From: Candidatus Omnitrophota bacterium
Lineage (GTDB): Bacteria; Omnitrophota; Gorgyraeia; Zapsychrales; JANLHA01
Length of the DNA: 52,143 nt
Direction of reading: 5' to 3'
Assembly: GCA_017995055.1 (NCBI GenBank)
Contig: JAGOJP010000002.1
Location: 1 to 52,143 of the forward strand
Every line of letters begins with the position of its first letter. Within the stretch, counting starts at the first letter, position 1. Shown here in pieces: positions 1 to 52,143 of the stretch. Both the position numbers and the translations under genes were made by a program. The notes under the pieces are model-generated. The model worked only from the letters and a program-made list of their open reading frames with translations. It was not told where the DNA came from and searched no databases.

Positions 1-52
1 GGGTGGGCCTGGGATCATGGGGTACGCATTTGGAAACGGAAGTCCAGCCCAT
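1..52 (-). CDS. 5' end of an unidentified CDS that runs off the window
   Basis: ATG at 52..50 with GGGAGG 6 nt upstream on the minus strand, 28 nt after the stop of the preceding gene. Only 17 codons (MGWTSVSKCVPHDPRPT) are visible. Confidence 0.3.
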   Translation of the reverse strand, partial: MGWTSVSKCVPHDPRPT

Positions 53-80
53 AAAATCCCTCCCATCCCTCAAAAAACCG

Positions 81-1646
81 TCAATTCTCCAAGACCTCAT
101 AAATTTTGTACTCTGTCCCCTGCCCCCACACCAGCGCAACACTCACCTGGCATTGCCGGATATCTTCCAGAGTCATTTCCTGGGTATCAATATTAAACGG
201 AATGAGGACATCGTTCCGGCCGAGGGTCGAGAGAGGCACATCAGGCAGGTTCAATTCAGGCAGGATATATTTCTCTTTATAATCTTCAAAAATAAAATAC
301 CGGACGTTCAGGTTCCGGATTCTTCCGCACGCATCATTCTTTTCCCGCAGATAAAGATACGACGTCATATACCGCCGGGTTAAAAAACCCAGTTCCCGCG
401 GCTTCCCGAAAACAAACCTGTCTTCCGGGTGAGTATTGTTTTGTATCCAGGAAACCATACTCCTGGCATCCTTCTTATAAATCTGATCATGATCGTAGTC
501 AAAAACCGTGAGGACACTGATGATGTTATGGAAAACAAGAAAAACAATAATCCATCTCGCGATCCGGGGTAAATGCCAGGCTTTCAGGATCGCAGAACGG
601 CTGACCGTCCGCACCCCTTCCAGGGCGGAAAGGATCAAAAACCCGATGACAGGGTAGAAATACCGTGTCCCGCCGCTGAAATACCAGACAAGATTCCCCA
701 GAAGATAGACGGCGATAAAAGTTTCAATCAGCGTCAAAGTCCGTTTCCTGAGTTTATAGAGGAAGCCCAGGACCAGCCCCCCGAAAAAAACCGGCGTAAC
801 AATATTTATAGTCACATTCAACAGGCGGAAAAACCATAAAGCGAACGCTGTTTTACACGGGAAGAAAAAAATAGCGAGCGTTTTTATGACCTGCGGCATG
901 GCCTGACCGCTCATCAGCAGCCATTGGGGAACAGGGCGCGCGACTTCGTGATAATAATTCAGGCCGTCCGTCCCGAAGCCCTGCTGGATGACCCAAGACA
1001 GGCTCAGCCCCGCCAGGATAAAAATCACAGCCCGCCTTTCCGGTTTTCTCTGGGAAAAATAAATCAGCAGGGCAATAAACAAAGCAAGGCCTGCCCAGCG
1101 GACAAAAAAAGCAACGCACATCAGAAGTGTGCCCCCGGTCAGGCAAAGAAAAGCCGCGTGGGCTCTGTTATGTTGTCTGGCGTCCTCATAACGAAGCCAT
1201 AAAAAAATCGAGGCGGTTATGAAAAACAAAAAAGCCGGATCAGACATGATATCCTGTTTAAAAATAAAAAAATCCGGGGACGTCAGGAAAAGGACGGCGG
1301 GCCAAAACGCATCGTCTTCCCCCAGTCGCTTTCGCATGATCGCGTACAACACCCAAATAAATCCGAGGAAAAAAATGATATTCGGCAATTTGAGGATCCG
1401 GAAATTCAGGCCGCCATATTTCAACAAAGGGGTCAAAATCAGAGGGAACCCAGGAGGGGTGACGACACTTCTGCCTATATAATATGTGTGGGCATAATCC
1501 TTATGTTCAATAATATTCCGGGCATGGCCGAGATACTGGCCGAAATCCGCGCACCAGGTGTGCCCGTCCTGGAGGGTTGCCACATTGACGATGAGATAAA
1601 GGACAGATAAAACGACAAGACAAAACCTGGACTTCCTGGGCATCAT
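81..1646 (-). CDS. Polytopic GT-C-fold glycosyltransferase, ArnT/PMT-like (GT39/GT83 type)
   Basis: 521-aa ORF with many predicted TM helices followed by a soluble C-terminal part. The N-terminal loop/TM pattern resembles undecaprenyl- or dolichyl-phosphate-sugar transferases. Family call by eye only. Confidence 0.5.
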   Translation of the reverse strand: MMPRKSRFCLVVLSVLYLIVNVATLQDGHTWCADFGQYLGHARNIIEHKDYAHTYYIGRSVVTPPGFPLILTPLLKYGGLNFRILKLPNIIFFLGFIWVLYAIMRKRLGEDDAFWPAVLFLTSPDFFIFKQDIMSDPAFLFFITASIFLWLRYEDARQHNRAHAAFLCLTGGTLLMCVAFFVRWAGLALFIALLIYFSQRKPERRAVIFILAGLSLSWVIQQGFGTDGLNYYHEVARPVPQWLLMSGQAMPQVIKTLAIFFFPCKTAFALWFFRLLNVTINIVTPVFFGGLVLGFLYKLRKRTLTLIETFIAVYLLGNLVWYFSGGTRYFYPVIGFLILSALEGVRTVSRSAILKAWHLPRIARWIIVFLVFHNIISVLTVFDYDHDQIYKKDARSMVSWIQNNTHPEDRFVFGKPRELGFLTRRYMTSYLYLREKNDACGRIRNLNVRYFIFEDYKEKYILPELNLPDVPLSTLGRNDVLIPFNIDTQEMTLEDIRQCQVSVALVWGQGTEYKIYEVLEN

Positions 1647-1736
1647 TTCCGCGTCTCCCCGCCGAACTGCGCCGGCAAGATTTTATAATCATCCTCCGCC
1701 CATCCCCCTCGCCCCAGCCAAAAACGTCTCGGCGCC

Positions 1737-3776
1737 TCACGCCCTTTTTTGTTCAAGGCCCCGATAGGACAGGGCATACATCGCCATCGCCAAGATAAAC
1801 AAAAAACGGAATCCCGTCAACATGGAAAAATACTCGCAGCACCCCCCCATGATGGCCCCCAATAAATTGCTGGCAAAATCGCTCGAAACATTCTTGGAAT
1901 TCCGGAACGAACCGGCAAATATGATTCCGGCGAAGAAAATGGGCAAAGACAAAAGGCCAGAAGAGATGATAATAGCGAGGTGGCGATCCAGCCCCAGGAA
2001 AACCTCAGGCTTGAGCAGCCAATTCAAAAAAAGTGAAAACATAAGCCCAGCATACATCAGACGGGTGTTGATACTTCTGGCCCTTTCAACATAAAAAGTC
2101 GCAAACACAATCATAATCAATATCGATATAATAACGGCGGAGTTGACGATCCAGGTCGAGCCGAATAAAAGGGCGAACCGGGTAATACTGGTCGTCTCCA
2201 GCAGCATAAACCCCGAACCAAGGAAAAAGAAATGGTTGTTGAAATTTTTGACCGACACCGATTTAAAACAGACCACGCTCAAGACCGACAAAACAAGCAC
2301 AAAAAGAATAATGACAAGATAATGAGAAGGAATGCCTCTTTTCATCAAATATAAATACGGCCAGTCATCCCGGATAGCGTGCGCGGCTTTATCAAACCCG
2401 TCGTATTCTGTAAATCCAGGAGCATCAATGGGGCCCATCCCCTTCACGCCCGGCCCGGCCAGGAATATCGCCGTGTCGTTATCAACATAGGTCGACGCCC
2501 GGACGACCTTCAGGTCATCCTTAAACACGTCCTTGAGGGCCACATATAATTTGGCCGCAACCCATTCCTTAAACACATAGTATGTCAGGGACAAGACACC
2601 GTCCGGGGCGAGGCGGCTTTGAATGTCTTGGAAACTTTCCTGGGTGTAAACGAAATTATCCAGCCGGACGCTCGAAAACTGGGACAACACCTTATGCGCG
2701 TCCAGATAACCGAAGGTGATTAAATCAAACTTGTCATCCGTCTTTTTTATAAAAGACCTCGCGTCATCGACAACCACGCGAACGCGTTCAGACCGGTACG
2801 GCTTCTCCGGATGCAGACGCGACCCCAATCCGGCGATGAAAGGGTCAATCTCGACCGCAGCGATCGCCTGGCTGTCCATGCGCAGGGCGGCTGAGGCGTC
2901 ATTCCCGGAACCGGCGCCTAAAATCAACACTTTCCGCGGATGAAAAAGTTTATATGGGAATTCATAAATTTCTTTATAGCGGCTGAGGCCCGGGGATTCC
3001 TTCAGGGCCTCGTCCGATAAATCAAACGCGTTTTGATGAAACATGTTATTAGCGGCAATCTCGTACCCGATGATTTTCTGCAGGCGCTGTGACATAATAG
3101 GCTGCATATCAATTTTATAATACGGCGACCAATAGGCCCCCTTTCCCAAAGGAGGGACAACAAAAAGGATAGCGGCAACAATCAACACCTGCAACGCCAG
3201 CCGTCTTACCGAAGACCGGTAAAACCACAGGGTGAGAGATAACCCCAATAAAAACCAATACACCGGATCCATCATCCGGTAAGACAAAAAGGAAAAAGCC
3301 GCTGTTCCTAGAATACTGCCCAGGATATTGATCGTATAAGCGACAAGCGGTTTAAAGTCCTTGAGGCACCGGCCCAGCTTCTGCCCCGGCGGGACAAAAA
3401 GCAGCGTATTGAAAACAAAAACAATAAGAACAACAAGCAGGAAATTCACTTTCCCTTCGTAAAATCCCAGCAAATGCTCTGTCTGCAGGAATGCGGCATT
3501 AACCTCAACATTATGAAACAGGAAGGCCAACCCGACATAGGCCAGCATGCTCAAGGGGAAAAAATTCATAAGGTCGTATTTATGCTCGGAAAGCATACAG
3601 CCGATCCCCATGCCCAGAAAGGCCGAAATGAGAACAATATTCGTGAAATACGCGATAATCTGAATACTGGAAGGGATCCAGCGGATAAGCAAAATTTCAA
3701 AGAATAAACTGATGAAACTGATCAAAAAAAGCTCTACCATTTTAGAGAAACCCGATTGGGGGGTCGTGCCGACCAT
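1737..3776 (-). CDS. Membrane-embedded spermidine/spermine-synthase-like SAM-dependent transferase
   Basis: 679-aa ORF. A central soluble domain carries the SAM-binding motif VLILGAGSGNDASAAL and DLITFGYLDAH, flanked by N- and C-terminal multi-TM blocks. The true start may be the internal MVELFL. Confidence 0.6.
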   Translation of the reverse strand: MVGTTPQSGFSKMVELFLISFISLFFEILLIRWIPSSIQIIAYFTNIVLISAFLGMGIGCMLSEHKYDLMNFFPLSMLAYVGLAFLFHNVEVNAAFLQTEHLLGFYEGKVNFLLVVLIVFVFNTLLFVPPGQKLGRCLKDFKPLVAYTINILGSILGTAAFSFLSYRMMDPVYWFLLGLSLTLWFYRSSVRRLALQVLIVAAILFVVPPLGKGAYWSPYYKIDMQPIMSQRLQKIIGYEIAANNMFHQNAFDLSDEALKESPGLSRYKEIYEFPYKLFHPRKVLILGAGSGNDASAALRMDSQAIAAVEIDPFIAGLGSRLHPEKPYRSERVRVVVDDARSFIKKTDDKFDLITFGYLDAHKVLSQFSSVRLDNFVYTQESFQDIQSRLAPDGVLSLTYYVFKEWVAAKLYVALKDVFKDDLKVVRASTYVDNDTAIFLAGPGVKGMGPIDAPGFTEYDGFDKAAHAIRDDWPYLYLMKRGIPSHYLVIILFVLVLSVLSVVCFKSVSVKNFNNHFFFLGSGFMLLETTSITRFALLFGSTWIVNSAVIISILIMIVFATFYVERARSINTRLMYAGLMFSLFLNWLLKPEVFLGLDRHLAIIISSGLLSLPIFFAGIIFAGSFRNSKNVSSDFASNLLGAIMGGCCEYFSMLTGFRFLFILAMAMYALSYRGLEQKRA

Positions 3777-4015
3777 GAAGTCTCCTTTTTTCGTTGTTTT
3801 TCCCTTGCCGTTGCTACAAGTCTATGAATCCGGGCTTTCAGAATTTATATTAAAGTACTATTGTATTATTTTACACTCATATTCACAAGGCAATTTCTTT
3901 AAAGATCAGCCACACGCATCTACCATCCCGGGCCATCGGGCCCGGATTGATACTCCATGATTCCGGCCCCCCGGAACCACCCTTGAAGTCTATGATCTCT
4001 TTTACCAATAAACAC

Positions 4016-4046
4016 AAAAAAAGCACTCCTCAGAGTGCTTTTTTAT
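4016..4046. terminator. Bidirectional intrinsic terminator downstream of the hydrogenase-like operon
   Basis: AAAAAAAGCACTC-CTCA-GAGTGCTTTTTTA: a 7-bp GC-containing stem extended by A/T runs on both sides, 36 nt after the stop at 4082. Confidence 0.6.
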
Positions 4047-4081
4047 CGGAATCCCACATCTTCTTTATGCCCGGTGTTCCA

Positions 4082-4861
4082 TTACCTTCCCTGTTTCCCG
4101 CCCAAACGTTCTCGGCCCATAATTTTTAAAAGGCCATCCAATATTGTCAACGGGTGCGGCGGACATCCCGGGACATAGAGGTCGACCGGGATCACAGAAT
4201 CAGCGCCGTTCTTGACCTCCTCATGCCCCGAGAAAGGCCCCCCGGAGATCGCACACGCGCCAACGGCAATAACAAGCTTGGGCGGCGGCACGGCCTGATA
4301 GGTTTTCTCCAACGCCAGACGCATGTTGTCCGTGACCGGCCCGGTGACAAGAATCCCGTCCGCGTGGCGAGGCGAAGCGACGAACTGAATGCCAAACCGG
4401 GCCAAATCATAACTTAAGGTGGCTAAAACATTCGTGTCAGCCTCGCAGGCGTTGCACCCGCCCGCGCTGACCTGGCGCAGTTTAAGCGACCGGCCAAAAA
4501 TATTTTTTATCCTTAAAGGAACGGCCTGTTCAGGCTGGCGTGACGAAAAAGGTAAAACAAGAGATTCCCTTTCCCGCTCTGCCAGACGGTAGTTCCGGGT
4601 AAATGTCACCATCCGGCCCGGACAGGCACGCTGGCATTCTCCGCAAAAAAGGCATTTTCCCAAATCAAGGCTGGGGGCAGCCGCCGACCCCGCGATCGCG
4701 CCCACCGGGCAGACCGCCCGGCATTCCGCATAATCTTCTGCAGAAACCTGCGGGGCAATATTCGGGCGGCCTAAAAACCTTTGCGGCAACGTCTCCTCTT
4801 TAACCGGAAACGGCATAGTCCGGTACCCCTGCTTGAACCTTGCGCATAATGTCTTAAGCAT
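4082..4861 (-). CDS. Hydrogenase-like complex small subunit: ferredoxin-like (HyfH/HycF-type) domain fused to a NuoB/HycG/HyfI-type domain
   Basis: N-terminal CRAVCP ... CLFCGECQRACP motifs. C-terminal GGCNACE ... GACAISGG ... PGCPPHP matches the four-Cys proximal-cluster pattern of NuoB/HycG. Confidence 0.8.
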   Translation of the reverse strand: MLKTLCARFKQGYRTMPFPVKEETLPQRFLGRPNIAPQVSAEDYAECRAVCPVGAIAGSAAAPSLDLGKCLFCGECQRACPGRMVTFTRNYRLAERERESLVLPFSSRQPEQAVPLRIKNIFGRSLKLRQVSAGGCNACEADTNVLATLSYDLARFGIQFVASPRHADGILVTGPVTDNMRLALEKTYQAVPPPKLVIAVGACAISGGPFSGHEEVKNGADSVIPVDLYVPGCPPHPLTILDGLLKIMGRERLGGKQGR

Positions 4862-4878
4862 GGCAACTCCTGCCCTCC

Positions 4879-6393
4879 TTATAAATCATGGCCGCAGTAC
4901 GATAAATTAAAGCTTTTGTTACATAGCGGGAAATCAGAAATTTCCTCCCCCCGCAGAGCCATCGCCAACCCCATCCAGTTATGAAATGATGGATCCACGA
5001 TCTTATACCGCCGGATTCTCCCGTCCTGCCCGGTCAGGGCGGTATGGCAAATCTCCCCCCGCCAGCCTTCCACCAGCGAAACGACCATGCCATCATGCTG
5101 CAGGGACGGCACGCGCACGGAAATCTTCCCGGCCGGCAAATTATTTAACTGATCCAGGATAAATTCCACGGACCGCTGTATCTCAAGCCACCTCACAAAG
5201 GCACGGGCGAACACATCCCCGGAGGCGCATGTGGACACAGGAATCTGAAAAAACTGGGAAGCCCCTGCCGGGAAATCAAAACGGACATCCCGCTCAATGC
5301 CGCAGGCCCGGGCCGCGACACCGACCAGGCCCAGGTCCCAAGCCGTCCGGGGCGCAACCACGCCGGTTTCGTCAAACCTGTCTATAACCAAAGAGGAATC
5401 CCAGATCAAAGAAATCGCATTCTGCACGTCGGCGAAAACCTTGGTCAAACGCCTCTTCACTTCCGTGATGATGGCGTCGTCCATATCGTAGCTGACCCCG
5501 CCGGGCCGGATCATATTGCGGCCAAAACGGTTTCCGCAAATCAAGGCGGTCATGTTCAAAAAATCCCCCCGGAGCCGGCCGCAGTAGGAAGATGTCGGTA
5601 AATAGCCAACATCGCCCGCCATCGCGCCCAGGTCGCCCGTATGATTCGCCAACCGCTCCAGTTCAAGCATGACGGCCCGAATCATGGCGGCCCTTAAAGG
5701 CACTTCGCATCCCGAAAGCCCTTCGATGGCCTGGCAATACGCCAGAGCATGTCCCACCGTGGTGTCTCCGGCCGCTGTTTCCATATAATGGATGGTCCGT
5801 TGATCAGGCCCGCCGATCAAGGCTTTCTCAATGCCGCGATGCTGATAACCCAGGGAAATCTCCAAATGAAACACCTGCTCCCCGTGGCATTGAAACCGGA
5901 AATGCCCCGGCTCAATGATCCCCGCGTGCACGGGCCCCACAGCGACTTCATGAATTTCCTCTCCGTGAATTTTCAAAAAATCCATCTCGGAAGGCACACG
6001 CTCCGCCGTTTCGTACCGTCCTCCCTCCCCCTGCTTCCACGTCGCATGAAACCGGATTGGCTTAAGCCACGGATGTCCTTCAGGCCGGAGCCCCCACTGC
6101 TCAAAAAGCTCCCGCTCAAACCAATGGACCTGCGGGATGGGAACCGTCAAAGAGGCATAAGAATCTTTAACAGACGTGATAAACGGTTTTAAATATCCGT
6201 CCTTATCATACGCCAATATCATCACAAGGGTGATTGTTCTGCTGTCTTGCGGGTACCCGAAAAACGAAGCGACTCTCGCGCCATTCTGAATTTCCTCAAT
6301 CACACGACGGCGGAAATCCTCAAACGGCAACAGAGGGACATCCGTCACGGACTGAGCCCGGCCGTTATATATTTTCAAAAAATAATCCGGCAT
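4879..6393 (-). CDS. Hydrogenase-like complex large subunit (NuoC+NuoD fusion, HycE/HyfG-like) apparently lacking NiFe ligands
   Basis: HRGIEK, ELERLANH and GPVHAGIIEPGHFRF motifs are typical of HycE/NuoD. The ORF-track start is 6444. I moved it to the ATG at 6393 (MPDYFLKIY), which forms a TGATG stop/start overlap with the upstream gene and follows GGAGGA. Confidence 0.8.
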   Translation of the reverse strand: MPDYFLKIYNGRAQSVTDVPLLPFEDFRRRVIEEIQNGARVASFFGYPQDSRTITLVMILAYDKDGYLKPFITSVKDSYASLTVPIPQVHWFERELFEQWGLRPEGHPWLKPIRFHATWKQGEGGRYETAERVPSEMDFLKIHGEEIHEVAVGPVHAGIIEPGHFRFQCHGEQVFHLEISLGYQHRGIEKALIGGPDQRTIHYMETAAGDTTVGHALAYCQAIEGLSGCEVPLRAAMIRAVMLELERLANHTGDLGAMAGDVGYLPTSSYCGRLRGDFLNMTALICGNRFGRNMIRPGGVSYDMDDAIITEVKRRLTKVFADVQNAISLIWDSSLVIDRFDETGVVAPRTAWDLGLVGVAARACGIERDVRFDFPAGASQFFQIPVSTCASGDVFARAFVRWLEIQRSVEFILDQLNNLPAGKISVRVPSLQHDGMVVSLVEGWRGEICHTALTGQDGRIRRYKIVDPSFHNWMGLAMALRGEEISDFPLCNKSFNLSYCGHDL

Positions 6394-7871
6394 CAGAATC
6401 CTCCCAATTCCCGGGCTACCCCTTCCAAGACGAGCCGCAGCCAAGACGGGAAATAAACACCCAACACCATCACTAGAATAAAAAATAACGCCGGGACGCC
6501 TGTCCGCCCCCCCAGGGCTCGATGGCCGTCGTCATCCCGGCTGCCTTTTTGGCCGGAAACGCCCAGGGTCATCATCATGAATATCCGGGCCATGCCGATA
6601 AAAATAATCGCGAGCATAGCCAGGAAGATGCTGGCAGCCCCGTACCGGCCCTGCGATAAAATTTCTTTTAAAATAATAAATTTACCTAAAAAAATCCCGG
6701 ACGGCGGCGTCCCTGTAATTAATAAAAAACCGGCCATCCACAGGACCCCTGACCAACGCGTTTTCCCGGACAGGATCCCCTGGATTTCAGATATCTTCTT
6801 TGTTCCAAAATGCGATAATATATTTCCGGCGACAAAAAACAATCCCGCCTTCGTCAAAGAGTGGCCCAGCATATTAACCAGCGCGCCAAAAACAGCATTG
6901 TGCCCCAGGCCCACCCCTAGCGTTATGATCCCCATATGTTCCACGCTCGAATAGGCTAGCATCCTCTTATAATCCTTTTGTCCCAAAATAAAAACAGCCG
7001 CAAAAACAAGAGACACAAGTCCAAAAACAACGAAAATATCCTGGCAATAAGACTGAATCCCTGCCGCCACGCACACCTGATATCCGCGCAGGATGCCCAA
7101 AAACGCGCAATTCAGGAGAGCGCCGGAAAGGAGCGCGGAAATGACCGAGGGCGCTTCACTATGCGCGTCAGGAAGCCATGTGTGAAAAGGCGCCAAGCCC
7201 ATTTTTGTCCCGTAGCCGACAAACAGAAGAAGAAACGCCGCTTTCAACCACGGGATATGAATAGCTCCGGCGTTTACGATCATCAGTCTCAAAATCATTT
7301 CCCCCTGGTGGTTGTAGGCCACGGCCAGGAAGAAAACACCCAGCAGGGCCACGGCTATTCCGACCGAGCAGATTAAAAGATATTTCCAGGTCGCTTCCAG
7401 GGACCGTTTGGTCCGGTGAAAATATATCAAAGGAGCGCTGGCCAGCGTCGTCGCCTCAATCCCGACCCATAAAACCGCCAGATGCTGGCTGGCGATAACA
7501 ACGGTCATTGTCGAAAGGAATAATAAAAAACATCCGCTAAAAACCGCTTCATGAGAAAAAAACCGGCGTTTTCCCTTCTCTTCCCCGGAGGATCGGCTTT
7601 CCGCGGCTAAATACTGGATTCCATAGAGAGCCGCGCCAAAAAACAACAGGCTGGTTATGAGCAAAAACACCAGCCCCGTGCTGTCAAAAACAAACCATCC
7701 CTCCCCCTGCGGCCCGCCCCATGTTCCCCACGCCGCACACGCCAGGGCCAGGTGAAGACTGGAACAAAGAATGATCAGAACCCGGCGCAGGAAATCATTC
7801 CGGATTAAGAAAGAAATCAGCCCTAAACATAAAGGAATGGTGATCAACAACAAGGTTATCATAGTCAGCAT
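6393..7871 (-). CDS. Antiporter-like membrane subunit (HyfF/HyfD, NuoN/NuoM family)
   Basis: 492 aa, polytopic, with WLPDAHSEAPSVISALLSGALLN and a YSSVEHMG-type motif characteristic of the Mrp/NuoLMN antiporter-like family. Confidence 0.8.
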   Translation of the reverse strand: MLTMITLLLITIPLCLGLISFLIRNDFLRRVLIILCSSLHLALACAAWGTWGGPQGEGWFVFDSTGLVFLLITSLLFFGAALYGIQYLAAESRSSGEEKGKRRFFSHEAVFSGCFLLFLSTMTVVIASQHLAVLWVGIEATTLASAPLIYFHRTKRSLEATWKYLLICSVGIAVALLGVFFLAVAYNHQGEMILRLMIVNAGAIHIPWLKAAFLLLFVGYGTKMGLAPFHTWLPDAHSEAPSVISALLSGALLNCAFLGILRGYQVCVAAGIQSYCQDIFVVFGLVSLVFAAVFILGQKDYKRMLAYSSVEHMGIITLGVGLGHNAVFGALVNMLGHSLTKAGLFFVAGNILSHFGTKKISEIQGILSGKTRWSGVLWMAGFLLITGTPPSGIFLGKFIILKEILSQGRYGAASIFLAMLAIIFIGMARIFMMMTLGVSGQKGSRDDDGHRALGGRTGVPALFFILVMVLGVYFPSWLRLVLEGVARELGGF

Positions 7872-7873
7872 GC

Positions 7874-8533
7874 CTATTTTGAAATAACAATATCTTTCAG
7901 TTCCGTTAATTTTTGCGTATCAATATGGTCGAATTGCCGGCTGATATGGAAAATCGTAATCCCCATAACAAACACAGCTACAAAAATATCCAGCAGTATG
8001 GCCAACTCGACCAGCAAAGATTGCCCCCCTAAAAAAACGGCACCGAAAAGATAGATGCCGTTTTCCAGAATCAGGTACCCGATCACCTGACTAATCGCCT
8101 TCATCCGGCTAATAATTAAAAAGACCCCGGTAAAAAACGTGGCGAAAGATACCGGCGCGGCCAGAGTGGACACAAGCGGGCCAGTATGCAGCAACCGCCG
8201 GCTGAGCCAAAAGCCCATCGCGAACATAACAACGCCCATCAACAGCGAAAAAGGATATCCGCCGATCGGTTCAACCTCTTTCCGGATACCGGCTTCCTGC
8301 AACGCGCGGAACAGCAGCCAGGGGAACACGATCCCTTTGAGAATAACGCTGAAAAAAGACGCAATTATGGGGCCGGACGCTGCGTGATGAAGTTCAATCA
8401 CAACCGGCAAAACGCCTACCAGGACCCCCTGAACAGCGGCGATCTGTATGCAGCTTCGGATACGGCTTGACGAAAGCATCATCAGGTTCAACAGCAGAAC
8501 CGCCACAATCATAAAATCAACCCATGTGTTCAT
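7874..8533 (-). CDS. Small polytopic membrane subunit, HyfE-like
   Basis: 219 aa with about 7 TM helices. Size and position between the NuoH-like and NuoN-like genes match hyfE. Only a 2-nt gap to the next gene. Confidence 0.6.
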   Translation of the reverse strand: MNTWVDFMIVAVLLLNLMMLSSSRIRSCIQIAAVQGVLVGVLPVVIELHHAASGPIIASFFSVILKGIVFPWLLFRALQEAGIRKEVEPIGGYPFSLLMGVVMFAMGFWLSRRLLHTGPLVSTLAAPVSFATFFTGVFLIISRMKAISQVIGYLILENGIYLFGAVFLGGQSLLVELAILLDIFVAVFVMGITIFHISRQFDHIDTQKLTELKDIVISK

Positions 8534-9445
8534 CTAAACCCTCACGGTCAGGATTAAAGCCACGGCGGATAATGCCAAGGCAATGATTAAAAAATGCGGC
8601 ACTTTTAACAACCGCAAACGCGCCAGGGTTGATTCCACAACCCCGACGATAACCGCAAGCAAGACCATCGTCAGGACAAAAAGAACGCTGTCTATCATCC
8701 ACCCGCGGGAAAAAGTCCCCAAAAACATCCCGGCCAGCAATGTTCCTAAAAGCCAAAATTTTATAGCGGCCGCGTAAAGAATATACGCCAAATCAACCCC
8801 GCCATGATCCAGAACCATAACCTCGTGAATCATGGTCAACTCCAGATGCGTGTTCGGATCGTCAACCGGGATCCGGCAATTTTCCGCCAAAAAAATAATA
8901 AAGAGCGCTCCCAGGACTAAAAAAACCACCGGCCCGTACACAGACCAGGAATTCATAACCTCAGGGGAAAATATGCCGGAAAACGATAACCGCCCCGTAA
9001 CACGCGCTAAAGCCGCAAGGCTTAAAAACAACGCCGGCTCCGCAAACAGGGCAAACTGGACCTCCCGGCTGGCGCCCATGCCTTCAAAACTCGAGCCTGT
9101 ATCCAGGGCTGCGAGAACAGTAAAAAAACGCGCGAGCCCTAACAAATAAATAAACAAAATGATATCGCCGTCAAATTGAATCAACGATGGGTGTCCGGCA
9201 AAAGGGACCAAGCATGCGGCCGCTATCAGAGCGCTGAGACTGACCATAGGCCCCGCGATGAACACCCCTGTTGTTGTCCTGCTATAAACAGCCCCCTTTT
9301 GCAGCAATTTAAAAATATCATAATACGGTTGCAGAAGCGGGCTTCCGTGACGCCCGGCGAAAAAAGCTTTTGTCCGGTTAATCACCCCGAAAAGGAATGG
9401 CGCAAACGCCAGGACGATGGTCAATTGAATTATCTTGATCGGCAT
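8534..9445 (-). CDS. NuoH/HycD/HyfC-like membrane subunit
   Basis: 303 aa, polytopic, with the ENCRIPVDDPNTHLELTM(I)HE motif typical of HycD/HyfC. Abuts both neighbouring genes. Confidence 0.8.
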   Translation of the reverse strand: MPIKIIQLTIVLAFAPFLFGVINRTKAFFAGRHGSPLLQPYYDIFKLLQKGAVYSRTTTGVFIAGPMVSLSALIAAACLVPFAGHPSLIQFDGDIILFIYLLGLARFFTVLAALDTGSSFEGMGASREVQFALFAEPALFLSLAALARVTGRLSFSGIFSPEVMNSWSVYGPVVFLVLGALFIIFLAENCRIPVDDPNTHLELTMIHEVMVLDHGGVDLAYILYAAAIKFWLLGTLLAGMFLGTFSRGWMIDSVLFVLTMVLLAVIVGVVESTLARLRLLKVPHFLIIALALSAVALILTVRV

Positions 9446-9447
9446 TT

Positions 9448-11427
9448 CTATAATTTCCAGACAAAAAGCGCCACAAGAGTGAATAAAATATATAAAATGT
9501 AACTCTGCAATTTCCCGTGTTGCACCCAGGTCAATCTCTCCGTCAAACGATGAATCAATCTCAGCATAGGGCGGAAAAGCGTTTCACTAAACAGGTCAGC
9601 CGTTTCCGTTTTAAAAGAGGAATGGTCCGGGAAATATGCGGTTATTTTCACGGCATGTTTCTGTGTTCTTAAAATGCCTTTAAAAAAATCTACAATCGGC
9701 TGGGCAAACGATGAGGCCGTATATTGCATACGGGGGGCAGGACAGGCGTACCCGCAATCCCAGGTCAAAGAGCGCGCTGTCACGCGCTTTCTTAAAAGTC
9801 CGTGACGCAGCAGCACGCTTAAAAAAAAGAGGATAAAAAGAAATAAGGCCATAACGAGAATAGAAATTAATGGCGGAAGCGCAACCCCAAGGGATTGTTG
9901 TATCGAACCAAGCGGCGTACCCGTCATATCTGCGATAACCCGGGCAAACATCCCGAGGTACCAAGGAGCAGTTAACCCCATAACAAGACAAACCGCGGCC
10001 AGGACCGCCATGGACGTCCGCATGAAAACCCCGGGTTCACCGGCGTGCTGGGCATATGCGCTTCTGGGTTCGCCAAGAAAAATAATCCCGAAGGCTTTCG
10101 TAAAACAGGCGGCCGCCAGGCCTCCGATTAAAGCCAGCGATAGCATGGTTCCCAAGGCGATAAAAACCAGCAGTGTGGATCCGAATACATTTTTAAAGGA
10201 GACGAAATAAATTAAAAACTCGCTTATAAAACCATTAAAAGGCGGCAGGCCACAAATCGCAGCCGCGCCGGCAAGAAAACAAAAACCGGTGAGAGGCATC
10301 TTCTTCAGCAAACCTCCCAGGACATCCATGTCCCGTGTGGCGGTTTCCTGATAAACAGCACCTGCCCCCAGGAAAAGGAGCCCTTTAAAAAAGGCGTGAT
10401 TGACGACATGCAATAAAGCCCCCGTAAATCCCAGAACCATCAAAAGAAAATTATTAAGGCTCAGCCCCAGCACCCCCAAACCGATGCCCATCGTTATAAT
10501 GCCGACATTTTCGATGCTTGAATAGGCGAGAAGCCGCTTAATATCGTGCTGCGCCAGAGCAAACAAAACCCCCAGAATCCCGGAAATACTTCCGAGAGCG
10601 ATCAACAGGTAGCCCCACCAGGCGCAGGGCGCCCCTAAAAAAGTTAAAATACGCAAAAGGCCGTAAAGCCCTGTTTTGATCATAACCCCGGACATAAGCG
10701 CGGACACATGGCTCGGCGCGGCCGGGTGGGCTTCGGGCAACCAAATGTGCATGGGCATAAAACCGGATTTTGTCCCAAATCCGATCAAGGCACAAAGGAA
10801 AATGACAGAAGGCGCGGTTCCGGATACGGCTCCCGGCCACCGGCTAAAATCAAACGAACCGCTATCCTTCCCTAGTAAAATAAACATCGCCAATAAAAAA
10901 AGCGTCCCGATATGCGTCGCGATCAGATACACCAGCCCGGCCCGGGGCACCCCCTTCTTTTCCCCTTCAAATAACACCAGGAAAAAAGAACTGACAGACA
11001 TCATTTCCCAGGCCGTCAAGAAAAGGACAGCATTGCGGGCCGTCACAACAAGAACCATGCTGGCAACGAGGATATTATAAAAAAACCACGCGGCCCCGAT
11101 ATTTTTCTGGCCATAGTAATGCCTTAAATATTCCGATCCATACAAAGCGGATAATGCGGACAAAAAAAAGATGGGGAATAAAAAGACCGCGCCCAAAGCA
11201 TCAACTTCAAGGGAGAAAGAACCGTAAGGCACCGTCCAGGGGAAGAGGAACACGGCAGCGCCGGGATTATTGTGAAGAAAACAAAAAGCGCCCAACCCCA
11301 CAAGGCAGGCGATAACCGCTCCCCCCGCGCCGATGGTATTGGCCAATTTGGCTGACCGACTTAAGCCAAGGGAAACAACTCCGCTTATCATCAACAGCCC
11401 CAGGGAAAACAATATGATATTCATCAT
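9448..11427 (-). CDS. NuoL/HyfB/HycC-like antiporter-like membrane subunit
   Basis: 659 aa, with WLPEAHPAAPSHVSALMSGVMIKTGLYGLLR and LAYSSIENVG motifs. First gene of the operon. Confidence 0.8.
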   Translation of the reverse strand: MMNIILFSLGLLMISGVVSLGLSRSAKLANTIGAGGAVIACLVGLGAFCFLHNNPGAAVFLFPWTVPYGSFSLEVDALGAVFLFPIFFLSALSALYGSEYLRHYYGQKNIGAAWFFYNILVASMVLVVTARNAVLFLTAWEMMSVSSFFLVLFEGEKKGVPRAGLVYLIATHIGTLFLLAMFILLGKDSGSFDFSRWPGAVSGTAPSVIFLCALIGFGTKSGFMPMHIWLPEAHPAAPSHVSALMSGVMIKTGLYGLLRILTFLGAPCAWWGYLLIALGSISGILGVLFALAQHDIKRLLAYSSIENVGIITMGIGLGVLGLSLNNFLLMVLGFTGALLHVVNHAFFKGLLFLGAGAVYQETATRDMDVLGGLLKKMPLTGFCFLAGAAAICGLPPFNGFISEFLIYFVSFKNVFGSTLLVFIALGTMLSLALIGGLAAACFTKAFGIIFLGEPRSAYAQHAGEPGVFMRTSMAVLAAVCLVMGLTAPWYLGMFARVIADMTGTPLGSIQQSLGVALPPLISILVMALFLFILFFLSVLLRHGLLRKRVTARSLTWDCGYACPAPRMQYTASSFAQPIVDFFKGILRTQKHAVKITAYFPDHSSFKTETADLFSETLFRPMLRLIHRLTERLTWVQHGKLQSYILYILFTLVALFVWKL

Positions 11428-11560
11428 TTTTTCTCTTTAAATTAAATCCATATCCTTCAACTCGTTCGCTTTCGTTCACTCGCTTCAGGATCAATTCGCA
11501 TTTCTAATTTACACTCCCTTCGGTCGTGTAAACTAAATGCTCATTGAATAAATTTTGCTC

Positions 11561-12238
11561 TTATTCCTTTATGGACTCTTCAACCCGCGTAATTTCTTTC
11601 AGGATAACTTCCCTGGACTTTTGATGCACAATCGTATCGAGGACTTTCGCGTCTTTTAAAACATAGGCGATGCGCGAAAGCATTTTAAGGTGGCTCCTGA
11701 CCGTCGGGCTGATTAAGGTCACCAGGCAATTCACCTGTTTTCCGTCTATAGCGCCATAATCAACCGGCTCTTCCAGGAAACAAACGGCAACGATCGCGTG
11801 AGAGATGTGCGTGACGACAGGATAACGCGCGTGCGGGATAGCGATTCCATTACCGAGGCCGGTGGAGCCCAATTCCTCCCGGACAAGCATGGCTTCCAAA
11901 AGGCTCTCTTTTTTTACATCTTCCGGCAAATTGAGAAGCTCCAAAACAGCCTTCAGCAAAGTCTTTTTGTCATGGCCTTCAATGCGATAATAAATTCCGC
12001 CTTTTTTAACGGCTTCCGTTAATGACACCGGCTTAACATCCTTCTCATCTGCCTGATGAAGGATGGCTTGAGAAACATTGATTTTATGAGCTGTGGCCCA
12101 ATCCAATATCTCGATTCGGTTAAACCGGTACTGATCGTGAATCCGGTAGAAAGGGATGGTTTGTTGTTTAATCCAACGGTAAATGGTCCTTTCCGTCACG
12201 TTCAACAGTTGCGATAAATCCTTAACACTCAGCTGCAT
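11561..12238 (-). CDS. HTH (excisionase/MerR-type) - PTS EIIA type-2 (Fru/Ntr) fusion regulator
   Basis: HTH LLNVTERTIYRWIKQQTIPFYRI followed by an EIIA-2 domain with the phospho-His signature GIAIPHAR. Start set at ATG 12238 (MQLSVKDL), preceded by GGAGAG. The longer ORF start at 12307 is overlapped by a promoter. Confidence 0.75.
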   Translation of the reverse strand: MQLSVKDLSQLLNVTERTIYRWIKQQTIPFYRIHDQYRFNRIEILDWATAHKINVSQAILHQADEKDVKPVSLTEAVKKGGIYYRIEGHDKKTLLKAVLELLNLPEDVKKESLLEAMLVREELGSTGLGNGIAIPHARYPVVTHISHAIVAVCFLEEPVDYGAIDGKQVNCLVTLISPTVRSHLKMLSRIAYVLKDAKVLDTIVHQKSREVILKEITRVEESIKE

Positions 12239-12295
12239 TTTCTCTCCACAAATTTTAAATGATTTTGAAAGCCCGGCTATTTCGATTAAAGCGTC

Positions 12296-12324
12296 ATAAT
12301 AGGACATGGGCGCCTATTTGTCAA
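12296..12324 (-). promoter_or_regulatory. Sigma70-like promoter of the HTH-EIIA gene
   Basis: On the minus strand: TTGACA (12324..12319), a 17-nt spacer, then TATTAT (12301..12296). A direct repeat ATAGATAT x2 at 12324..12331 and 12335..12342 (11-nt phase) lies just upstream. Confidence 0.45.
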
Positions 12325-12380
12325 TAGATATCATATAGATATGACTTTATGTTACAAAAAGTATTGAGGCCCATCAGGGG

Positions 12381-12436
12381 GATAAAAACAAAAACCCTTT
12401 GTAAAGTATTTCATTAAAAACCTTTACAAAGGGTTT
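12381..12436 (-). terminator. Intrinsic terminator after the small secreted-protein gene
   Basis: 14-bp perfect stem AACCCTTTGTAAAG / CTTTACAAAGGGTT (12393..12406 and 12422..12435), followed on the minus strand by UUUUUGUUUUUAU. Confidence 0.7.
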
Positions 12437-12516
12437 CCGGGCCTTATAAACGCTTCCTTGGAAACTATTTCTAAATTTTTGCCCTTCCCTTCCGCGGATT
12501 ACGGAAGGATTACAAT

Positions 12517-12924
12517 CTATTTTTTTAATTCAATCTTCTGCATCGCCGCCTCTCTGGCTTCCTTCGCCGTTTTCAGGGCGACATTTTTTTCTTCCGTAGC
12601 CGTTCGCATCGCCGCAGCCCGCTCTTCACCGCTCAATTTCTTGGCGGCGGCGACGGCTTCCTTAAATTTTTCCATAGCGGCCTGTTTCTCCGTTTTATAC
12701 GCGTCCCTCACAGTCGCCATTTCCGTTTTCGCATTCTCTTTTGTCTGATTCCAAGTTGCCTGAGAGGCCTCATGACGCCTCTCCCCCGATTGATGAGTTT
12801 CCCCCGCCTTGACTCGCAATTCTTTCTTTTGTTTTTCCCGTGGCGGCTTTGCCGCATCAACAGCCGGGGACAGCAGCCCTATCGCAAGCAGAGTAACAGC
12901 AGCCATTTTTATCACTCTTTTCAT
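12517..12924 (-). CDS. Small secreted Lys/Glu/Ala-rich protein, function unknown
   Basis: 135 aa with signal peptide MKRVIKMAAVTLLAIGLLSPAVDA. AGGAG lies 7 nt upstream of the ATG and a strong terminator follows. Low-complexity helical sequence. Confidence 0.5.
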   Translation of the reverse strand: MKRVIKMAAVTLLAIGLLSPAVDAAKPPREKQKKELRVKAGETHQSGERRHEASQATWNQTKENAKTEMATVRDAYKTEKQAAMEKFKEAVAAAKKLSGEERAAAMRTATEEKNVALKTAKEAREAAMQKIELKK

Positions 12925-13005
12925 TCACCGCTCCTTTCATGAAAACAACATCCCTGACTCTCCCCTATGTCAATAAAAAAGGTCCTCTGTCCAGCCGCCG
13001 TTTTT

Positions 13006-13206
13006 TCACCGCGAGTTTAAAAACCTCTCCCAGACAAAAATGATAAATTTCCCTAAGAGCCAAATGCCTGATATTACAAAAAGGAAAGCGAGGATTATTT
13101 TTAGGAAAAAACCAAAAACCATAATCAAAGGATAAAGCAGTATCCCGACCCCCGCCAAAATACTCACAGCCATCAGAAAAACCAGGCCGACGGCAAAAGC
13201 TTTCAT
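13006..13206 (-). CDS. Small two-TM membrane protein, function unknown
   Basis: 66 aa with two hydrophobic helices. AGGAG lies 9 nt upstream of the ATG at 13206. Confidence 0.45.
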   Translation of the reverse strand: MKAFAVGLVFLMAVSILAGVGILLYPLIMVFGFFLKIILAFLFVISGIWLLGKFIIFVWERFLNSR

Positions 13207-13400
13207 AGGTCTCCACTCCTGTTCTCTATAGGTTCATGCCAATAATATCTTCCCCCCCCGGAGTCCTGCGGGTCTCGGCTGTCACGGAATCCAGGATGCT
13301 CATGCCCCTCCACCCCGTATTGTACTGCATCCACCGTTGAAAGCAACAGATATAATCCTCCCTTCCTTTAAGAAAGCCGGCATGTTTATCATGAAGATGC

Positions 13401-13440
13401 TTGACAGAACGCAAAGCGTGGAATATAGTTTGTAAAACTA
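13401..13440 (+). promoter_or_regulatory. Sigma70-like promoter plus candidate MarR operator of the efflux operon
   Basis: TTGACA (13401..13406), a 17-nt spacer, then TATAGT (13424..13429). The inverted repeat TAGTTT-GTA-AAACTA at 13426..13440 overlaps the -10 box. Confidence 0.5.
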
Positions 13441-13478
13441 ATAATAAGCTTGATAAACTATATGACACGGGGGACCAG

Positions 13479-13931
13479 GTGGCTCAATTATCAACCGCTG
13501 AGTTCGCGGACCAGCTGTTAAAAATCATTCCGGACATTACGCGGGAATTCCTGCGGCACCAAATCCAGGAAATATCCAAAGGGGTGCTGACCGTCCCCCA
13601 GTTCCTGATCATGGAGCATCTTATCCATCACGGGGAATCCCGCATGAAAGATCTGGCGACTTTCATGAATGTCACCATGGCCACCATGACAGGGATTGTC
13701 GACCGGCTTGTCCGTGATGGGTGTGCCCAACGCCTCCTGGATCCCAGCGACAGGCGGAGTGTCAAAGTCGCTTTGACGCCCAAGGGTCTCCATCTCACAA
13801 AAAAAGTTCAAAAAGCCCGGCGTGAAGTTATCACAGATATTTTCGATAAAATTTCGCCCCCTGACCGCCGGGAATATTTACGGATCCTCAACAATATCCA
13901 TCAGGTATTAAAAAACAGGAAGAAAACATAA
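13479..13931 (+). CDS. MarR-family transcriptional regulator
   Basis: Winged-HTH region MKDLATFMNVTMATMTGIVDRLVRDGCAQRLLDPSDRRSVKVALTPKG. The ORF-track start at 13401 is the -35 box itself. GTG at 13479 follows GGGGGA and gives a typical 150-aa MarR. Confidence 0.85.
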   Translation: MAQLSTAEFADQLLKIIPDITREFLRHQIQEISKGVLTVPQFLIMEHLIHHGESRMKDLATFMNVTMATMTGIVDRLVRDGCAQRLLDPSDRRSVKVALTPKGLHLTKKVQKARREVITDIFDKISPPDRREYLRILNNIHQVLKNRKKT

Positions 13932-13932
13932 T

Positions 13933-15195
13933 ATGCGTAAATTATTTTTAGGGGCTGTCTTCGTTTTGATTTTCCCTCTTCCGGTCCTGGCGGAAGAAAT
14001 TTCCTTAACTTTAAAAGAGTCCCTTGACCTGGCCCTTCGGGAAAACCGGAGCATTCTGCTGAAAGCCCAGGAAATCAAAAAAGCGAAAGAAAAAATCAGG
14101 GAAGCCCAGGGCGGCTTCTTCCCTTCCGTCACGGCTTCGGCCACAGAATCGCAGACCTGGGGATATTTCGACAAAAATGCAACTCAAACAGCGGCCCAGG
14201 CGGGCGTCAAACAGTATTTATATACCGGAGGGCAAACTTTAAATACTTATCAAAAAAATCAGGCCGAATTTCAGGCGGCCGAGGCGTCCCTTGAAAAAAC
14301 CAAAGCCGACATCATCCTCGAAGTCAAGAAAGCCTTCTATGCCTTGCTTTTAGCCAATGAATTTGTTCAACTCAATCAAAAGATCCTGGACAACACACAG
14401 GAGCACCTGAATTACTCGGGCGTGCTTTATCAAAACGGACGAACCGATGAACTCGCCTTATTACAAATCCAGGAAGCGTTCAGTTCGGTCGAAGAGGCTT
14501 ATCAGGAATCCATCCACCAGACCGAAGAACTGCAGTCCCTGTTACGCAGCCTGCTATTTATCGATGAAGAAACCCGCATCAAACCCGATGACGCCTTTCT
14601 TTATGACCCCGAAATGCTGGCCTATGAAGAAGGCGTCCTTCGGGCGATGGAACAGCGCCCCGAGATCCGGGAGTTTGACGCGTTAGAAAAATCCGACGAA
14701 CAGGCCATTGAAATTGCCAAGACGGGCAACCGGCCGACGCTGTACGCCTCGTGGGATTATTATGCGCGTTCGCACATGTCTGGGACAACCTCCAAAAATT
14801 GGAATGACCACAGCGTGATCGGCGTGACAATGACCTGGCCGGTTTTTGACGGCTGGGCGACGAAAGCAAAGGTTGAGGAAGCGATTATCGACCTGAAACA
14901 GACACAGTTATCCCGGGAGCAATTCCTAAAAGACCTGGCCGCTGAACTCAAGGGAACCTATTTAGAACTTAAAAACGCCATCAACCAGATAAAAACAGCC
15001 CAGGCCAACATGGCTTACTACGAAAACTATCTGACCACCACGGAAGAAAAATATGCCAAAGGGTTAGTCAGCGCCCTGGATCTTGATGACGCCCGGGTTG
15101 GCCAGCAAGTCGCAGCCTTCAACAGAAGTCAGGCGATTTACAACTTTATCATAGCCGACAGCAAATTCAAAAAAGCCACAGGAGGAGAACAATGA
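13933..15195 (+). CDS. TolC-family outer-membrane efflux protein
   Basis: 420 aa with a signal peptide, two-fold internal repeat structure and the coiled-coil pattern of outer-membrane factor proteins. The ATG follows the marR stop by 1 nt. Confidence 0.85.
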   Translation: MRKLFLGAVFVLIFPLPVLAEEISLTLKESLDLALRENRSILLKAQEIKKAKEKIREAQGGFFPSVTASATESQTWGYFDKNATQTAAQAGVKQYLYTGGQTLNTYQKNQAEFQAAEASLEKTKADIILEVKKAFYALLLANEFVQLNQKILDNTQEHLNYSGVLYQNGRTDELALLQIQEAFSSVEEAYQESIHQTEELQSLLRSLLFIDEETRIKPDDAFLYDPEMLAYEEGVLRAMEQRPEIREFDALEKSDEQAIEIAKTGNRPTLYASWDYYARSHMSGTTSKNWNDHSVIGVTMTWPVFDGWATKAKVEEAIIDLKQTQLSREQFLKDLAAELKGTYLELKNAINQIKTAQANMAYYENYLTTTEEKYAKGLVSALDLDDARVGQQVAAFNRSQAIYNFIIADSKFKKATGGEQ

Positions 15196-16124
15196 GTTCC
15201 CGTTTAAAATACCCCGTGATCATACTGGCCGTCGTTCTGCTCTTCCCGATGGGGAAAGCCCTGCTGAAGAAATCCGACCCCTCCGGGGGATCGCAGGACC
15301 CCAGCATCCCTGTCCGGGTCCAGAAGGTTCACGTGGGGGATATTCAGAAAGCACTGGAATACGTGGGCAACGTGAAGGCGCAGGCGGAAGTGATGATTTA
15401 TCCTAAAGTCAGCGGAAAAGTCATCGAAAAGATTAAAGAAGAAGGCGCTGAAGTCAACCCGGGAGATGTTATCGCCTACATCGACCGCGATGAAATCGGT
15501 CTGAAATTCGAAAAAGCCCCGGTGGAAAGCCCGATTAAGGGTGTGATCGGCCGTGTTTTTGTAGATATCGGGTCGCATGTCACCTCTCCGGTCGCCGGGA
15601 CATCTCAGACAGCCGTCGCCATGGTGATCGACATGGACACCATGATAATAGATCTGGATATACCCGAAATCTATCTGCCCAAGGTTTCTTTGGGCCAGCA
15701 GGCTGCCGTCAGTTTTGACGCCTATCCGGGAGAGAAGTTCACGGGGACGGTCAAAAAAGTCAGCCCTGTTTTAAACCTCCTGAACCGGGCCGCCCCGGTT
15801 GAAATCCAAATTGATAACAAAGATCACCGGCTGAAATCAGGGATGTTCGCCCGGGTCATCCTCCCTCTCGAAAAACACGAACGGGTTCCCATTCTGATCA
15901 AAGAAGCGGTGATCGGGCAAGAACCCGAAGCTCATGTTTATGTGATAGAAAACGGGAAAGCGTTCTCGAGGAAGGTTACCCTGGGGATACGGGAAGCCGA
16001 AAAGGTTGAAGTGACAACCGGGGTCAAAGAGGGTGAGCTGGTCGTGGTGATGGGGCAACAGCGGTTGTATGATGATGCGCCCGTACGCGTGGAAATCGAT
16101 GAAGCCGAAGGAGACGGCCGATGA
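15192..16124 (+). CDS. RND efflux periplasmic adaptor (membrane-fusion protein, HlyD family)
   Basis: 310 aa with an N-terminal anchor and lipoyl/beta-barrel motifs (GDVIAYIDRDE ... PLKSGMFARV). ATGA overlaps with both neighbours. Confidence 0.85.
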   Translation: MSSRLKYPVIILAVVLLFPMGKALLKKSDPSGGSQDPSIPVRVQKVHVGDIQKALEYVGNVKAQAEVMIYPKVSGKVIEKIKEEGAEVNPGDVIAYIDRDEIGLKFEKAPVESPIKGVIGRVFVDIGSHVTSPVAGTSQTAVAMVIDMDTMIIDLDIPEIYLPKVSLGQQAAVSFDAYPGEKFTGTVKKVSPVLNLLNRAAPVEIQIDNKDHRLKSGMFARVILPLEKHERVPILIKEAVIGQEPEAHVYVIENGKAFSRKVTLGIREAEKVEVTTGVKEGELVVVMGQQRLYDDAPVRVEIDEAEGDGR

Positions 16125-19100
16125 ACCTTCCGGAATTTGGAGTCAAAAGGCCCGTCACGAATCTGATGATCTTCTCGTCCATTATTGTCCTGGCCCTTTA
16201 TAGTCTAACCCGCCTGGGGATCGATAACATGCCCAAGATTGAACCTCCGGTCATTAGCGTTATCTGCTCTTACCCGGGGGCCAGCCCGGAAGACGTTGAA
16301 GCCAAAGTAACGGAGCCGCTGGAGAACCAATTGGCAACCACGCCGGGGCTGGAAAAAATCACCTCGAAATCCTCAGACGGCCTGTCCGTCATATCCCTGA
16401 AGTTTGACTGGGCAACGGACCTGGACGCGGCCTCCAACGATATCCGGGACAGGATTGAGCTGGCTAAACGATTTTTGCCGGATATCCCGGACGAGATGGA
16501 AAATCCCATCATCTTCAAATTCAACACGGCGAACATGCCTGTTTTGTTTATAAGCGTGACCGCGACACAATCCTACACGCAGCTTTATGATATTATCGAC
16601 AAGCGCGTAGCGGACCCCATCCGGCAGCTGCCCGGCGTGGGGACCGTACAATTGTTCGGCGGCCTGGAACGGCAAATTAACGTGCTGATTGACCGGCAAC
16701 GGCTGGAAGGATACGGGTTGTCCATTCTGGACATCCAGGAAACCCTGAAAGCCGAAAACATAGCCCAGCCCCTAGGCAAATTAAAGACCGGCTTAACAGA
16801 CTACCTGATCCGGCTGCCCGGCGAATTCGCCAGCCCGGAAGAAATCAATTCGGTTATCTTGGGCAAGCATAACGGCCATTTAATCTATTTAAAGGACATC
16901 GCCAAAATCGAAGACGGCTTTAAAGAAGTCAACCTCAAAGCCCGGATCAACGGACATCCCGGCTTACTTCTGTTTATTCAAAAACAGACCGACACCAATA
17001 CCGTTAAAGTCGCCACGAGCATAAAAAAGAGATTAAATGAACTGCTCAAAATACTTCCGGGCGATATCCAAATGCATATCATTTTCGACACATCCCAAGA
17101 TATCACGGATTCCCTGAACAATCTCAAATCTTCGGTCTGGGTCGGGATCACCCTGGTTCTGTTCGTTGTCTGGTTTTTTTTAAGGCGCATTATTCCCAGC
17201 ATCATTATCGCCCTGACCATCCCCTTCTCTCTTTTAATTGCCTTTATTTATCTTTTCTTAAGCGGGCGCACAGTCAATGTCATCAGCTTGTCCTCTCTGG
17301 CCATCGCCGCGGGGATGGTCGTTGATAACGCCATCGTCGTTGTGGACAATGTTTATCGCAAGCTGGAACGGGGCAACCGACCCAGAGAAGCGGCAATTTT
17401 CGGCGCCAAGGAAATGTTTCTGGCGATAGCCGCCTCGACCTTCACGACTGTTGTCGTTTTCCTCCCTATGCTTTTCCTGCCGGGCGTTATCGGCATCATG
17501 TTCGGAGAGATGGCGGTCATCATCACGGTGACGCTCCTGGCCTCCCTCTTTACGGCCGCCACCTTCACCCCCATGTTATGCTCTCTCTGGATGAAAGGCT
17601 TATTCCAGAACAATAACGGGCACGGCCTGTTTACCCGGTTTTACATGTTTTCTGAAAAAATATTCCACCGGGTCGATGAATACTATGCAACCATTTTGGA
17701 TTGGGCCTTACGGCACAAGAAACTTGTCCTGATCAGCTTTTCAGCGGCTTTCTTTGGCACGCTCTTGCTGACGCCTTTCATCGGCAACGAATTCGCCCCG
17801 GAAGAAGATACCGGAGATGTCCGCCTGACCGTCAGCCTTCCCCTGGGGACACGGCTTGAAGAATCCGATAAAGTGGCGCGCCGGATCGAAGCCATCATAA
17901 AAGCCGATATTCCCGAGGCAAAACTTATTTTTGCCCGTATGGGAGAGACGAAAGGCGGCGCATCGGGGCAAACAGGGGGTTCCCATGTGATCTCCTGCGG
18001 CATGAAATTAGTCCCCAAAACCGAGCGCAAACGGTCCGACAAGGAAATCGCCCAAGCTTTAAGGCAAAAAATCAACCCCATCCCGGGCATTGAAAAAATC
18101 GACATGACCATAGGCAACCCGATCGGGCGTATGCTGACGGGGATGGGAGGCAAATCGGTTCAAATCGAAATTATCGGCAATTCTTTTGACGCGACCAACG
18201 ATGTTGCCCACCGGATAAAATCCATGCTGGAAAAGGTGCCCGGCGCGGTGGACGTTTCCATCTCCCGGGAACTCAACAGGCCCCAGCTGGAAATTCAGAT
18301 TGACCGCATCAAAGCCGCGAGTCTGGGCCTCACCATGAACACGATCGCCAATAGCTTAAACACATCCATTGCCGGGTCAACAGCGACAAAATACCGTGAG
18401 GAGGGCGAAACGTACGATATTTTTGTGCGGCTGGAAGAGTCTTCCCGACAAAAAATAGAAGACCTGGAAAACCTTTCCATCGTTTCTCCTGTGACGCAAA
18501 CGCCTATTAAATTAGCGAATATCGCCCGCGTTATTGAAGGGTTCAGTCCCGTAGAAATTGAAAGACAAAACCGGGAACGCGTGGTCAGGATCGAATGCAA
18601 CGCCTACCAACGCTCTTCGGGGAAAATTGTGGAAGACATCAAAATAGAACTGGAGAAAATGACATTACCCGCTAATGTCATGGTCAACATCGGCGGTGAG
18701 GCCGAAGAGCAAAAAAAGGCCTTCCAGGATTTAGGGCTGCTTTTGCTCCTGGGCGTCTGCCTGGTGTATATGATCATGGCCGCGCAATTCGAATCATTGC
18801 TGGACCCGTTTATCGTCATGTTTGCCATCCCTTTCACTTTCATAGGCGTCATCTGGACATTTTATATCACAGGGACAACCTTAAGCATTGTCAGTTATCT
18901 GGGGATTATTATGCTTTTAGGGATCGTGGTTAACAATGCCATCGTCCTGATCAGTTACATCATCTTACTGAGGGCCCGCGGCCTGAACATGCATGACGCG
19001 GTCACCCATGCCGGGCAGGACCGCTTGCGGGCGATCTTAATGACGACGATTACCACTCTGGCCGGGTTCCTTCCTCTAGCCGTTTCTCAGGGTGTAGGGA

Positions 19101-19222
19101 GCGAGACCTGGCAGCCTTTGGGAAGGACCATGTTCGGGGGTCTACTGGTTTCGACATTAATAACCCTCATCTTTGTGCCGACTCTTTATACCGTTCTTCA
19201 CCGGAAGATATTAAAAAACTAG
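16121..19222 (+). CDS. RND efflux permease (AcrB/CzcA superfamily)
   Basis: 1033 aa with 12-TM/two-large-loop architecture, and AIAAGMVVDNAIVVVDN and LLGIVVNNAIVLI TM4/TM10 motifs. Confidence 0.9.
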   Translation: MNLPEFGVKRPVTNLMIFSSIIVLALYSLTRLGIDNMPKIEPPVISVICSYPGASPEDVEAKVTEPLENQLATTPGLEKITSKSSDGLSVISLKFDWATDLDAASNDIRDRIELAKRFLPDIPDEMENPIIFKFNTANMPVLFISVTATQSYTQLYDIIDKRVADPIRQLPGVGTVQLFGGLERQINVLIDRQRLEGYGLSILDIQETLKAENIAQPLGKLKTGLTDYLIRLPGEFASPEEINSVILGKHNGHLIYLKDIAKIEDGFKEVNLKARINGHPGLLLFIQKQTDTNTVKVATSIKKRLNELLKILPGDIQMHIIFDTSQDITDSLNNLKSSVWVGITLVLFVVWFFLRRIIPSIIIALTIPFSLLIAFIYLFLSGRTVNVISLSSLAIAAGMVVDNAIVVVDNVYRKLERGNRPREAAIFGAKEMFLAIAASTFTTVVVFLPMLFLPGVIGIMFGEMAVIITVTLLASLFTAATFTPMLCSLWMKGLFQNNNGHGLFTRFYMFSEKIFHRVDEYYATILDWALRHKKLVLISFSAAFFGTLLLTPFIGNEFAPEEDTGDVRLTVSLPLGTRLEESDKVARRIEAIIKADIPEAKLIFARMGETKGGASGQTGGSHVISCGMKLVPKTERKRSDKEIAQALRQKINPIPGIEKIDMTIGNPIGRMLTGMGGKSVQIEIIGNSFDATNDVAHRIKSMLEKVPGAVDVSISRELNRPQLEIQIDRIKAASLGLTMNTIANSLNTSIAGSTATKYREEGETYDIFVRLEESSRQKIEDLENLSIVSPVTQTPIKLANIARVIEGFSPVEIERQNRERVVRIECNAYQRSSGKIVEDIKIELEKMTLPANVMVNIGGEAEEQKKAFQDLGLLLLLGVCLVYMIMAAQFESLLDPFIVMFAIPFTFIGVIWTFYITGTTLSIVSYLGIIMLLGIVVNNAIVLISYIILLRARGLNMHDAVTHAGQDRLRAILMTTITTLAGFLPLAVSQGVGSETWQPLGRTMFGGLLVSTLITLIFVPTLYTVLHRKILKN

Positions 19223-19233
19223 GAGGACAAGGC

Positions 19234-19527
19234 ATGCTGAAAATGGTTATGCTTGTGTTTAATGAAGCCGTGGAACTGGAAATACTGGAAGTCCTGGAGC
19301 AATGCGGCGTTAAGAATTATACAAAAATACCAGAAACATACGGCCGGGGGACGACGTCAGGCGGACACGAAGGGAATGATATCTGGCCAGGCCGGAATAC
19401 GATTTTTTACGTCGCCTGCCCGGAAGAGAACGCCAAGAAAATGCTTGATGCAGTCAGAGGACTCCGCAAAACTTTAGGGGAAGAAGGCGTTAAGGCGTTT
19501 CTGCTGCCGCTGGAAGAATTGACTTAA
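19234..19527 (+). CDS. Small PII-like, transporter-associated protein
   Basis: 97 aa with a beta-alpha-beta pattern (MVMLVFNEAVELEILEVLEQCGVKNYTKI...GR). AGGAGG lies 7 nt upstream. It is the last gene of the RND operon. I recall a 'PG0541-family transporter-associated protein' family of this type but cannot verify membership. Confidence 0.55.
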   Translation: MLKMVMLVFNEAVELEILEVLEQCGVKNYTKIPETYGRGTTSGGHEGNDIWPGRNTIFYVACPEENAKKMLDAVRGLRKTLGEEGVKAFLLPLEELT

Positions 19528-19557
19528 ATTGTTTTAAGTCTGACGGAGAAAACTCAA

Positions 19558-19592
19558 GGGGGGCTGGAGTGAATTAGCCCCTTTTATTTTTT
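19558..19592 (+). terminator. Intrinsic terminator of the efflux operon
   Basis: GGGGCT-(10 nt)-AGCCCC followed by TTTTATTTTTT, 30 nt after the stop. Confidence 0.65.
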
Positions 19593-19683
19593 AAAAAAAT
19601 AGAGGCGCTTGAACGACAGCCCCCCTTGAATTTTCTTTTACTTAAATAACTTATAATATTAGAAGTGACGGAATCTTTACTCA

Positions 19684-19722
19684 TTATAAAACCGGCGGGT
19701 AGGATAACCCGCCGGTTTTATA
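19684..19722. terminator. Bidirectional intrinsic terminator (serves the ferritin-like gene)
   Basis: Perfect 10-bp stem ACCGGCGGGT / ACCCGCCGGT (19691..19700 and 19707..19716), flanked by A and T runs. Confidence 0.65.
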
Positions 19723-19769
19723 AATTCAAAACCCGTGCCAGAAAGACACGTAGCAACCAAGCAATCATT

Positions 19770-20261
19770 TCAAACAATTTTAGTCTTCATATCCGCCAAA
19801 ATAGCTTCCAAATCTTCCTCATGCTTGACCTCATCTTCCAGAATTTCCAAGACAAGATGGGCCGTAATGGGGTCCTTTCCCTCCACCATCTTCAACAATT
19901 TCTGATAAACCTCAATCGCGCATTGCTCACCCTTGATATTCTGCTCCAGCAGTTTTTTCGTCGCAGGGTTGCTGGGTTCATCATAGCCGCAGTTGCCTTC
20001 CTGCTCCCATTGTTTCGGATTCAATAGCGGGGTCCCTCCAAGCTGGATAATCCGGTCCGTCAGTTTATTGGCGTGCTCCAACTCTTCATTGGCATGCTCT
20101 GCCAGTTCTTCGGCGACAATGCCGCGCATCCTTCCCACCGCGACTTTGGAGCCAGCCCAATATTGATAGTAGGCCAGCCATTCATCCGCCAGCGCCTTGT
20201 TGAGTTGTTTCACCAACCCTTTAATATCAACCCCCACAATTTCTCTCCCTTTTGTTCCCAT
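19770..20261 (-). CDS. Ferritin-like (bacterioferritin/Dps-like) di-iron protein
   Basis: 163 aa with four-helix-bundle E..EH-type motifs (EELAEHANEELEHA ... EILEDEVKHEE). AGGAGG RBS. Its own extended -10 (TGATATAAT) lies upstream. Confidence 0.75.
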   Translation of the reverse strand: MGTKGREIVGVDIKGLVKQLNKALADEWLAYYQYWAGSKVAVGRMRGIVAEELAEHANEELEHANKLTDRIIQLGGTPLLNPKQWEQEGNCGYDEPSNPATKKLLEQNIKGEQCAIEVYQKLLKMVEGKDPITAHLVLEILEDEVKHEEDLEAILADMKTKIV

Positions 20262-20382
20262 AGTTCCTCCTCTTATTCTTATGGTTTGTTCTTTCTTGTA
20301 TTTTTACAAATTAAACGGTATAGAGATTATATCACTAACTTAACGAATAAAAAAAACTTTATGGCATTTAAGGCAAAAATAT

Positions 20383-20820
20383 TCATTTTTCATTCTTACA
20401 GTCCCGGCACAGGCCTTCAAAGACGACCCTTTTACGCACCACATCAAACGTCTGTTTCAGGGCCGCAGGGATCTTAAGGTCCGCATAAGATTGATCGCAA
20501 AAATCAATAATCTTCTGACAGCGCAGACAATGCAAATGATGGTGGTCCTCTAAATCCGGATCAAAACGTTTAACTTCCCCATACCCTTCCACCAGGCGTA
20601 CCATCCCTGTCTCGGAAAAAGACAGAAGCGTCCGGTAAACAGTATCGAATGAAATATGGGGCAATATTTTTCTGACCCGTTTATACAACTCATCAGCGGA
20701 AGGATGATCTTTGGCTTTGGATAATTCCTCAAAAATAACCATCCTTTGCGGAGTAATTTTTAAGCCGCACCGGGTGCAAGCCTCCTGGAACCATTGCCTT
20801 TTCTTTGTGTGTGTGCTCAT
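20383..20820 (-). CDS. Fur-family (PerR/Fur-like) metalloregulator
   Basis: 145 aa with a winged HTH, then an HHHLHCLRC ... CRDC structural-Zn/regulatory-site pattern. Confidence 0.85.
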   Translation of the reverse strand: MSTHTKKRQWFQEACTRCGLKITPQRMVIFEELSKAKDHPSADELYKRVRKILPHISFDTVYRTLLSFSETGMVRLVEGYGEVKRFDPDLEDHHHLHCLRCQKIIDFCDQSYADLKIPAALKQTFDVVRKRVVFEGLCRDCKNEK

Positions 20821-20829
20821 AATGAAAAT

Positions 20830-20872
20830 ACTATATAGTAATTATTACTAATAGTCAATAAAAATTATTGAC
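20830..20872 (-). promoter_or_regulatory. fur promoter with two Fur-box-like palindromes
   Basis: On the minus strand: TTGACT (20858..20853), a 17-nt spacer, then TATAGT (20835..20830). The perfect 7-1-7 palindrome TAGTAATTATTACTA (20836..20850) fills the spacer. The 8-3-8 palindrome GTCAATAA-AAA-TTATTGAC (20854..20872) covers the -35. Confidence 0.55.
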
Positions 20873-21370
20873 TCTCAGCGGCGAGGAGACAAGCGGGGCA
20901 CAAAAACAAGAGCAGATTTTTGGGGAAGCTGTCAGATTTTTGTGTCAATCCGCTTTCCAATAGTCTTCCCTCTTCCCCAAACAAGAATCTCGGCTTACAC
21001 AGAATCGCATATTGATTAAGGCCTGTTTCCATTCCCTAAAAAATAAAATCTAAAACTTGAGATGATTCTTGCCAAAAGTAAACATAACGTTAAAATAATA
21101 AATGTCGGGACCAGAATCGTCTCTTCATCCAATCAACAGTTTGCTCTCTTCGTTTAAATATAAATAGTTTCTATAAAATATTGGGGCAAAACACTTTCTT
21201 CTTTATAATAAAGTTTCTTTCCATCTGGGGTGTCTTGCATTGTATATCCTTAAACGGAGAAGATGAGGACAATATTGACGTGATAACTATAGCTTACGGC
21301 ACATATTACAAATAAACTTTCAGAAAAATTAAGGCAATTTCCTGAATGTTACCCTTTTGTGGAGGGTATT

Positions 21371-21880
21371 ATGCATTTTCGTGCGGCAGTAGTCTTGTTG
21401 ATTTCAATTTGGATTTTCTCCCTTTTTACTCTCTGTTCCTATGCGATAGAAGCCGACCAGATTAAAGTGGCTTTTATTTATAATTTTTCTAAGTATATTG
21501 ACTGGCCGACGTCTGTCCCCGGTGACACTTTCACGGTTTGCGGCTACGGGGATGGAGATGATGTTTTATCATCGATTAGCGGGAAAAGCACGCAAGGGAA
21601 AACAATTAAAATAAAAAAGTTATCTAATCCGGAAGAAGCGGATAGTTGTCATATCGTCTACATCAGGTCCGGGGTATCTGCAGAGGGAATTCTGGCAAAC
21701 CTTAAAAACAAGCATGTTCTCACGGTGGGGGATGAATCCGGGTTTCTCAATAAAGGAGGAATGATAGGTTTTAAAATGAATGACGGCAAAGTTGTTTTTG
21801 ATATAAATGCCACTTTAGTGCGGGGGAATGGGTTAACGGTCAGTTCTCAACTTCTTAAATTTGCAAATGAGATAAAATAA
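21371..21880 (+). CDS. YfiR-family (DUF4154) periplasmic protein
   Basis: Signal peptide, then [16 protein letters not shown] ... HIVYI ... [18 protein letters not shown] ... SSQLLKFA, the YfiR/DUF4154 pattern. The ATG at 21371 follows GGAGGG; the track start at 21359 is GTG. Confidence 0.75.
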
Positions 21881-21881
21881 A

Positions 21882-23300
21882 ATGCAAATATTTCGCAACT
21901 TATCTGTAAAATATATTATTGCCCTTGTGATTACCGTCACCTGTGTTTTTGTGTTATTTCTTGCCTGCTTGAGCTATATTGTGATTGATATTACAAGTTT
22001 TCACAAGGAATTGCCCAAAAACATCCAAACTCTTGCGCAAGTTTTAGGCGAGAATGCGGTTTCAGCCATTTTGTTTAATGACGCGTCTACCGCAGAAGAG
22101 GTTCTATCGGCCCTGCACACCAATCCGCATATTATTTCCGCATGTCTTTATACAGATGGAACAACTCCTTTTGCCACGTATCTACGCGATAAGAATGCTT
22201 CGCTGAAATTTCCGGCTACGATTAAGGAAAATAGTTATGAATTTACATCACATTCTCTGAATTTATTCCAGAATCTTATGTCAGAGGGGGAAAAGATCGG
22301 TACAATCTTTATTCAATCAGATTTGCTTCAAATGGATTCCCAACTCATAAAATTTATTGTTATTTCTTTAATAATTATGCTGTTTTTAGTCGGAATCTCT
22401 TTATTGATGGGGATATTGATCGGCAATAAGATATCCGCGTCCATTGAATGGCTTAAGCGGCTCTTTATGGATATTGGCAATGGGGATCTGACTCAAAGGA
22501 TATCTTTTGAGTCAAAAAATGAAATGGGTGATCTGGCAAGATATTTCAACTTGTTTATCAACAATATTGAATTGACTGTCTCTCAGGTGAAAGAATGTAC
22601 TCGCCACATAAAAGAATCATCGAATATTTTCGGCGATATTGCCCGGACCATTCTGTCGGGGGCGCAGCAACAATCGGCAAGTTTTGAAAATTTTTCGAGT
22701 TCTATCCAAGAAGCCGCTGCGGATGCCAATCGCGTTAATGATATTTCGAAAGAAACAGCGAAAAATACTTTGGACATGAAAAATAGCATGACGAAAACTA
22801 TTGATGCGATAAATTCTATCAAAGGAAGCTCTAACCAGATTAAGAATGCCGTTGGCATTATAACGAATATTGCACAAGAGATTAATCTTCTGGCTCTCAA
22901 TGCTGCGATAGAAGCCGCTCGGGCGGGAGAATACGGAAAAGGGTTTTCCGTGGTTGCCGATGAAGTGCGAAAACTTGCAGAGAACAGCGCTGTTTCAGCG
23001 AATGAAATTAATAGCCTGGTGGCCGAAAGTTCAAAAATGGTTTCAACGGGTTCCATGTTAGCGAATCAGTTGAGTGAGGAACTTAATCAAATAGTTGACA
23101 ACATGAGAGAAGTCGCAAAGCATATTGACGGAATATCCTCAAAAGTGGAAGGCCAAGCGGCTTCCGTTGAGGAAAACTCATCAGTTACAGCAACCAATAC
23201 CCAAAGCGCAGAAAAACTTTATGATACGGTCGTCACAATGAATGAGTTATTCGAAAAATTGAATATCTTAGTTAATAAATTTATAATAAAAACATCCTAA
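21882..23300 (+). CDS. Methyl-accepting chemotaxis protein (two-TM periplasmic sensor, HAMP, MCP signalling domain)
   Basis: Highly conserved hairpin tip [34 protein letters not shown]1, an approximately 130-aa periplasmic domain, TM2, then HAMP. Confidence 0.9.
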
Positions 23301-23394
23301 CCTGTCCCGGAAAACCAGACCGCGCTGGCAGGTTTAAATTCCGGTTTGGGGAAAGCTTCTTTTTGTTTCCGGGGGATGGCTCCAGCGATAAATT

Positions 23395-23792
23395 TTAAAA
23401 TTTCCATCCCACAGAAAGTTCGACGGCCCGCCCCGGCCTGGCAAGAGGCCGATTCACCGCCCCTCCCACTTCATAATACTTATCAAAAAGATTGCTCAAT
23501 TTCAGTTGGAAATCAAAATCTTTTAATGTGTAATTCATCGTCATATCCATCGTGGCCCACCTGTTTTCATCCACCCATCCGGGATGTCTTCCAACATATC
23601 TTTTATGATATGGTATCCGCGCCTTTTAATTTCATCACCCGAAAGCACATTGATCGCAGCAGGGGCGCTTGTACCGCTCTGTTCTCTCAGGGTTGCGGTT
23701 GAAACAACGGGTATTTCCAACAACTCTCCGATATCCATCGACAACAATTCTTCCATAGTCATCGCTTTTTCCGAATTAGTCACAGAGGCCAC
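23395..23792 (-). pseudogene. TonB-dependent receptor remnant (plug N-terminus joined out of frame to the last ~50 codons)
   Basis: 23541..23792 encodes EELLSMDIGELLEIPVVSTATLREQSGTSAPAAINVLSGDEIKRRG (plug start). Another frame at 23395..23545 encodes LSNLFDKYYEVGGAVNRPLARPGRAVELSVGWKF-stop (the C-terminal barrel strand ending in F). The ~600 aa between them are missing. Confidence 0.7.
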
Positions 23793-23804
23793 CCCGCATC
23801 ACAG

Positions 23805-24716
23805 TCAAGGCAGCAACTCCCAAGAGATAACAAATTCTCCCAAAGGATGCGCGCCCAATCTTAATTCAGTTTTCCCATCATTCCAGGTCACCCTATCCGG
23901 AGCTTCTTGCTCCGGGCTCCCGTACAAATCCCTCAAAAAACCCAAATGACTTAAAAACACGTCCCCGGGATCTTGCTCCTCAGGTTTGACGGGCACATAA
24001 ATCATGATATTGTCCAGCCGGTCCTGATTAAACTCAAAAAAAGCCTCCGCGGGATGCAAATTGACCGTTAGGGAACTTTTAAAAATTTCGGTCGTGGCCA
24101 GCATCTCCCCTTCCCGGGGTAATTTCTCCGCTTTGAAATGCTTATACTGCGCCAGAAACTGCTCCTGAGTCATGCCTAACGTGACTCCCTCAAGAGATGA
24201 TATTTTGCCCGGCGCAAGGTCCTTTATGACAACAGACTCCCGTAACCATCGAAGACCGGCTAAGACCGAATAAAGACCATCTTGTTCCCCCACAACGACA
24301 ACCCCGGTGTCATTGAACCCATCCCTCCACTGGACCGCCCCCATCTCGCTGTCAACAGCACGGGGAACCCCGTAAAGGTCCTTTAAACGCTCCATAAGAC
24401 GGGAATAGTCTTCCGGGGTAATATCAAATTGTAACGCCAAGGCTTCAAGCCCCCTGTCTGTGACAACACAGACGGCGTTCATCTTCAACTGGCCTGCCAA
24501 AAACGACGCCTGATACTTATCCTGCCCCATAGACGTGACCGGCCCATCCGACACCTTCTCTATCTCCTCAATACTCATGCCCCAGCGAAAAAGCCCGCCA
24601 ACACCCGGGTATTGATCAAGATGGCTTTTCCCTCCCTCCGCTTCCGCCTTTGCCGGAGCAACACAAACGCTAAGAAATCCCGCGACTAGGATCAGAAACA
24701 TTAAATTTCTTCTCAT
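23805..24716 (-). CDS. Secreted protein with an internal two-domain duplication, function unknown
   Basis: Start set at MRRNLMFLILVAGFLSVCVAPAKA (signal peptide). Two ~130-aa halves share G-M-(S/T)-x-E ... L(K/R)DLYG-x-P ... W-x-DG. Confidence 0.5.
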   Translation of the reverse strand: MRRNLMFLILVAGFLSVCVAPAKAEAEGGKSHLDQYPGVGGLFRWGMSIEEIEKVSDGPVTSMGQDKYQASFLAGQLKMNAVCVVTDRGLEALALQFDITPEDYSRLMERLKDLYGVPRAVDSEMGAVQWRDGFNDTGVVVVGEQDGLYSVLAGLRWLRESVVIKDLAPGKISSLEGVTLGMTQEQFLAQYKHFKAEKLPREGEMLATTEIFKSSLTVNLHPAEAFFEFNQDRLDNIMIYVPVKPEEQDPGDVFLSHLGFLRDLYGSPEQEAPDRVTWNDGKTELRLGAHPLGEFVISWELLP

Positions 24717-25482
24717 CACATTCTCCTTCTTTCCCCGAACCGCATATCGGGCATTGTTGAAGCCGCAACGGCTTTTCAAGATTACTCTGATTTAACACGT
24801 TTTCATCGCACAAGACCTCCTGCATCGGGCCGTCCGCGATGATCCGGCCCTGATGAAGGACAAGCACGCGTTCACAAAGATCCGCGGCCATGTCCAAATC
24901 ATGCGTGGCAATAATCTTAGTGTGACGAAAAGTTTTTAATAACTCTATCAGGCGTCTGCGTGAGGCAGGATCCAGGCTGGATGTCGGCTCATCCAGGACC
25001 AGGATATCCGGAGACATCGCCAGGACCGTTGCGATAGCCACCGCCCGTTTTTCCCCCTGAGAAAGCCGATAAGGCGGACGTCCCCTCAAGGGGGCCGCCC
25101 CCACGGTTTCAAGAGCCTGCATGGCCTGGCGCTCCCCCGCCTCCCTGTCGAGTCCCAAATTCAAAGGGCCAAAAGCCACATCATCAAACACCGTCGGCAT
25201 GAACAACTGATCATCAGGATTCTGAAAAACCATTCCAACCGAACGCCGGACAATGCCCAGTGTCTTTAACGAAACAGGACAACCCCCGATACATATCTCT
25301 CCCCGGGTTGGCATTAAACATCCGTTGAGATGCAACAATAACGTTGATTTGCCCGACCCGTTTTCCCCCACCAAGGCTACGGACTCTCCGTGCGTGATGT
25401 GAAAGAAGACCCCGTTTAACCCTTCCGTACCATCCGGATAAACATAATGCACGTCTCTGGCTTCAACGATAGGATGGCTCAT
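24670..25482 (-). CDS. cbiO: ECF transporter ATPase (CbiO/EcfA type)
   Basis: Walker A GENGSGKST, signature LSQGEKRAVAIA, Walker B ILVLDEPTS. The ATG at 25482 forms an ATGA overlap with the cbiQ stop. Confidence 0.85.
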   Translation of the reverse strand: MSHPIVEARDVHYVYPDGTEGLNGVFFHITHGESVALVGENGSGKSTLLLHLNGCLMPTRGEICIGGCPVSLKTLGIVRRSVGMVFQNPDDQLFMPTVFDDVAFGPLNLGLDREAGERQAMQALETVGAAPLRGRPPYRLSQGEKRAVAIATVLAMSPDILVLDEPTSSLDPASRRRLIELLKTFRHTKIIATHDLDMAADLCERVLVLHQGRIIADGPMQEVLCDENVLNQSNLEKPLRLQQCPICGSGKEGECDEKKFNVSDPSRGIS

Positions 25483-26291
25483 CGGAGCGACCCCCAAAGC
25501 CATTCTCCCAGTGTCAGGGGAACATTATAAACACGGAAGGCAAAAAACAAAAACGACCATCCCGCCATAAAACCGAAGTCCCGGACGCTCATCCGGCCCG
25601 GCTGAAGCATAGGAACCCGGCCGTCAAACCCCCGGCAATTCATGGCCCGGTAAATGCGTTCGGCACGCTCAAACGTCCGTAACAGCAAATGCCCGGTCAT
25701 GGAAAAAAAAGTTTTAGTGCGCACCATCCCGGCGGGAGATGACCTGAGTGCCCGGGCACGATCCATCCCGTGCGCTTCATCGCCCAGGACAAAAAGATAC
25801 CGGTAAAAGAACATCAGTTGAACGATAAAAGGCTTCGGAACGCCGAGATTGGTTAAAGCCCCGCACACCGCATTAAACCCGGTCAAAGCTATCAGCAACA
25901 ACGCCGAACTGGCTGTCAGAAAAAAACGTAACAGGATGGACAGAAAAGACACCCACCCGCCGGAGATGTCTACCGCCCCGACACGAGCAACGATCGTTCG
26001 GTCTATCACAGGATTAAAGATTCCCATCAGAAGGACGAACGGCAGGACCGTCAAAATTTTTTTCATAAAATATCCCGCCGGCAACCCGCCGGCAGAAACC
26101 AGGAAAACCGGATACATCAAAAAAGGAATAAGCGCTAACAGCGTGTATTTCCCGAAGGAAACCACGGTTATAATAAACAATAAAGTCGTCATCAATTTGG
26201 CGCGCGGGTCTAACCGGTGCAATGGGCTGCGGCCCCGGGCCAGGATATCCATATATTCAAGGTCAAAATATTTTTTCCCGATATTATTCAT
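25479..26291 (-). CDS. cbiQ: ECF transporter transmembrane T component (CbiQ/EcfT)
   Basis: SPLHRLDPRAKL N-terminal motif and the conserved R..A...RG-type (ARALRS ... AMNCRGF) cytoplasmic loop motifs. The ATG at 26291 is preferred over the TTG at 26324. Confidence 0.8.
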   Translation of the reverse strand: MNNIGKKYFDLEYMDILARGRSPLHRLDPRAKLMTTLLFIITVVSFGKYTLLALIPFLMYPVFLVSAGGLPAGYFMKKILTVLPFVLLMGIFNPVIDRTIVARVGAVDISGGWVSFLSILLRFFLTASSALLLIALTGFNAVCGALTNLGVPKPFIVQLMFFYRYLFVLGDEAHGMDRARALRSSPAGMVRTKTFFSMTGHLLLRTFERAERIYRAMNCRGFDGRVPMLQPGRMSVRDFGFMAGWSFLFFAFRVYNVPLTLGEWLWGSLR

Positions 26292-26363
26292 GCGAAAAAC
26301 CCCTAAGACTAAAAACAGGGACAAAAACCGCAGACACGCTCCCCCATCCCTTGAGAGTCAAAT

Positions 26364-27401
26364 CTAGGCCGCGGTCCTTTCCCGCCACCGGAGTCCCCAT
26401 CCTATACAAACAGTCATCAGGAGGGTCAAGGCTCCGCCCATCAACCCCGACACGGAAGTCCCGGCGTCAACCGCAGGCCACGACGGCCCGGACAATGGTT
26501 CCGAAGCAACGTTCACCCCGGCCTCTTTAAATCCATAATCGGGCAAAAACGCTGTTTTCTCCTGCCAGGACTCCAAAGAAGCGTGAAGCCCTAAAGGGCT
26601 TTCCAACTCTTCTTTCCCGGATGTTTGAAGCATGGCCCATTCCAGGCCGTCAGGATGGCTGGAGGCGAACCAACTCAAAGCTCCCCCGGAAATAAGTGTT
26701 GCCACCAGCAATCCAGCAAGAACTGTCCTCATATTCGCCGCGCCGATCGGTTCAACGCGGGTTACCGCATAAAGAATCTCCGGCCTTGCTTGAAAGACAA
26801 ATAGAACAACGGCCGCGGTCACAAGCCCTTCAACAATGCCAATGGCCAAATGAATCGGCTGCATCAACAAGACAAACGTGACAAACGGCAGTTCCGTAAT
26901 CCCGGAAAAAAGTGTCTCCAGGACGACACCGAACGCTCCCAGTTGCAACCCGATAACGGCCGCTGCCAGGGAGCCGGCCACAATTTTCCCATGCGTTAGA
27001 TGATTTCTGACGATCTTACGGTAAACAAACGGATAGGCCACGAAACAGGGGAAAAAACCGAGGTTAAAAATATTGCACCCCAACGCCAAAAGGCCGCCGT
27101 CCCCAAAAAAGAGCGCCTGCACCACGAGCACCGATGCGACGGCCAGAAAGGCCGAGAACGGCCCGAGAAGGATCGCCAGGATCATGCCCCCGCCCAAATG
27201 CCCGCTTGAGCCTGTAGCCGGGATGCTGAAATTAATCATCTGGACCGTAAAAATAAACGCAGCCAGCACACCCATGAGGGGAACCTTGCGGTCATCCGCC
27301 TCTTCTTTGAATTTCCTGGAACTATACCCGATTAACCCCGCTGAAGCCGCCCACAGTGTGGCGCCGACAGCAGGAGAGATTAAAGCATCCGCCATGTGCA
27401 T
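26364..27401 (-). CDS. cbiM: ECF substrate-capture component CbiM/NikM fused to a PDGLE (CbiN-like) domain
   Basis: N-terminal MHMADALISP (CbiM family requires the extreme N-terminus), about 7 TM helices, and a C-terminal SSHPDGLEW PDGLE motif plus a terminal TM. Confidence 0.8.
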   Translation of the reverse strand: MHMADALISPAVGATLWAASAGLIGYSSRKFKEEADDRKVPLMGVLAAFIFTVQMINFSIPATGSSGHLGGGMILAILLGPFSAFLAVASVLVVQALFFGDGGLLALGCNIFNLGFFPCFVAYPFVYRKIVRNHLTHGKIVAGSLAAAVIGLQLGAFGVVLETLFSGITELPFVTFVLLMQPIHLAIGIVEGLVTAAVVLFVFQARPEILYAVTRVEPIGAANMRTVLAGLLVATLISGGALSWFASSHPDGLEWAMLQTSGKEELESPLGLHASLESWQEKTAFLPDYGFKEAGVNVASEPLSGPSWPAVDAGTSVSGLMGGALTLLMTVCIGWGLRWRERTAA

Positions 27402-27507
27402 ATTGCTTTCTCCTTGAAACGCAAATCATGACTCTTAGAAAGTCATAGGGAATACCGGTGATTTTATTCAGAAAAGCTCCCCGGGCAGAATCCGGAAAGA
27501 GTCCCGT

Positions 27508-28158
27508 CTACTCCTTCATCAATTTATATTCATACTCGCCGTCCGGCGACAGGGAATCCAGCAACATCCGGAGCTGCGGGTCCCCGGGATGTTTCTTCAA
27601 AAGTTCCTCGAAATATTTTTTAGCCTCATCCGGCTGCCCCATCTGCAAAAATGTCAAACCGATCATATTCAAAGCGATCTCCTGCCCGCCCTCCGCGGCA
27701 ATCTGAAGGTGCGTCAGGGCGGCTTCAAAGTCCCCCCGCCCGGAAAGATGCTGGCCGTAATACAGATGCCCTTCGGCATCATCGGGCTCCAGCCGGAATA
27801 ATTGTCCAAAATATTCGTCTGCTTTTTGGCGGCTTCCGGGGATGTCCAGATTATAGGCGAACAAACTCGCTTTTCCTAGCCGGAATAAAACCTCCCGGCT
27901 AGGTCCGTTGTTTTTCAGCATCCGCTCCAACTGATCCAGGGCGTCCCGGAGAAGCCCCTCAACGTCATCCCTTTGCGCTTCCGAAATAAAATCCGGGGGA
28001 TAATTACGCGCGTGCTCAAAAGCGATAGCAAGGACACGATCAATATCCGAAAACTTCTCCTGGGCCTGCGCTATCTCCCCGTGAGAAAACAAACAGACCG
28101 CCAGCAGGACAAACACGCATTCAACCGCCCCCCTCTTATGATCCGTAAAACAAAACAT
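27508..28158 (-). CDS. Secreted tetratricopeptide-repeat protein
   Basis: 216 aa with a signal-like N-terminus and several 34-residue TPR-like repeats (e.g. GHLYYGQHLSGRGDFEAALTHLQIAAE, LNMIGLTFLQMGQPDEAKKYFEELLKKHP). Confidence 0.65.
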   Translation of the reverse strand: MFCFTDHKRGAVECVFVLLAVCLFSHGEIAQAQEKFSDIDRVLAIAFEHARNYPPDFISEAQRDDVEGLLRDALDQLERMLKNNGPSREVLFRLGKASLFAYNLDIPGSRQKADEYFGQLFRLEPDDAEGHLYYGQHLSGRGDFEAALTHLQIAAEGGQEIALNMIGLTFLQMGQPDEAKKYFEELLKKHPGDPQLRMLLDSLSPDGEYEYKLMKE

Positions 28159-28188
28159 AACCCCCTCCTCTTTTTCAATAATAACCCA

Positions 28189-29241
28189 TCAAGTTTTCTG
28201 GACATTAAGCATCTGCGTGAAATACGCGAAATTAATCCCTTTTTTCTCAAACTCGGCCTTAATCGCGAGATTAATATCCTGCTGAATATCCATATATTTA
28301 TTATAATCAGGACCGATCACGTAATAGACGACTTCGAATATCAGGCTAAAATCCCCATAGCTGAAAAAATGCGCGCGGTCGAAAACGGTGTCTTTCGTAT
28401 CCTTGATGATCGCCTCAATGATTTTGGGGATTTCCTTCAGCCGGCTCAGGGACGTTTCATACGTGACGCCAAAGCGGAATAAAACACGCCTTTTCTCCAT
28501 AAATTTATAATTACGCACCCGCGAGTCCGTCAAATCCGTGTTGGAAAAAATGAGCTGTTCTCCTCCCAGACTGCGGAGGCGGGTGGTTTTGATGCCGATG
28601 TATTCGACCGTGCCCATATAATCACCGATGATAATAAAATCCCCCCGTTTAAAAGGCCGGTCAAACACAATGGAAAAATAACTGAAAAAATCCTTCAGGA
28701 GCGTCTGGGCGGCTATGGCCACAGCGATACCTCCGATCCCCAGACCGGCGATCATGGTGGAAACTTTAAAGCCGATATTGTCCAGAAACACGACAAACGC
28801 CAGCGCCCATATCAAAAGTTTGAGCACATTAAAAATGCCGTCGAAACTTCTGACCAGGCCGGGGTCGTCCTCGCGCCGGGCCAGATACACCTTCAGGCCG
28901 TAAGCCAGCAGCAGAATAACGATACGGGACACGAAAAACAAAATAACGGCAAGCTGCAAGGCGTTGATGATTCCGTCCAGCCCGGCAGAGAATTTCAAAA
29001 CTTTCAAACCAAGATAAAAACAGGTCAAATACAGGCACGGCAGGGCGACCTTCTCCAGAATTTTGGCTATAAAATCATCAAATTCTGTTTTAGTCTTCTG
29101 CGCGATTTTTTTAAAATGGCGGATAACGGCGCGGATGATAATCCTGACAACCCATAAGCTGATGAAGGATGTTAACACGGCAGCGAGGAAATCCGAAATA
29201 CGGTTTCCAAAAATGACGTAATCCAAAATCTTCATATCCAC
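28189..29241 (-). CDS. MscS-family mechanosensitive channel
   Basis: Multi-TM N-terminus, then the MscS beta-domain motif FKRGDFIIIGDYMGTVEYIGIKTTRLRSLGGEQLIFSNTDL. Confidence 0.85.
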   Translation of the reverse strand: MDMKILDYVIFGNRISDFLAAVLTSFISLWVVRIIIRAVIRHFKKIAQKTKTEFDDFIAKILEKVALPCLYLTCFYLGLKVLKFSAGLDGIINALQLAVILFFVSRIVILLLAYGLKVYLARREDDPGLVRSFDGIFNVLKLLIWALAFVVFLDNIGFKVSTMIAGLGIGGIAVAIAAQTLLKDFFSYFSIVFDRPFKRGDFIIIGDYMGTVEYIGIKTTRLRSLGGEQLIFSNTDLTDSRVRNYKFMEKRRVLFRFGVTYETSLSRLKEIPKIIEAIIKDTKDTVFDRAHFFSYGDFSLIFEVVYYVIGPDYNKYMDIQQDINLAIKAEFEKKGINFAYFTQMLNVQKT

Positions 29242-29510
29242 GGCTCAACTCCTTTCCAGGAGGCGGATAGGCTCTCCAGAGAATACATAGCGCGAAACAA
29301 AACCGACGGATGGAAGGTATTATATCCCCATTCCTGGGGTCTCTTCAACCCCTTTAGCCTGTTTTGAAACCACCTCCCGGAAGGGCCTCGCGGGAAAAGG
29401 AACGCTGGGAAGGGACTCTTACTCTCTATTGACCAGTATTTTTTCCGGACGTCTTTTCTTCGCCGCGGGACAGGTCAAAAAGCAGGGATAATTTTCTCTA
29501 TCCAGCGAAG

Positions 29511-29966
29511 TCAAGGAGACGAAACCTGGTCCTTTTGACTCAGGGCGTTCTCCACCGCCTTCTTTAAATTATCGCTGCTGACCGTTGCCCCGGTCACCCC
29601 GTCAACGTCTGTGGACTGCTTCTCGATGATCTTCACTTTTAAAGTCTCTATCATTTTTTCATACTCTTCGCCGCCGCCCCCATGCTCTAATATTTTAATA
29701 TCTTCAATCTTCCCGTCCTTGACACGAACGCGCACCCGGACAAACGAGTGTTCCCCTTCGAACACGCCGTCCGCATACGGTTTGTCTGCGGCGGAAGCAC
29801 ACCGGCCGCTCGTCATTAAAACGGCCGCGAACACAATGATTAAATATGCGGCGGCTCCCCCCCGGGCTAAAGGCCGGGGCTCCCTGAGCCCTCCCCGGAG
29901 TTCCTTCGCATTCATCCCTGGCCTAAAGGCCTGGAATTTCTGCGGAGTGGAATTAAACGCTGTCAT
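29511..29966 (-). CDS. Membrane-anchored FMN-binding-domain protein
   Basis: FMN_bind-type motif VDGVTGATVSS near the C-terminus and one N-terminal TM anchor. The ATG at 29966 lies 6 nt after GGAGG. Confidence 0.65.
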   Translation of the reverse strand: MTAFNSTPQKFQAFRPGMNAKELRGGLREPRPLARGGAAAYLIIVFAAVLMTSGRCASAADKPYADGVFEGEHSFVRVRVRVKDGKIEDIKILEHGGGGEEYEKMIETLKVKIIEKQSTDVDGVTGATVSSDNLKKAVENALSQKDQVSSP

Positions 29967-30049
29967 GATCCCCCCTCCTTCCATAAATTGAGCCTTCCCC
30001 TGAAGTGGCTACATTTCTTCTAAACGTTTCATCATACCAAAAAACCATC

Positions 30050-30240
30050 AAAAATAAAAAGGTTAAAAACCGGGACCGGGACCAAGCCCGCGGCAGCGGT
30101 GAGACCCTGGGGATAACCCGGCCCAGGGTCGCCCGCGCGGACTATATACGGTTGATGGCGCTCAAAACCGACCGAATGGCCATCTCGGCTATTTGAGAAG
30201 ATGAGAATGGATACATTGTTACCCTCACCGCGCAACTTTT
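30050..30240 (-). promoter_or_regulatory. Candidate structured GC-rich 5' leader (unclassified) upstream of the FMN-binding-protein gene
   Basis: An 8-bp long-range helix (30096..30103 with 30224..30231) encloses a 9-bp hairpin (30103..30111/30122..30130) and a 6-bp hairpin (30154..30159/30179..30184). U-rich tracts follow on the minus strand. No coding potential. Confidence 0.25.
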
Positions 30241-30256
30241 TTTGTTATAACGCAGT

Positions 30257-30781
30257 TTACATACGGGAAAAAGCCCTGATTTGCCGGATTTCTTTTTCCG
30301 GCAAGCCGATGGATTCCAGAAAATCCTGGTGCGCCTCGGGAGAAGATGCTTCAAAGGCTTTATGCCACTTATGCAGGCCATCGTCATCAAGCCCGGCTTT
30401 GCGCAACAAATCAACCCATCGCTCTTTTGTCATTATGCGTGTCCTGCCCCGGGCAACCCCATCCTCCTGCAGCATATCCACAATAATCTGCTGTTGCTGG
30501 CGCAAGGCGGCTATTTCCTGATTGATCGCGTGAAGGCGTTCCTGTAAGGCCACGATTTTTTTAGAAGTTCCGGCAGCCATAACGGCTTTAATCTTTTTCA
30601 GGTCGAGCCCGGCCTCACGCAATTCGCAAATACGTTCTAATTTCCGAACGCTTGGGTCCGAATATAAACGATAGCCGGATGCCGTGCGCTTATCCGGGCG
30701 CAATAACCCGATGGCATCGTAATAAAGGATGGCGGTGCGGGACAGTCGGAACTTGTGGGCTAATTGAGTGATTTTATACAT
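30257..30781 (-). CDS. MerR-family transcriptional regulator with a ~55-aa C-terminal effector-type domain
   Basis: MYKITQLAHKFRLSRTAILYYDAIGLLRPDKRTASGYRLY HTH/wing, a coiled-coil dimerisation helix, and the C-terminal WVDLLRKAGLDDDGLHKWHKAFEASSPEAHQDFLESIGL. Confidence 0.85.
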   Translation of the reverse strand: MYKITQLAHKFRLSRTAILYYDAIGLLRPDKRTASGYRLYSDPSVRKLERICELREAGLDLKKIKAVMAAGTSKKIVALQERLHAINQEIAALRQQQQIIVDMLQEDGVARGRTRIMTKERWVDLLRKAGLDDDGLHKWHKAFEASSPEAHQDFLESIGLPEKEIRQIRAFSRM

Positions 30782-30795
30782 GGCCGTCTTTCCAT

Positions 30796-30829
30796 GAAAA
30801 ACCACGCCCTCACGAGACGTGGTTTTTTC
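30796..30829 (-). terminator. Hairpin/terminator between the small paralog gene and merR
   Basis: AAAAACCACG-(11 nt)-CGTGGTTTTTT, with T and A runs on both sides. Confidence 0.5.
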
Positions 30830-30885
30830 GCGATAATAAATCAGCGGGGAAGGGCGAGCCGCTCTCCCCTTTCCCGCCCCTAGGC

Positions 30886-31062
30886 CTATAAATTACGGAC
30901 CTTTTTAATTTTTTCATCGGACAACCCCAGCCATTTCAGAAAACTTAAATGCCCCTCTGGATAGCGCGCTTCAAACACCTGATGCCATTTCTTCATATCT
31001 TCATCGGTCAAGCCGACCTCCCGAAAAAGATCGATCCACTCTTCCACAGTCACTTTCCCCAT
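30886..31062 (-). CDS. 58-aa stand-alone paralog of the MerR C-terminal domain (absent from the ORF track, <60 aa)
   Basis: ATG at 31062 preceded by AAAGGAGACGTG. The translation MGKVTVEEWIDLFREVGLTDEDMKKWHQVFEARYPEGHLSFLKWLGLSDEKIKKVRNL aligns at roughly 45% identity with residues ~128-180 of the adjacent MerR protein. Confidence 0.55.
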   Translation of the reverse strand: MGKVTVEEWIDLFREVGLTDEDMKKWHQVFEARYPEGHLSFLKWLGLSDEKIKKVRNL

Positions 31063-31167
31063 CACGTCTCCTTTCGTAACCTGCTGACAATTTTATGGCC
31101 ATGTAAAAATACTATAAACCATGAAGTTGTAGACGAGTCAACGAAAAAAATAAAAACAGTTCAGGGA

Positions 31168-31980
31168 TCAGGATCTATCAACAAACCACTGAATTAATTC
31201 ACTGGAAAGAGAGCGGCTGTGCGGGACCTTGGGAAGCGCGCCGGCCTTGAACCATCCGGCTTCGGCAATCTCGCGTCCATCAATCTTAATATCTCCGCTT
31301 TGATAATCCGCGGTAAAGCCGATCATTAGACTGTCCGGGAAAGGCCAAAACTGACTTTTAAAATACCGCACATTTGTCACCTCAATACCCACCTCTTCAA
31401 AAACCTCCCGGTTCAGGCAGGATTCCAAAGACTCTCCCGGCTCTACAAAACCTGCCAGGACACTGAACATCTGCTTATCTGGAAAATCAACGCTCCGGGC
31501 CAACAAAATCTGTTTATCTTTTATAACGGCGACAATAACCGCGGGCGAAATTCGCGGATAATGGATCAGCTTGCACTGTTCGCAGACCCTGGCGTGTTCA
31601 TTTTCAAGCACAACCGTTTCTGAAGCACAGCGTCCGCAAAAACGAAAATTTCTGTTCCAGTTGACAATCTGCTTCGCATACCCGGCGATATCAGCAAGTT
31701 CTTTTTCATATTCCAAATATAAGCCCCTTAAACTGATCCACTGATATTTATCAGAAGCATCCTTATCCGACGCGGCCGCAGCGTAACATGGCCTGTTATT
31801 GAATAAACCGATAAAACGCTCATCCTGCAGCCCGAGCTCTTTTGCCTTTTCGGCCGTTAAAAGAGGGAACATCTCCCTCTCGCGGCTTTTATTGACAAGG
31901 ATATCGTCATTGAAAAAACAAAAATAATAGGCCTGGGCCGCGTCCCTATGCGGGTTAACCACTGATTTAATGAACGGCAT
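31168..31980 (-). CDS. nudC: NAD(+)/NADH diphosphatase NudC (Nudix hydrolase with zinc ribbon)
   Basis: Zinc ribbon CGRC ... CEQC followed by the Nudix box GFVEPGESLESCLNREVFEEVG. Confidence 0.85.
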   Translation of the reverse strand: MPFIKSVVNPHRDAAQAYYFCFFNDDILVNKSREREMFPLLTAEKAKELGLQDERFIGLFNNRPCYAAAASDKDASDKYQWISLRGLYLEYEKELADIAGYAKQIVNWNRNFRFCGRCASETVVLENEHARVCEQCKLIHYPRISPAVIVAVIKDKQILLARSVDFPDKQMFSVLAGFVEPGESLESCLNREVFEEVGIEVTNVRYFKSQFWPFPDSLMIGFTADYQSGDIKIDGREIAEAGWFKAGALPKVPHSRSLSSELIQWFVDRS

Positions 31981-32059
31981 GACAGCCTCCTCCCCAAAAG
32001 CACCGTACGTGATTATTTCTCGATGTCAGATTTTGCCCCCGCGCGTTTCTGCGGTACGA

Positions 32060-32844
32060 TTAAATGAAAATATCACCCCGCAGTGTTCCATATTTCGTGA
32101 AGCACACCCGTGCGGTCATTAAAATCGTGAGCAAAACGCTTATGATGGTACTCACGACAATGCTGATCATAATCATAATCTGATATTTAATAGCGACCTC
32201 CGGGCTGGCCCCGCCCAAAATGACACCCGTCATCATGCCGGGAAGCGCCACGATCCCTATGGTCGCCATCGAAGCGACCGTCGGTTTAAGCGCGAGGCGA
32301 ATACTTTCTTTCATGTAAGGCCGCACGGCTTCATGATGAGAGGCGCCCAATGAAAGCACATACAGATATTTTTTACATCTTTCCTGATCCCCTTATAGAA
32401 AGCATCTATCCCGACGATATTGCCTCTCAGGGAATTCCCCAGAAGCATCCCTCCGAGAACGACAAGATACCTGGCGTCAAAGACATCATCAAGCCGGAGG
32501 ACAAATATATTGATGTAAAAAATAACCGTGAACGTCGCCAGGGCGAACGCGATAAACACCGGCGCGAGGATCTTCCCCGGTTTCATGGATGAGCCGCGGA
32601 TAGCCGAAAAAACCGCGACCATAATCATCACGATAAGCCATAAAAAGTTAATAACGGCGTTGTTCCACAAAAATAAATATTTCAAAAACACGCCGATAAG
32701 GACAAGCTGAACAGCCATCCTTCCCGCGGAACCCAAAAGTGGCTTTATAAGGCCAAGCCCGTAAATCCGGCTCAAAATAACCGGCACCGCCAAAAGTAAA
32801 AATACCAACAATAATGAATCAATAGAAATATCTATCGTTTCCAA
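32060..32844 (-). pseudogene. fetB: FetB/YbbM-family (UPF0014) ABC permease, split by a 1-nt frameshift
   Basis: ORFs 32311..32844 and 32060..32359 are the N- and C-terminal parts of one ~260-aa permease (C-part: LSLGASHHEAVRPYMKESIRLALKPTVASMATIGIVALPGMMTG). The frames switch at a homopolymer, T6 on plus at 32369..32374. Confidence 0.75.
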
Positions 32845-33470
32845 GCGTTTTTCTCCAGGTCAAAAACTTTCACATGAGGGTCCTCTAACCAGACAGCGTC
32901 ATGTGATATCGCGACAACGGTCCAGTCCTTGCGGCCCATAAAGAAATCGGCAGTTTTTTGTTTAAGATTTTTATCCAAAGCTGATGTCACCTCATCCAAA
33001 AGGAACACATCCCGCTTTAACAAAACAGAAACAATGATGGCAGCCCTCTGCCTCTCCCCCCCGGAAAGCGCCGAGATGTCTTCGTTGAGTAAATCTCGGC
33101 TTAACTCGAAAAAGTCCATTAATTCTTTCACTTTTTCCTCCCCGAAGTCCGCTGGGTGGTTCGTTTTCATCCCTGCGACAAAAGCGAACCATTCCGACAT
33201 TTTATAATCGCCGATACTAACATCCTGATCGACAAAGGAAACCCTTCGTCTCACGTGCCAGACGCTGCGCTCATTCACAGGGGCTCCGTCAAAAAATATC
33301 CTCCCGCTCTGAGGCCGCACAAACCCAAGGAGAAGGGCGAAAAGCGAAGATTTTCCGAGTCCGGATTTCCCCAAAATGGCGACCTTTTGCCCCCGGGTTA
33401 TTCCCAGGGAGAAATTATTAAAAATCGGCTTAAGGCCGAAATTTAAATTTATTTCTTCATATCTGATCAT
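32832..33470 (-). CDS. fetA: FetA/YbbL-type ABC transporter ATPase
   Basis: Walker A GKSGLGKSS, signature LSGGERQRAAI, Walker B VFLLDEVTSALD. 13-nt overlap with the permease gene. Confidence 0.75.
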   Translation of the reverse strand: MIRYEEINLNFGLKPIFNNFSLGITRGQKVAILGKSGLGKSSLFALLLGFVRPQSGRIFFDGAPVNERSVWHVRRRVSFVDQDVSIGDYKMSEWFAFVAGMKTNHPADFGEEKVKELMDFFELSRDLLNEDISALSGGERQRAAIIVSVLLKRDVFLLDEVTSALDKNLKQKTADFFMGRKDWTVVAISHDAVWLEDPHVKVFDLEKNAWKR

Positions 33471-33511
33471 AACAAATAGTCGTAGATATCTACGGGGTCA
33501 TGCTCATAGGA

Positions 33512-33775
33512 TTACGAAGATCTACTAAAGTAAGCCTTCAGCCAGTCTTTGACTTTAGCCTCTCTCTGCTCCCTGACCGCTTTGGTCTTTCTCAGCTTCT
33601 CTTCCTCTGATCCCGCAAAAGCGGACGGATCAGGAAATCCCCAGTGAAGTTTCTGCGCAACACCCGGGAATATAGGGCAATGTTCCGACTGCGACTCATC
33701 GCAGACAGTGACCACATAATCATATAACTTACTCTGCTTATAAAAATCAAGGATGCACTTAACCCACGGTTTCAT
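33512..33775 (-). CDS. arsC: Arsenate reductase (LMW-PTP/thioredoxin-coupled type), C-terminal half only
   Basis: [34 protein letters not shown] matches the C82/C89 region of Bacillus-type ArsC. The N-terminal CX5R P-loop (~65 aa) is absent, and the ORF start overlaps the acr3 3' end by 17 nt. Confidence 0.7.
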
Positions 33776-34853
33776 GCTTGAACCAATCTTGCGTTCTTAA
33801 ACAAACCTTAACCAGCATCAGCATGACCGGCACCTCGATAAGAACACCGACAACCGTTGCCAGCGAAGCCCCTGACGACAACCCGAAAAGAATTGTCGAA
33901 GTAGCGATAGCAACCTCAAAATGATTGCTTGCCCCTACTAAAGCCGACGGCGCCGCATCCCGGTAAGACAGTTTAAGCCACTTCGCCAAAGCATATGTTA
34001 TCGCAAAAATAAGGGACGTCTGTATGAAAAGCGGTATTGCAATCAGAAGAATTATCTGCGGGTGGTTTATAATCAGTTCGCCCTTAAAAGAAAACAACAG
34101 GATCAGGGTGAGCAACAAGGCCCCGATTGAAACCGGCGTCAGATAATGAAGAAATTTCTCCTCAAACCACTTAGATCCTTTCTTGGCGATCAACCACTTT
34201 CTCGAATAATACCCCAAGAGTAACGGTAATCCGACGTAGATAACAACCGATAACACGATCGTCTGCCAAGGAATCGGCATCTTGTTCACACCAAGAAGCC
34301 ATCCGCCCAATGGCGCATAAAGGAACAGCATAGTTAAGGAATTTATGGCGACCATGACCAGCGTGTGGCCGTCATTGCCTTTCGACAAATGCCCCCATAT
34401 CAAAACCATGGCCGTGCATGGTGCTATGCCCAACAAAATGCATCCGGCAATATACGAACGAAACAACTCAACCTGCATTCCGCCTTTTACTATCTCCATC
34501 CCCGGAAGCCATCCCTTAAACAAAAAACCAAGAAACAACCATGCCATGGCAAGCATGGTAAACGGCTTGATACACCAATTCACAACTAATGTCAGGATAA
34601 CCGGCACAGGCGTCTTGCCCGCTTTGACAACCTCAGCAAAGTCAATCTTGACCATGATGGGGTACATCATGAAAAACAAACAAATCGCAATCGGTATAGA
34701 CACTTGATACATTGAAAACTGATCAAGCGATACCGCAACCTGAGGGAACAATTTGCCGAGCGCTATGCCCAGCCCGATACAAAGAATGACCCAGCCGGTA
34801 AGATATTTTTCAAAAAAACTTAATTTGCGCTCCTCGTGAATAACACGTTCCAT
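33759..34853 (-). CDS. acr3: ACR3-family arsenite efflux permease
   Basis: 364 aa with 10 TM helices and the conserved GIAPCTAMV motif ([14 protein letters not shown]). Confidence 0.9.
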
Positions 34854-34862
34854 TTTCTCTCC

Positions 34863-35552
34863 TTAAAATAACGGCAGAATATAAATTCCCGTGTAATACA
34901 AACCGACGAGAACAAAAATCCATCCGGTAATTCTGCGAGTATAAAATTCCAGTTTTGTGATCTTATTATACCAATGGCTCATTGAAGTCACACCCAACGC
35001 AATAGCCACGGCGAACGCCAGGACCGGAAGTCCTGTCCCTATCCCATAGATAAACGGCAGAATCGTCCCTGCTTTGCTATTAAGCGCCAAAGGAATTAGA
35101 CTGCCGAAGAATAACGCCGCTGAAACCGGGCAGAACGCTAAAGCGAATATTAGGCCCAGAAGAAAAGCCCCTGGAGCGCCGGATTCAATCAGTTTATTGT
35201 GATGCCTTTGAGATAAAACAAGACCCGGCAGTTCAATTGAAAAAATTTCCAATAAAAACGAACCTGTCAGAATAAGCAGCGGGCCCAGCGCCTTTGACAT
35301 GTATTTTTGTAAAAACTGGGCGACCTCCGGAACGCTTAAAAGAGAACTAATGATAATCCACCCCAGCACCGCGTACGCAACCATCCTGCCGATGGTATAA
35401 GCCACTCCTGACAAGAACACCATAAACGGATGTACGATCTTTTTCGAAAGAAACGATACGGCTGCGATATTCGTCGCCAGAGGGCACGGACTGATTGACG
35501 TCAATATCCCCAGCCATAAGGCTGAACCCAAAGCAATCGATAGTTCTATCAT
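34863..35552 (-). CDS. CcdA/DsbD-family transmembrane thiol:disulfide electron-transfer protein (I recall 'ArsG family' naming for such ars-linked members)
   Basis: 229 aa with 6 TM helices and the two signature TM cysteines (ISPCPLATN and AFCPVSAALF). Confidence 0.7.
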   Translation of the reverse strand: MIELSIALGSALWLGILTSISPCPLATNIAAVSFLSKKIVHPFMVFLSGVAYTIGRMVAYAVLGWIIISSLLSVPEVAQFLQKYMSKALGPLLILTGSFLLEIFSIELPGLVLSQRHHNKLIESGAPGAFLLGLIFALAFCPVSAALFFGSLIPLALNSKAGTILPFIYGIGTGLPVLAFAVAIALGVTSMSHWYNKITKLEFYTRRITGWIFVLVGLYYTGIYILPLF

Positions 35553-35968
35553 TGTGTATCCTGCATGAGGGCGCTCACCTCAGCCGTCACATACTCAATG
35601 AATTTTTGCTTATCGCGGGCGAGTTGCCAGATCTTATCAAGATTTCTTGATTTAACCTCTTGACCGTCTTTGACCAAAGAAAGAATTAGCGACTTGGTAT
35701 ACAACTGGTAGTCATCCACAAAATGCTCGTTACCACGCTCTTCGACATTAACAGCCTTGAACTCAAGCCTGCCGGAAGCGAGATCGTCTTTAAAATTCGT
35801 CTCAATCGCCTCTCGGGAATAATTCTCCATGTTTGTGCAGGTATAGCACCTGAACGATCCATGAAAATAATAAGCCATGACTTTCGCTGAACTGCTATCT
35901 GCCACAAAGACTGCTGTGGCGCTCATTACCGCAACAGCCGCCAGAATTCCGAGAAGAAGTTTCTTCAC
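35549..35968 (-). CDS. Membrane-anchored thioredoxin-fold CXXC protein (I recall 'ArsF family' naming)
   Basis: Signal anchor KKLLLGILAAVAVMSATAVFVA followed by FHGSFRCYTCTNME (CXXC). The start is uncertain: GTG 35968 (after AGGAAG) is chosen. ATGs at 36046/36013 would overlap the upstream ORF by more than 100 nt. Confidence 0.55.
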   Translation of the reverse strand: MKKLLLGILAAVAVMSATAVFVADSSSAKVMAYYFHGSFRCYTCTNMENYSREAIETNFKDDLASGRLEFKAVNVEERGNEHFVDDYQLYTKSLILSLVKDGQEVKSRNLDKIWQLARDKQKFIEYVTAEVSALMQDTQ

Positions 35969-36326
35969 TTTTACTTCCTGAAATTTTAGTAGCCGCTTTT
36001 TTGATATTCTCATCATTGACTTGAGTTGTACCTTTTTCAAAGCCAAGGTCCTTCAGATTAAAAGAAATCGGCGTAAACCCCGCATGCTCAAGAATCTTTT
36101 TCGAACACAGCACCTGACAACCGTCAATCGCGATGATCTTTTTGGCCGCTTTTGCCGATTCAATCATGCCCGGGACGTGCGCTCCAATACCGGCAAGACA
36201 AAACATCTTTGCCTGACCGCATTGGGCCATCTTGCGTGCCACTCTATCCGACAAATCCCCCACATCAGCGGCGCCAGAACAAGGGAAAATAAGAACTCCC
36301 CCCTCCTGACACATACATTCGCCCAT
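35895..36326 (-). CDS. DGC-domain (putative zinc-binding, Cys-rich) protein
   Basis: IFPCSGAADVG ... FCLAGIG ... IAIDGCQVLC pattern typical of the DGC domain that is frequent in ars operons. The C-terminal tail overlaps the next gene. Confidence 0.7.
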   Translation of the reverse strand: MGECMCQEGGVLIFPCSGAADVGDLSDRVARKMAQCGQAKMFCLAGIGAHVPGMIESAKAAKKIIAIDGCQVLCSKKILEHAGFTPISFNLKDLGFEKGTTQVNDENIKKAATKISGSKSEETSSRNSGGCCGNERHSSLCGR

Positions 36327-36337
36327 TTCATTCTTCC

Positions 36338-36571
36338 CTATTTTGAAATAATTCTCTTAATTTCATCTTTAGACAGCACCTTGCCTGCCGACACTACTGT
36401 CCCGTCGACAGCCAATGCTGGAGTCATCATGACACCGTAGTCGGTAATCTTATCGATATCGGTAACCTTCCCGACTTCAGCTTGGATATTTAATTCTTTC
36501 ACTGCCACCTCGGTGTTAGCTGTAAGTTGTTTGCACTTTGGACAGCCCACTCCTAATATTTCAATTTTCAT
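36338..36571 (-). CDS. Thioredoxin-like 'redox-active disulfide protein 2' family protein
   Basis: 77 aa: MKIEILGVGCPKCKQL ... TPALAVDG, a CPxC motif in a minimal thioredoxin fold. Confidence 0.8.
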   Translation of the reverse strand: MKIEILGVGCPKCKQLTANTEVAVKELNIQAEVGKVTDIDKITDYGVMMTPALAVDGTVVSAGKVLSKDEIKRIISK

Positions 36572-36583
36572 CTCAATCCTCCA

Positions 36584-37366
36584 TTATGTCTTAATTGCTG
36601 AAACTTTTATACTCACGATTGCGTCTTGAGCGCCCTCAAGATTATTAAACATGGCATCCACCGGATAACTCGCCTCTCTTACTATTTTGATATCCTTAAA
36701 CCCCGCCTTCTCAATAAAACCCAAATACTCGGCTTTCTTGATCGCTCCGGCAAGACAACCCACATACGCCTCAACCGAATCTTTAATCTCTTTCGGTAGT
36801 TCTTTCGCCAATACCAAATCAGAAACCATCAGCCTGCCGCCGGTTTTAAGCACTCGGAATGCTTCCTTAAAGACTGTCTCTTTATCCGGCGAGAGATTGA
36901 TAACGCAGTTTGAAATTATTACATCTATAGAAGTGTCCTCTACCGGCAGGTTCTCGATCTCTCCAAGACGAAACTCCACATTCGCATAGTTGCCTTTCTT
37001 AGCGTTCTCTTGGGCTTTAGCGACCATCTCAGGCGTCATATCAACTCCAAAAACTCTGCCGGTTTTTCCAACACGCTGAGCCGACAGGAATGCGTCAAGG
37101 CCCGCTCCACTCCCAAGGTCCAGAACGATATCACCTTCTTTTAATGAAGCAAGCGCAACCGGATTCCCACATCCAAAACCCAAATTCGCACCTTCCGGGA
37201 CAGCGTTTAGTTCCGAATCGCTATAACCAACTTTTTTGCTGATATTCTCTACCTGCGTTACGCCGCCACAGCACAAACTTGAAGAACAGCATGAATTCCT
37301 CTGCGACAACGCTTTTGCGTAGCCGGCTCTAACAATCTTTTTGATTTTATCCGCTTCATTTTTCAT
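36584..37366 (-). CDS. arsM: Arsenite S-adenosylmethionine methyltransferase
   Basis: N-terminal Cys cluster CCSSSLCCGG, SAM motif VLDLGSGAGLD, and conserved As-binding cysteines in ISNCVINLSPDK and YVGCLAGA. Confidence 0.85.
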   Translation of the reverse strand: MKNEADKIKKIVRAGYAKALSQRNSCCSSSLCCGGVTQVENISKKVGYSDSELNAVPEGANLGFGCGNPVALASLKEGDIVLDLGSGAGLDAFLSAQRVGKTGRVFGVDMTPEMVAKAQENAKKGNYANVEFRLGEIENLPVEDTSIDVIISNCVINLSPDKETVFKEAFRVLKTGGRLMVSDLVLAKELPKEIKDSVEAYVGCLAGAIKKAEYLGFIEKAGFKDIKIVREASYPVDAMFNNLEGAQDAIVSIKVSAIKT

Positions 37367-37527
37367 TTATATCCCTTCCCTCTTCATTTTAGAGACATTT
37401 TTTTATCAATCTGCCTTTTGATTACCTCTCTAACAAAATCCAGTGCCCCCATCTTTATGGCGATCAATTATGATCTGCTCAATCCTAAACAGATACTCTT
37501 CGCTGAGATTAATCGTCTTTTTAATCG

Positions 37528-38733
37528 TTATTTAACTATCGCCCCAAAAATCATCCCGCTTATGGTAGCCATGACGACAACCAGCGCTACATACACCACT
37601 GTCTTCGGCGTGCCGATAACACCCCGAATAACCAGCAGGCTCGGCAAACTCAACGCGGGTCCGGCCAAAAGAAGCGCCAGCGCAGGCCCTTTTCCCATGC
37701 CCGACCCAATGAGCCCTTACAAAATCGGCACCTCCGTCAGTGTGGCGAAATACATGAACGCCGCGATGATCGAGGAAAAAAAGTTCGCCCTCAAAGAATT
37801 GCCCCCGACCAGCGTCTCCACCCAGCGGGAAGGGACAAGGCCTTCATGACCGGCCCTGCCCAATAAAAACCCGGAAATCAAAACCCCTCCTAAAAGAAGC
37901 GGCAAGATCTGAAAAGCGAACCCCCAGGAAGCGGACGTCCATTCTTTAAGCTCGTCCTTCTTGAACCAATGAATAAGTGCCAGTCCTAAAACTATTAAAA
38001 AAAATCCGGCAATCCACCATCGAGATGAATAGATCAAGCTCCATATACTGGTATCCCCTTCTATAGGCTTGCCCCAATTGGCAAACACAAGTATTGCCAC
38101 CATCGAGAAGAAATAGACACTATCTTTCCATAACGGACGGCTTGCTTTAACTTCGCCGAATTGGAGATCCCCGTTCGCATGGCGCGCGCGTTCTTCCTTC
38201 AGGAAAATTAAGTGCATGAGCAAGCCGATGACGACACTAAAAAAAACGGCCCCGACAGCACGCGCCAAACCTAACGGCCAGCCAAGAATACGGGCCGTCA
38301 AAATGATCGCTAAAACATTTATGGCAGGCCCTGAATAGAGGAAGGCGATCGCAGGTCCAAGCCCAGCCCCTCTCTTATAAATCCCCGAGAACAACGGCAG
38401 AACCGTACAGGAACAAACAGCGAGAATAGTCCCGGATACTGAAGCCACGCTGTAAGAAAGAAACTTATTCGCCTTAGCCCCGAAATACTTCATCACAGAG
38501 GCTTGGCTGACAAATACCGAAATAGCTCCGGCAATAAAAAAGGCTGGCACAAGGCACAGCAGCACGTGCTCGCGGGCGTACCATTTTACTAAGGCCAGGG
38601 CCTCGAATACCGCGTTAACGAAGCGCAAATTTTCAACCGGCAAATAAAAGCATGCCAGGAAAGCCGCTACAACGCACAAAAATCTCTTCCCTTCTTTCAC
38701 TTTTTGACCACCTTTCCTCCTACCGTACAGCAT
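37528..38733 (-). pseudogene. arsP: ArsP/DUF318-type permease interrupted by an in-frame TAA
   Basis: ORF 37717..38733 ends ...TLTEVPIL-TAA. The same frame continues GLIGSGMGKGPALALLLAGPALSLPSLLVIRGVIGTPKTVVYVALVVVMATISGMIFGAIVK-stop (to 37528), the conserved C-terminal repeat of this family. It also has the SCTVLP Cys motif. An alternative GTGA-coupled start lies at 38700. Confidence 0.75.
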
Positions 38734-39005
38734 CCGCCTTCAATCCTTATGGCCTTCACATTGACCAAAGCATCGGTCACCTTCTTACATGCCGATGAAA
38801 CGATCCGTGAAAAGGTCGGACGCGATATCTTCATCAATTTTGCGGCATCTCTCTGTTTCATTTCTTCCAAACACGCAAGCCTCATGGCCTCAAACTCGTC
38901 AAGACTCAAGACGACCCCTTCCAGATCTTTCAACGGCCTGCACTTTGGCCTAAAGCATCTCTCCCCGGGTAAACACTTAACCCACCTTGTCTTCTTCGGC
39001 CTCAT
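38697..39005 (-). CDS. DUF134 (UPF0251) predicted DNA-binding protein
   Basis: 102 aa: N-terminal RWVKCLPGERCFRPKC, then a sigma-70 region-4-like HTH LSLDEFEAMRLACLEEMKQRDAAKLMKISRPTFSRIV. Overlaps the arsP start. Confidence 0.75.
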   Translation of the reverse strand: MRPKKTRWVKCLPGERCFRPKCRPLKDLEGVVLSLDEFEAMRLACLEEMKQRDAAKLMKISRPTFSRIVSSACKKVTDALVNVKAIRIEGGCCTVGGKVVKK

Positions 39006-39027
39006 GAAACAATCACCCCTTCAATTT

Positions 39028-39071
39028 TGAACTATGGTTCATAATGTACTACAAAACGCTGTTAAAGTCAA
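39028..39071 (-). promoter_or_regulatory. Candidate promoter/operator of the DUF134-ars operon
   Basis: On the minus strand: TTGACT (39071..39066), a 17-nt spacer, then TACATT (39048..39043), followed by the inverted repeat TGAAC-N4-GTTCA (39041..39028) before the RBS. Confidence 0.4.
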
Positions 39072-39118
39072 ACACGGAACCCGGACATGGCATCCCCATC
39101 GGCCAATACGCAGTTATG

Positions 39119-39153
39119 AAACAAAAAGGCCGCCCAAAGAGGACAGCCTTTTT
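39119..39153 (-). terminator. Candidate intrinsic terminator ~245 nt downstream of hcp
   Basis: On the minus strand: GGCUGUCC-UCUUU-GGGCGGCC (8 bp including 2 G-U), followed by UUUUUGUUU. Confidence 0.45.
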
Positions 39154-39392
39154 ATGAAAAACTTTCCGGACCTGACCCGAAGCCAACAAATTCAAGATGA
39201 TCCGCGCCGTCAAGGTTAACCGTTAACCCGCCCCGCACAACCAGAAACTGGACATTGAACTTGGCCTCAAGCCGGGACACGTTTTGCCCCGGCTTGAATG
39301 TTCTCTGCATGACAAAAATGCAATTTTCATCAACCCGTTGTTTTGGCGCATCTTGTCAGCATTCTGGGGAATTTTTCAAGAATATTAATCCC

Positions 39393-41024
39393 CTAACGGC
39401 CAGCCATCATGGCCTGCACATCTTCGGCGACAATGCTTATCGGCTTGATGTTAAACTTTTCAACCAGCACCTTCGCCACATTCGGGGATAGAAACGCGGG
39501 CAACGTAGGCCCTAAGCGGATGCCTTTTATACCGAGATGCAACAACGCTAAAAGAACGGCGACGGCCTTCTGTTCATACCAGGCGATATCAAATGATATC
39601 GGAAGCTCATTGATATCTCCAAGCCCGAAAACCTCCTTTAATTTCAGCGCGACAACGGCCAGAGAATAAGAATCATTACATTGTCCTGCGTCTAAAACAC
39701 GCGGGATGCCGTTGATATCACCCAGCGGTAATTTGTTATAACGGTACTTAGCGCAACCCGCGGTTAAAATAACCGTGTCTTTGGGCAGGCTTTCGGCGAC
39801 TTCCGTAAAATAGTTTCTTGTTTTCTGGCGGCCATCACATCCGGCCATAACAATAAACCGCTTTATCGCTCCCGACTTGACAGCTTCAACAATTTTGTCA
39901 GCCAAGGCGATAACCTGATTATGCGCGAAACCGCCGACGATCTCGCCGGTTTCGATTTCCTTGGGCGGGGGGCATCTTTTAGCCAGTTCGATGATCTCGC
40001 GAAAGTCTTTTTTCCCGCCTTCCGGCCTGTCCGGGATGTGTTTCACTCCCGGATATCCAGCCATGCCGGTCGTAAATATCCTGTCTTTATAGGAATCTTT
40101 GACCGGGATGATACAGTTTGTTGTCATCAGGATAGGGCCGTTAAAGGTTTCGAAATCCTGATTCTGGCGCCACCATGAACTGCCGTAGTTGCCGACAAAA
40201 TGATCATACTTCTTGAAAGCAGGATAATAATTTGCCGGAAGCATTTCGCTGTGGGTATAGACATCAACCCCTGCGCCTTCGGTCTGTTTCAGCAATTCCT
40301 CCATGTCCTTGAGGTCATGACCCGAGATAAGGATGCCGGGGTTGTTCCTCACGCCGAGGTTGACCTTTGTCATTTCCGGACTGCCGTATGTTTCCGTATT
40401 GGCTTTATCCAGCAAGGCCATCGCCTTAACCGCAACCCCTCCGGTTTCCAGCACCAGGGCGGTCAGCGCGTCAGCTGACAGATTTTTTGTAATAGCCGCA
40501 AGACCTTTATACATAAATTTAAAGATATCCTCGTCGTAGAAACCAAGCATGGCCGCATGATCGGTATAAGCGGCAATCCCTTTCAAGCCAAAAAGCATTA
40601 AAGATTTTAACGAGCGGATATCTTCGTTGTCACTATAGGAAAGCGGACTCACCTCCAAGGACTTGATCAGGAAAGCCTCCTTTGTCTCCGCCGACCATAC
40701 GGCCGCATCGTGTAAATCTTTCTGGGAAATCTGCGCTTTAGATTTCACTTCCTCCCGCAAGGCCAGCGCCTTCTTGATAAGGGCCGTTATCCTGTCCTCA
40801 TCGAAGTTCGCGTTAGTGATCGTTGAAAACAGCGCCTGACAGGTAAAGACCCCGTATTTTTTATCCAAAGAACCGGCTTGTTCTGCATAAATAGAAAATC
40901 CCTGCAAAGTATAGACCAAAAGATCCATGAGATCGGCAGCCCTTTCGTCCTTCCCGCAAACACCTCTAACTTTACATCCGGTATTGTTTACGGTTTCTTG
41001 ACACTGAAAACAAAACATTCCCAT
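39393..41024 (-). CDS. hcp: Hybrid-cluster protein / hydroxylamine (NO) reductase
   Basis: 543 aa with N-terminal MFCFQCQET...C...C cluster motif and conserved hybrid-cluster ligand regions throughout. Confidence 0.92.
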
Positions 41025-41145
41025 AGCGCCCTCCTTTTTAGAAATGAATCTGCTGTCCCTTTTATTCCAATTTTAAAAAAATTTTTATTCATGATTGTTT
41101 CTTCCTTCACCAAAGCCGTGCTTCATTTCCGATATGATCAAAATT

Positions 41146-41874
41146 TCACCCTTCCCCGTTTAAAAACTCACCTTTAATAGAGATTATTTCTTCTAAGAAA
41201 GGGACCTTTTTATCCGCTCTTGTAAGGGCCTCTTTCACCATCCTTGTTAAGCCCATACAGCAAGGCACTTCCATACGGAAAACCGTAATCGATAAAATGT
41301 TATTTCTTTTGATAATGTCACTGAGCTTTTCAACATAACCTTCGGTCCTGTCCAATTTAGGGCAAGCAATCACCAGGGCATGGTTTTTAAGAACGCTGTT
41401 ATGAAAATCACCAAAGCTGAACGCTGTACAACTGGCCGCTATGAGCAAATTACAATCCTGGAAATAGGAAGCTCCGGGATTGACCAGGTGCAGTTGAATG
41501 GGCCACTGTTTTAACCGGCTCGCGACATTTTGTTTTTGACCTTCTTCGCGGCCCTCATCTTTATTGTCCCTGAAATCGTGCGTGGCCGTACCGGGGCAAC
41601 CACAGGGAACATCATATTTATTTTCCGGCTTCCCTTTATGGTCTAAATGTTTTTCTGCTGCCGTTTCATCAAAAGCCGCCACGTCTTTCTGCACAATTTT
41701 TAAAGCGCCTGTCGGGCAGTGGCCGATGCAAGCCCCCAGGCCATCACAAAAAGACTCATGCACTACTTTAGCCTTCCCCTCAACAATCCGCAAAGCCCCC
41801 TCGGCACAGGCAACAACACAACGGCCGCAGCCATCACACCGTTCTTCATCTATCTCAATAAAATTCCTTTTCAT
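41146..41874 (-). CDS. 2x[4Fe-4S] ferredoxin-domain protein with a Cys-containing C-terminal domain (Hcp-associated)
   Basis: CDGCGRCVVAC ... CDGLGACIGHCP motifs. A C-terminal domain with additional Cys (ASCTAF, ACPKLD, VPCCMG). 2-nt gap to rrf2. Confidence 0.75.
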   Translation of the reverse strand: MKRNFIEIDEERCDGCGRCVVACAEGALRIVEGKAKVVHESFCDGLGACIGHCPTGALKIVQKDVAAFDETAAEKHLDHKGKPENKYDVPCGCPGTATHDFRDNKDEGREEGQKQNVASRLKQWPIQLHLVNPGASYFQDCNLLIAASCTAFSFGDFHNSVLKNHALVIACPKLDRTEGYVEKLSDIIKRNNILSITVFRMEVPCCMGLTRMVKEALTRADKKVPFLEEIISIKGEFLNGEG

Positions 41875-41876
41875 GA

Positions 41877-42290
41877 TTACCCGTCTCCCAGCTTCTTTAA
41901 AAGCTTTGCTATGGTTAGTTTCTCAAATTCCTGGCTCACCGTATTCTCAATTCTTTTAAGTTCTGCTCTCAAGACACAAGTTTTTCTGTTCGGGCATATT
42001 GCCTGTCTGAACATACAGTCAGACAATTCAAAGCCCCCTTGAAAAAGCTTTATTAAATCAATAATCCGTATCTGGGAAGGATTCCGGATTATGCGCACGC
42101 CGCCGGACACGCCTTCTTTTGATTCAATAAAACCATCCTGGATTAACTTTTGCAATATTCCCCTTAAAAAATGATAGGGAATATTTAACGTGTCGGATAT
42201 GTTCTTCGCCGACAAAAAAACGTCTTTTTCTTTGGCTAAAAGGATTAACGCCCTGACAGCGTAATCCGTGTCTTTAGTCAGTATTTTCAT
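41877..42290 (-). CDS. Rrf2-family (NsrR/IscR-like) Fe-S transcriptional regulator
   Basis: MKILTKDTDYAVRALILLA N-terminus, HTH, and three clustered Cys (SDCMFRQAICPNRKTC). Confidence 0.85.
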   Translation of the reverse strand: MKILTKDTDYAVRALILLAKEKDVFLSAKNISDTLNIPYHFLRGILQKLIQDGFIESKEGVSGGVRIIRNPSQIRIIDLIKLFQGGFELSDCMFRQAICPNRKTCVLRAELKRIENTVSQEFEKLTIAKLLKKLGDG

Positions 42291-42327
42291 AAAACCCCAC
42301 TTCCTCTTTTTGTTTTAAACTGACACT

Positions 42328-42356
42328 ATCTTAGTAGCATTTTAAAAATTTGTCAA
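42328..42356 (-). promoter_or_regulatory. Sigma70-like promoter of the rrf2-hcp operon
   Basis: On the minus strand: TTGACA (42356..42351), a 17-nt spacer, then TAAGAT (42333..42328). Confidence 0.45.
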
Positions 42357-42470
42357 TAAAATTTTACAGGGGCATGTCCGGGCAGAAGAGCGGCATCCTG
42401 ATTTTCCCGGAAAAAAACTGGTGATAGGAAAGCATTAAGCCAACAGGGGGGTGCCAGAGGGTGCCTTTTC

Positions 42471-42608
42471 ATGAAATACGACAACACCTATCGGCCGCAT
42501 TCGTCTCTCAACAACCAACCCCTGATAAAAACTGAAGGGAAAGAATCCGGCGGCATATATGCCCAACCTGCCTTAGGAGGGGTGACACATCACTATTATA
42601 GAGTTTGA
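42471..42608 (+). mobile_element. Transposase (rve/integrase-core) C-terminal remnant
   Basis: KYDNTYRPHSSLNNQPL ... LGGVTHHYYRV-stop is the characteristic C-terminus of DDE integrase-core transposases. No N-terminal part is present. Confidence 0.5.
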
Positions 42609-42668
42609 ATATCGCTGCAGTATGGGGAATCTCATTACATGGAAAACATGCATGTCGGAAGAAATCCC

Positions 42669-44054
42669 TCATCGGTTATCTAAACGGACATAATCTCTCC
42701 GCGACGCAACGCTCTTATAAGCGGGTCGAATAATCTTCCCTCCGTTTGCCATTTCCTCGATACGATGGGCAGACCAGCCTGCAATACGCGCGATGGCAAA
42801 CAAGGGCGTGAACAATTCAGATGGCATATCCATCATCTTATACACAAACCCTGAATAGAAATCCACGTTCGCACTGACTCCTTTATATATTTTCCGTGTT
42901 TTTCCAATAACTTCCGGCGCCAGTCTTTCGACTTTTTCATGCAAACGGAACTCCTTTTCCATGCCTTTTTCTTTAGCAAGTTTCTCGGCATTTTGTCGCA
43001 AAATCAATGTTCTCGGATCAGACACCGAATAAACGGCATGACCTACGCCGTATATCAATCCAGAACGATCAAAAGCCTTTTTGTTAAGCAGGCTGGCAAG
43101 ATAGCACTCGATCTCTTTGTCGTCATCCCAATCTTTGATCTTCTGTTTCATATCTTCGAACATTTGGACGGCCTTAATATTCGCGCCTCCATGCCGGGGC
43201 CCTTTCAATGAACCCAACGCCGCCGCTATCGTACCATAAGTATCCGTGCCGCTTGACGAAACAACATGGGTTGTAAAGGAAGAGTTGTTTCCGCCGCCAT
43301 GCTCCGCATGAAGCACCAACGCAAGATCCAACAATTTCGCTTCCAGCGCGGAATATTTATTGTCCGGCCTGAGCATATGCAAAATATTCTCTGCCGTGGA
43401 TAACTCCGGGACCGGATGATGTATCACCAGGCTTCTTCCTTCAAAATGATGAATAAGAGCCTGATATGAATAAACTGACAGGAGCGGGAAAACGGCAATC
43501 AGCCGCATGCTTTGTTTCAAAATATTTTCAATGGATATATCCTCGGGATTTTCATCAAGAGTGTACATCGCCAGGACACTCCGTGCCATGGCGTTCATAA
43601 TGTCTTGACTCGGCATCTTTAAAATTGCATCATGCACAAAACGTTTGGGCAGTATCCGGAATTCCGCAAGTTGCTTTTGAAATATATCCAGTTCTTTCCT
43701 GCTGGGGAGATCGCCAAAAAGAAGCAAATAGCATGTTTCTTCAAAGCCAAAATGATTATCGGAAGTAAAACCTTGGACAATCTGTGAAATATCAATGCCC
43801 CGGTAGATCAATTGCCCCGGAGCCGGAGCTCCATCCGGCCCGTATGCGATAACCTCGCCAATCTGGGTTAGTCCGGCTAATACACCTTTTCCAGATATAT
43901 CGCGCAGCCCCCTCTTGACATCATATTTTGCATAAAGCGAAGGATCAACCAAGCTTTTTTCTGTCGCCATCTTGCCCCACTCATCAAACTTGGAATTTAT
44001 GTTGGCATCCTTGTCTAATTTTTCATTTCTTTTATCATCTTGCGCTTTTGTCAT
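42669..44054 (-). CDS. Citrate synthase
   Basis: 461 aa with catalytic signatures LKGPRHGGAN and GVGHAVYSVSDPR, plus a conserved C-terminal ARIAGWSAH. Confidence 0.9.
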   Translation of the reverse strand: MTKAQDDKRNEKLDKDANINSKFDEWGKMATEKSLVDPSLYAKYDVKRGLRDISGKGVLAGLTQIGEVIAYGPDGAPAPGQLIYRGIDISQIVQGFTSDNHFGFEETCYLLLFGDLPSRKELDIFQKQLAEFRILPKRFVHDAILKMPSQDIMNAMARSVLAMYTLDENPEDISIENILKQSMRLIAVFPLLSVYSYQALIHHFEGRSLVIHHPVPELSTAENILHMLRPDNKYSALEAKLLDLALVLHAEHGGGNNSSFTTHVVSSSGTDTYGTIAAALGSLKGPRHGGANIKAVQMFEDMKQKIKDWDDDKEIECYLASLLNKKAFDRSGLIYGVGHAVYSVSDPRTLILRQNAEKLAKEKGMEKEFRLHEKVERLAPEVIGKTRKIYKGVSANVDFYSGFVYKMMDMPSELFTPLFAIARIAGWSAHRIEEMANGGKIIRPAYKSVASRRDYVRLDNR

Positions 44055-44521
44055 TCCTGATCCTCCATAGAGTTTACGAGGGAATCCACCTGATCTTTTC
44101 CTGTGTTATATATCATTTTCTTGCCGAATACATTTTCCAAATCCGTCAAAAGCTGATCTTCCACCGGATCAAACGGAATATTCCATTTTGTCATTAAAAT
44201 TTTCAAAAATATGGGATATTAGCCCCTGGATTCCTTAACGGAATTTTCTTTAGGTCCCCCGCTTTCTGCCTGCGCAAAAAAATGCGCGGCAAAAACCCGA
44301 TTTTTATTGAATTTTATTATATCATAGAGCGTATCGAAATAAACCGTTATCTCAGATTCACAACATTTCAAAAATAAGCCCCCCGATAATTCCACATAAA
44401 GGGATAACAAATATCCGATGTATTTTCCCTTCAAAAACAGTCAAAAGGGAAAACGCGCCTGCCGCGATAGCAAGCCCCAGCCACCCCCTAACAGTCGTAA
44501 CTCCTTATGACCAAACCGCCG

Positions 44522-44563
44522 TAAAAAACAAAAACCCCGTTCCGGAATGACTCCGAAACGGGG
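44522..44563 (-). terminator. Strong intrinsic terminator
   Basis: On the minus strand: CCCCGUUUCGGA-GUCAU-UCCGGAACGGGG (12 bp), followed by UUUUUGUUUUUU. Confidence 0.7.
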
Positions 44564-44705
44564 CGGATGTCAACGAACAGGCGCTTGGGGCGTCTGTTCG
44601 TCCAAAATGGCCCCCCGGCCACAGCCCTCTGGCTTACGGCACTTCCTCGCCATGCCCGGTCGCGAGGACTCTGGTGGCTCGTTCTGACCCGCCACAAGTG
44701 CCTCC
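44564..44705 (-). ncRNA. Candidate structured RNA (unclassified): three-way junction plus three hairpins
   Basis: A GC-rich island with no credible ORF. The outer helix GGCACUU/AAGUGCC (44702..44696 / 44644..44638) encloses hairpins GUGGC..GCCAC and CCUCGC..GCGAGG. These are followed by UGGCC-GGGG-GGCCA and the 9-bp hairpin GACGAACAG..CUGUUCGUU. Confidence 0.3.
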
Positions 44706-44709
44706 GTCT

Positions 44710-45420
44710 TTAAAAAGAAATCTCCTGCCCTTCCTGAAGTAAAAGACAGCCCGGACCAAACACCTGCTGAAAAATCTTGGATGCTTTTGATCCGGTACAA
44801 TGAAGCGGCACGGCCATTTGAACTCCTGCGGTTTTAAGACGAGCGGCCTCCATGCCAATATCTTCTAGTAAGCGCTCCTTGAGATGAAATCCGCCGATCA
44901 CGCCACTGACGTTTTTTCCAAAATCCTTCTTGATTCGGCAAACCATATCCGCAATGCCCGGATGGGCACATCCGGCGATCACAACCAGTCCCTTTGATGT
45001 TTCAAGGACCAAGGCCTGTTCGGGTATATTCTTGCCATCGTATTTGCCGATAATCTCACCGGACAAATGTACTTCTTCTTTGATTTTTACAGGACCAGCC
45101 ACATCAATAACGCTCCCACCCCAAAGACGGATCTTTGTCTTCACTCCAGCATCTGCCTTGACGGGGATGTAAACACCCACCCCGGACTTTTCCGTTAAGA
45201 ACGGCTTAAGACCATCCACATGATCCCAGTGCTCATGTGAAACGACTACCTTTTCGATTTTGCCAATATCGACCTTGAAACGATGGAGATTGCCCATAAG
45301 GACTCGGGCATCGCCAAAGGCGTCAAAAAGAATGTTGTCATTGATGACAAAAGACAACCCCCAACGTCTGGTCCAACGTTCCCAAGGGCACGAACCATTG
45401 GCGATGAGCTTTACCCTCAT
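44710..45420 (-). CDS. MBL-fold metallo-hydrolase
   Basis: The HxHxDH motif (VVVSHEHWDHVDG) and downstream His/Asp ligands. The ATG at 45420 (MRVKLIANGS) follows GAAGGA; the longer track start would overlap the upstream gene. Confidence 0.8.
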   Translation of the reverse strand: MRVKLIANGSCPWERWTRRWGLSFVINDNILFDAFGDARVLMGNLHRFKVDIGKIEKVVVSHEHWDHVDGLKPFLTEKSGVGVYIPVKADAGVKTKIRLWGGSVIDVAGPVKIKEEVHLSGEIIGKYDGKNIPEQALVLETSKGLVVIAGCAHPGIADMVCRIKKDFGKNVSGVIGGFHLKERLLEDIGMEAARLKTAGVQMAVPLHCTGSKASKIFQQVFGPGCLLLQEGQEISF

Positions 45421-45430
45421 AGTCCTTCTC

Positions 45431-45796
45431 TCAATGACATCCGTGTTGTGAACAAGCATTTTCTACAGAGATCTCTTCCAGCTTGCCACTGGCCACCTGA
45501 GCGACAATATCGGCTACCGTACCGGCAACAGCCCGGTACACTTTGATTCCACCTTCATTGAGCTTCTGAACCGCCCGGGAACCCGCTCCGCCAGTGACAA
45601 CCGCATTAACACCCTTTCCGCTCAATGCCGCCATCGGCTGGCACATGCCATGTGAATGATGCTCATTGGCGTTGTCAATCACTTCAAGCATGTCGTTGGC
45701 TGTATCATAAATTGTAAAAAACGGCGCACTGCCAAAATGCCCGTAAACTTGGGCTTTTTTACCTTGATTTGTTTCCGTCGGAATGCAGATTTTCAT
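45431..45796 (-). CDS. NifB/NifX-family (dinitrogenase Fe-Mo cofactor-binding domain) protein
   Basis: 121 aa: MKICIPTE ... VYGHFGSAPFFTIYD ... GVNAVVTGGAGSRAVQKLNEGGIKVY, the NifX/NafY-like fold pattern. Confidence 0.8.
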   Translation of the reverse strand: MKICIPTETNQGKKAQVYGHFGSAPFFTIYDTANDMLEVIDNANEHHSHGMCQPMAALSGKGVNAVVTGGAGSRAVQKLNEGGIKVYRAVAGTVADIVAQVASGKLEEISVENACSQHGCH

Positions 45797-46116
45797 TTTT
45801 CTTTCCTTTCGATAGATTTATCTCCTTCGTTCCAAAACTTCGGACAGTTGATCCGAAGCGCTTTTCCCTTTATCAAGGCCTCTGCGATCTTGGCATGAGC
45901 CCGATTGATAATATTACTGAATGTCGGGCGAGAAACTCCCATCTGTTTGGCCGCGTCTTCCTGATACCTCTCTTCAAAATCAGCCAATCGTACAGCTTCC
46001 ATCTCATCGACTTCAAGGACAATCTCAGCAAGAGCTGTCATGGGAATCCCGCGCGGCTTAAAGTATGCCGCTTTTAAATCAAGACAAACTTTCCTCTTTT
46101 TGCATGGCCTAGGCAT
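45793..46116 (-). CDS. DUF134 (UPF0251) predicted DNA-binding protein, second copy
   Basis: 107 aa: FKPRGIP ... LEVDEMEAVRLADFEERYQEDAAKQMGVSRPTFSNIINRAHAKIAEAL. GAGGAG RBS. ATGA overlap with the NifX-like gene. Confidence 0.75.
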   Translation of the reverse strand: MPRPCKKRKVCLDLKAAYFKPRGIPMTALAEIVLEVDEMEAVRLADFEERYQEDAAKQMGVSRPTFSNIINRAHAKIAEALIKGKALRINCPKFWNEGDKSIERKEK

Positions 46117-46132
46117 GGTCGCTCCTCAAATC

Positions 46133-46178
46133 TATTATTGACATATGTCAATAATAACACGGGGGATAAATCTGTCAA
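46133..46178 (-). promoter_or_regulatory. Promoter with a perfect 24-bp palindromic operator
   Basis: On the minus strand: TTGACA (46178..46173), a 16-nt spacer, then TATTAT (46156..46151). The -10 is the first arm of the perfect palindrome TATTATTGACATATGTCAATAATA (46133..46156), which ends 16 nt before the ATG. Confidence 0.55.
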
Positions 46179-46460
46179 GTATTTACAATATTCTCGATTT
46201 CTCAACGCGCTTGCCATTCAAAATTGAAGAAACAGCGAGAAATTCATAGCAATATCTCTGTTCATTTCCTAATAAATGCCCAATTTCAGCCTCTAAAATG
46301 CCTATAAATACCATTTACTAGAAACGGCCCCAACTGATGAAATCAGAGATAAAGAGATAGGATTGGCCAAAAAATGGGCCAAGACGGCTATCTCTATTGG
46401 CCCCAGAGATAGGCTTATAAAGAAATACTTCGAATTTGTCGACAAGGATCTGTGTATTAA

Positions 46461-46748
46461 AAGATAAACCCACCAGATCTCTCTGATGGGCTTATCTCAA
46501 TGGCTCCCCGATATACTGACCCCAAAGGCAATGCTGATACTGAACGCGTCATCCGCAGAATTAAAGAAGACTTCTTCTGGATCAATGAATGGGATAACCC
46601 TTTTGATCTTCAAGATGACTTTAAGCGTTGGGTTAATGATTACAACACCGATTTCCCTCATCAGGCATTATTCTTCGCTACGCCTGAAGAGTTTTACAAA
46701 AACTGGATTAACAAAGAACTCGATCTACACAAAAAATGTCTTGCTTAA
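46461..46748 (+). mobile_element. DDE transposase (rve) C-terminal remnant
   Basis: PKGNADTERVIRRIKEDFFW ... WVNDYNTDFPHQALFFATPEEF covers the region around the catalytic E plus the YN..RPH-like tail. The N-terminal two-thirds are missing. Confidence 0.6.
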
Positions 46749-46790
46749 CTAGGGTCATTACATTTTTTCTCTATTTTATACTATTATTAA

Positions 46791-46823
46791 ATAAGGCTTC
46801 GCTCTATTGAGGCGAAGCCTTAT
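46791..46823. terminator. Hairpin terminator after the giant surface-protein gene
   Basis: Perfect 12-bp stem ATAAGGCTTCGC / GCGAAGCCTTAT with a 9-nt loop and AT-rich flanks, 17 nt after the stop at 46840. Confidence 0.6.
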
Positions 46824-46839
46824 TAACGAAAAGTATGAG

Positions 46840-49800
46840 TTAATTCCTCCCTCTATCATGGGGGCAAACGACATTAACGATTGCCTGGGAAGAGTTATCA
46901 AACTCATCTGTCGCAGTTATTGTTATGGTATACACTCTCCCATCCCCACTCCCCTGGCGCTCTGCCCGGAGGTTTAGACTAATTGTCCCGGCGGCTACAT
47001 CTATTACCGGTTCTGAAAAATCAGGTATAACATTCCCTTCATCATCTAGATCTGGCGGTTCACTGCTTAAGACTGTTGCTGTTATCGTAATAGGCCCCTC
47101 ACTGTTATCTTGCACTTCAAAGTTTATCACCACTGGGACCAATTTATGATTTGGCGGCCAGAGGATTCCAGGATCTGCTGTGGCTGAAATTGTTGGGGGC
47201 TCTAAATCACCTATCACTATAACTTCTATACTGGCTGATACTGCTGGGTTATAGCCATCTTCTGCTTCAAGATATATTTCGTGAGTACCCGTTGGTAAAA
47301 CATCAACAGCTAACACGAAATCGTCCAATGAAACACTCTCCCCTCCTTGAATAGTGGGGATGATTCCTTCATAAAACAACTCCTGCACCCCACTCTCTAA
47401 TCTATACCAGCGATAAGTTAAGGTATCTCCATCGAAGTCTGATACTTCTCCAAGAAGATGAATACTGTCTCCTAAATGATATGTCCCGCCTCCACTAGGT
47501 GCAACCGTTGGCGGCGCATTATCGACTGTGAGGACCATCTCGTCTGAGACTATTATTAATCCATCATTGACTTCCAGGACTAATTCATGAGCTCCGGTTG
47601 CTAAATAATCCACCAGTGCCAGGGTCAGAAAGGCTTCCCCTGCCACACCCACGGCTGCCCAATCCTGCAATACCGTGCTTCCTTCTAACCAGCGATACTC
47701 TAATGGGTCTCCATCGGTATCACTCGCTGTTCCTAATACAACAACATTCGGTTGCTGTGATGATACTATGGTTAGGTTCTCTCCTGCATCAGCCATGGGC
47801 GGAGTATTCCCGTAGGCCTCAACTTCTTTATAGGCAAACACGGTCTTGGCTCCTGTCGCGGTCAATAAAGCGATATTATTGATATACTCTTTACCTAAGA
47901 ATGGATTGATTGTAGCTGTATATGTTTTACTGCCTTCTGCACCGGCTGCTAGAGTCCCTAAGTCCCAGGTTACTTTGCCGTTCTCTATCACTGCTCCGGG
48001 TAGGGTTACCGGTAAGGTCAATATGAGTTCATCATAATCATCAATCAACCGGGCATTAGTGACTTCTGTCTCTCCATTATTCTTATAAGTTAGCGTATAC
48101 TCTAACACATCCCCATACGACACCTGGCCATCACCATCCGTGTCGTTTAGAAGAACACTTGTTTTACTAAGACTTAACGTTGCTTCTTCTATCCCTATAT
48201 CAATAGCCCGGGTGGCTTTATCATTACTCGGGCGAACATCAAATTCCGGCGGTTCAGTCACCACCTGCATGATATGCGAACCATAAGCACTATTGCGCCA
48301 GGACAGGATAATTTCCGCGGGGCTGCTGGCTTCTCCCAATGGGAATTTAATAACCGAACTGCCTATAGTAAATGTTTGCAGCTCTCCATTAACTGGGAAC
48401 AGATCATTAAAAGTGACTGGAATGTTTTCGTTTACCGGATCATTCCCGGAATAATGTACAAAAGCATGAATGTCTATTGTCTCGCCAATATCCGGATTAG
48501 TATTGCTAAATTGAATATCGGACGAATAGATCATCACATCCGGGACTGGCGGTGGTGGAGGGGTGGTTGGCCCCGGGATACTCCCACCGCTACCCCCTCC
48601 TGTGCTACAGGTCCCGCTTACAGTCAGATATAAACCATCCGTGATGAATTTTGTTTTAGTCCCATCTGTCACTTCAACCTCTATTGGGTAATCACCATCT
48701 TCCTCTGGTGCCCGTACTGCCTGGCTAAAAGAACCGTTTACCGCAGTATTACTGCCTAAAAACTCACCTAATAAGTCTCCGTTATTATTTTTGACTCTTA
48801 CCTTTACAATCCCGCCCTGCACTGGAAAGTCCGGTTCACCGGCGATTGTGTCAAAGTCATAATCCGCCCGGCCGGTAATCCTTACTGTCCCACCTTGGCA
48901 GATACTTGCTCCAAAAGCTTGGACCATGATCTCCGCTGAACTAGGGTCGGGATTTCCTATCTGTAACACTAAACTCGCAATGTTATTGTTCTCTGCAATT
49001 TCAACAACATCATTTCCTGTATCAACTTCTACTTGAATAAGCCGATAACTTTGCGGAAAAGTATCTACCGGGACCAATATAGAAGCAATCGTGCTTTCCC
49101 CTTCCTTAATGATGGGTACGGTTGTTTCCCCAAGTAAGACCGGATCTCCTTCCGGGCGATCAAAAAATTTAACTACAAAGTTCTCGGCATCGGTCTGACC
49201 GTAGTTGTGAATCTTTGCGTATATGGTAAAGGCGTCATTATACCCGCCTTCATTGATAAGAGGATTGACTGGATTGAACGATATATCTGCTGAGATTAAA
49301 GTCAGGTCTGGCGGTAATAGACCTTCTTCCTGGTCAAAGCTGCTGAAAATAAGTTCATTGGTGTTACCAGCAAAGTCACTCTCTGCACCGTAATGGATAA
49401 AGAAAGAATGTTCTCCATCTAAAGTGGAAATTTTAGTGCCATTAAAAGCATTAGCAAACACTCCTCCTATTGTGGTGTTGGCTTGCAACATAGTGAAAAA
49501 ATCTGTTGGATTGATATAGCTTGTTATGTCTGGGTTTAATATTTGTACCAACAAGTCACCGGCAAAGGTTGTATTGCCATTTACTTTAATAAAATCCTTT
49601 ATAACTGGAGTCGACACGTCTCCCCTTGTAATCTCAAGTCTAAGTTCGGATGTGTCCAACATTGTCAAACTGCCGTTAATGGTTAAACTGCCGATAGAAT
49701 GTGCACCACCGGGGATAATAGTTCCTCCGTTTTCGACACTGTTCCCGATGGTACCTGAACCGACCAATTCTCCGCCTAAAATATTGATGATACTTGAAGA

Positions 49801-50433
49801 GGTGAGCGTCCCTCCTGATAATTGTGTAACCCCGGCTGTTTGGGTGTAGCCGCCGTTGGCCACAAATGATTTATTCAAAACATCAACCGTTCCGCTATTT
49901 TTAAATTCTGGATTTATTGTAATCGAACTTGAACTAGTAATCCTACCAGCATTATTAAAGATCCCATTCCCCTCTATCGCCCAACCAGTAATAACTTTTA
50001 ATTCCGAACCAGCTAAATTGTTAAATTCTCCATATATCCGCCAATACCTCACCTCTTGCCCTTCCACCCCATAAACTGCCACCTGATTGTTAGCATTATC
50101 GAGCTTCCGATACAAATATTTTTCTCCCCCACCTGTAATTAAAATCCCCCCATTTGCGGTTGTCTTTCCATCTCCTGACATAGTTCCAGCACTCCAGGCT
50201 AACGGCCCATTTACAACTATATCCCCAGAACCTGTCAATATATTTCCATTTATCGTAAGACTATCTAAAGTCATATCCCACGGCAACGCAGTTGTTGCCC
50301 CACAACATCCGCTAAGTACAATATTATTCATCGAACCAACTGAATCCGGGTCCATTTCAAATGTTCCCTTAAAGTGAATCGTATTCGCATTGATACTTGC
50401 ACCACTGGCATTCGTACCATTCATCAAACTCAA
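46840..50433 (-). CDS. Giant repetitive surface/adhesin-like protein, C-terminal fragment (beta-helix repeats, CARDB, DUF11-like and Ig/PKD-like domains)
   Basis: 1197-aa ORF containing two CARDB-like modules (e.g. DISFNPVNPLINEGG..., DIQFSNTNPDIGETIDI...), a DUF11-like module (GDVLEYTLTYKNNGE), Ig/PKD-like repeats with DTDGDPLEYRW / DFDGDTLTYRW, and a terminal LWPPNHKLVPV ... GRVYTITITATD module. Confidence 0.8.
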   Translation of the reverse strand: MSLMNGTNASGASINANTIHFKGTFEMDPDSVGSMNNIVLSGCCGATTALPWDMTLDSLTINGNILTGSGDIVVNGPLAWSAGTMSGDGKTTANGGILITGGGEKYLYRKLDNANNQVAVYGVEGQEVRYWRIYGEFNNLAGSELKVITGWAIEGNGIFNNAGRITSSSSITINPEFKNSGTVDVLNKSFVANGGYTQTAGVTQLSGGTLTSSSIINILGGELVGSGTIGNSVENGGTIIPGGAHSIGSLTINGSLTMLDTSELRLEITRGDVSTPVIKDFIKVNGNTTFAGDLLVQILNPDITSYINPTDFFTMLQANTTIGGVFANAFNGTKISTLDGEHSFFIHYGAESDFAGNTNELIFSSFDQEEGLLPPDLTLISADISFNPVNPLINEGGYNDAFTIYAKIHNYGQTDAENFVVKFFDRPEGDPVLLGETTVPIIKEGESTIASILVPVDTFPQSYRLIQVEVDTGNDVVEIAENNNIASLVLQIGNPDPSSAEIMVQAFGASICQGGTVRITGRADYDFDTIAGEPDFPVQGGIVKVRVKNNNGDLLGEFLGSNTAVNGSFSQAVRAPEEDGDYPIEVEVTDGTKTKFITDGLYLTVSGTCSTGGGSGGSIPGPTTPPPPPVPDVMIYSSDIQFSNTNPDIGETIDIHAFVHYSGNDPVNENIPVTFNDLFPVNGELQTFTIGSSVIKFPLGEASSPAEIILSWRNSAYGSHIMQVVTEPPEFDVRPSNDKATRAIDIGIEEATLSLSKTSVLLNDTDGDGQVSYGDVLEYTLTYKNNGETEVTNARLIDDYDELILTLPVTLPGAVIENGKVTWDLGTLAAGAEGSKTYTATINPFLGKEYINNIALLTATGAKTVFAYKEVEAYGNTPPMADAGENLTIVSSQQPNVVVLGTASDTDGDPLEYRWLEGSTVLQDWAAVGVAGEAFLTLALVDYLATGAHELVLEVNDGLIIVSDEMVLTVDNAPPTVAPSGGGTYHLGDSIHLLGEVSDFDGDTLTYRWYRLESGVQELFYEGIIPTIQGGESVSLDDFVLAVDVLPTGTHEIYLEAEDGYNPAVSASIEVIVIGDLEPPTISATADPGILWPPNHKLVPVVINFEVQDNSEGPITITATVLSSEPPDLDDEGNVIPDFSEPVIDVAAGTISLNLRAERQGSGDGRVYTITITATDEFDNSSQAIVNVVCPHDRGRN

Positions 50434-51966
50434 AGTGCCATTTGGAACATCTACTGTTCCGGTATTATTAAATTCTGAATTTATAACTACCGAATTAAGT
50501 CCGGTTACATGACCTGCATTGTTTAACTTTCCATCCCCCTCTATCGCCCAACCAGTAATAACTTTTTAATTCCGAACCAGCTAAATTGTTAAATTCTCCA
50601 TATATCCGCCAATACCTTACCTCTTGCCCTTCCACCCCATAAACTGCCACCTGATTGTTAGCATTATCGAGTTTTCGATACAAATATTTTTCTCCCCCAC
50701 CTGTAATTAAAATCCCCCCATTTGCGGTTGTCTTTCCATCACCTGACATAGTTCCAGCACTCCAGACTAACGGCCCATTTACAACTATATTCCCAGAACC
50801 TGTCAATATATTTCCATCTATCGTTAGACTATCTAAAGTCATATCCCAAGGGATAGAAGTTACTCCATAATATGGACTTAATATAATATTGTTGACTGTA
50901 AGATTCGAATCTTCTGCCATCTCAAAAGTTCCACCAAAATCGATTGTATTCGCATTTATACTTGCTCCGCTCTCATTGGTTCCATTTCCTAATTTCAATG
51001 ATCCCACATCCATTACGCCAGCATTATTTAATCGGCATGTAATAGATCCCCCACCTGTAATGCTTCCCGAGTTATTAATTGCCCCTGCACCCTGTATACC
51101 GCCAGCTATCTCCAGCGTTGATCCTGCTAAATTATTGAACTCCCCTTCCGCCTGAATATCCCAATAACCAAATGTTCCTCCTTGTTGATATGTCGCCACC
51201 CCATTATTTGCGTTTTCCAACCGCCTGTTCAATGTCTTAGCATTGTTTGATTGTACAAGATCCATACCGCCATTCACTGTCGTTACACCATTCCCAGACA
51301 TCGTTCCCCAAACCCATACAAAGGGTCCGTTTATTACAATATTGCCATCTCCCGTCAGTGTGCTTCCGTTTATAGTTAAACTATCTATGGTCATATCCCA
51401 AGGGATAGAAGTTACTCCATAATATGGACTTAATATAATATTGTTGACTGTAAGATTCGAATCTTCTGCCATCTCAAAAGTTCCACCAAAATCGATTGTA
51501 TTCGCATTTATACTTGCTCCGCTCTCATTGGTTCCATTTCCTAATTTCAATGATCCCACATCCATTACGCCAGCATTATTTAATCGGCATGTAATAGATC
51601 CCCCACCTGTAATGCTTCCCGAGTTATTAATTGCCCCTGCACCCTGTATACCGCCAGCTATCTCCAGCGTTGATCCTGCTAAATTATTGAACTCCCCTTC
51701 CGCCTGAATATCCCAATAACCAAATGTTCCTCCTTGTTGATATGTCGCCACCCCATTATTTGCGTTTTCCAACCGCCTGTTCAATGTCTTAGGATCGTTT
51801 GCTATTGAAAGTTCAATGCCCCCATTCACTGTCGTTACCCCATCCCCCAACATAGATCCCCTACTCCAGGATAACAAACTATTTACCTCGATATTTCCGC
51901 CTTGCAATGTTCCACCTGTTAAAGTCAGCCCTTGTATAGAAACATCTAAATCTAAATTTGCTGAGA
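49860..51966 (-). repeat. Intragenic tandem repeat array, ~3.7 units of 552-568 nt
   Basis: 50838..51240 is 100% identical to 51390..51792 (403 nt, 552-nt offset). 49971..50280 versus 50538..50850 differ by about 8 substitutions plus one extra T. Confidence 0.85.
50495..51966 (-). CDS. Same surface-protein gene, N-terminal fragment (open at its 5' end, frameshifted at its 3' end)
   Basis: The frame is open from the IS junction (~51966). It consists of ~184-aa tandem units (…NNLAGSTLEIAGG…GASINANTIDFGGTFEM…WDMT(I/L)DSLTI…). It leaves frame at an A5 run (T5 on plus, 50563..50567) and ends 22 codons later. Confidence 0.75.
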
Positions 51967-52143
51967 TGCCCCCGTTTTAACGGACAGGTTAATTAAAGAG
52001 CAATGGCTGCCTCAGCCATCTAGGGTGTAACATAGTTCAAAGACTGATGGATCCGTTGTCTATTATAAAATATTTCCAGAAACTTGAATATTTCCGACCG
52101 AGCATGTTCTCGTGATACGAACCGTTGGCCGTACAGCAATTCA
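51967..52143 (-). mobile_element. IS3-family insertion sequence, right end (partial, runs off the window)
   Basis: The terminal sequence begins with TG at 51967 on the plus strand (CA end on minus) and contains the transposase 3' end. The adhesin reading frame is open right up to the junction. Confidence 0.6.
52020..52143 (-). CDS. IS3-family transposase OrfB, C-terminal 40 codons (partial)
   Basis: The translation ELLYGQRFVSREHARSEIFKFLEIFYNRQRIHQSLNYVTP-stop matches the IS3 OrfB C-terminal consensus (F.TR.EA...IF.YIE.FYN..R.HS.LGY..P). Confidence 0.7.
   Translation of the reverse strand, partial: ELLYGQRFVSREHARSEIFKFLEIFYNRQRIHQSLNYVTP

Follow-up and report, generated by a model that had tools for sequence, protein, structure and literature searches.

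A seven-gene Ehr module from an Omnitrophota-like bacterium: a hydrogenase relative lacking the NiFe ligands and most likely acting as a ferredoxin-linked redox complex

The ehr locus and its gene complement

The locus analyzed here has the gene order of a hydrogenase-4 (Hyf) operon, but its large subunit appears to lack the cysteines that hold the NiFe center, which raises the questions of what class of complex it encodes, whether that complex is functional and what it might do. The locus lies in a 52,143-nucleotide stretch of DNA (hereafter, the window). A preliminary description, made from the sequence alone, had proposed six co-directional genes with a hyf-like set and order. This was supported by ORF calls, Pfam/NCBIfam models and BLASTP searches: the six ehr ORFs occupy positions 4082-11427 on the minus strand, with coordinates identical to those first described, and the best E. 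coli match of each product is its Hyf/Hyc counterpart and not a Nuo protein (28-40% identity). The tight packing reported earlier is likewise evident from the ORF coordinates, with gaps from EhrA to EhrS of 2, 0 and 2 nt, a 1-nt TGATG overlap and 17 nt. Counting an additional gene, R, which had been left out, the locus is a seven-gene module, R-EhrA-B-C-D-L-S:

11561..12238, minus strand: R, HTH_17 domain fused to a PTS EIIA(Ntr)-like domain (Pfam)
9448..11427, minus strand: EhrA, HyfB/NuoL-like antiporter-type subunit, 659 aa
8534..9445, minus strand: EhrB, HycD/HyfC/NuoH-like subunit, 303 aa (Pfam NADHdh, 2.8e-36)
7874..8533, minus strand: EhrC, HyfE-like subunit, 219 aa (NF008556, Oxidored_q2)
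6393..7871, minus strand: EhrD, HyfF/NuoM/N-like antiporter-type subunit, 492 aa (NF005044)
4879..6393, minus strand: EhrL, NuoC+NuoD-fusion large subunit without NiFe ligands, 504 aa
4082..4861, minus strand: EhrS, NuoI/HycF-like ferredoxin domain fused to a NuoB/HycG-like domain, 259 aa

The length of EhrL is counted from an ATG, a longer ORF with a TTG start extending to 6444; for R the probable start is the ATG at 12238 (MQLSVKD...), within a longest ORF running from 12307.

The former NiFe site of EhrL

EhrL comprises Complex1_30kDa and 49kDa domains (Pfam/NCBIfam). Its best PDB sequence match is HycE (2.5e-44), with Nqo4 second (6.8e-39), and HycE (7z0s_E) is also the best PDB match of its AF2 model (TM 0.77). 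The ligand columns were located with phmmer against HycE of PDB 7Z0S, with a MAFFT alignment including HycE, HyfG, NuoCD and 120 homologs, and with hhalign profile-profile alignment. The three alignments concordantly place HycE 'RVCGICGFAH' opposite EhrL 'ETAAGDTTVGH' (former L1) and HycE 'DPCYSCTDR' opposite EhrL 'NLSYCGHDL' (former L2). Cysteine was looked for at the canonical ligand positions in all three and found in 0 of 4 columns, which are occupied by A208, T211, S498 and G501, bearing out the proposal that all four Ni-Fe-ligating cysteines are missing. Across 324 EhrL homologs, S498 and G501 show no variation, and T211 is kept in 95%.

5749..5781, minus strand: former L1 motif, now ETAAGDTTVGH (residues 205-215), opposite HycE DRVCGICGFAH
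4882..4932, minus strand: former L2 region and C-terminus, FPLCNKSFNLSYCGHDL (residues 488-504), aligned with HycE APLIIGSLDPCYSCTDR

In the same 324 homologs, few parts of EhrL are as well conserved as the former NiFe pocket. In the L1 motif, conservation reaches 99% or more at E205, G209, D210 and H215, and in the L2 region N492, K493, S498, Y499, G501 and D503 are invariant, accompanied by C491 (94%) and C500 (98%). EhrL ends two residues past the H/R position and therefore has no protease-cleaved extension. Six cysteines (C169, C271, C286, C449, C491 and C500), 94-99% conserved, are specific to the family, being found in none of HycE, HyfG or NuoCD. The hydrogenase-type 'EPGHF' loop is retained with E161 and H164 invariant, and the invariant D261 is a complex I-type Asp equivalent to Nqo4 D139, where HycE has Phe; from this loop and D261 we infer a putative proton path to the pocket. 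At the columns of the Nqo4 quinone ligands, Tyr87 and His38, EhrL has the invariant G209 and I160, respectively. A caveat to the ligand loss is that C500 stands one residue ahead of the column of the former second L2 cysteine.

Fe-S clusters and membrane subunits

EhrS matches Oxidored_q6 (1.7e-28) and Fer4 models in Pfam and is 37-40% identical to HyfI/HycG. As had been described, it retains the proximal-cluster cysteines (C136, C139, C203 and C233), and its ferredoxin domain keeps one full CxxCxxCxxxCP motif (C70, C73, C76, C80-P) and only CxxxCP of the other (C47xxxC51P), the degenerate motif coming first in sequence order:

4706..4744, minus strand: degenerate first Fe-S motif, SAEDYAECRAVCP, first two cysteines lost
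4619..4654, minus strand: intact second Fe-S motif, CLFCGECQRACP

The NuoB-type and N6b-type (intact motif) cysteine columns are kept in 67-70 of 73 homologs, and two predicted [4Fe-4S] sites are maintained, the NuoB-type cluster and the neighbouring ferredoxin-domain cluster. At the first motif most Ehr relatives carry Cx3Cx2Cx3CP; its loss is common to the clade of the window (loci L093, L094, L008 and, in part, L005) and arose independently in L052, L053 and L069. By these comparisons the half-degenerate ferredoxin domain is a trait of this clade and not of the whole Ehr family, the predicted distal cluster having been lost in the clade and kept by most relatives. The loss of this distal, presumed entry cluster weakens a simple ferredoxin-docking picture.

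Both antiporter-like subunits match Proton_antipo_M, with best models NF005086 'hydrogenase 4 subunit B' for EhrA (631 bits; 38% identity to HyfB) and NF005044 'hydrogenase 4 subunit F' for EhrD (315 bits). EhrA residues E141, K220, K251 and E403, near-invariant in 61 homologs, lie opposite NuoM E144, K234, K265 and E407. In EhrD, E139, K223 and K397 align with key residues of NuoM/N/L; the first two are near-invariant in 73 homologs, and the TM12 position held by K397 in the window is Glu in most relatives. The charged residues predicted to serve ion translocation are thus kept in both subunits. EhrC matches NF008556 'hydrogenase 4 membrane subunit' (2e-22) and Oxidored_q2 (1.2e-6), and EhrB, 29-31% identical to HycD/HyfC, carries the family-specific loop 'IPVDDPNTHLELTMIHEVMVLDHGG' in place of 'PFD.AEAEQEL..EGP..EYSG'.

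Assignment to the Ehr family and closest known systems

Gene set and order, ligand loss in three alignments, and identity to and shared layout with Geobacteraceae together assign the six-gene complex to the Ehr ("energy-converting hydrogenase-related") family, as defined in the literature (PMC6349859, PMC7894505, PMC10284858, PMC12342949). It is an already known kind of complex, first named in Geobacter, recognised as a class since 2005 and present in many genome studies. EhrL is 50-61% identical to Geobacteraceae large subunits, and this range of identity and the same layout extend to over 10 further phyla. Additional carriers of Ehr include Nitrospira, NC10, Planctomycetota and Verrucomicrobiota, among other phyla, and at least 597 species genomes gave matches. 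The preliminary description had suggested an Ehr / Mbx-like class; the lost ligands, the retained small-subunit cluster and the Hyf-like order uphold the Ehr part, whereas an Mbx/MBS-like identity was rejected, EhrL matching P. furiosus MbsL at E=7.7e-18 in phmmer, far below its match to HycE. The literature concurs with that description in regarding the role of Ehr as unsolved (PMC6349859, PMC10284858, PMC12342949).

The Ehr, or Ech-hydrogenase-related, complex of G. sulfurreducens (GSU0739-0745), with layout EhrA-1/A-2/B/C/D/L/S (Coppi 2005; PMC7894505), has the subunit types of the window (NuoL-like, NuoH-like, HyfE-like, HyfF-like, EhrL and EhrS). It was compared by published description, sequences being compared via the cultured Geomonas limicola, which has the same layout, the gene order of the window and an EhrL 54% identical. 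Geobacteraceae Ehr has two EhrA copies whereas the window has one (two copies occur in 17 of 57 loci); the window's clade also differs from Geobacter in its lost distal EhrS cluster, and the host is an uncultivated Omnitrophota-like bacterium. Gene order is shared with E. coli hydrogenase-4 (HyfA-J) and hydrogenase-3/FHL (HycB-G; PDB 7Z0S), as are the hydrogenase-type small-subunit CxxC and the 'EPGHFR' loop. Unlike these enzymes, the window's Ehr has no NiFe cysteines, HyfA/HycB, HyfD or HyfJ/HycH, joins HycF-like and HycG-like parts in one polypeptide, and has a remodelled loop in EhrB and six conserved cysteines not seen in HycE or HyfG. With complex I and the ferredoxin-dependent NDH-1/Fpo-type enzymes it shares a homologous core (NuoB, C, D, H, I and L/M/N-like), and with complex I the Asp139 (Nqo4) equivalent and the antiporter Lys/Glu chain, but it is without NuoE/F/G, NuoA, NuoJ, the Tyr87/His38 quinone ligands and the tandem-Cys N2 signature. 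P. furiosus Mbx/MBS (PDB 6U8Y) is, like Ehr, a group-4-hydrogenase derivative that lost hydrogenase chemistry and kept Fe-S and ion-translocating subunits. Its relation to Ehr is much more distant, and its architecture is a 13-subunit Mrp-type one, against the Hyf-type six genes of Ehr. MbsL presumably retains part of the cysteine set, whereas Ehr has none at the canonical columns.

The regulator R and flanking sequences

R matches HTH_17 (2.3e-13) and PTS_EIIA_2 (3.2e-28) in Pfam and scores 86 bits, under the cutoff, against the PtsN model TIGR01419. The His of its 'GIAIPH' motif (residue 136, 11831-11833) and His 183 are invariant in 42 of 42 orthologs and lie opposite E. coli PtsN H73 and H120, and the alignment with H73 suggests a phosphorylatable site. 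The close linkage between R and Ehr, previously unremarked, holds in both directions: it is seen in 44 of 57 genome loci and in 63 of 66 loci picked by R homology alone. An R-like gene lies upstream of ehr in Geobacteraceae too (L058, L037); the 13 of 57 loci that have no R include those of Geothrix and Riflebacteria, and R is also absent from one separately examined Nitrospirae MAG. Two sites flank the module:

12296..12324, minus strand: promoter-like site TTGACA-17-TATTAT upstream of R, top hit of the region with 11/12 positions, consensus match only
4017..4044, minus strand: terminator-like hairpin, 12-bp stem and T run, 38 nt past the EhrS stop, consensus match only

The sequence around the promoter-like site is conserved in L094, a relative with 80% amino-acid identity. 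Together with the R-Ehr linkage and the conserved phospho-His motif, these sites point to PTS(Ntr)-type regulation, although R could alternatively be an Ehr subunit or a post-translational regulator instead of a transcription factor.

Clustering of the flanks of 84 ehr loci revealed no conserved partner gene besides R, from which we infer a soluble electron donor. E. coli HypA-F, HycI and HycH, used as tblastn queries against the 52 kb window, gave no match, and no FDH was found, in agreement with the earlier report of no hyp/hycI, FDH or CODH genes there. The lone Prismane-family protein (39393-41024) was considered as a CODH and rejected, being a hydroxylamine reductase/Hcp.

Proposed role and alternative readings

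The reading that we favour, with a probability of roughly 0.55, is that the Ehr module descends from a Hyf-type group-4 hydrogenase and is a working membrane redox complex without H2 chemistry, controlled by R. Its most likely function would be that of a ferredoxin-linked, ion-translocating non-hydrogenase redox complex under PTS(Ntr)-type control. A soluble low-potential carrier, most probably ferredoxin, would deliver electrons to EhrS, from which they would pass through the NuoB-type cluster to the rebuilt EhrL pocket, whose presumed lining consists of family-specific Cys and of invariant Asp, Thr, Ser, Tyr and His. On the model of Ech/Mbh/FHL and complex I, EhrA and EhrD would translocate H+/Na+ in a coupling to the redox step that may be reversible; the acceptor would not be H+, nor probably a quinone bound as in complex I. 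R, as a DNA-binding EIIA(Ntr)-like protein, would set ehr expression, and its conserved His suggests that a phosphorelay of the PTS(Ntr) type, signalling carbon, nitrogen or energy status, controls it.

A ferredoxin:(mena)quinone oxidoreductase, that is, a stripped-down complex I/NDH-1 reducing quinone in an EhrL/EhrS/EhrB cavity, is an unlikely alternative. It would account for D261 at the quinone-site Asp of Nqo4, for the invariant Y499 in the pocket region and for Nqo4 as second-best PDB sequence match, and menaquinone respiration occurs in many Ehr host phyla. Against it, EhrL lacks counterparts of Tyr87 and His38, the cysteines of the NuoB-type cluster are arranged as the hydrogenase CxxC and not as the complex I tandem CC, NuoA and NuoJ homologs are missing, EhrB is HycD-like, and Riflemargulisbacteria with Ehr reportedly have no quinone biosynthesis (PMC6349859). 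Somewhat less probable is a regulated Mrp-like cation/proton antiporter in which the Fe-S module would be no more than a cap for structure or redox sensing, with R connecting the antiporter to PTS(Ntr)-type control of ion homeostasis. EIIA(Ntr) proteins regulate K+ transport in proteobacteria, and the intact antiporter residues of EhrA and EhrD, the lack of both a partner oxidoreductase and a recognisable substrate site, and the repeated loss of the distal cluster all fit; yet the pocket and two Fe-S clusters rank with the best-conserved regions of the complex, which exceeds the constraint expected of a cap, and the hydrogenase-type proton-relay loop is retained. It is doubtful, too, that the six EhrL cysteines form a thiol/disulfide/sulfane reductase site or a new metal centre fed by the NuoB-type cluster, by a logic analogous to that of MBS or ferredoxin:thioredoxin reductase. 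Their family-specific conservation, the position of C449, C491 and C500 within former L4/L2 active-site segments and the adjacency of C500 to a former ligand column favour such a site, but the AF2 model has pLDDT <50 in the pocket segments, C286 and C271 are predicted to lie at opposite ends of a 22-residue helix, and EhrL and MbsL are only weakly similar.

A true [NiFe]-hydrogenase of group 4a/4f whose ligands are unusual would explain the subunit order, the match to HycE by structure and sequence and the 'EPGHF' loop, and is nonetheless very improbable given the four non-Cys ligand columns, the 52 kb window without hyp or hycI, the absent C-terminal extension and the finding that H2 does not induce Nitrospira Ehr (PMC12342949). 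Equally remote is the view that the complex is an evolutionary leftover of a hydrogenase and has no function, as has been said of Geobacter Ehr (PMC13194489) and as the loss of the catalytic metal ligands could imply. The conservation data already contradict it, since the replacement motifs are invariant in 324 homologs from many phyla and gene order is kept, with at least 597 species genomes matched. Because dN/dS is low, the pocket motifs are invariant, the antiporter Lys/Glu residues and two Fe-S clusters persist and Ehr subunits have been seen as protein in G. sulfurreducens (PMC7894505), the operon appears to encode a functional complex and not a decaying relic. All ehr genes show the signature of purifying selection: in the well-sampled comparison of the window with L094, dN/dS is 0.08-0.17 for all seven genes (R, 0.08; EhrL, 0.11). 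Against the nearly identical L093, EhrS gives 0.41, a figure with few substitutions behind it, and five of six genes give 0.09-0.14.

Gene content and organization of the operon

Six tightly packed open reading frames occupy positions 4082-11427 on the minus strand, separated in order by gaps of 2, 0 and 2 nt, a 1-nt TGATG overlap and a gap of 17 nt. The arrangement is exactly that of the preliminary description, which had reported six packed co-directional genes in hyf order. The domain assignments of these genes, and of the gene R located immediately upstream of EhrA, are as follows.

Genes of the R-Ehr cluster, with Pfam/NCBIfam assignments for the six Ehr subunits
11561-12238, minus strand: R, 225 aa, HTH_17 DNA-binding domain and PTS EIIA(Ntr)-like domain
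Within 4082-11427, minus strand: EhrA, 659 aa, HyfB-type antiporter-like subunit ('hydrogenase 4 subunit B', 631 bits)
Within 4082-11427, minus strand: EhrB, 303 aa, NuoH/HycD-type subunit
Within 4082-11427, minus strand: EhrC, 219 aa, HyfE-type subunit
Within 4082-11427, minus strand: EhrD, 492 aa, HyfF-type antiporter-like subunit
Within 4082-11427, minus strand: EhrL, 504 aa, large subunit, NuoC+NuoD fusion
Within 4082-11427, minus strand: EhrS, 259 aa, small subunit, ferredoxin-domain and NuoB/HycG fusion

The best E. coli match of each protein in BLASTP searches is the Hyf/Hyc counterpart (28-40% identity) over the Nuo homolog. The closest relatives bear the names of Candidatus Omnitrophota MAG proteins, so that the window probably stems from this phylum. 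Pfam, NCBIfam and BLASTP concur in placing a group-4-hydrogenase-like set of antiporter-like, NuoH-like, large and small subunits in one operon, and the Hyf-type membrane and Fe-S subunits do stand in hyf order (NCBIfam, BLASTP). R is preceded by a strong promoter-like site (TTGACA-17-TATTAT, 12324-12296), and downstream of EhrS there is a hairpin of 12 bp followed by a T run (4044-4017); together they suggest a putative transcription unit extending from about 12324 to 4017. Scans of the window for tRNAs and Rfam families returned no matches. Beyond EhrS lie the genes for a 679-aa membrane protein carrying a spermine-synthase-like domain (1737-3776, minus strand) and for a PMT-family glycosyltransferase (81-1646, minus strand); their conservation extends to the nearest relatives (L001, L094) and is not family-wide.

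Loss of the Ni-Fe ligands and rebuilding of the large-subunit pocket

The ligand columns of EhrL were read by three independent alignments: phmmer against E. coli formate hydrogenlyase HycE (7Z0S_E, E=2.5e-44), MAFFT on EhrL with HycE, HyfG, NuoCD and 120 homologs, and hhalign profile-profile comparison of a 30-sequence family alignment with HycE/HyfG (probability 100%). In all three, 'DRVCGICGFAH' of HycE pairs with 'ETAAGDTTVGH' of EhrL and 'DPCYSCTDR' with 'NLSYCGHDL', placing A208, T211, S498 and G501 at the four Ni-Fe ligand columns, and the claim that all four ligating cysteines are missing from the large subunit is borne out by each method. S498 and G501 show no variation among 324 family members, T211 is conserved at 95%, and the ligand columns lack the CxxC of the former N-terminal (L1) and C-terminal (L2) motifs throughout. 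One cysteine, C500, immediately precedes the column that once held the second L2 ligand; although no canonical ligand, it must be near the former metal site. The protein ends 2 residues past the H/R position, with no protease-processed extension, and tblastn searches with E. coli HypA-F, HycI and HycH found none of these within the 52 kb window, in keeping with the reported absence of hyp/hycI genes there.

Conservation in EhrL is among its highest in the segments that took the place of the former L1 and L2 motifs, with E205, G209, D210, H215, N492, K493, S498, Y499, G501 and D503 present in 99-100% of the 324 homologs. EhrL retains a β1-β2 loop of hydrogenase type, 'GPVHAGIIEPGHFRF', in which E161 and H164 do not vary, and the likewise invariant D261 is equivalent to Asp139 of T. 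thermophilus Nqo4, a complex I feature missing from HycE. The quinone head-group ligands of complex I, in contrast, were not found in EhrL, the Nqo4 Tyr87 column holding G209 (invariant in the 324 homologs) and the His38 column I160. As read from these columns, the EhrL pocket is a mixture of hydrogenase and complex I features. The complex also differs from complex I in that BLASTP gave no matches to NuoA, NuoJ or NuoK, and in that EhrS reads GGCNAC where NuoB has the tandem-Cys N2 pair NCC. Six cysteines (C169, C271, C286, C449, C491 and C500) are conserved at 94-99% in the 324 Ehr large subunits and absent from HycE, HyfG and NuoCD; these residues are candidates for a new metal or thiol site. 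The TM5-6 loop of EhrB, 'IPVDDPNTHLELTMIHEVMVLDHGG', is likewise family-specific and rich in His, Asp and Glu. An AF2 model of EhrL, built from a 30-sequence alignment, has a mean pLDDT of 69.8, falling below 50 in the pocket segments 122-210 and 471-504. Its best PDB match in a Foldseek search is HycE (TM 0.77), followed by E. coli NuoCD, which confirms the HycE/NuoCD fold; no solved structure closer than HycE was found in that search.

Iron-sulfur clusters of the small subunit

In EhrS, C136, C139, C203 and C233 align with the proximal [4Fe-4S] ligands of HycG, HyfI and NuoB, so that the described retention of the proximal-cluster cysteines holds. Both these NuoB-type ligands and those of one ferredoxin-domain cluster (C70, C73 and C76, with C51) are kept in 67-70 of 73 homologs. 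The first ferredoxin-domain motif, Cx3Cx2Cx3CP, is complete in the EhrS of most family members; its first two cysteines are lost in the window and its close relatives (L093, L094, L008 and, in part, L005), and L005 also lacks the fourth cysteine of motif 2 that would complete the same cluster. Similar losses in motif 1 have occurred independently in some Geobacterales (L052, L053, L069). By the usual wiring of 2x[4Fe-4S] ferredoxins, as in Nqo9, we take the lost cluster to be the distal, N6a-type one and the retained cluster to be the N6b-type one beside the NuoB-type cluster; owing to the loss of the distal cluster, the window complex would contain two clusters instead of three.

A putative regulator gene linked to Ehr operons

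The probable start of R is 'MQLSVKD', with a GGAGAG ribosome-binding site, and the longest open reading frame runs from 12307. The protein contains a PTS_EIIA_2 domain (Pfam, 3.2e-28) with the GxxIAIPH His motif, and it shares the fold and the predicted phosphorylatable His of EIIA(Ntr)/PtsN regulators; it differs from these by the additional HTH_17 domain and by a score of 86 bits, below the PtsN equivalog cutoff of 139. Two His residues are invariant in 42 of 42 R orthologs, one being that of 'GIAIPH', which aligns with H73, the phosphorylated residue of E. coli PtsN. Databases label R-type proteins 'PTS sugar transporter subunit IIA'; among the papers searchable, none was found that links R-type genes to Ehr, and a search for GSU0738 was likewise empty.

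In relatives from many phyla R stands ahead of EhrA, often at a distance of 0-16 nt or with a 4-nt overlap. Of 57 genome loci with enough upstream sequence, 30 carry a close R ortholog directly upstream, and in 44 the cluster contains, at any position, either R or an R-like gene that is full-length but divergent. When metagenome loci were picked by R homology alone, R was followed by an EhrA-like gene in 63 out of 66, the other three having less than 500 nt downstream, and EhrA-D were present in all 29 of the R-picked loci with at least 5.5 kb downstream. The linkage between R and Ehr operons is tight in both directions and spans many phyla, with L005, L006, L007, L008 and L058 among the loci that show it. 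In several Verrucomicrobiota/Opitutia loci (L050, L056, L057, L061, L065, L066, L074, L080) a very divergent full-length R-like gene (~20% identity) precedes EhrA, often after an extra EhrA copy, which suggests an older, fast-evolving version of the R-Ehr linkage.

The promoter region of R was compared between relatives with 80% amino-acid identity, and the sequence GTCATxTCxATATGATATxTxTTGACAAAT ... TGTCCTAxTATGAC is conserved between the window (12296-12345, minus strand) and L094 (4143-4205). An inverted-repeat search of this promoter found none at the thresholds used; visual inspection points to a candidate operator directly ahead of the -35 hexamer, a short TCAT-N6-ATGA palindrome that L094 shares. 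Further upstream lie two small open reading frames without a significant Pfam match (135 aa, 12517-12924, and 83 aa, 12965-13216, both on the minus strand), with a hairpin-like sequence between them and R; predicted genes of similar size (66 and 129-135 aa) stand at this position in the close relatives L001, L094 and L005.

Distribution and selective constraint of the Ehr family

When genomes were scanned, one for each species, relatives came to light in at least 597 of them, with EhrL identities of 50-61% and a conserved Ehr gene order. The phyla among the matches listed include Verrucomicrobiota, Planctomycetota, Desulfobacterota (Geobacter, Geomonas, Pelobacter), Acidobacteriota (Geothrix), Spirochaetota, Gemmatimonadota, Cloacimonadota, Lentisphaerota and Riflebacteria, among others. 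The cultured Geomonas limicola (L058) carries R, two EhrA copies and then B, C, D, L and S, in agreement with G. sulfurreducens, whose Ehr cluster GSU0739-45 comprises seven genes (EhrA-1, EhrA-2, B, C, D, L, S; PMC7894505). The window EhrL shares 50-56% identity with the EhrL proteins of Geomonas, Pelobacter, Citrifermentans and Geobacter other than G. sulfurreducens, where the layout is R-A-A-B-C-D-L-S. The 'Ehr' label was sought among Geomonas-type homologs, and the names given to them are 'hydrogenase', 'NADH-quinone oxidoreductase subunit C' and 'Ni,Fe-hydrogenase III large subunit'. In L060 (13251-20569) and L062 (2250-9986) a second, more distant Hyf/Ehr-like cluster (~38% large-subunit identity) adjoins the Ehr operon.

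Ehr has been defined as a relative of group-4 hydrogenases without Ni-Fe ligands and of unknown function (PMC6349859, PMC10284858, PMC12342949, PMC10432482). The subunit set, the ligand loss, the retained small-subunit cluster and the Geobacter-type layout all place the window locus in this class, as the preliminary description had proposed. Its further designation as 'Mbx-like' is not upheld: P. furiosus MbsL matches EhrL at E=7.7e-18, versus 2.5e-44 for HycE, 6.8e-39 for Nqo4 and 1.5e-37 for MbhL, and only six structural genes of Hyf type are present, whereas Mbx/MBS is a 13-subunit, Mrp-type operon. The locus is an added member, with a clade-specific Fe-S loss, of a known and functionally unsolved family. 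Ehr complexes stand between group-4 hydrogenases and complex I in hundreds of species of many phyla, including the environmentally important Nitrospira, NC10, Geobacter and Planctomycetota; for ~20 years they have lacked an assigned function. An Omnitrophota-like member alone leaves this picture unchanged; the comparative analysis adds a seventh gene, family-specific cysteines and pocket residues to mutate, and evidence of strong selection, making the question of Ehr function more testable, if still without an answer.

Against L094 (~80% amino-acid identity), all seven genes are under purifying selection, with dN/dS of 0.08-0.17 (0.08 for R), and neighbouring housekeeping-type genes fall in the same range. 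Against the 98% relative L093, dN/dS is 0.09-0.14 in five of the six genes and 0.41 in EhrS, where substitutions are few. Residues E141, K220, K251 and E403 of EhrA and E139, K223 and K397 of EhrD align with the ion-translocation residues of NuoL/M/N (TM5 Glu, TM7 Lys, TM8 Lys, TM12 Lys/Glu) and are near-invariant in 61-73 homologs.

Possible function of the complex

The reading that we favor, with a probability of roughly 55%, is that ferredoxin-linked electron transfer through EhrS and EhrL is coupled to ion translocation and serves a chemistry that does not involve H2, with R acting under a PTS(Ntr)-like phosphorelay. As to donor, direction, coupling and mode of regulation, we infer that a low-potential carrier, most likely ferredoxin, would exchange electrons with the EhrS clusters, and that these would pass from the NuoB-type cluster to the rebuilt EhrL pocket. 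As happens in Ech/Mbh/FHL and complex I, the redox step would be coupled, possibly reversibly, to ion translocation through EhrA and EhrD. The chemistry would be other than H2/H+, and R would put the operon under the phosphorelay. That the operon has an HTH-EIIA(Ntr)-like regulator of its own suggests a response to carbon, nitrogen or energy status. When all flanking ORFs of 84 loci were clustered, whatever recurred besides R and the Ehr genes proved to be antisense artefacts. For want of a conserved flanking partner in these loci, a cis-encoded supercomplex of Ehr with FDH or CODH was rejected, and the FDH-Ehr idea proposed for Margulisbacteria (PMC6349859) therefore has no gene-linkage support in the Ehr family. 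If the complex has a donor at all, it must be a soluble carrier.

Several other, less likely explanations bear on the same evidence. A true hydrogenase of group 4a (Hyf/Hyc) would have the Hyf-type subunits in hyf order that the window locus shares, but the four Cys ligands, the maturation genes and endopeptidase (in the 52 kb window) and the large-subunit C-terminal extension are all lacking here. That Ehr is a relic agrees with a 2026 paper describing the Geobacter Ehr as 'already nonfunctional' (PMC13194489); for the family, this claim is contradicted by the low dN/dS, the kept ion-translocation residues and the kept Fe-S ligands. A ferredoxin:quinone oxidoreductase would be in line with the Asp139 equivalent D261, while the missing Tyr87 and His38 counterparts speak against it. 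A regulated antiporter with a sensing cap would account for the conserved EhrA/EhrD residues and for R; the Fe-S ligands and the pocket are more conserved than such a cap should require. A thiol or new-metal reductase would draw on the six family-specific cysteines, of which C449, C491 and C500 lie in the former L4/L2 segments. Beyond the favored ferredoxin-linked reading, a more specific proposal, which we regard as rather unlikely, is that EhrL has evolved a new metal or thiol catalytic centre from the six cysteines and invariant Asp, His and Tyr residues beside the NuoB-type cluster, making the complex a PTS(Ntr)-controlled, pmf-coupled machine for electron exchange between ferredoxin and some further acceptor, with R as its dedicated phospho-switch; if true, reverse electron flow could, for example, supply reduced ferredoxin in Nitrospira, Geobacter and Omnitrophota.

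Other genes of the window

The sole Prismane-family protein of the window is a hydroxylamine reductase/hybrid-cluster protein (NF003658, 843 bits; Prismane/CODH superfamily) adjoining a 242-aa 4Fe-4S protein, the pair lying within 39393-41874 on the minus strand. Its identity as Hcp rules out a CODH, and the statement that the window encodes none stands. A cobalt/nickel ECF-type operon (24670-27401, minus strand) encodes CbiM with a fused PDGLE/CbiN-like domain, CbiQ and CbiO, a transporter of note given that the nearby 'hydrogenase' has no need of nickel. A 1197-aa, large surface/adhesin-like protein with CARDB, DUF11 and Big_3 domains (46840-50433, minus strand) is followed by a 470-aa ORF without a family match. 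An ArsP-type permease adjoins a SAM-dependent methyltransferase (36584-38733, minus strand), a possible arsenic methylation/efflux pair.
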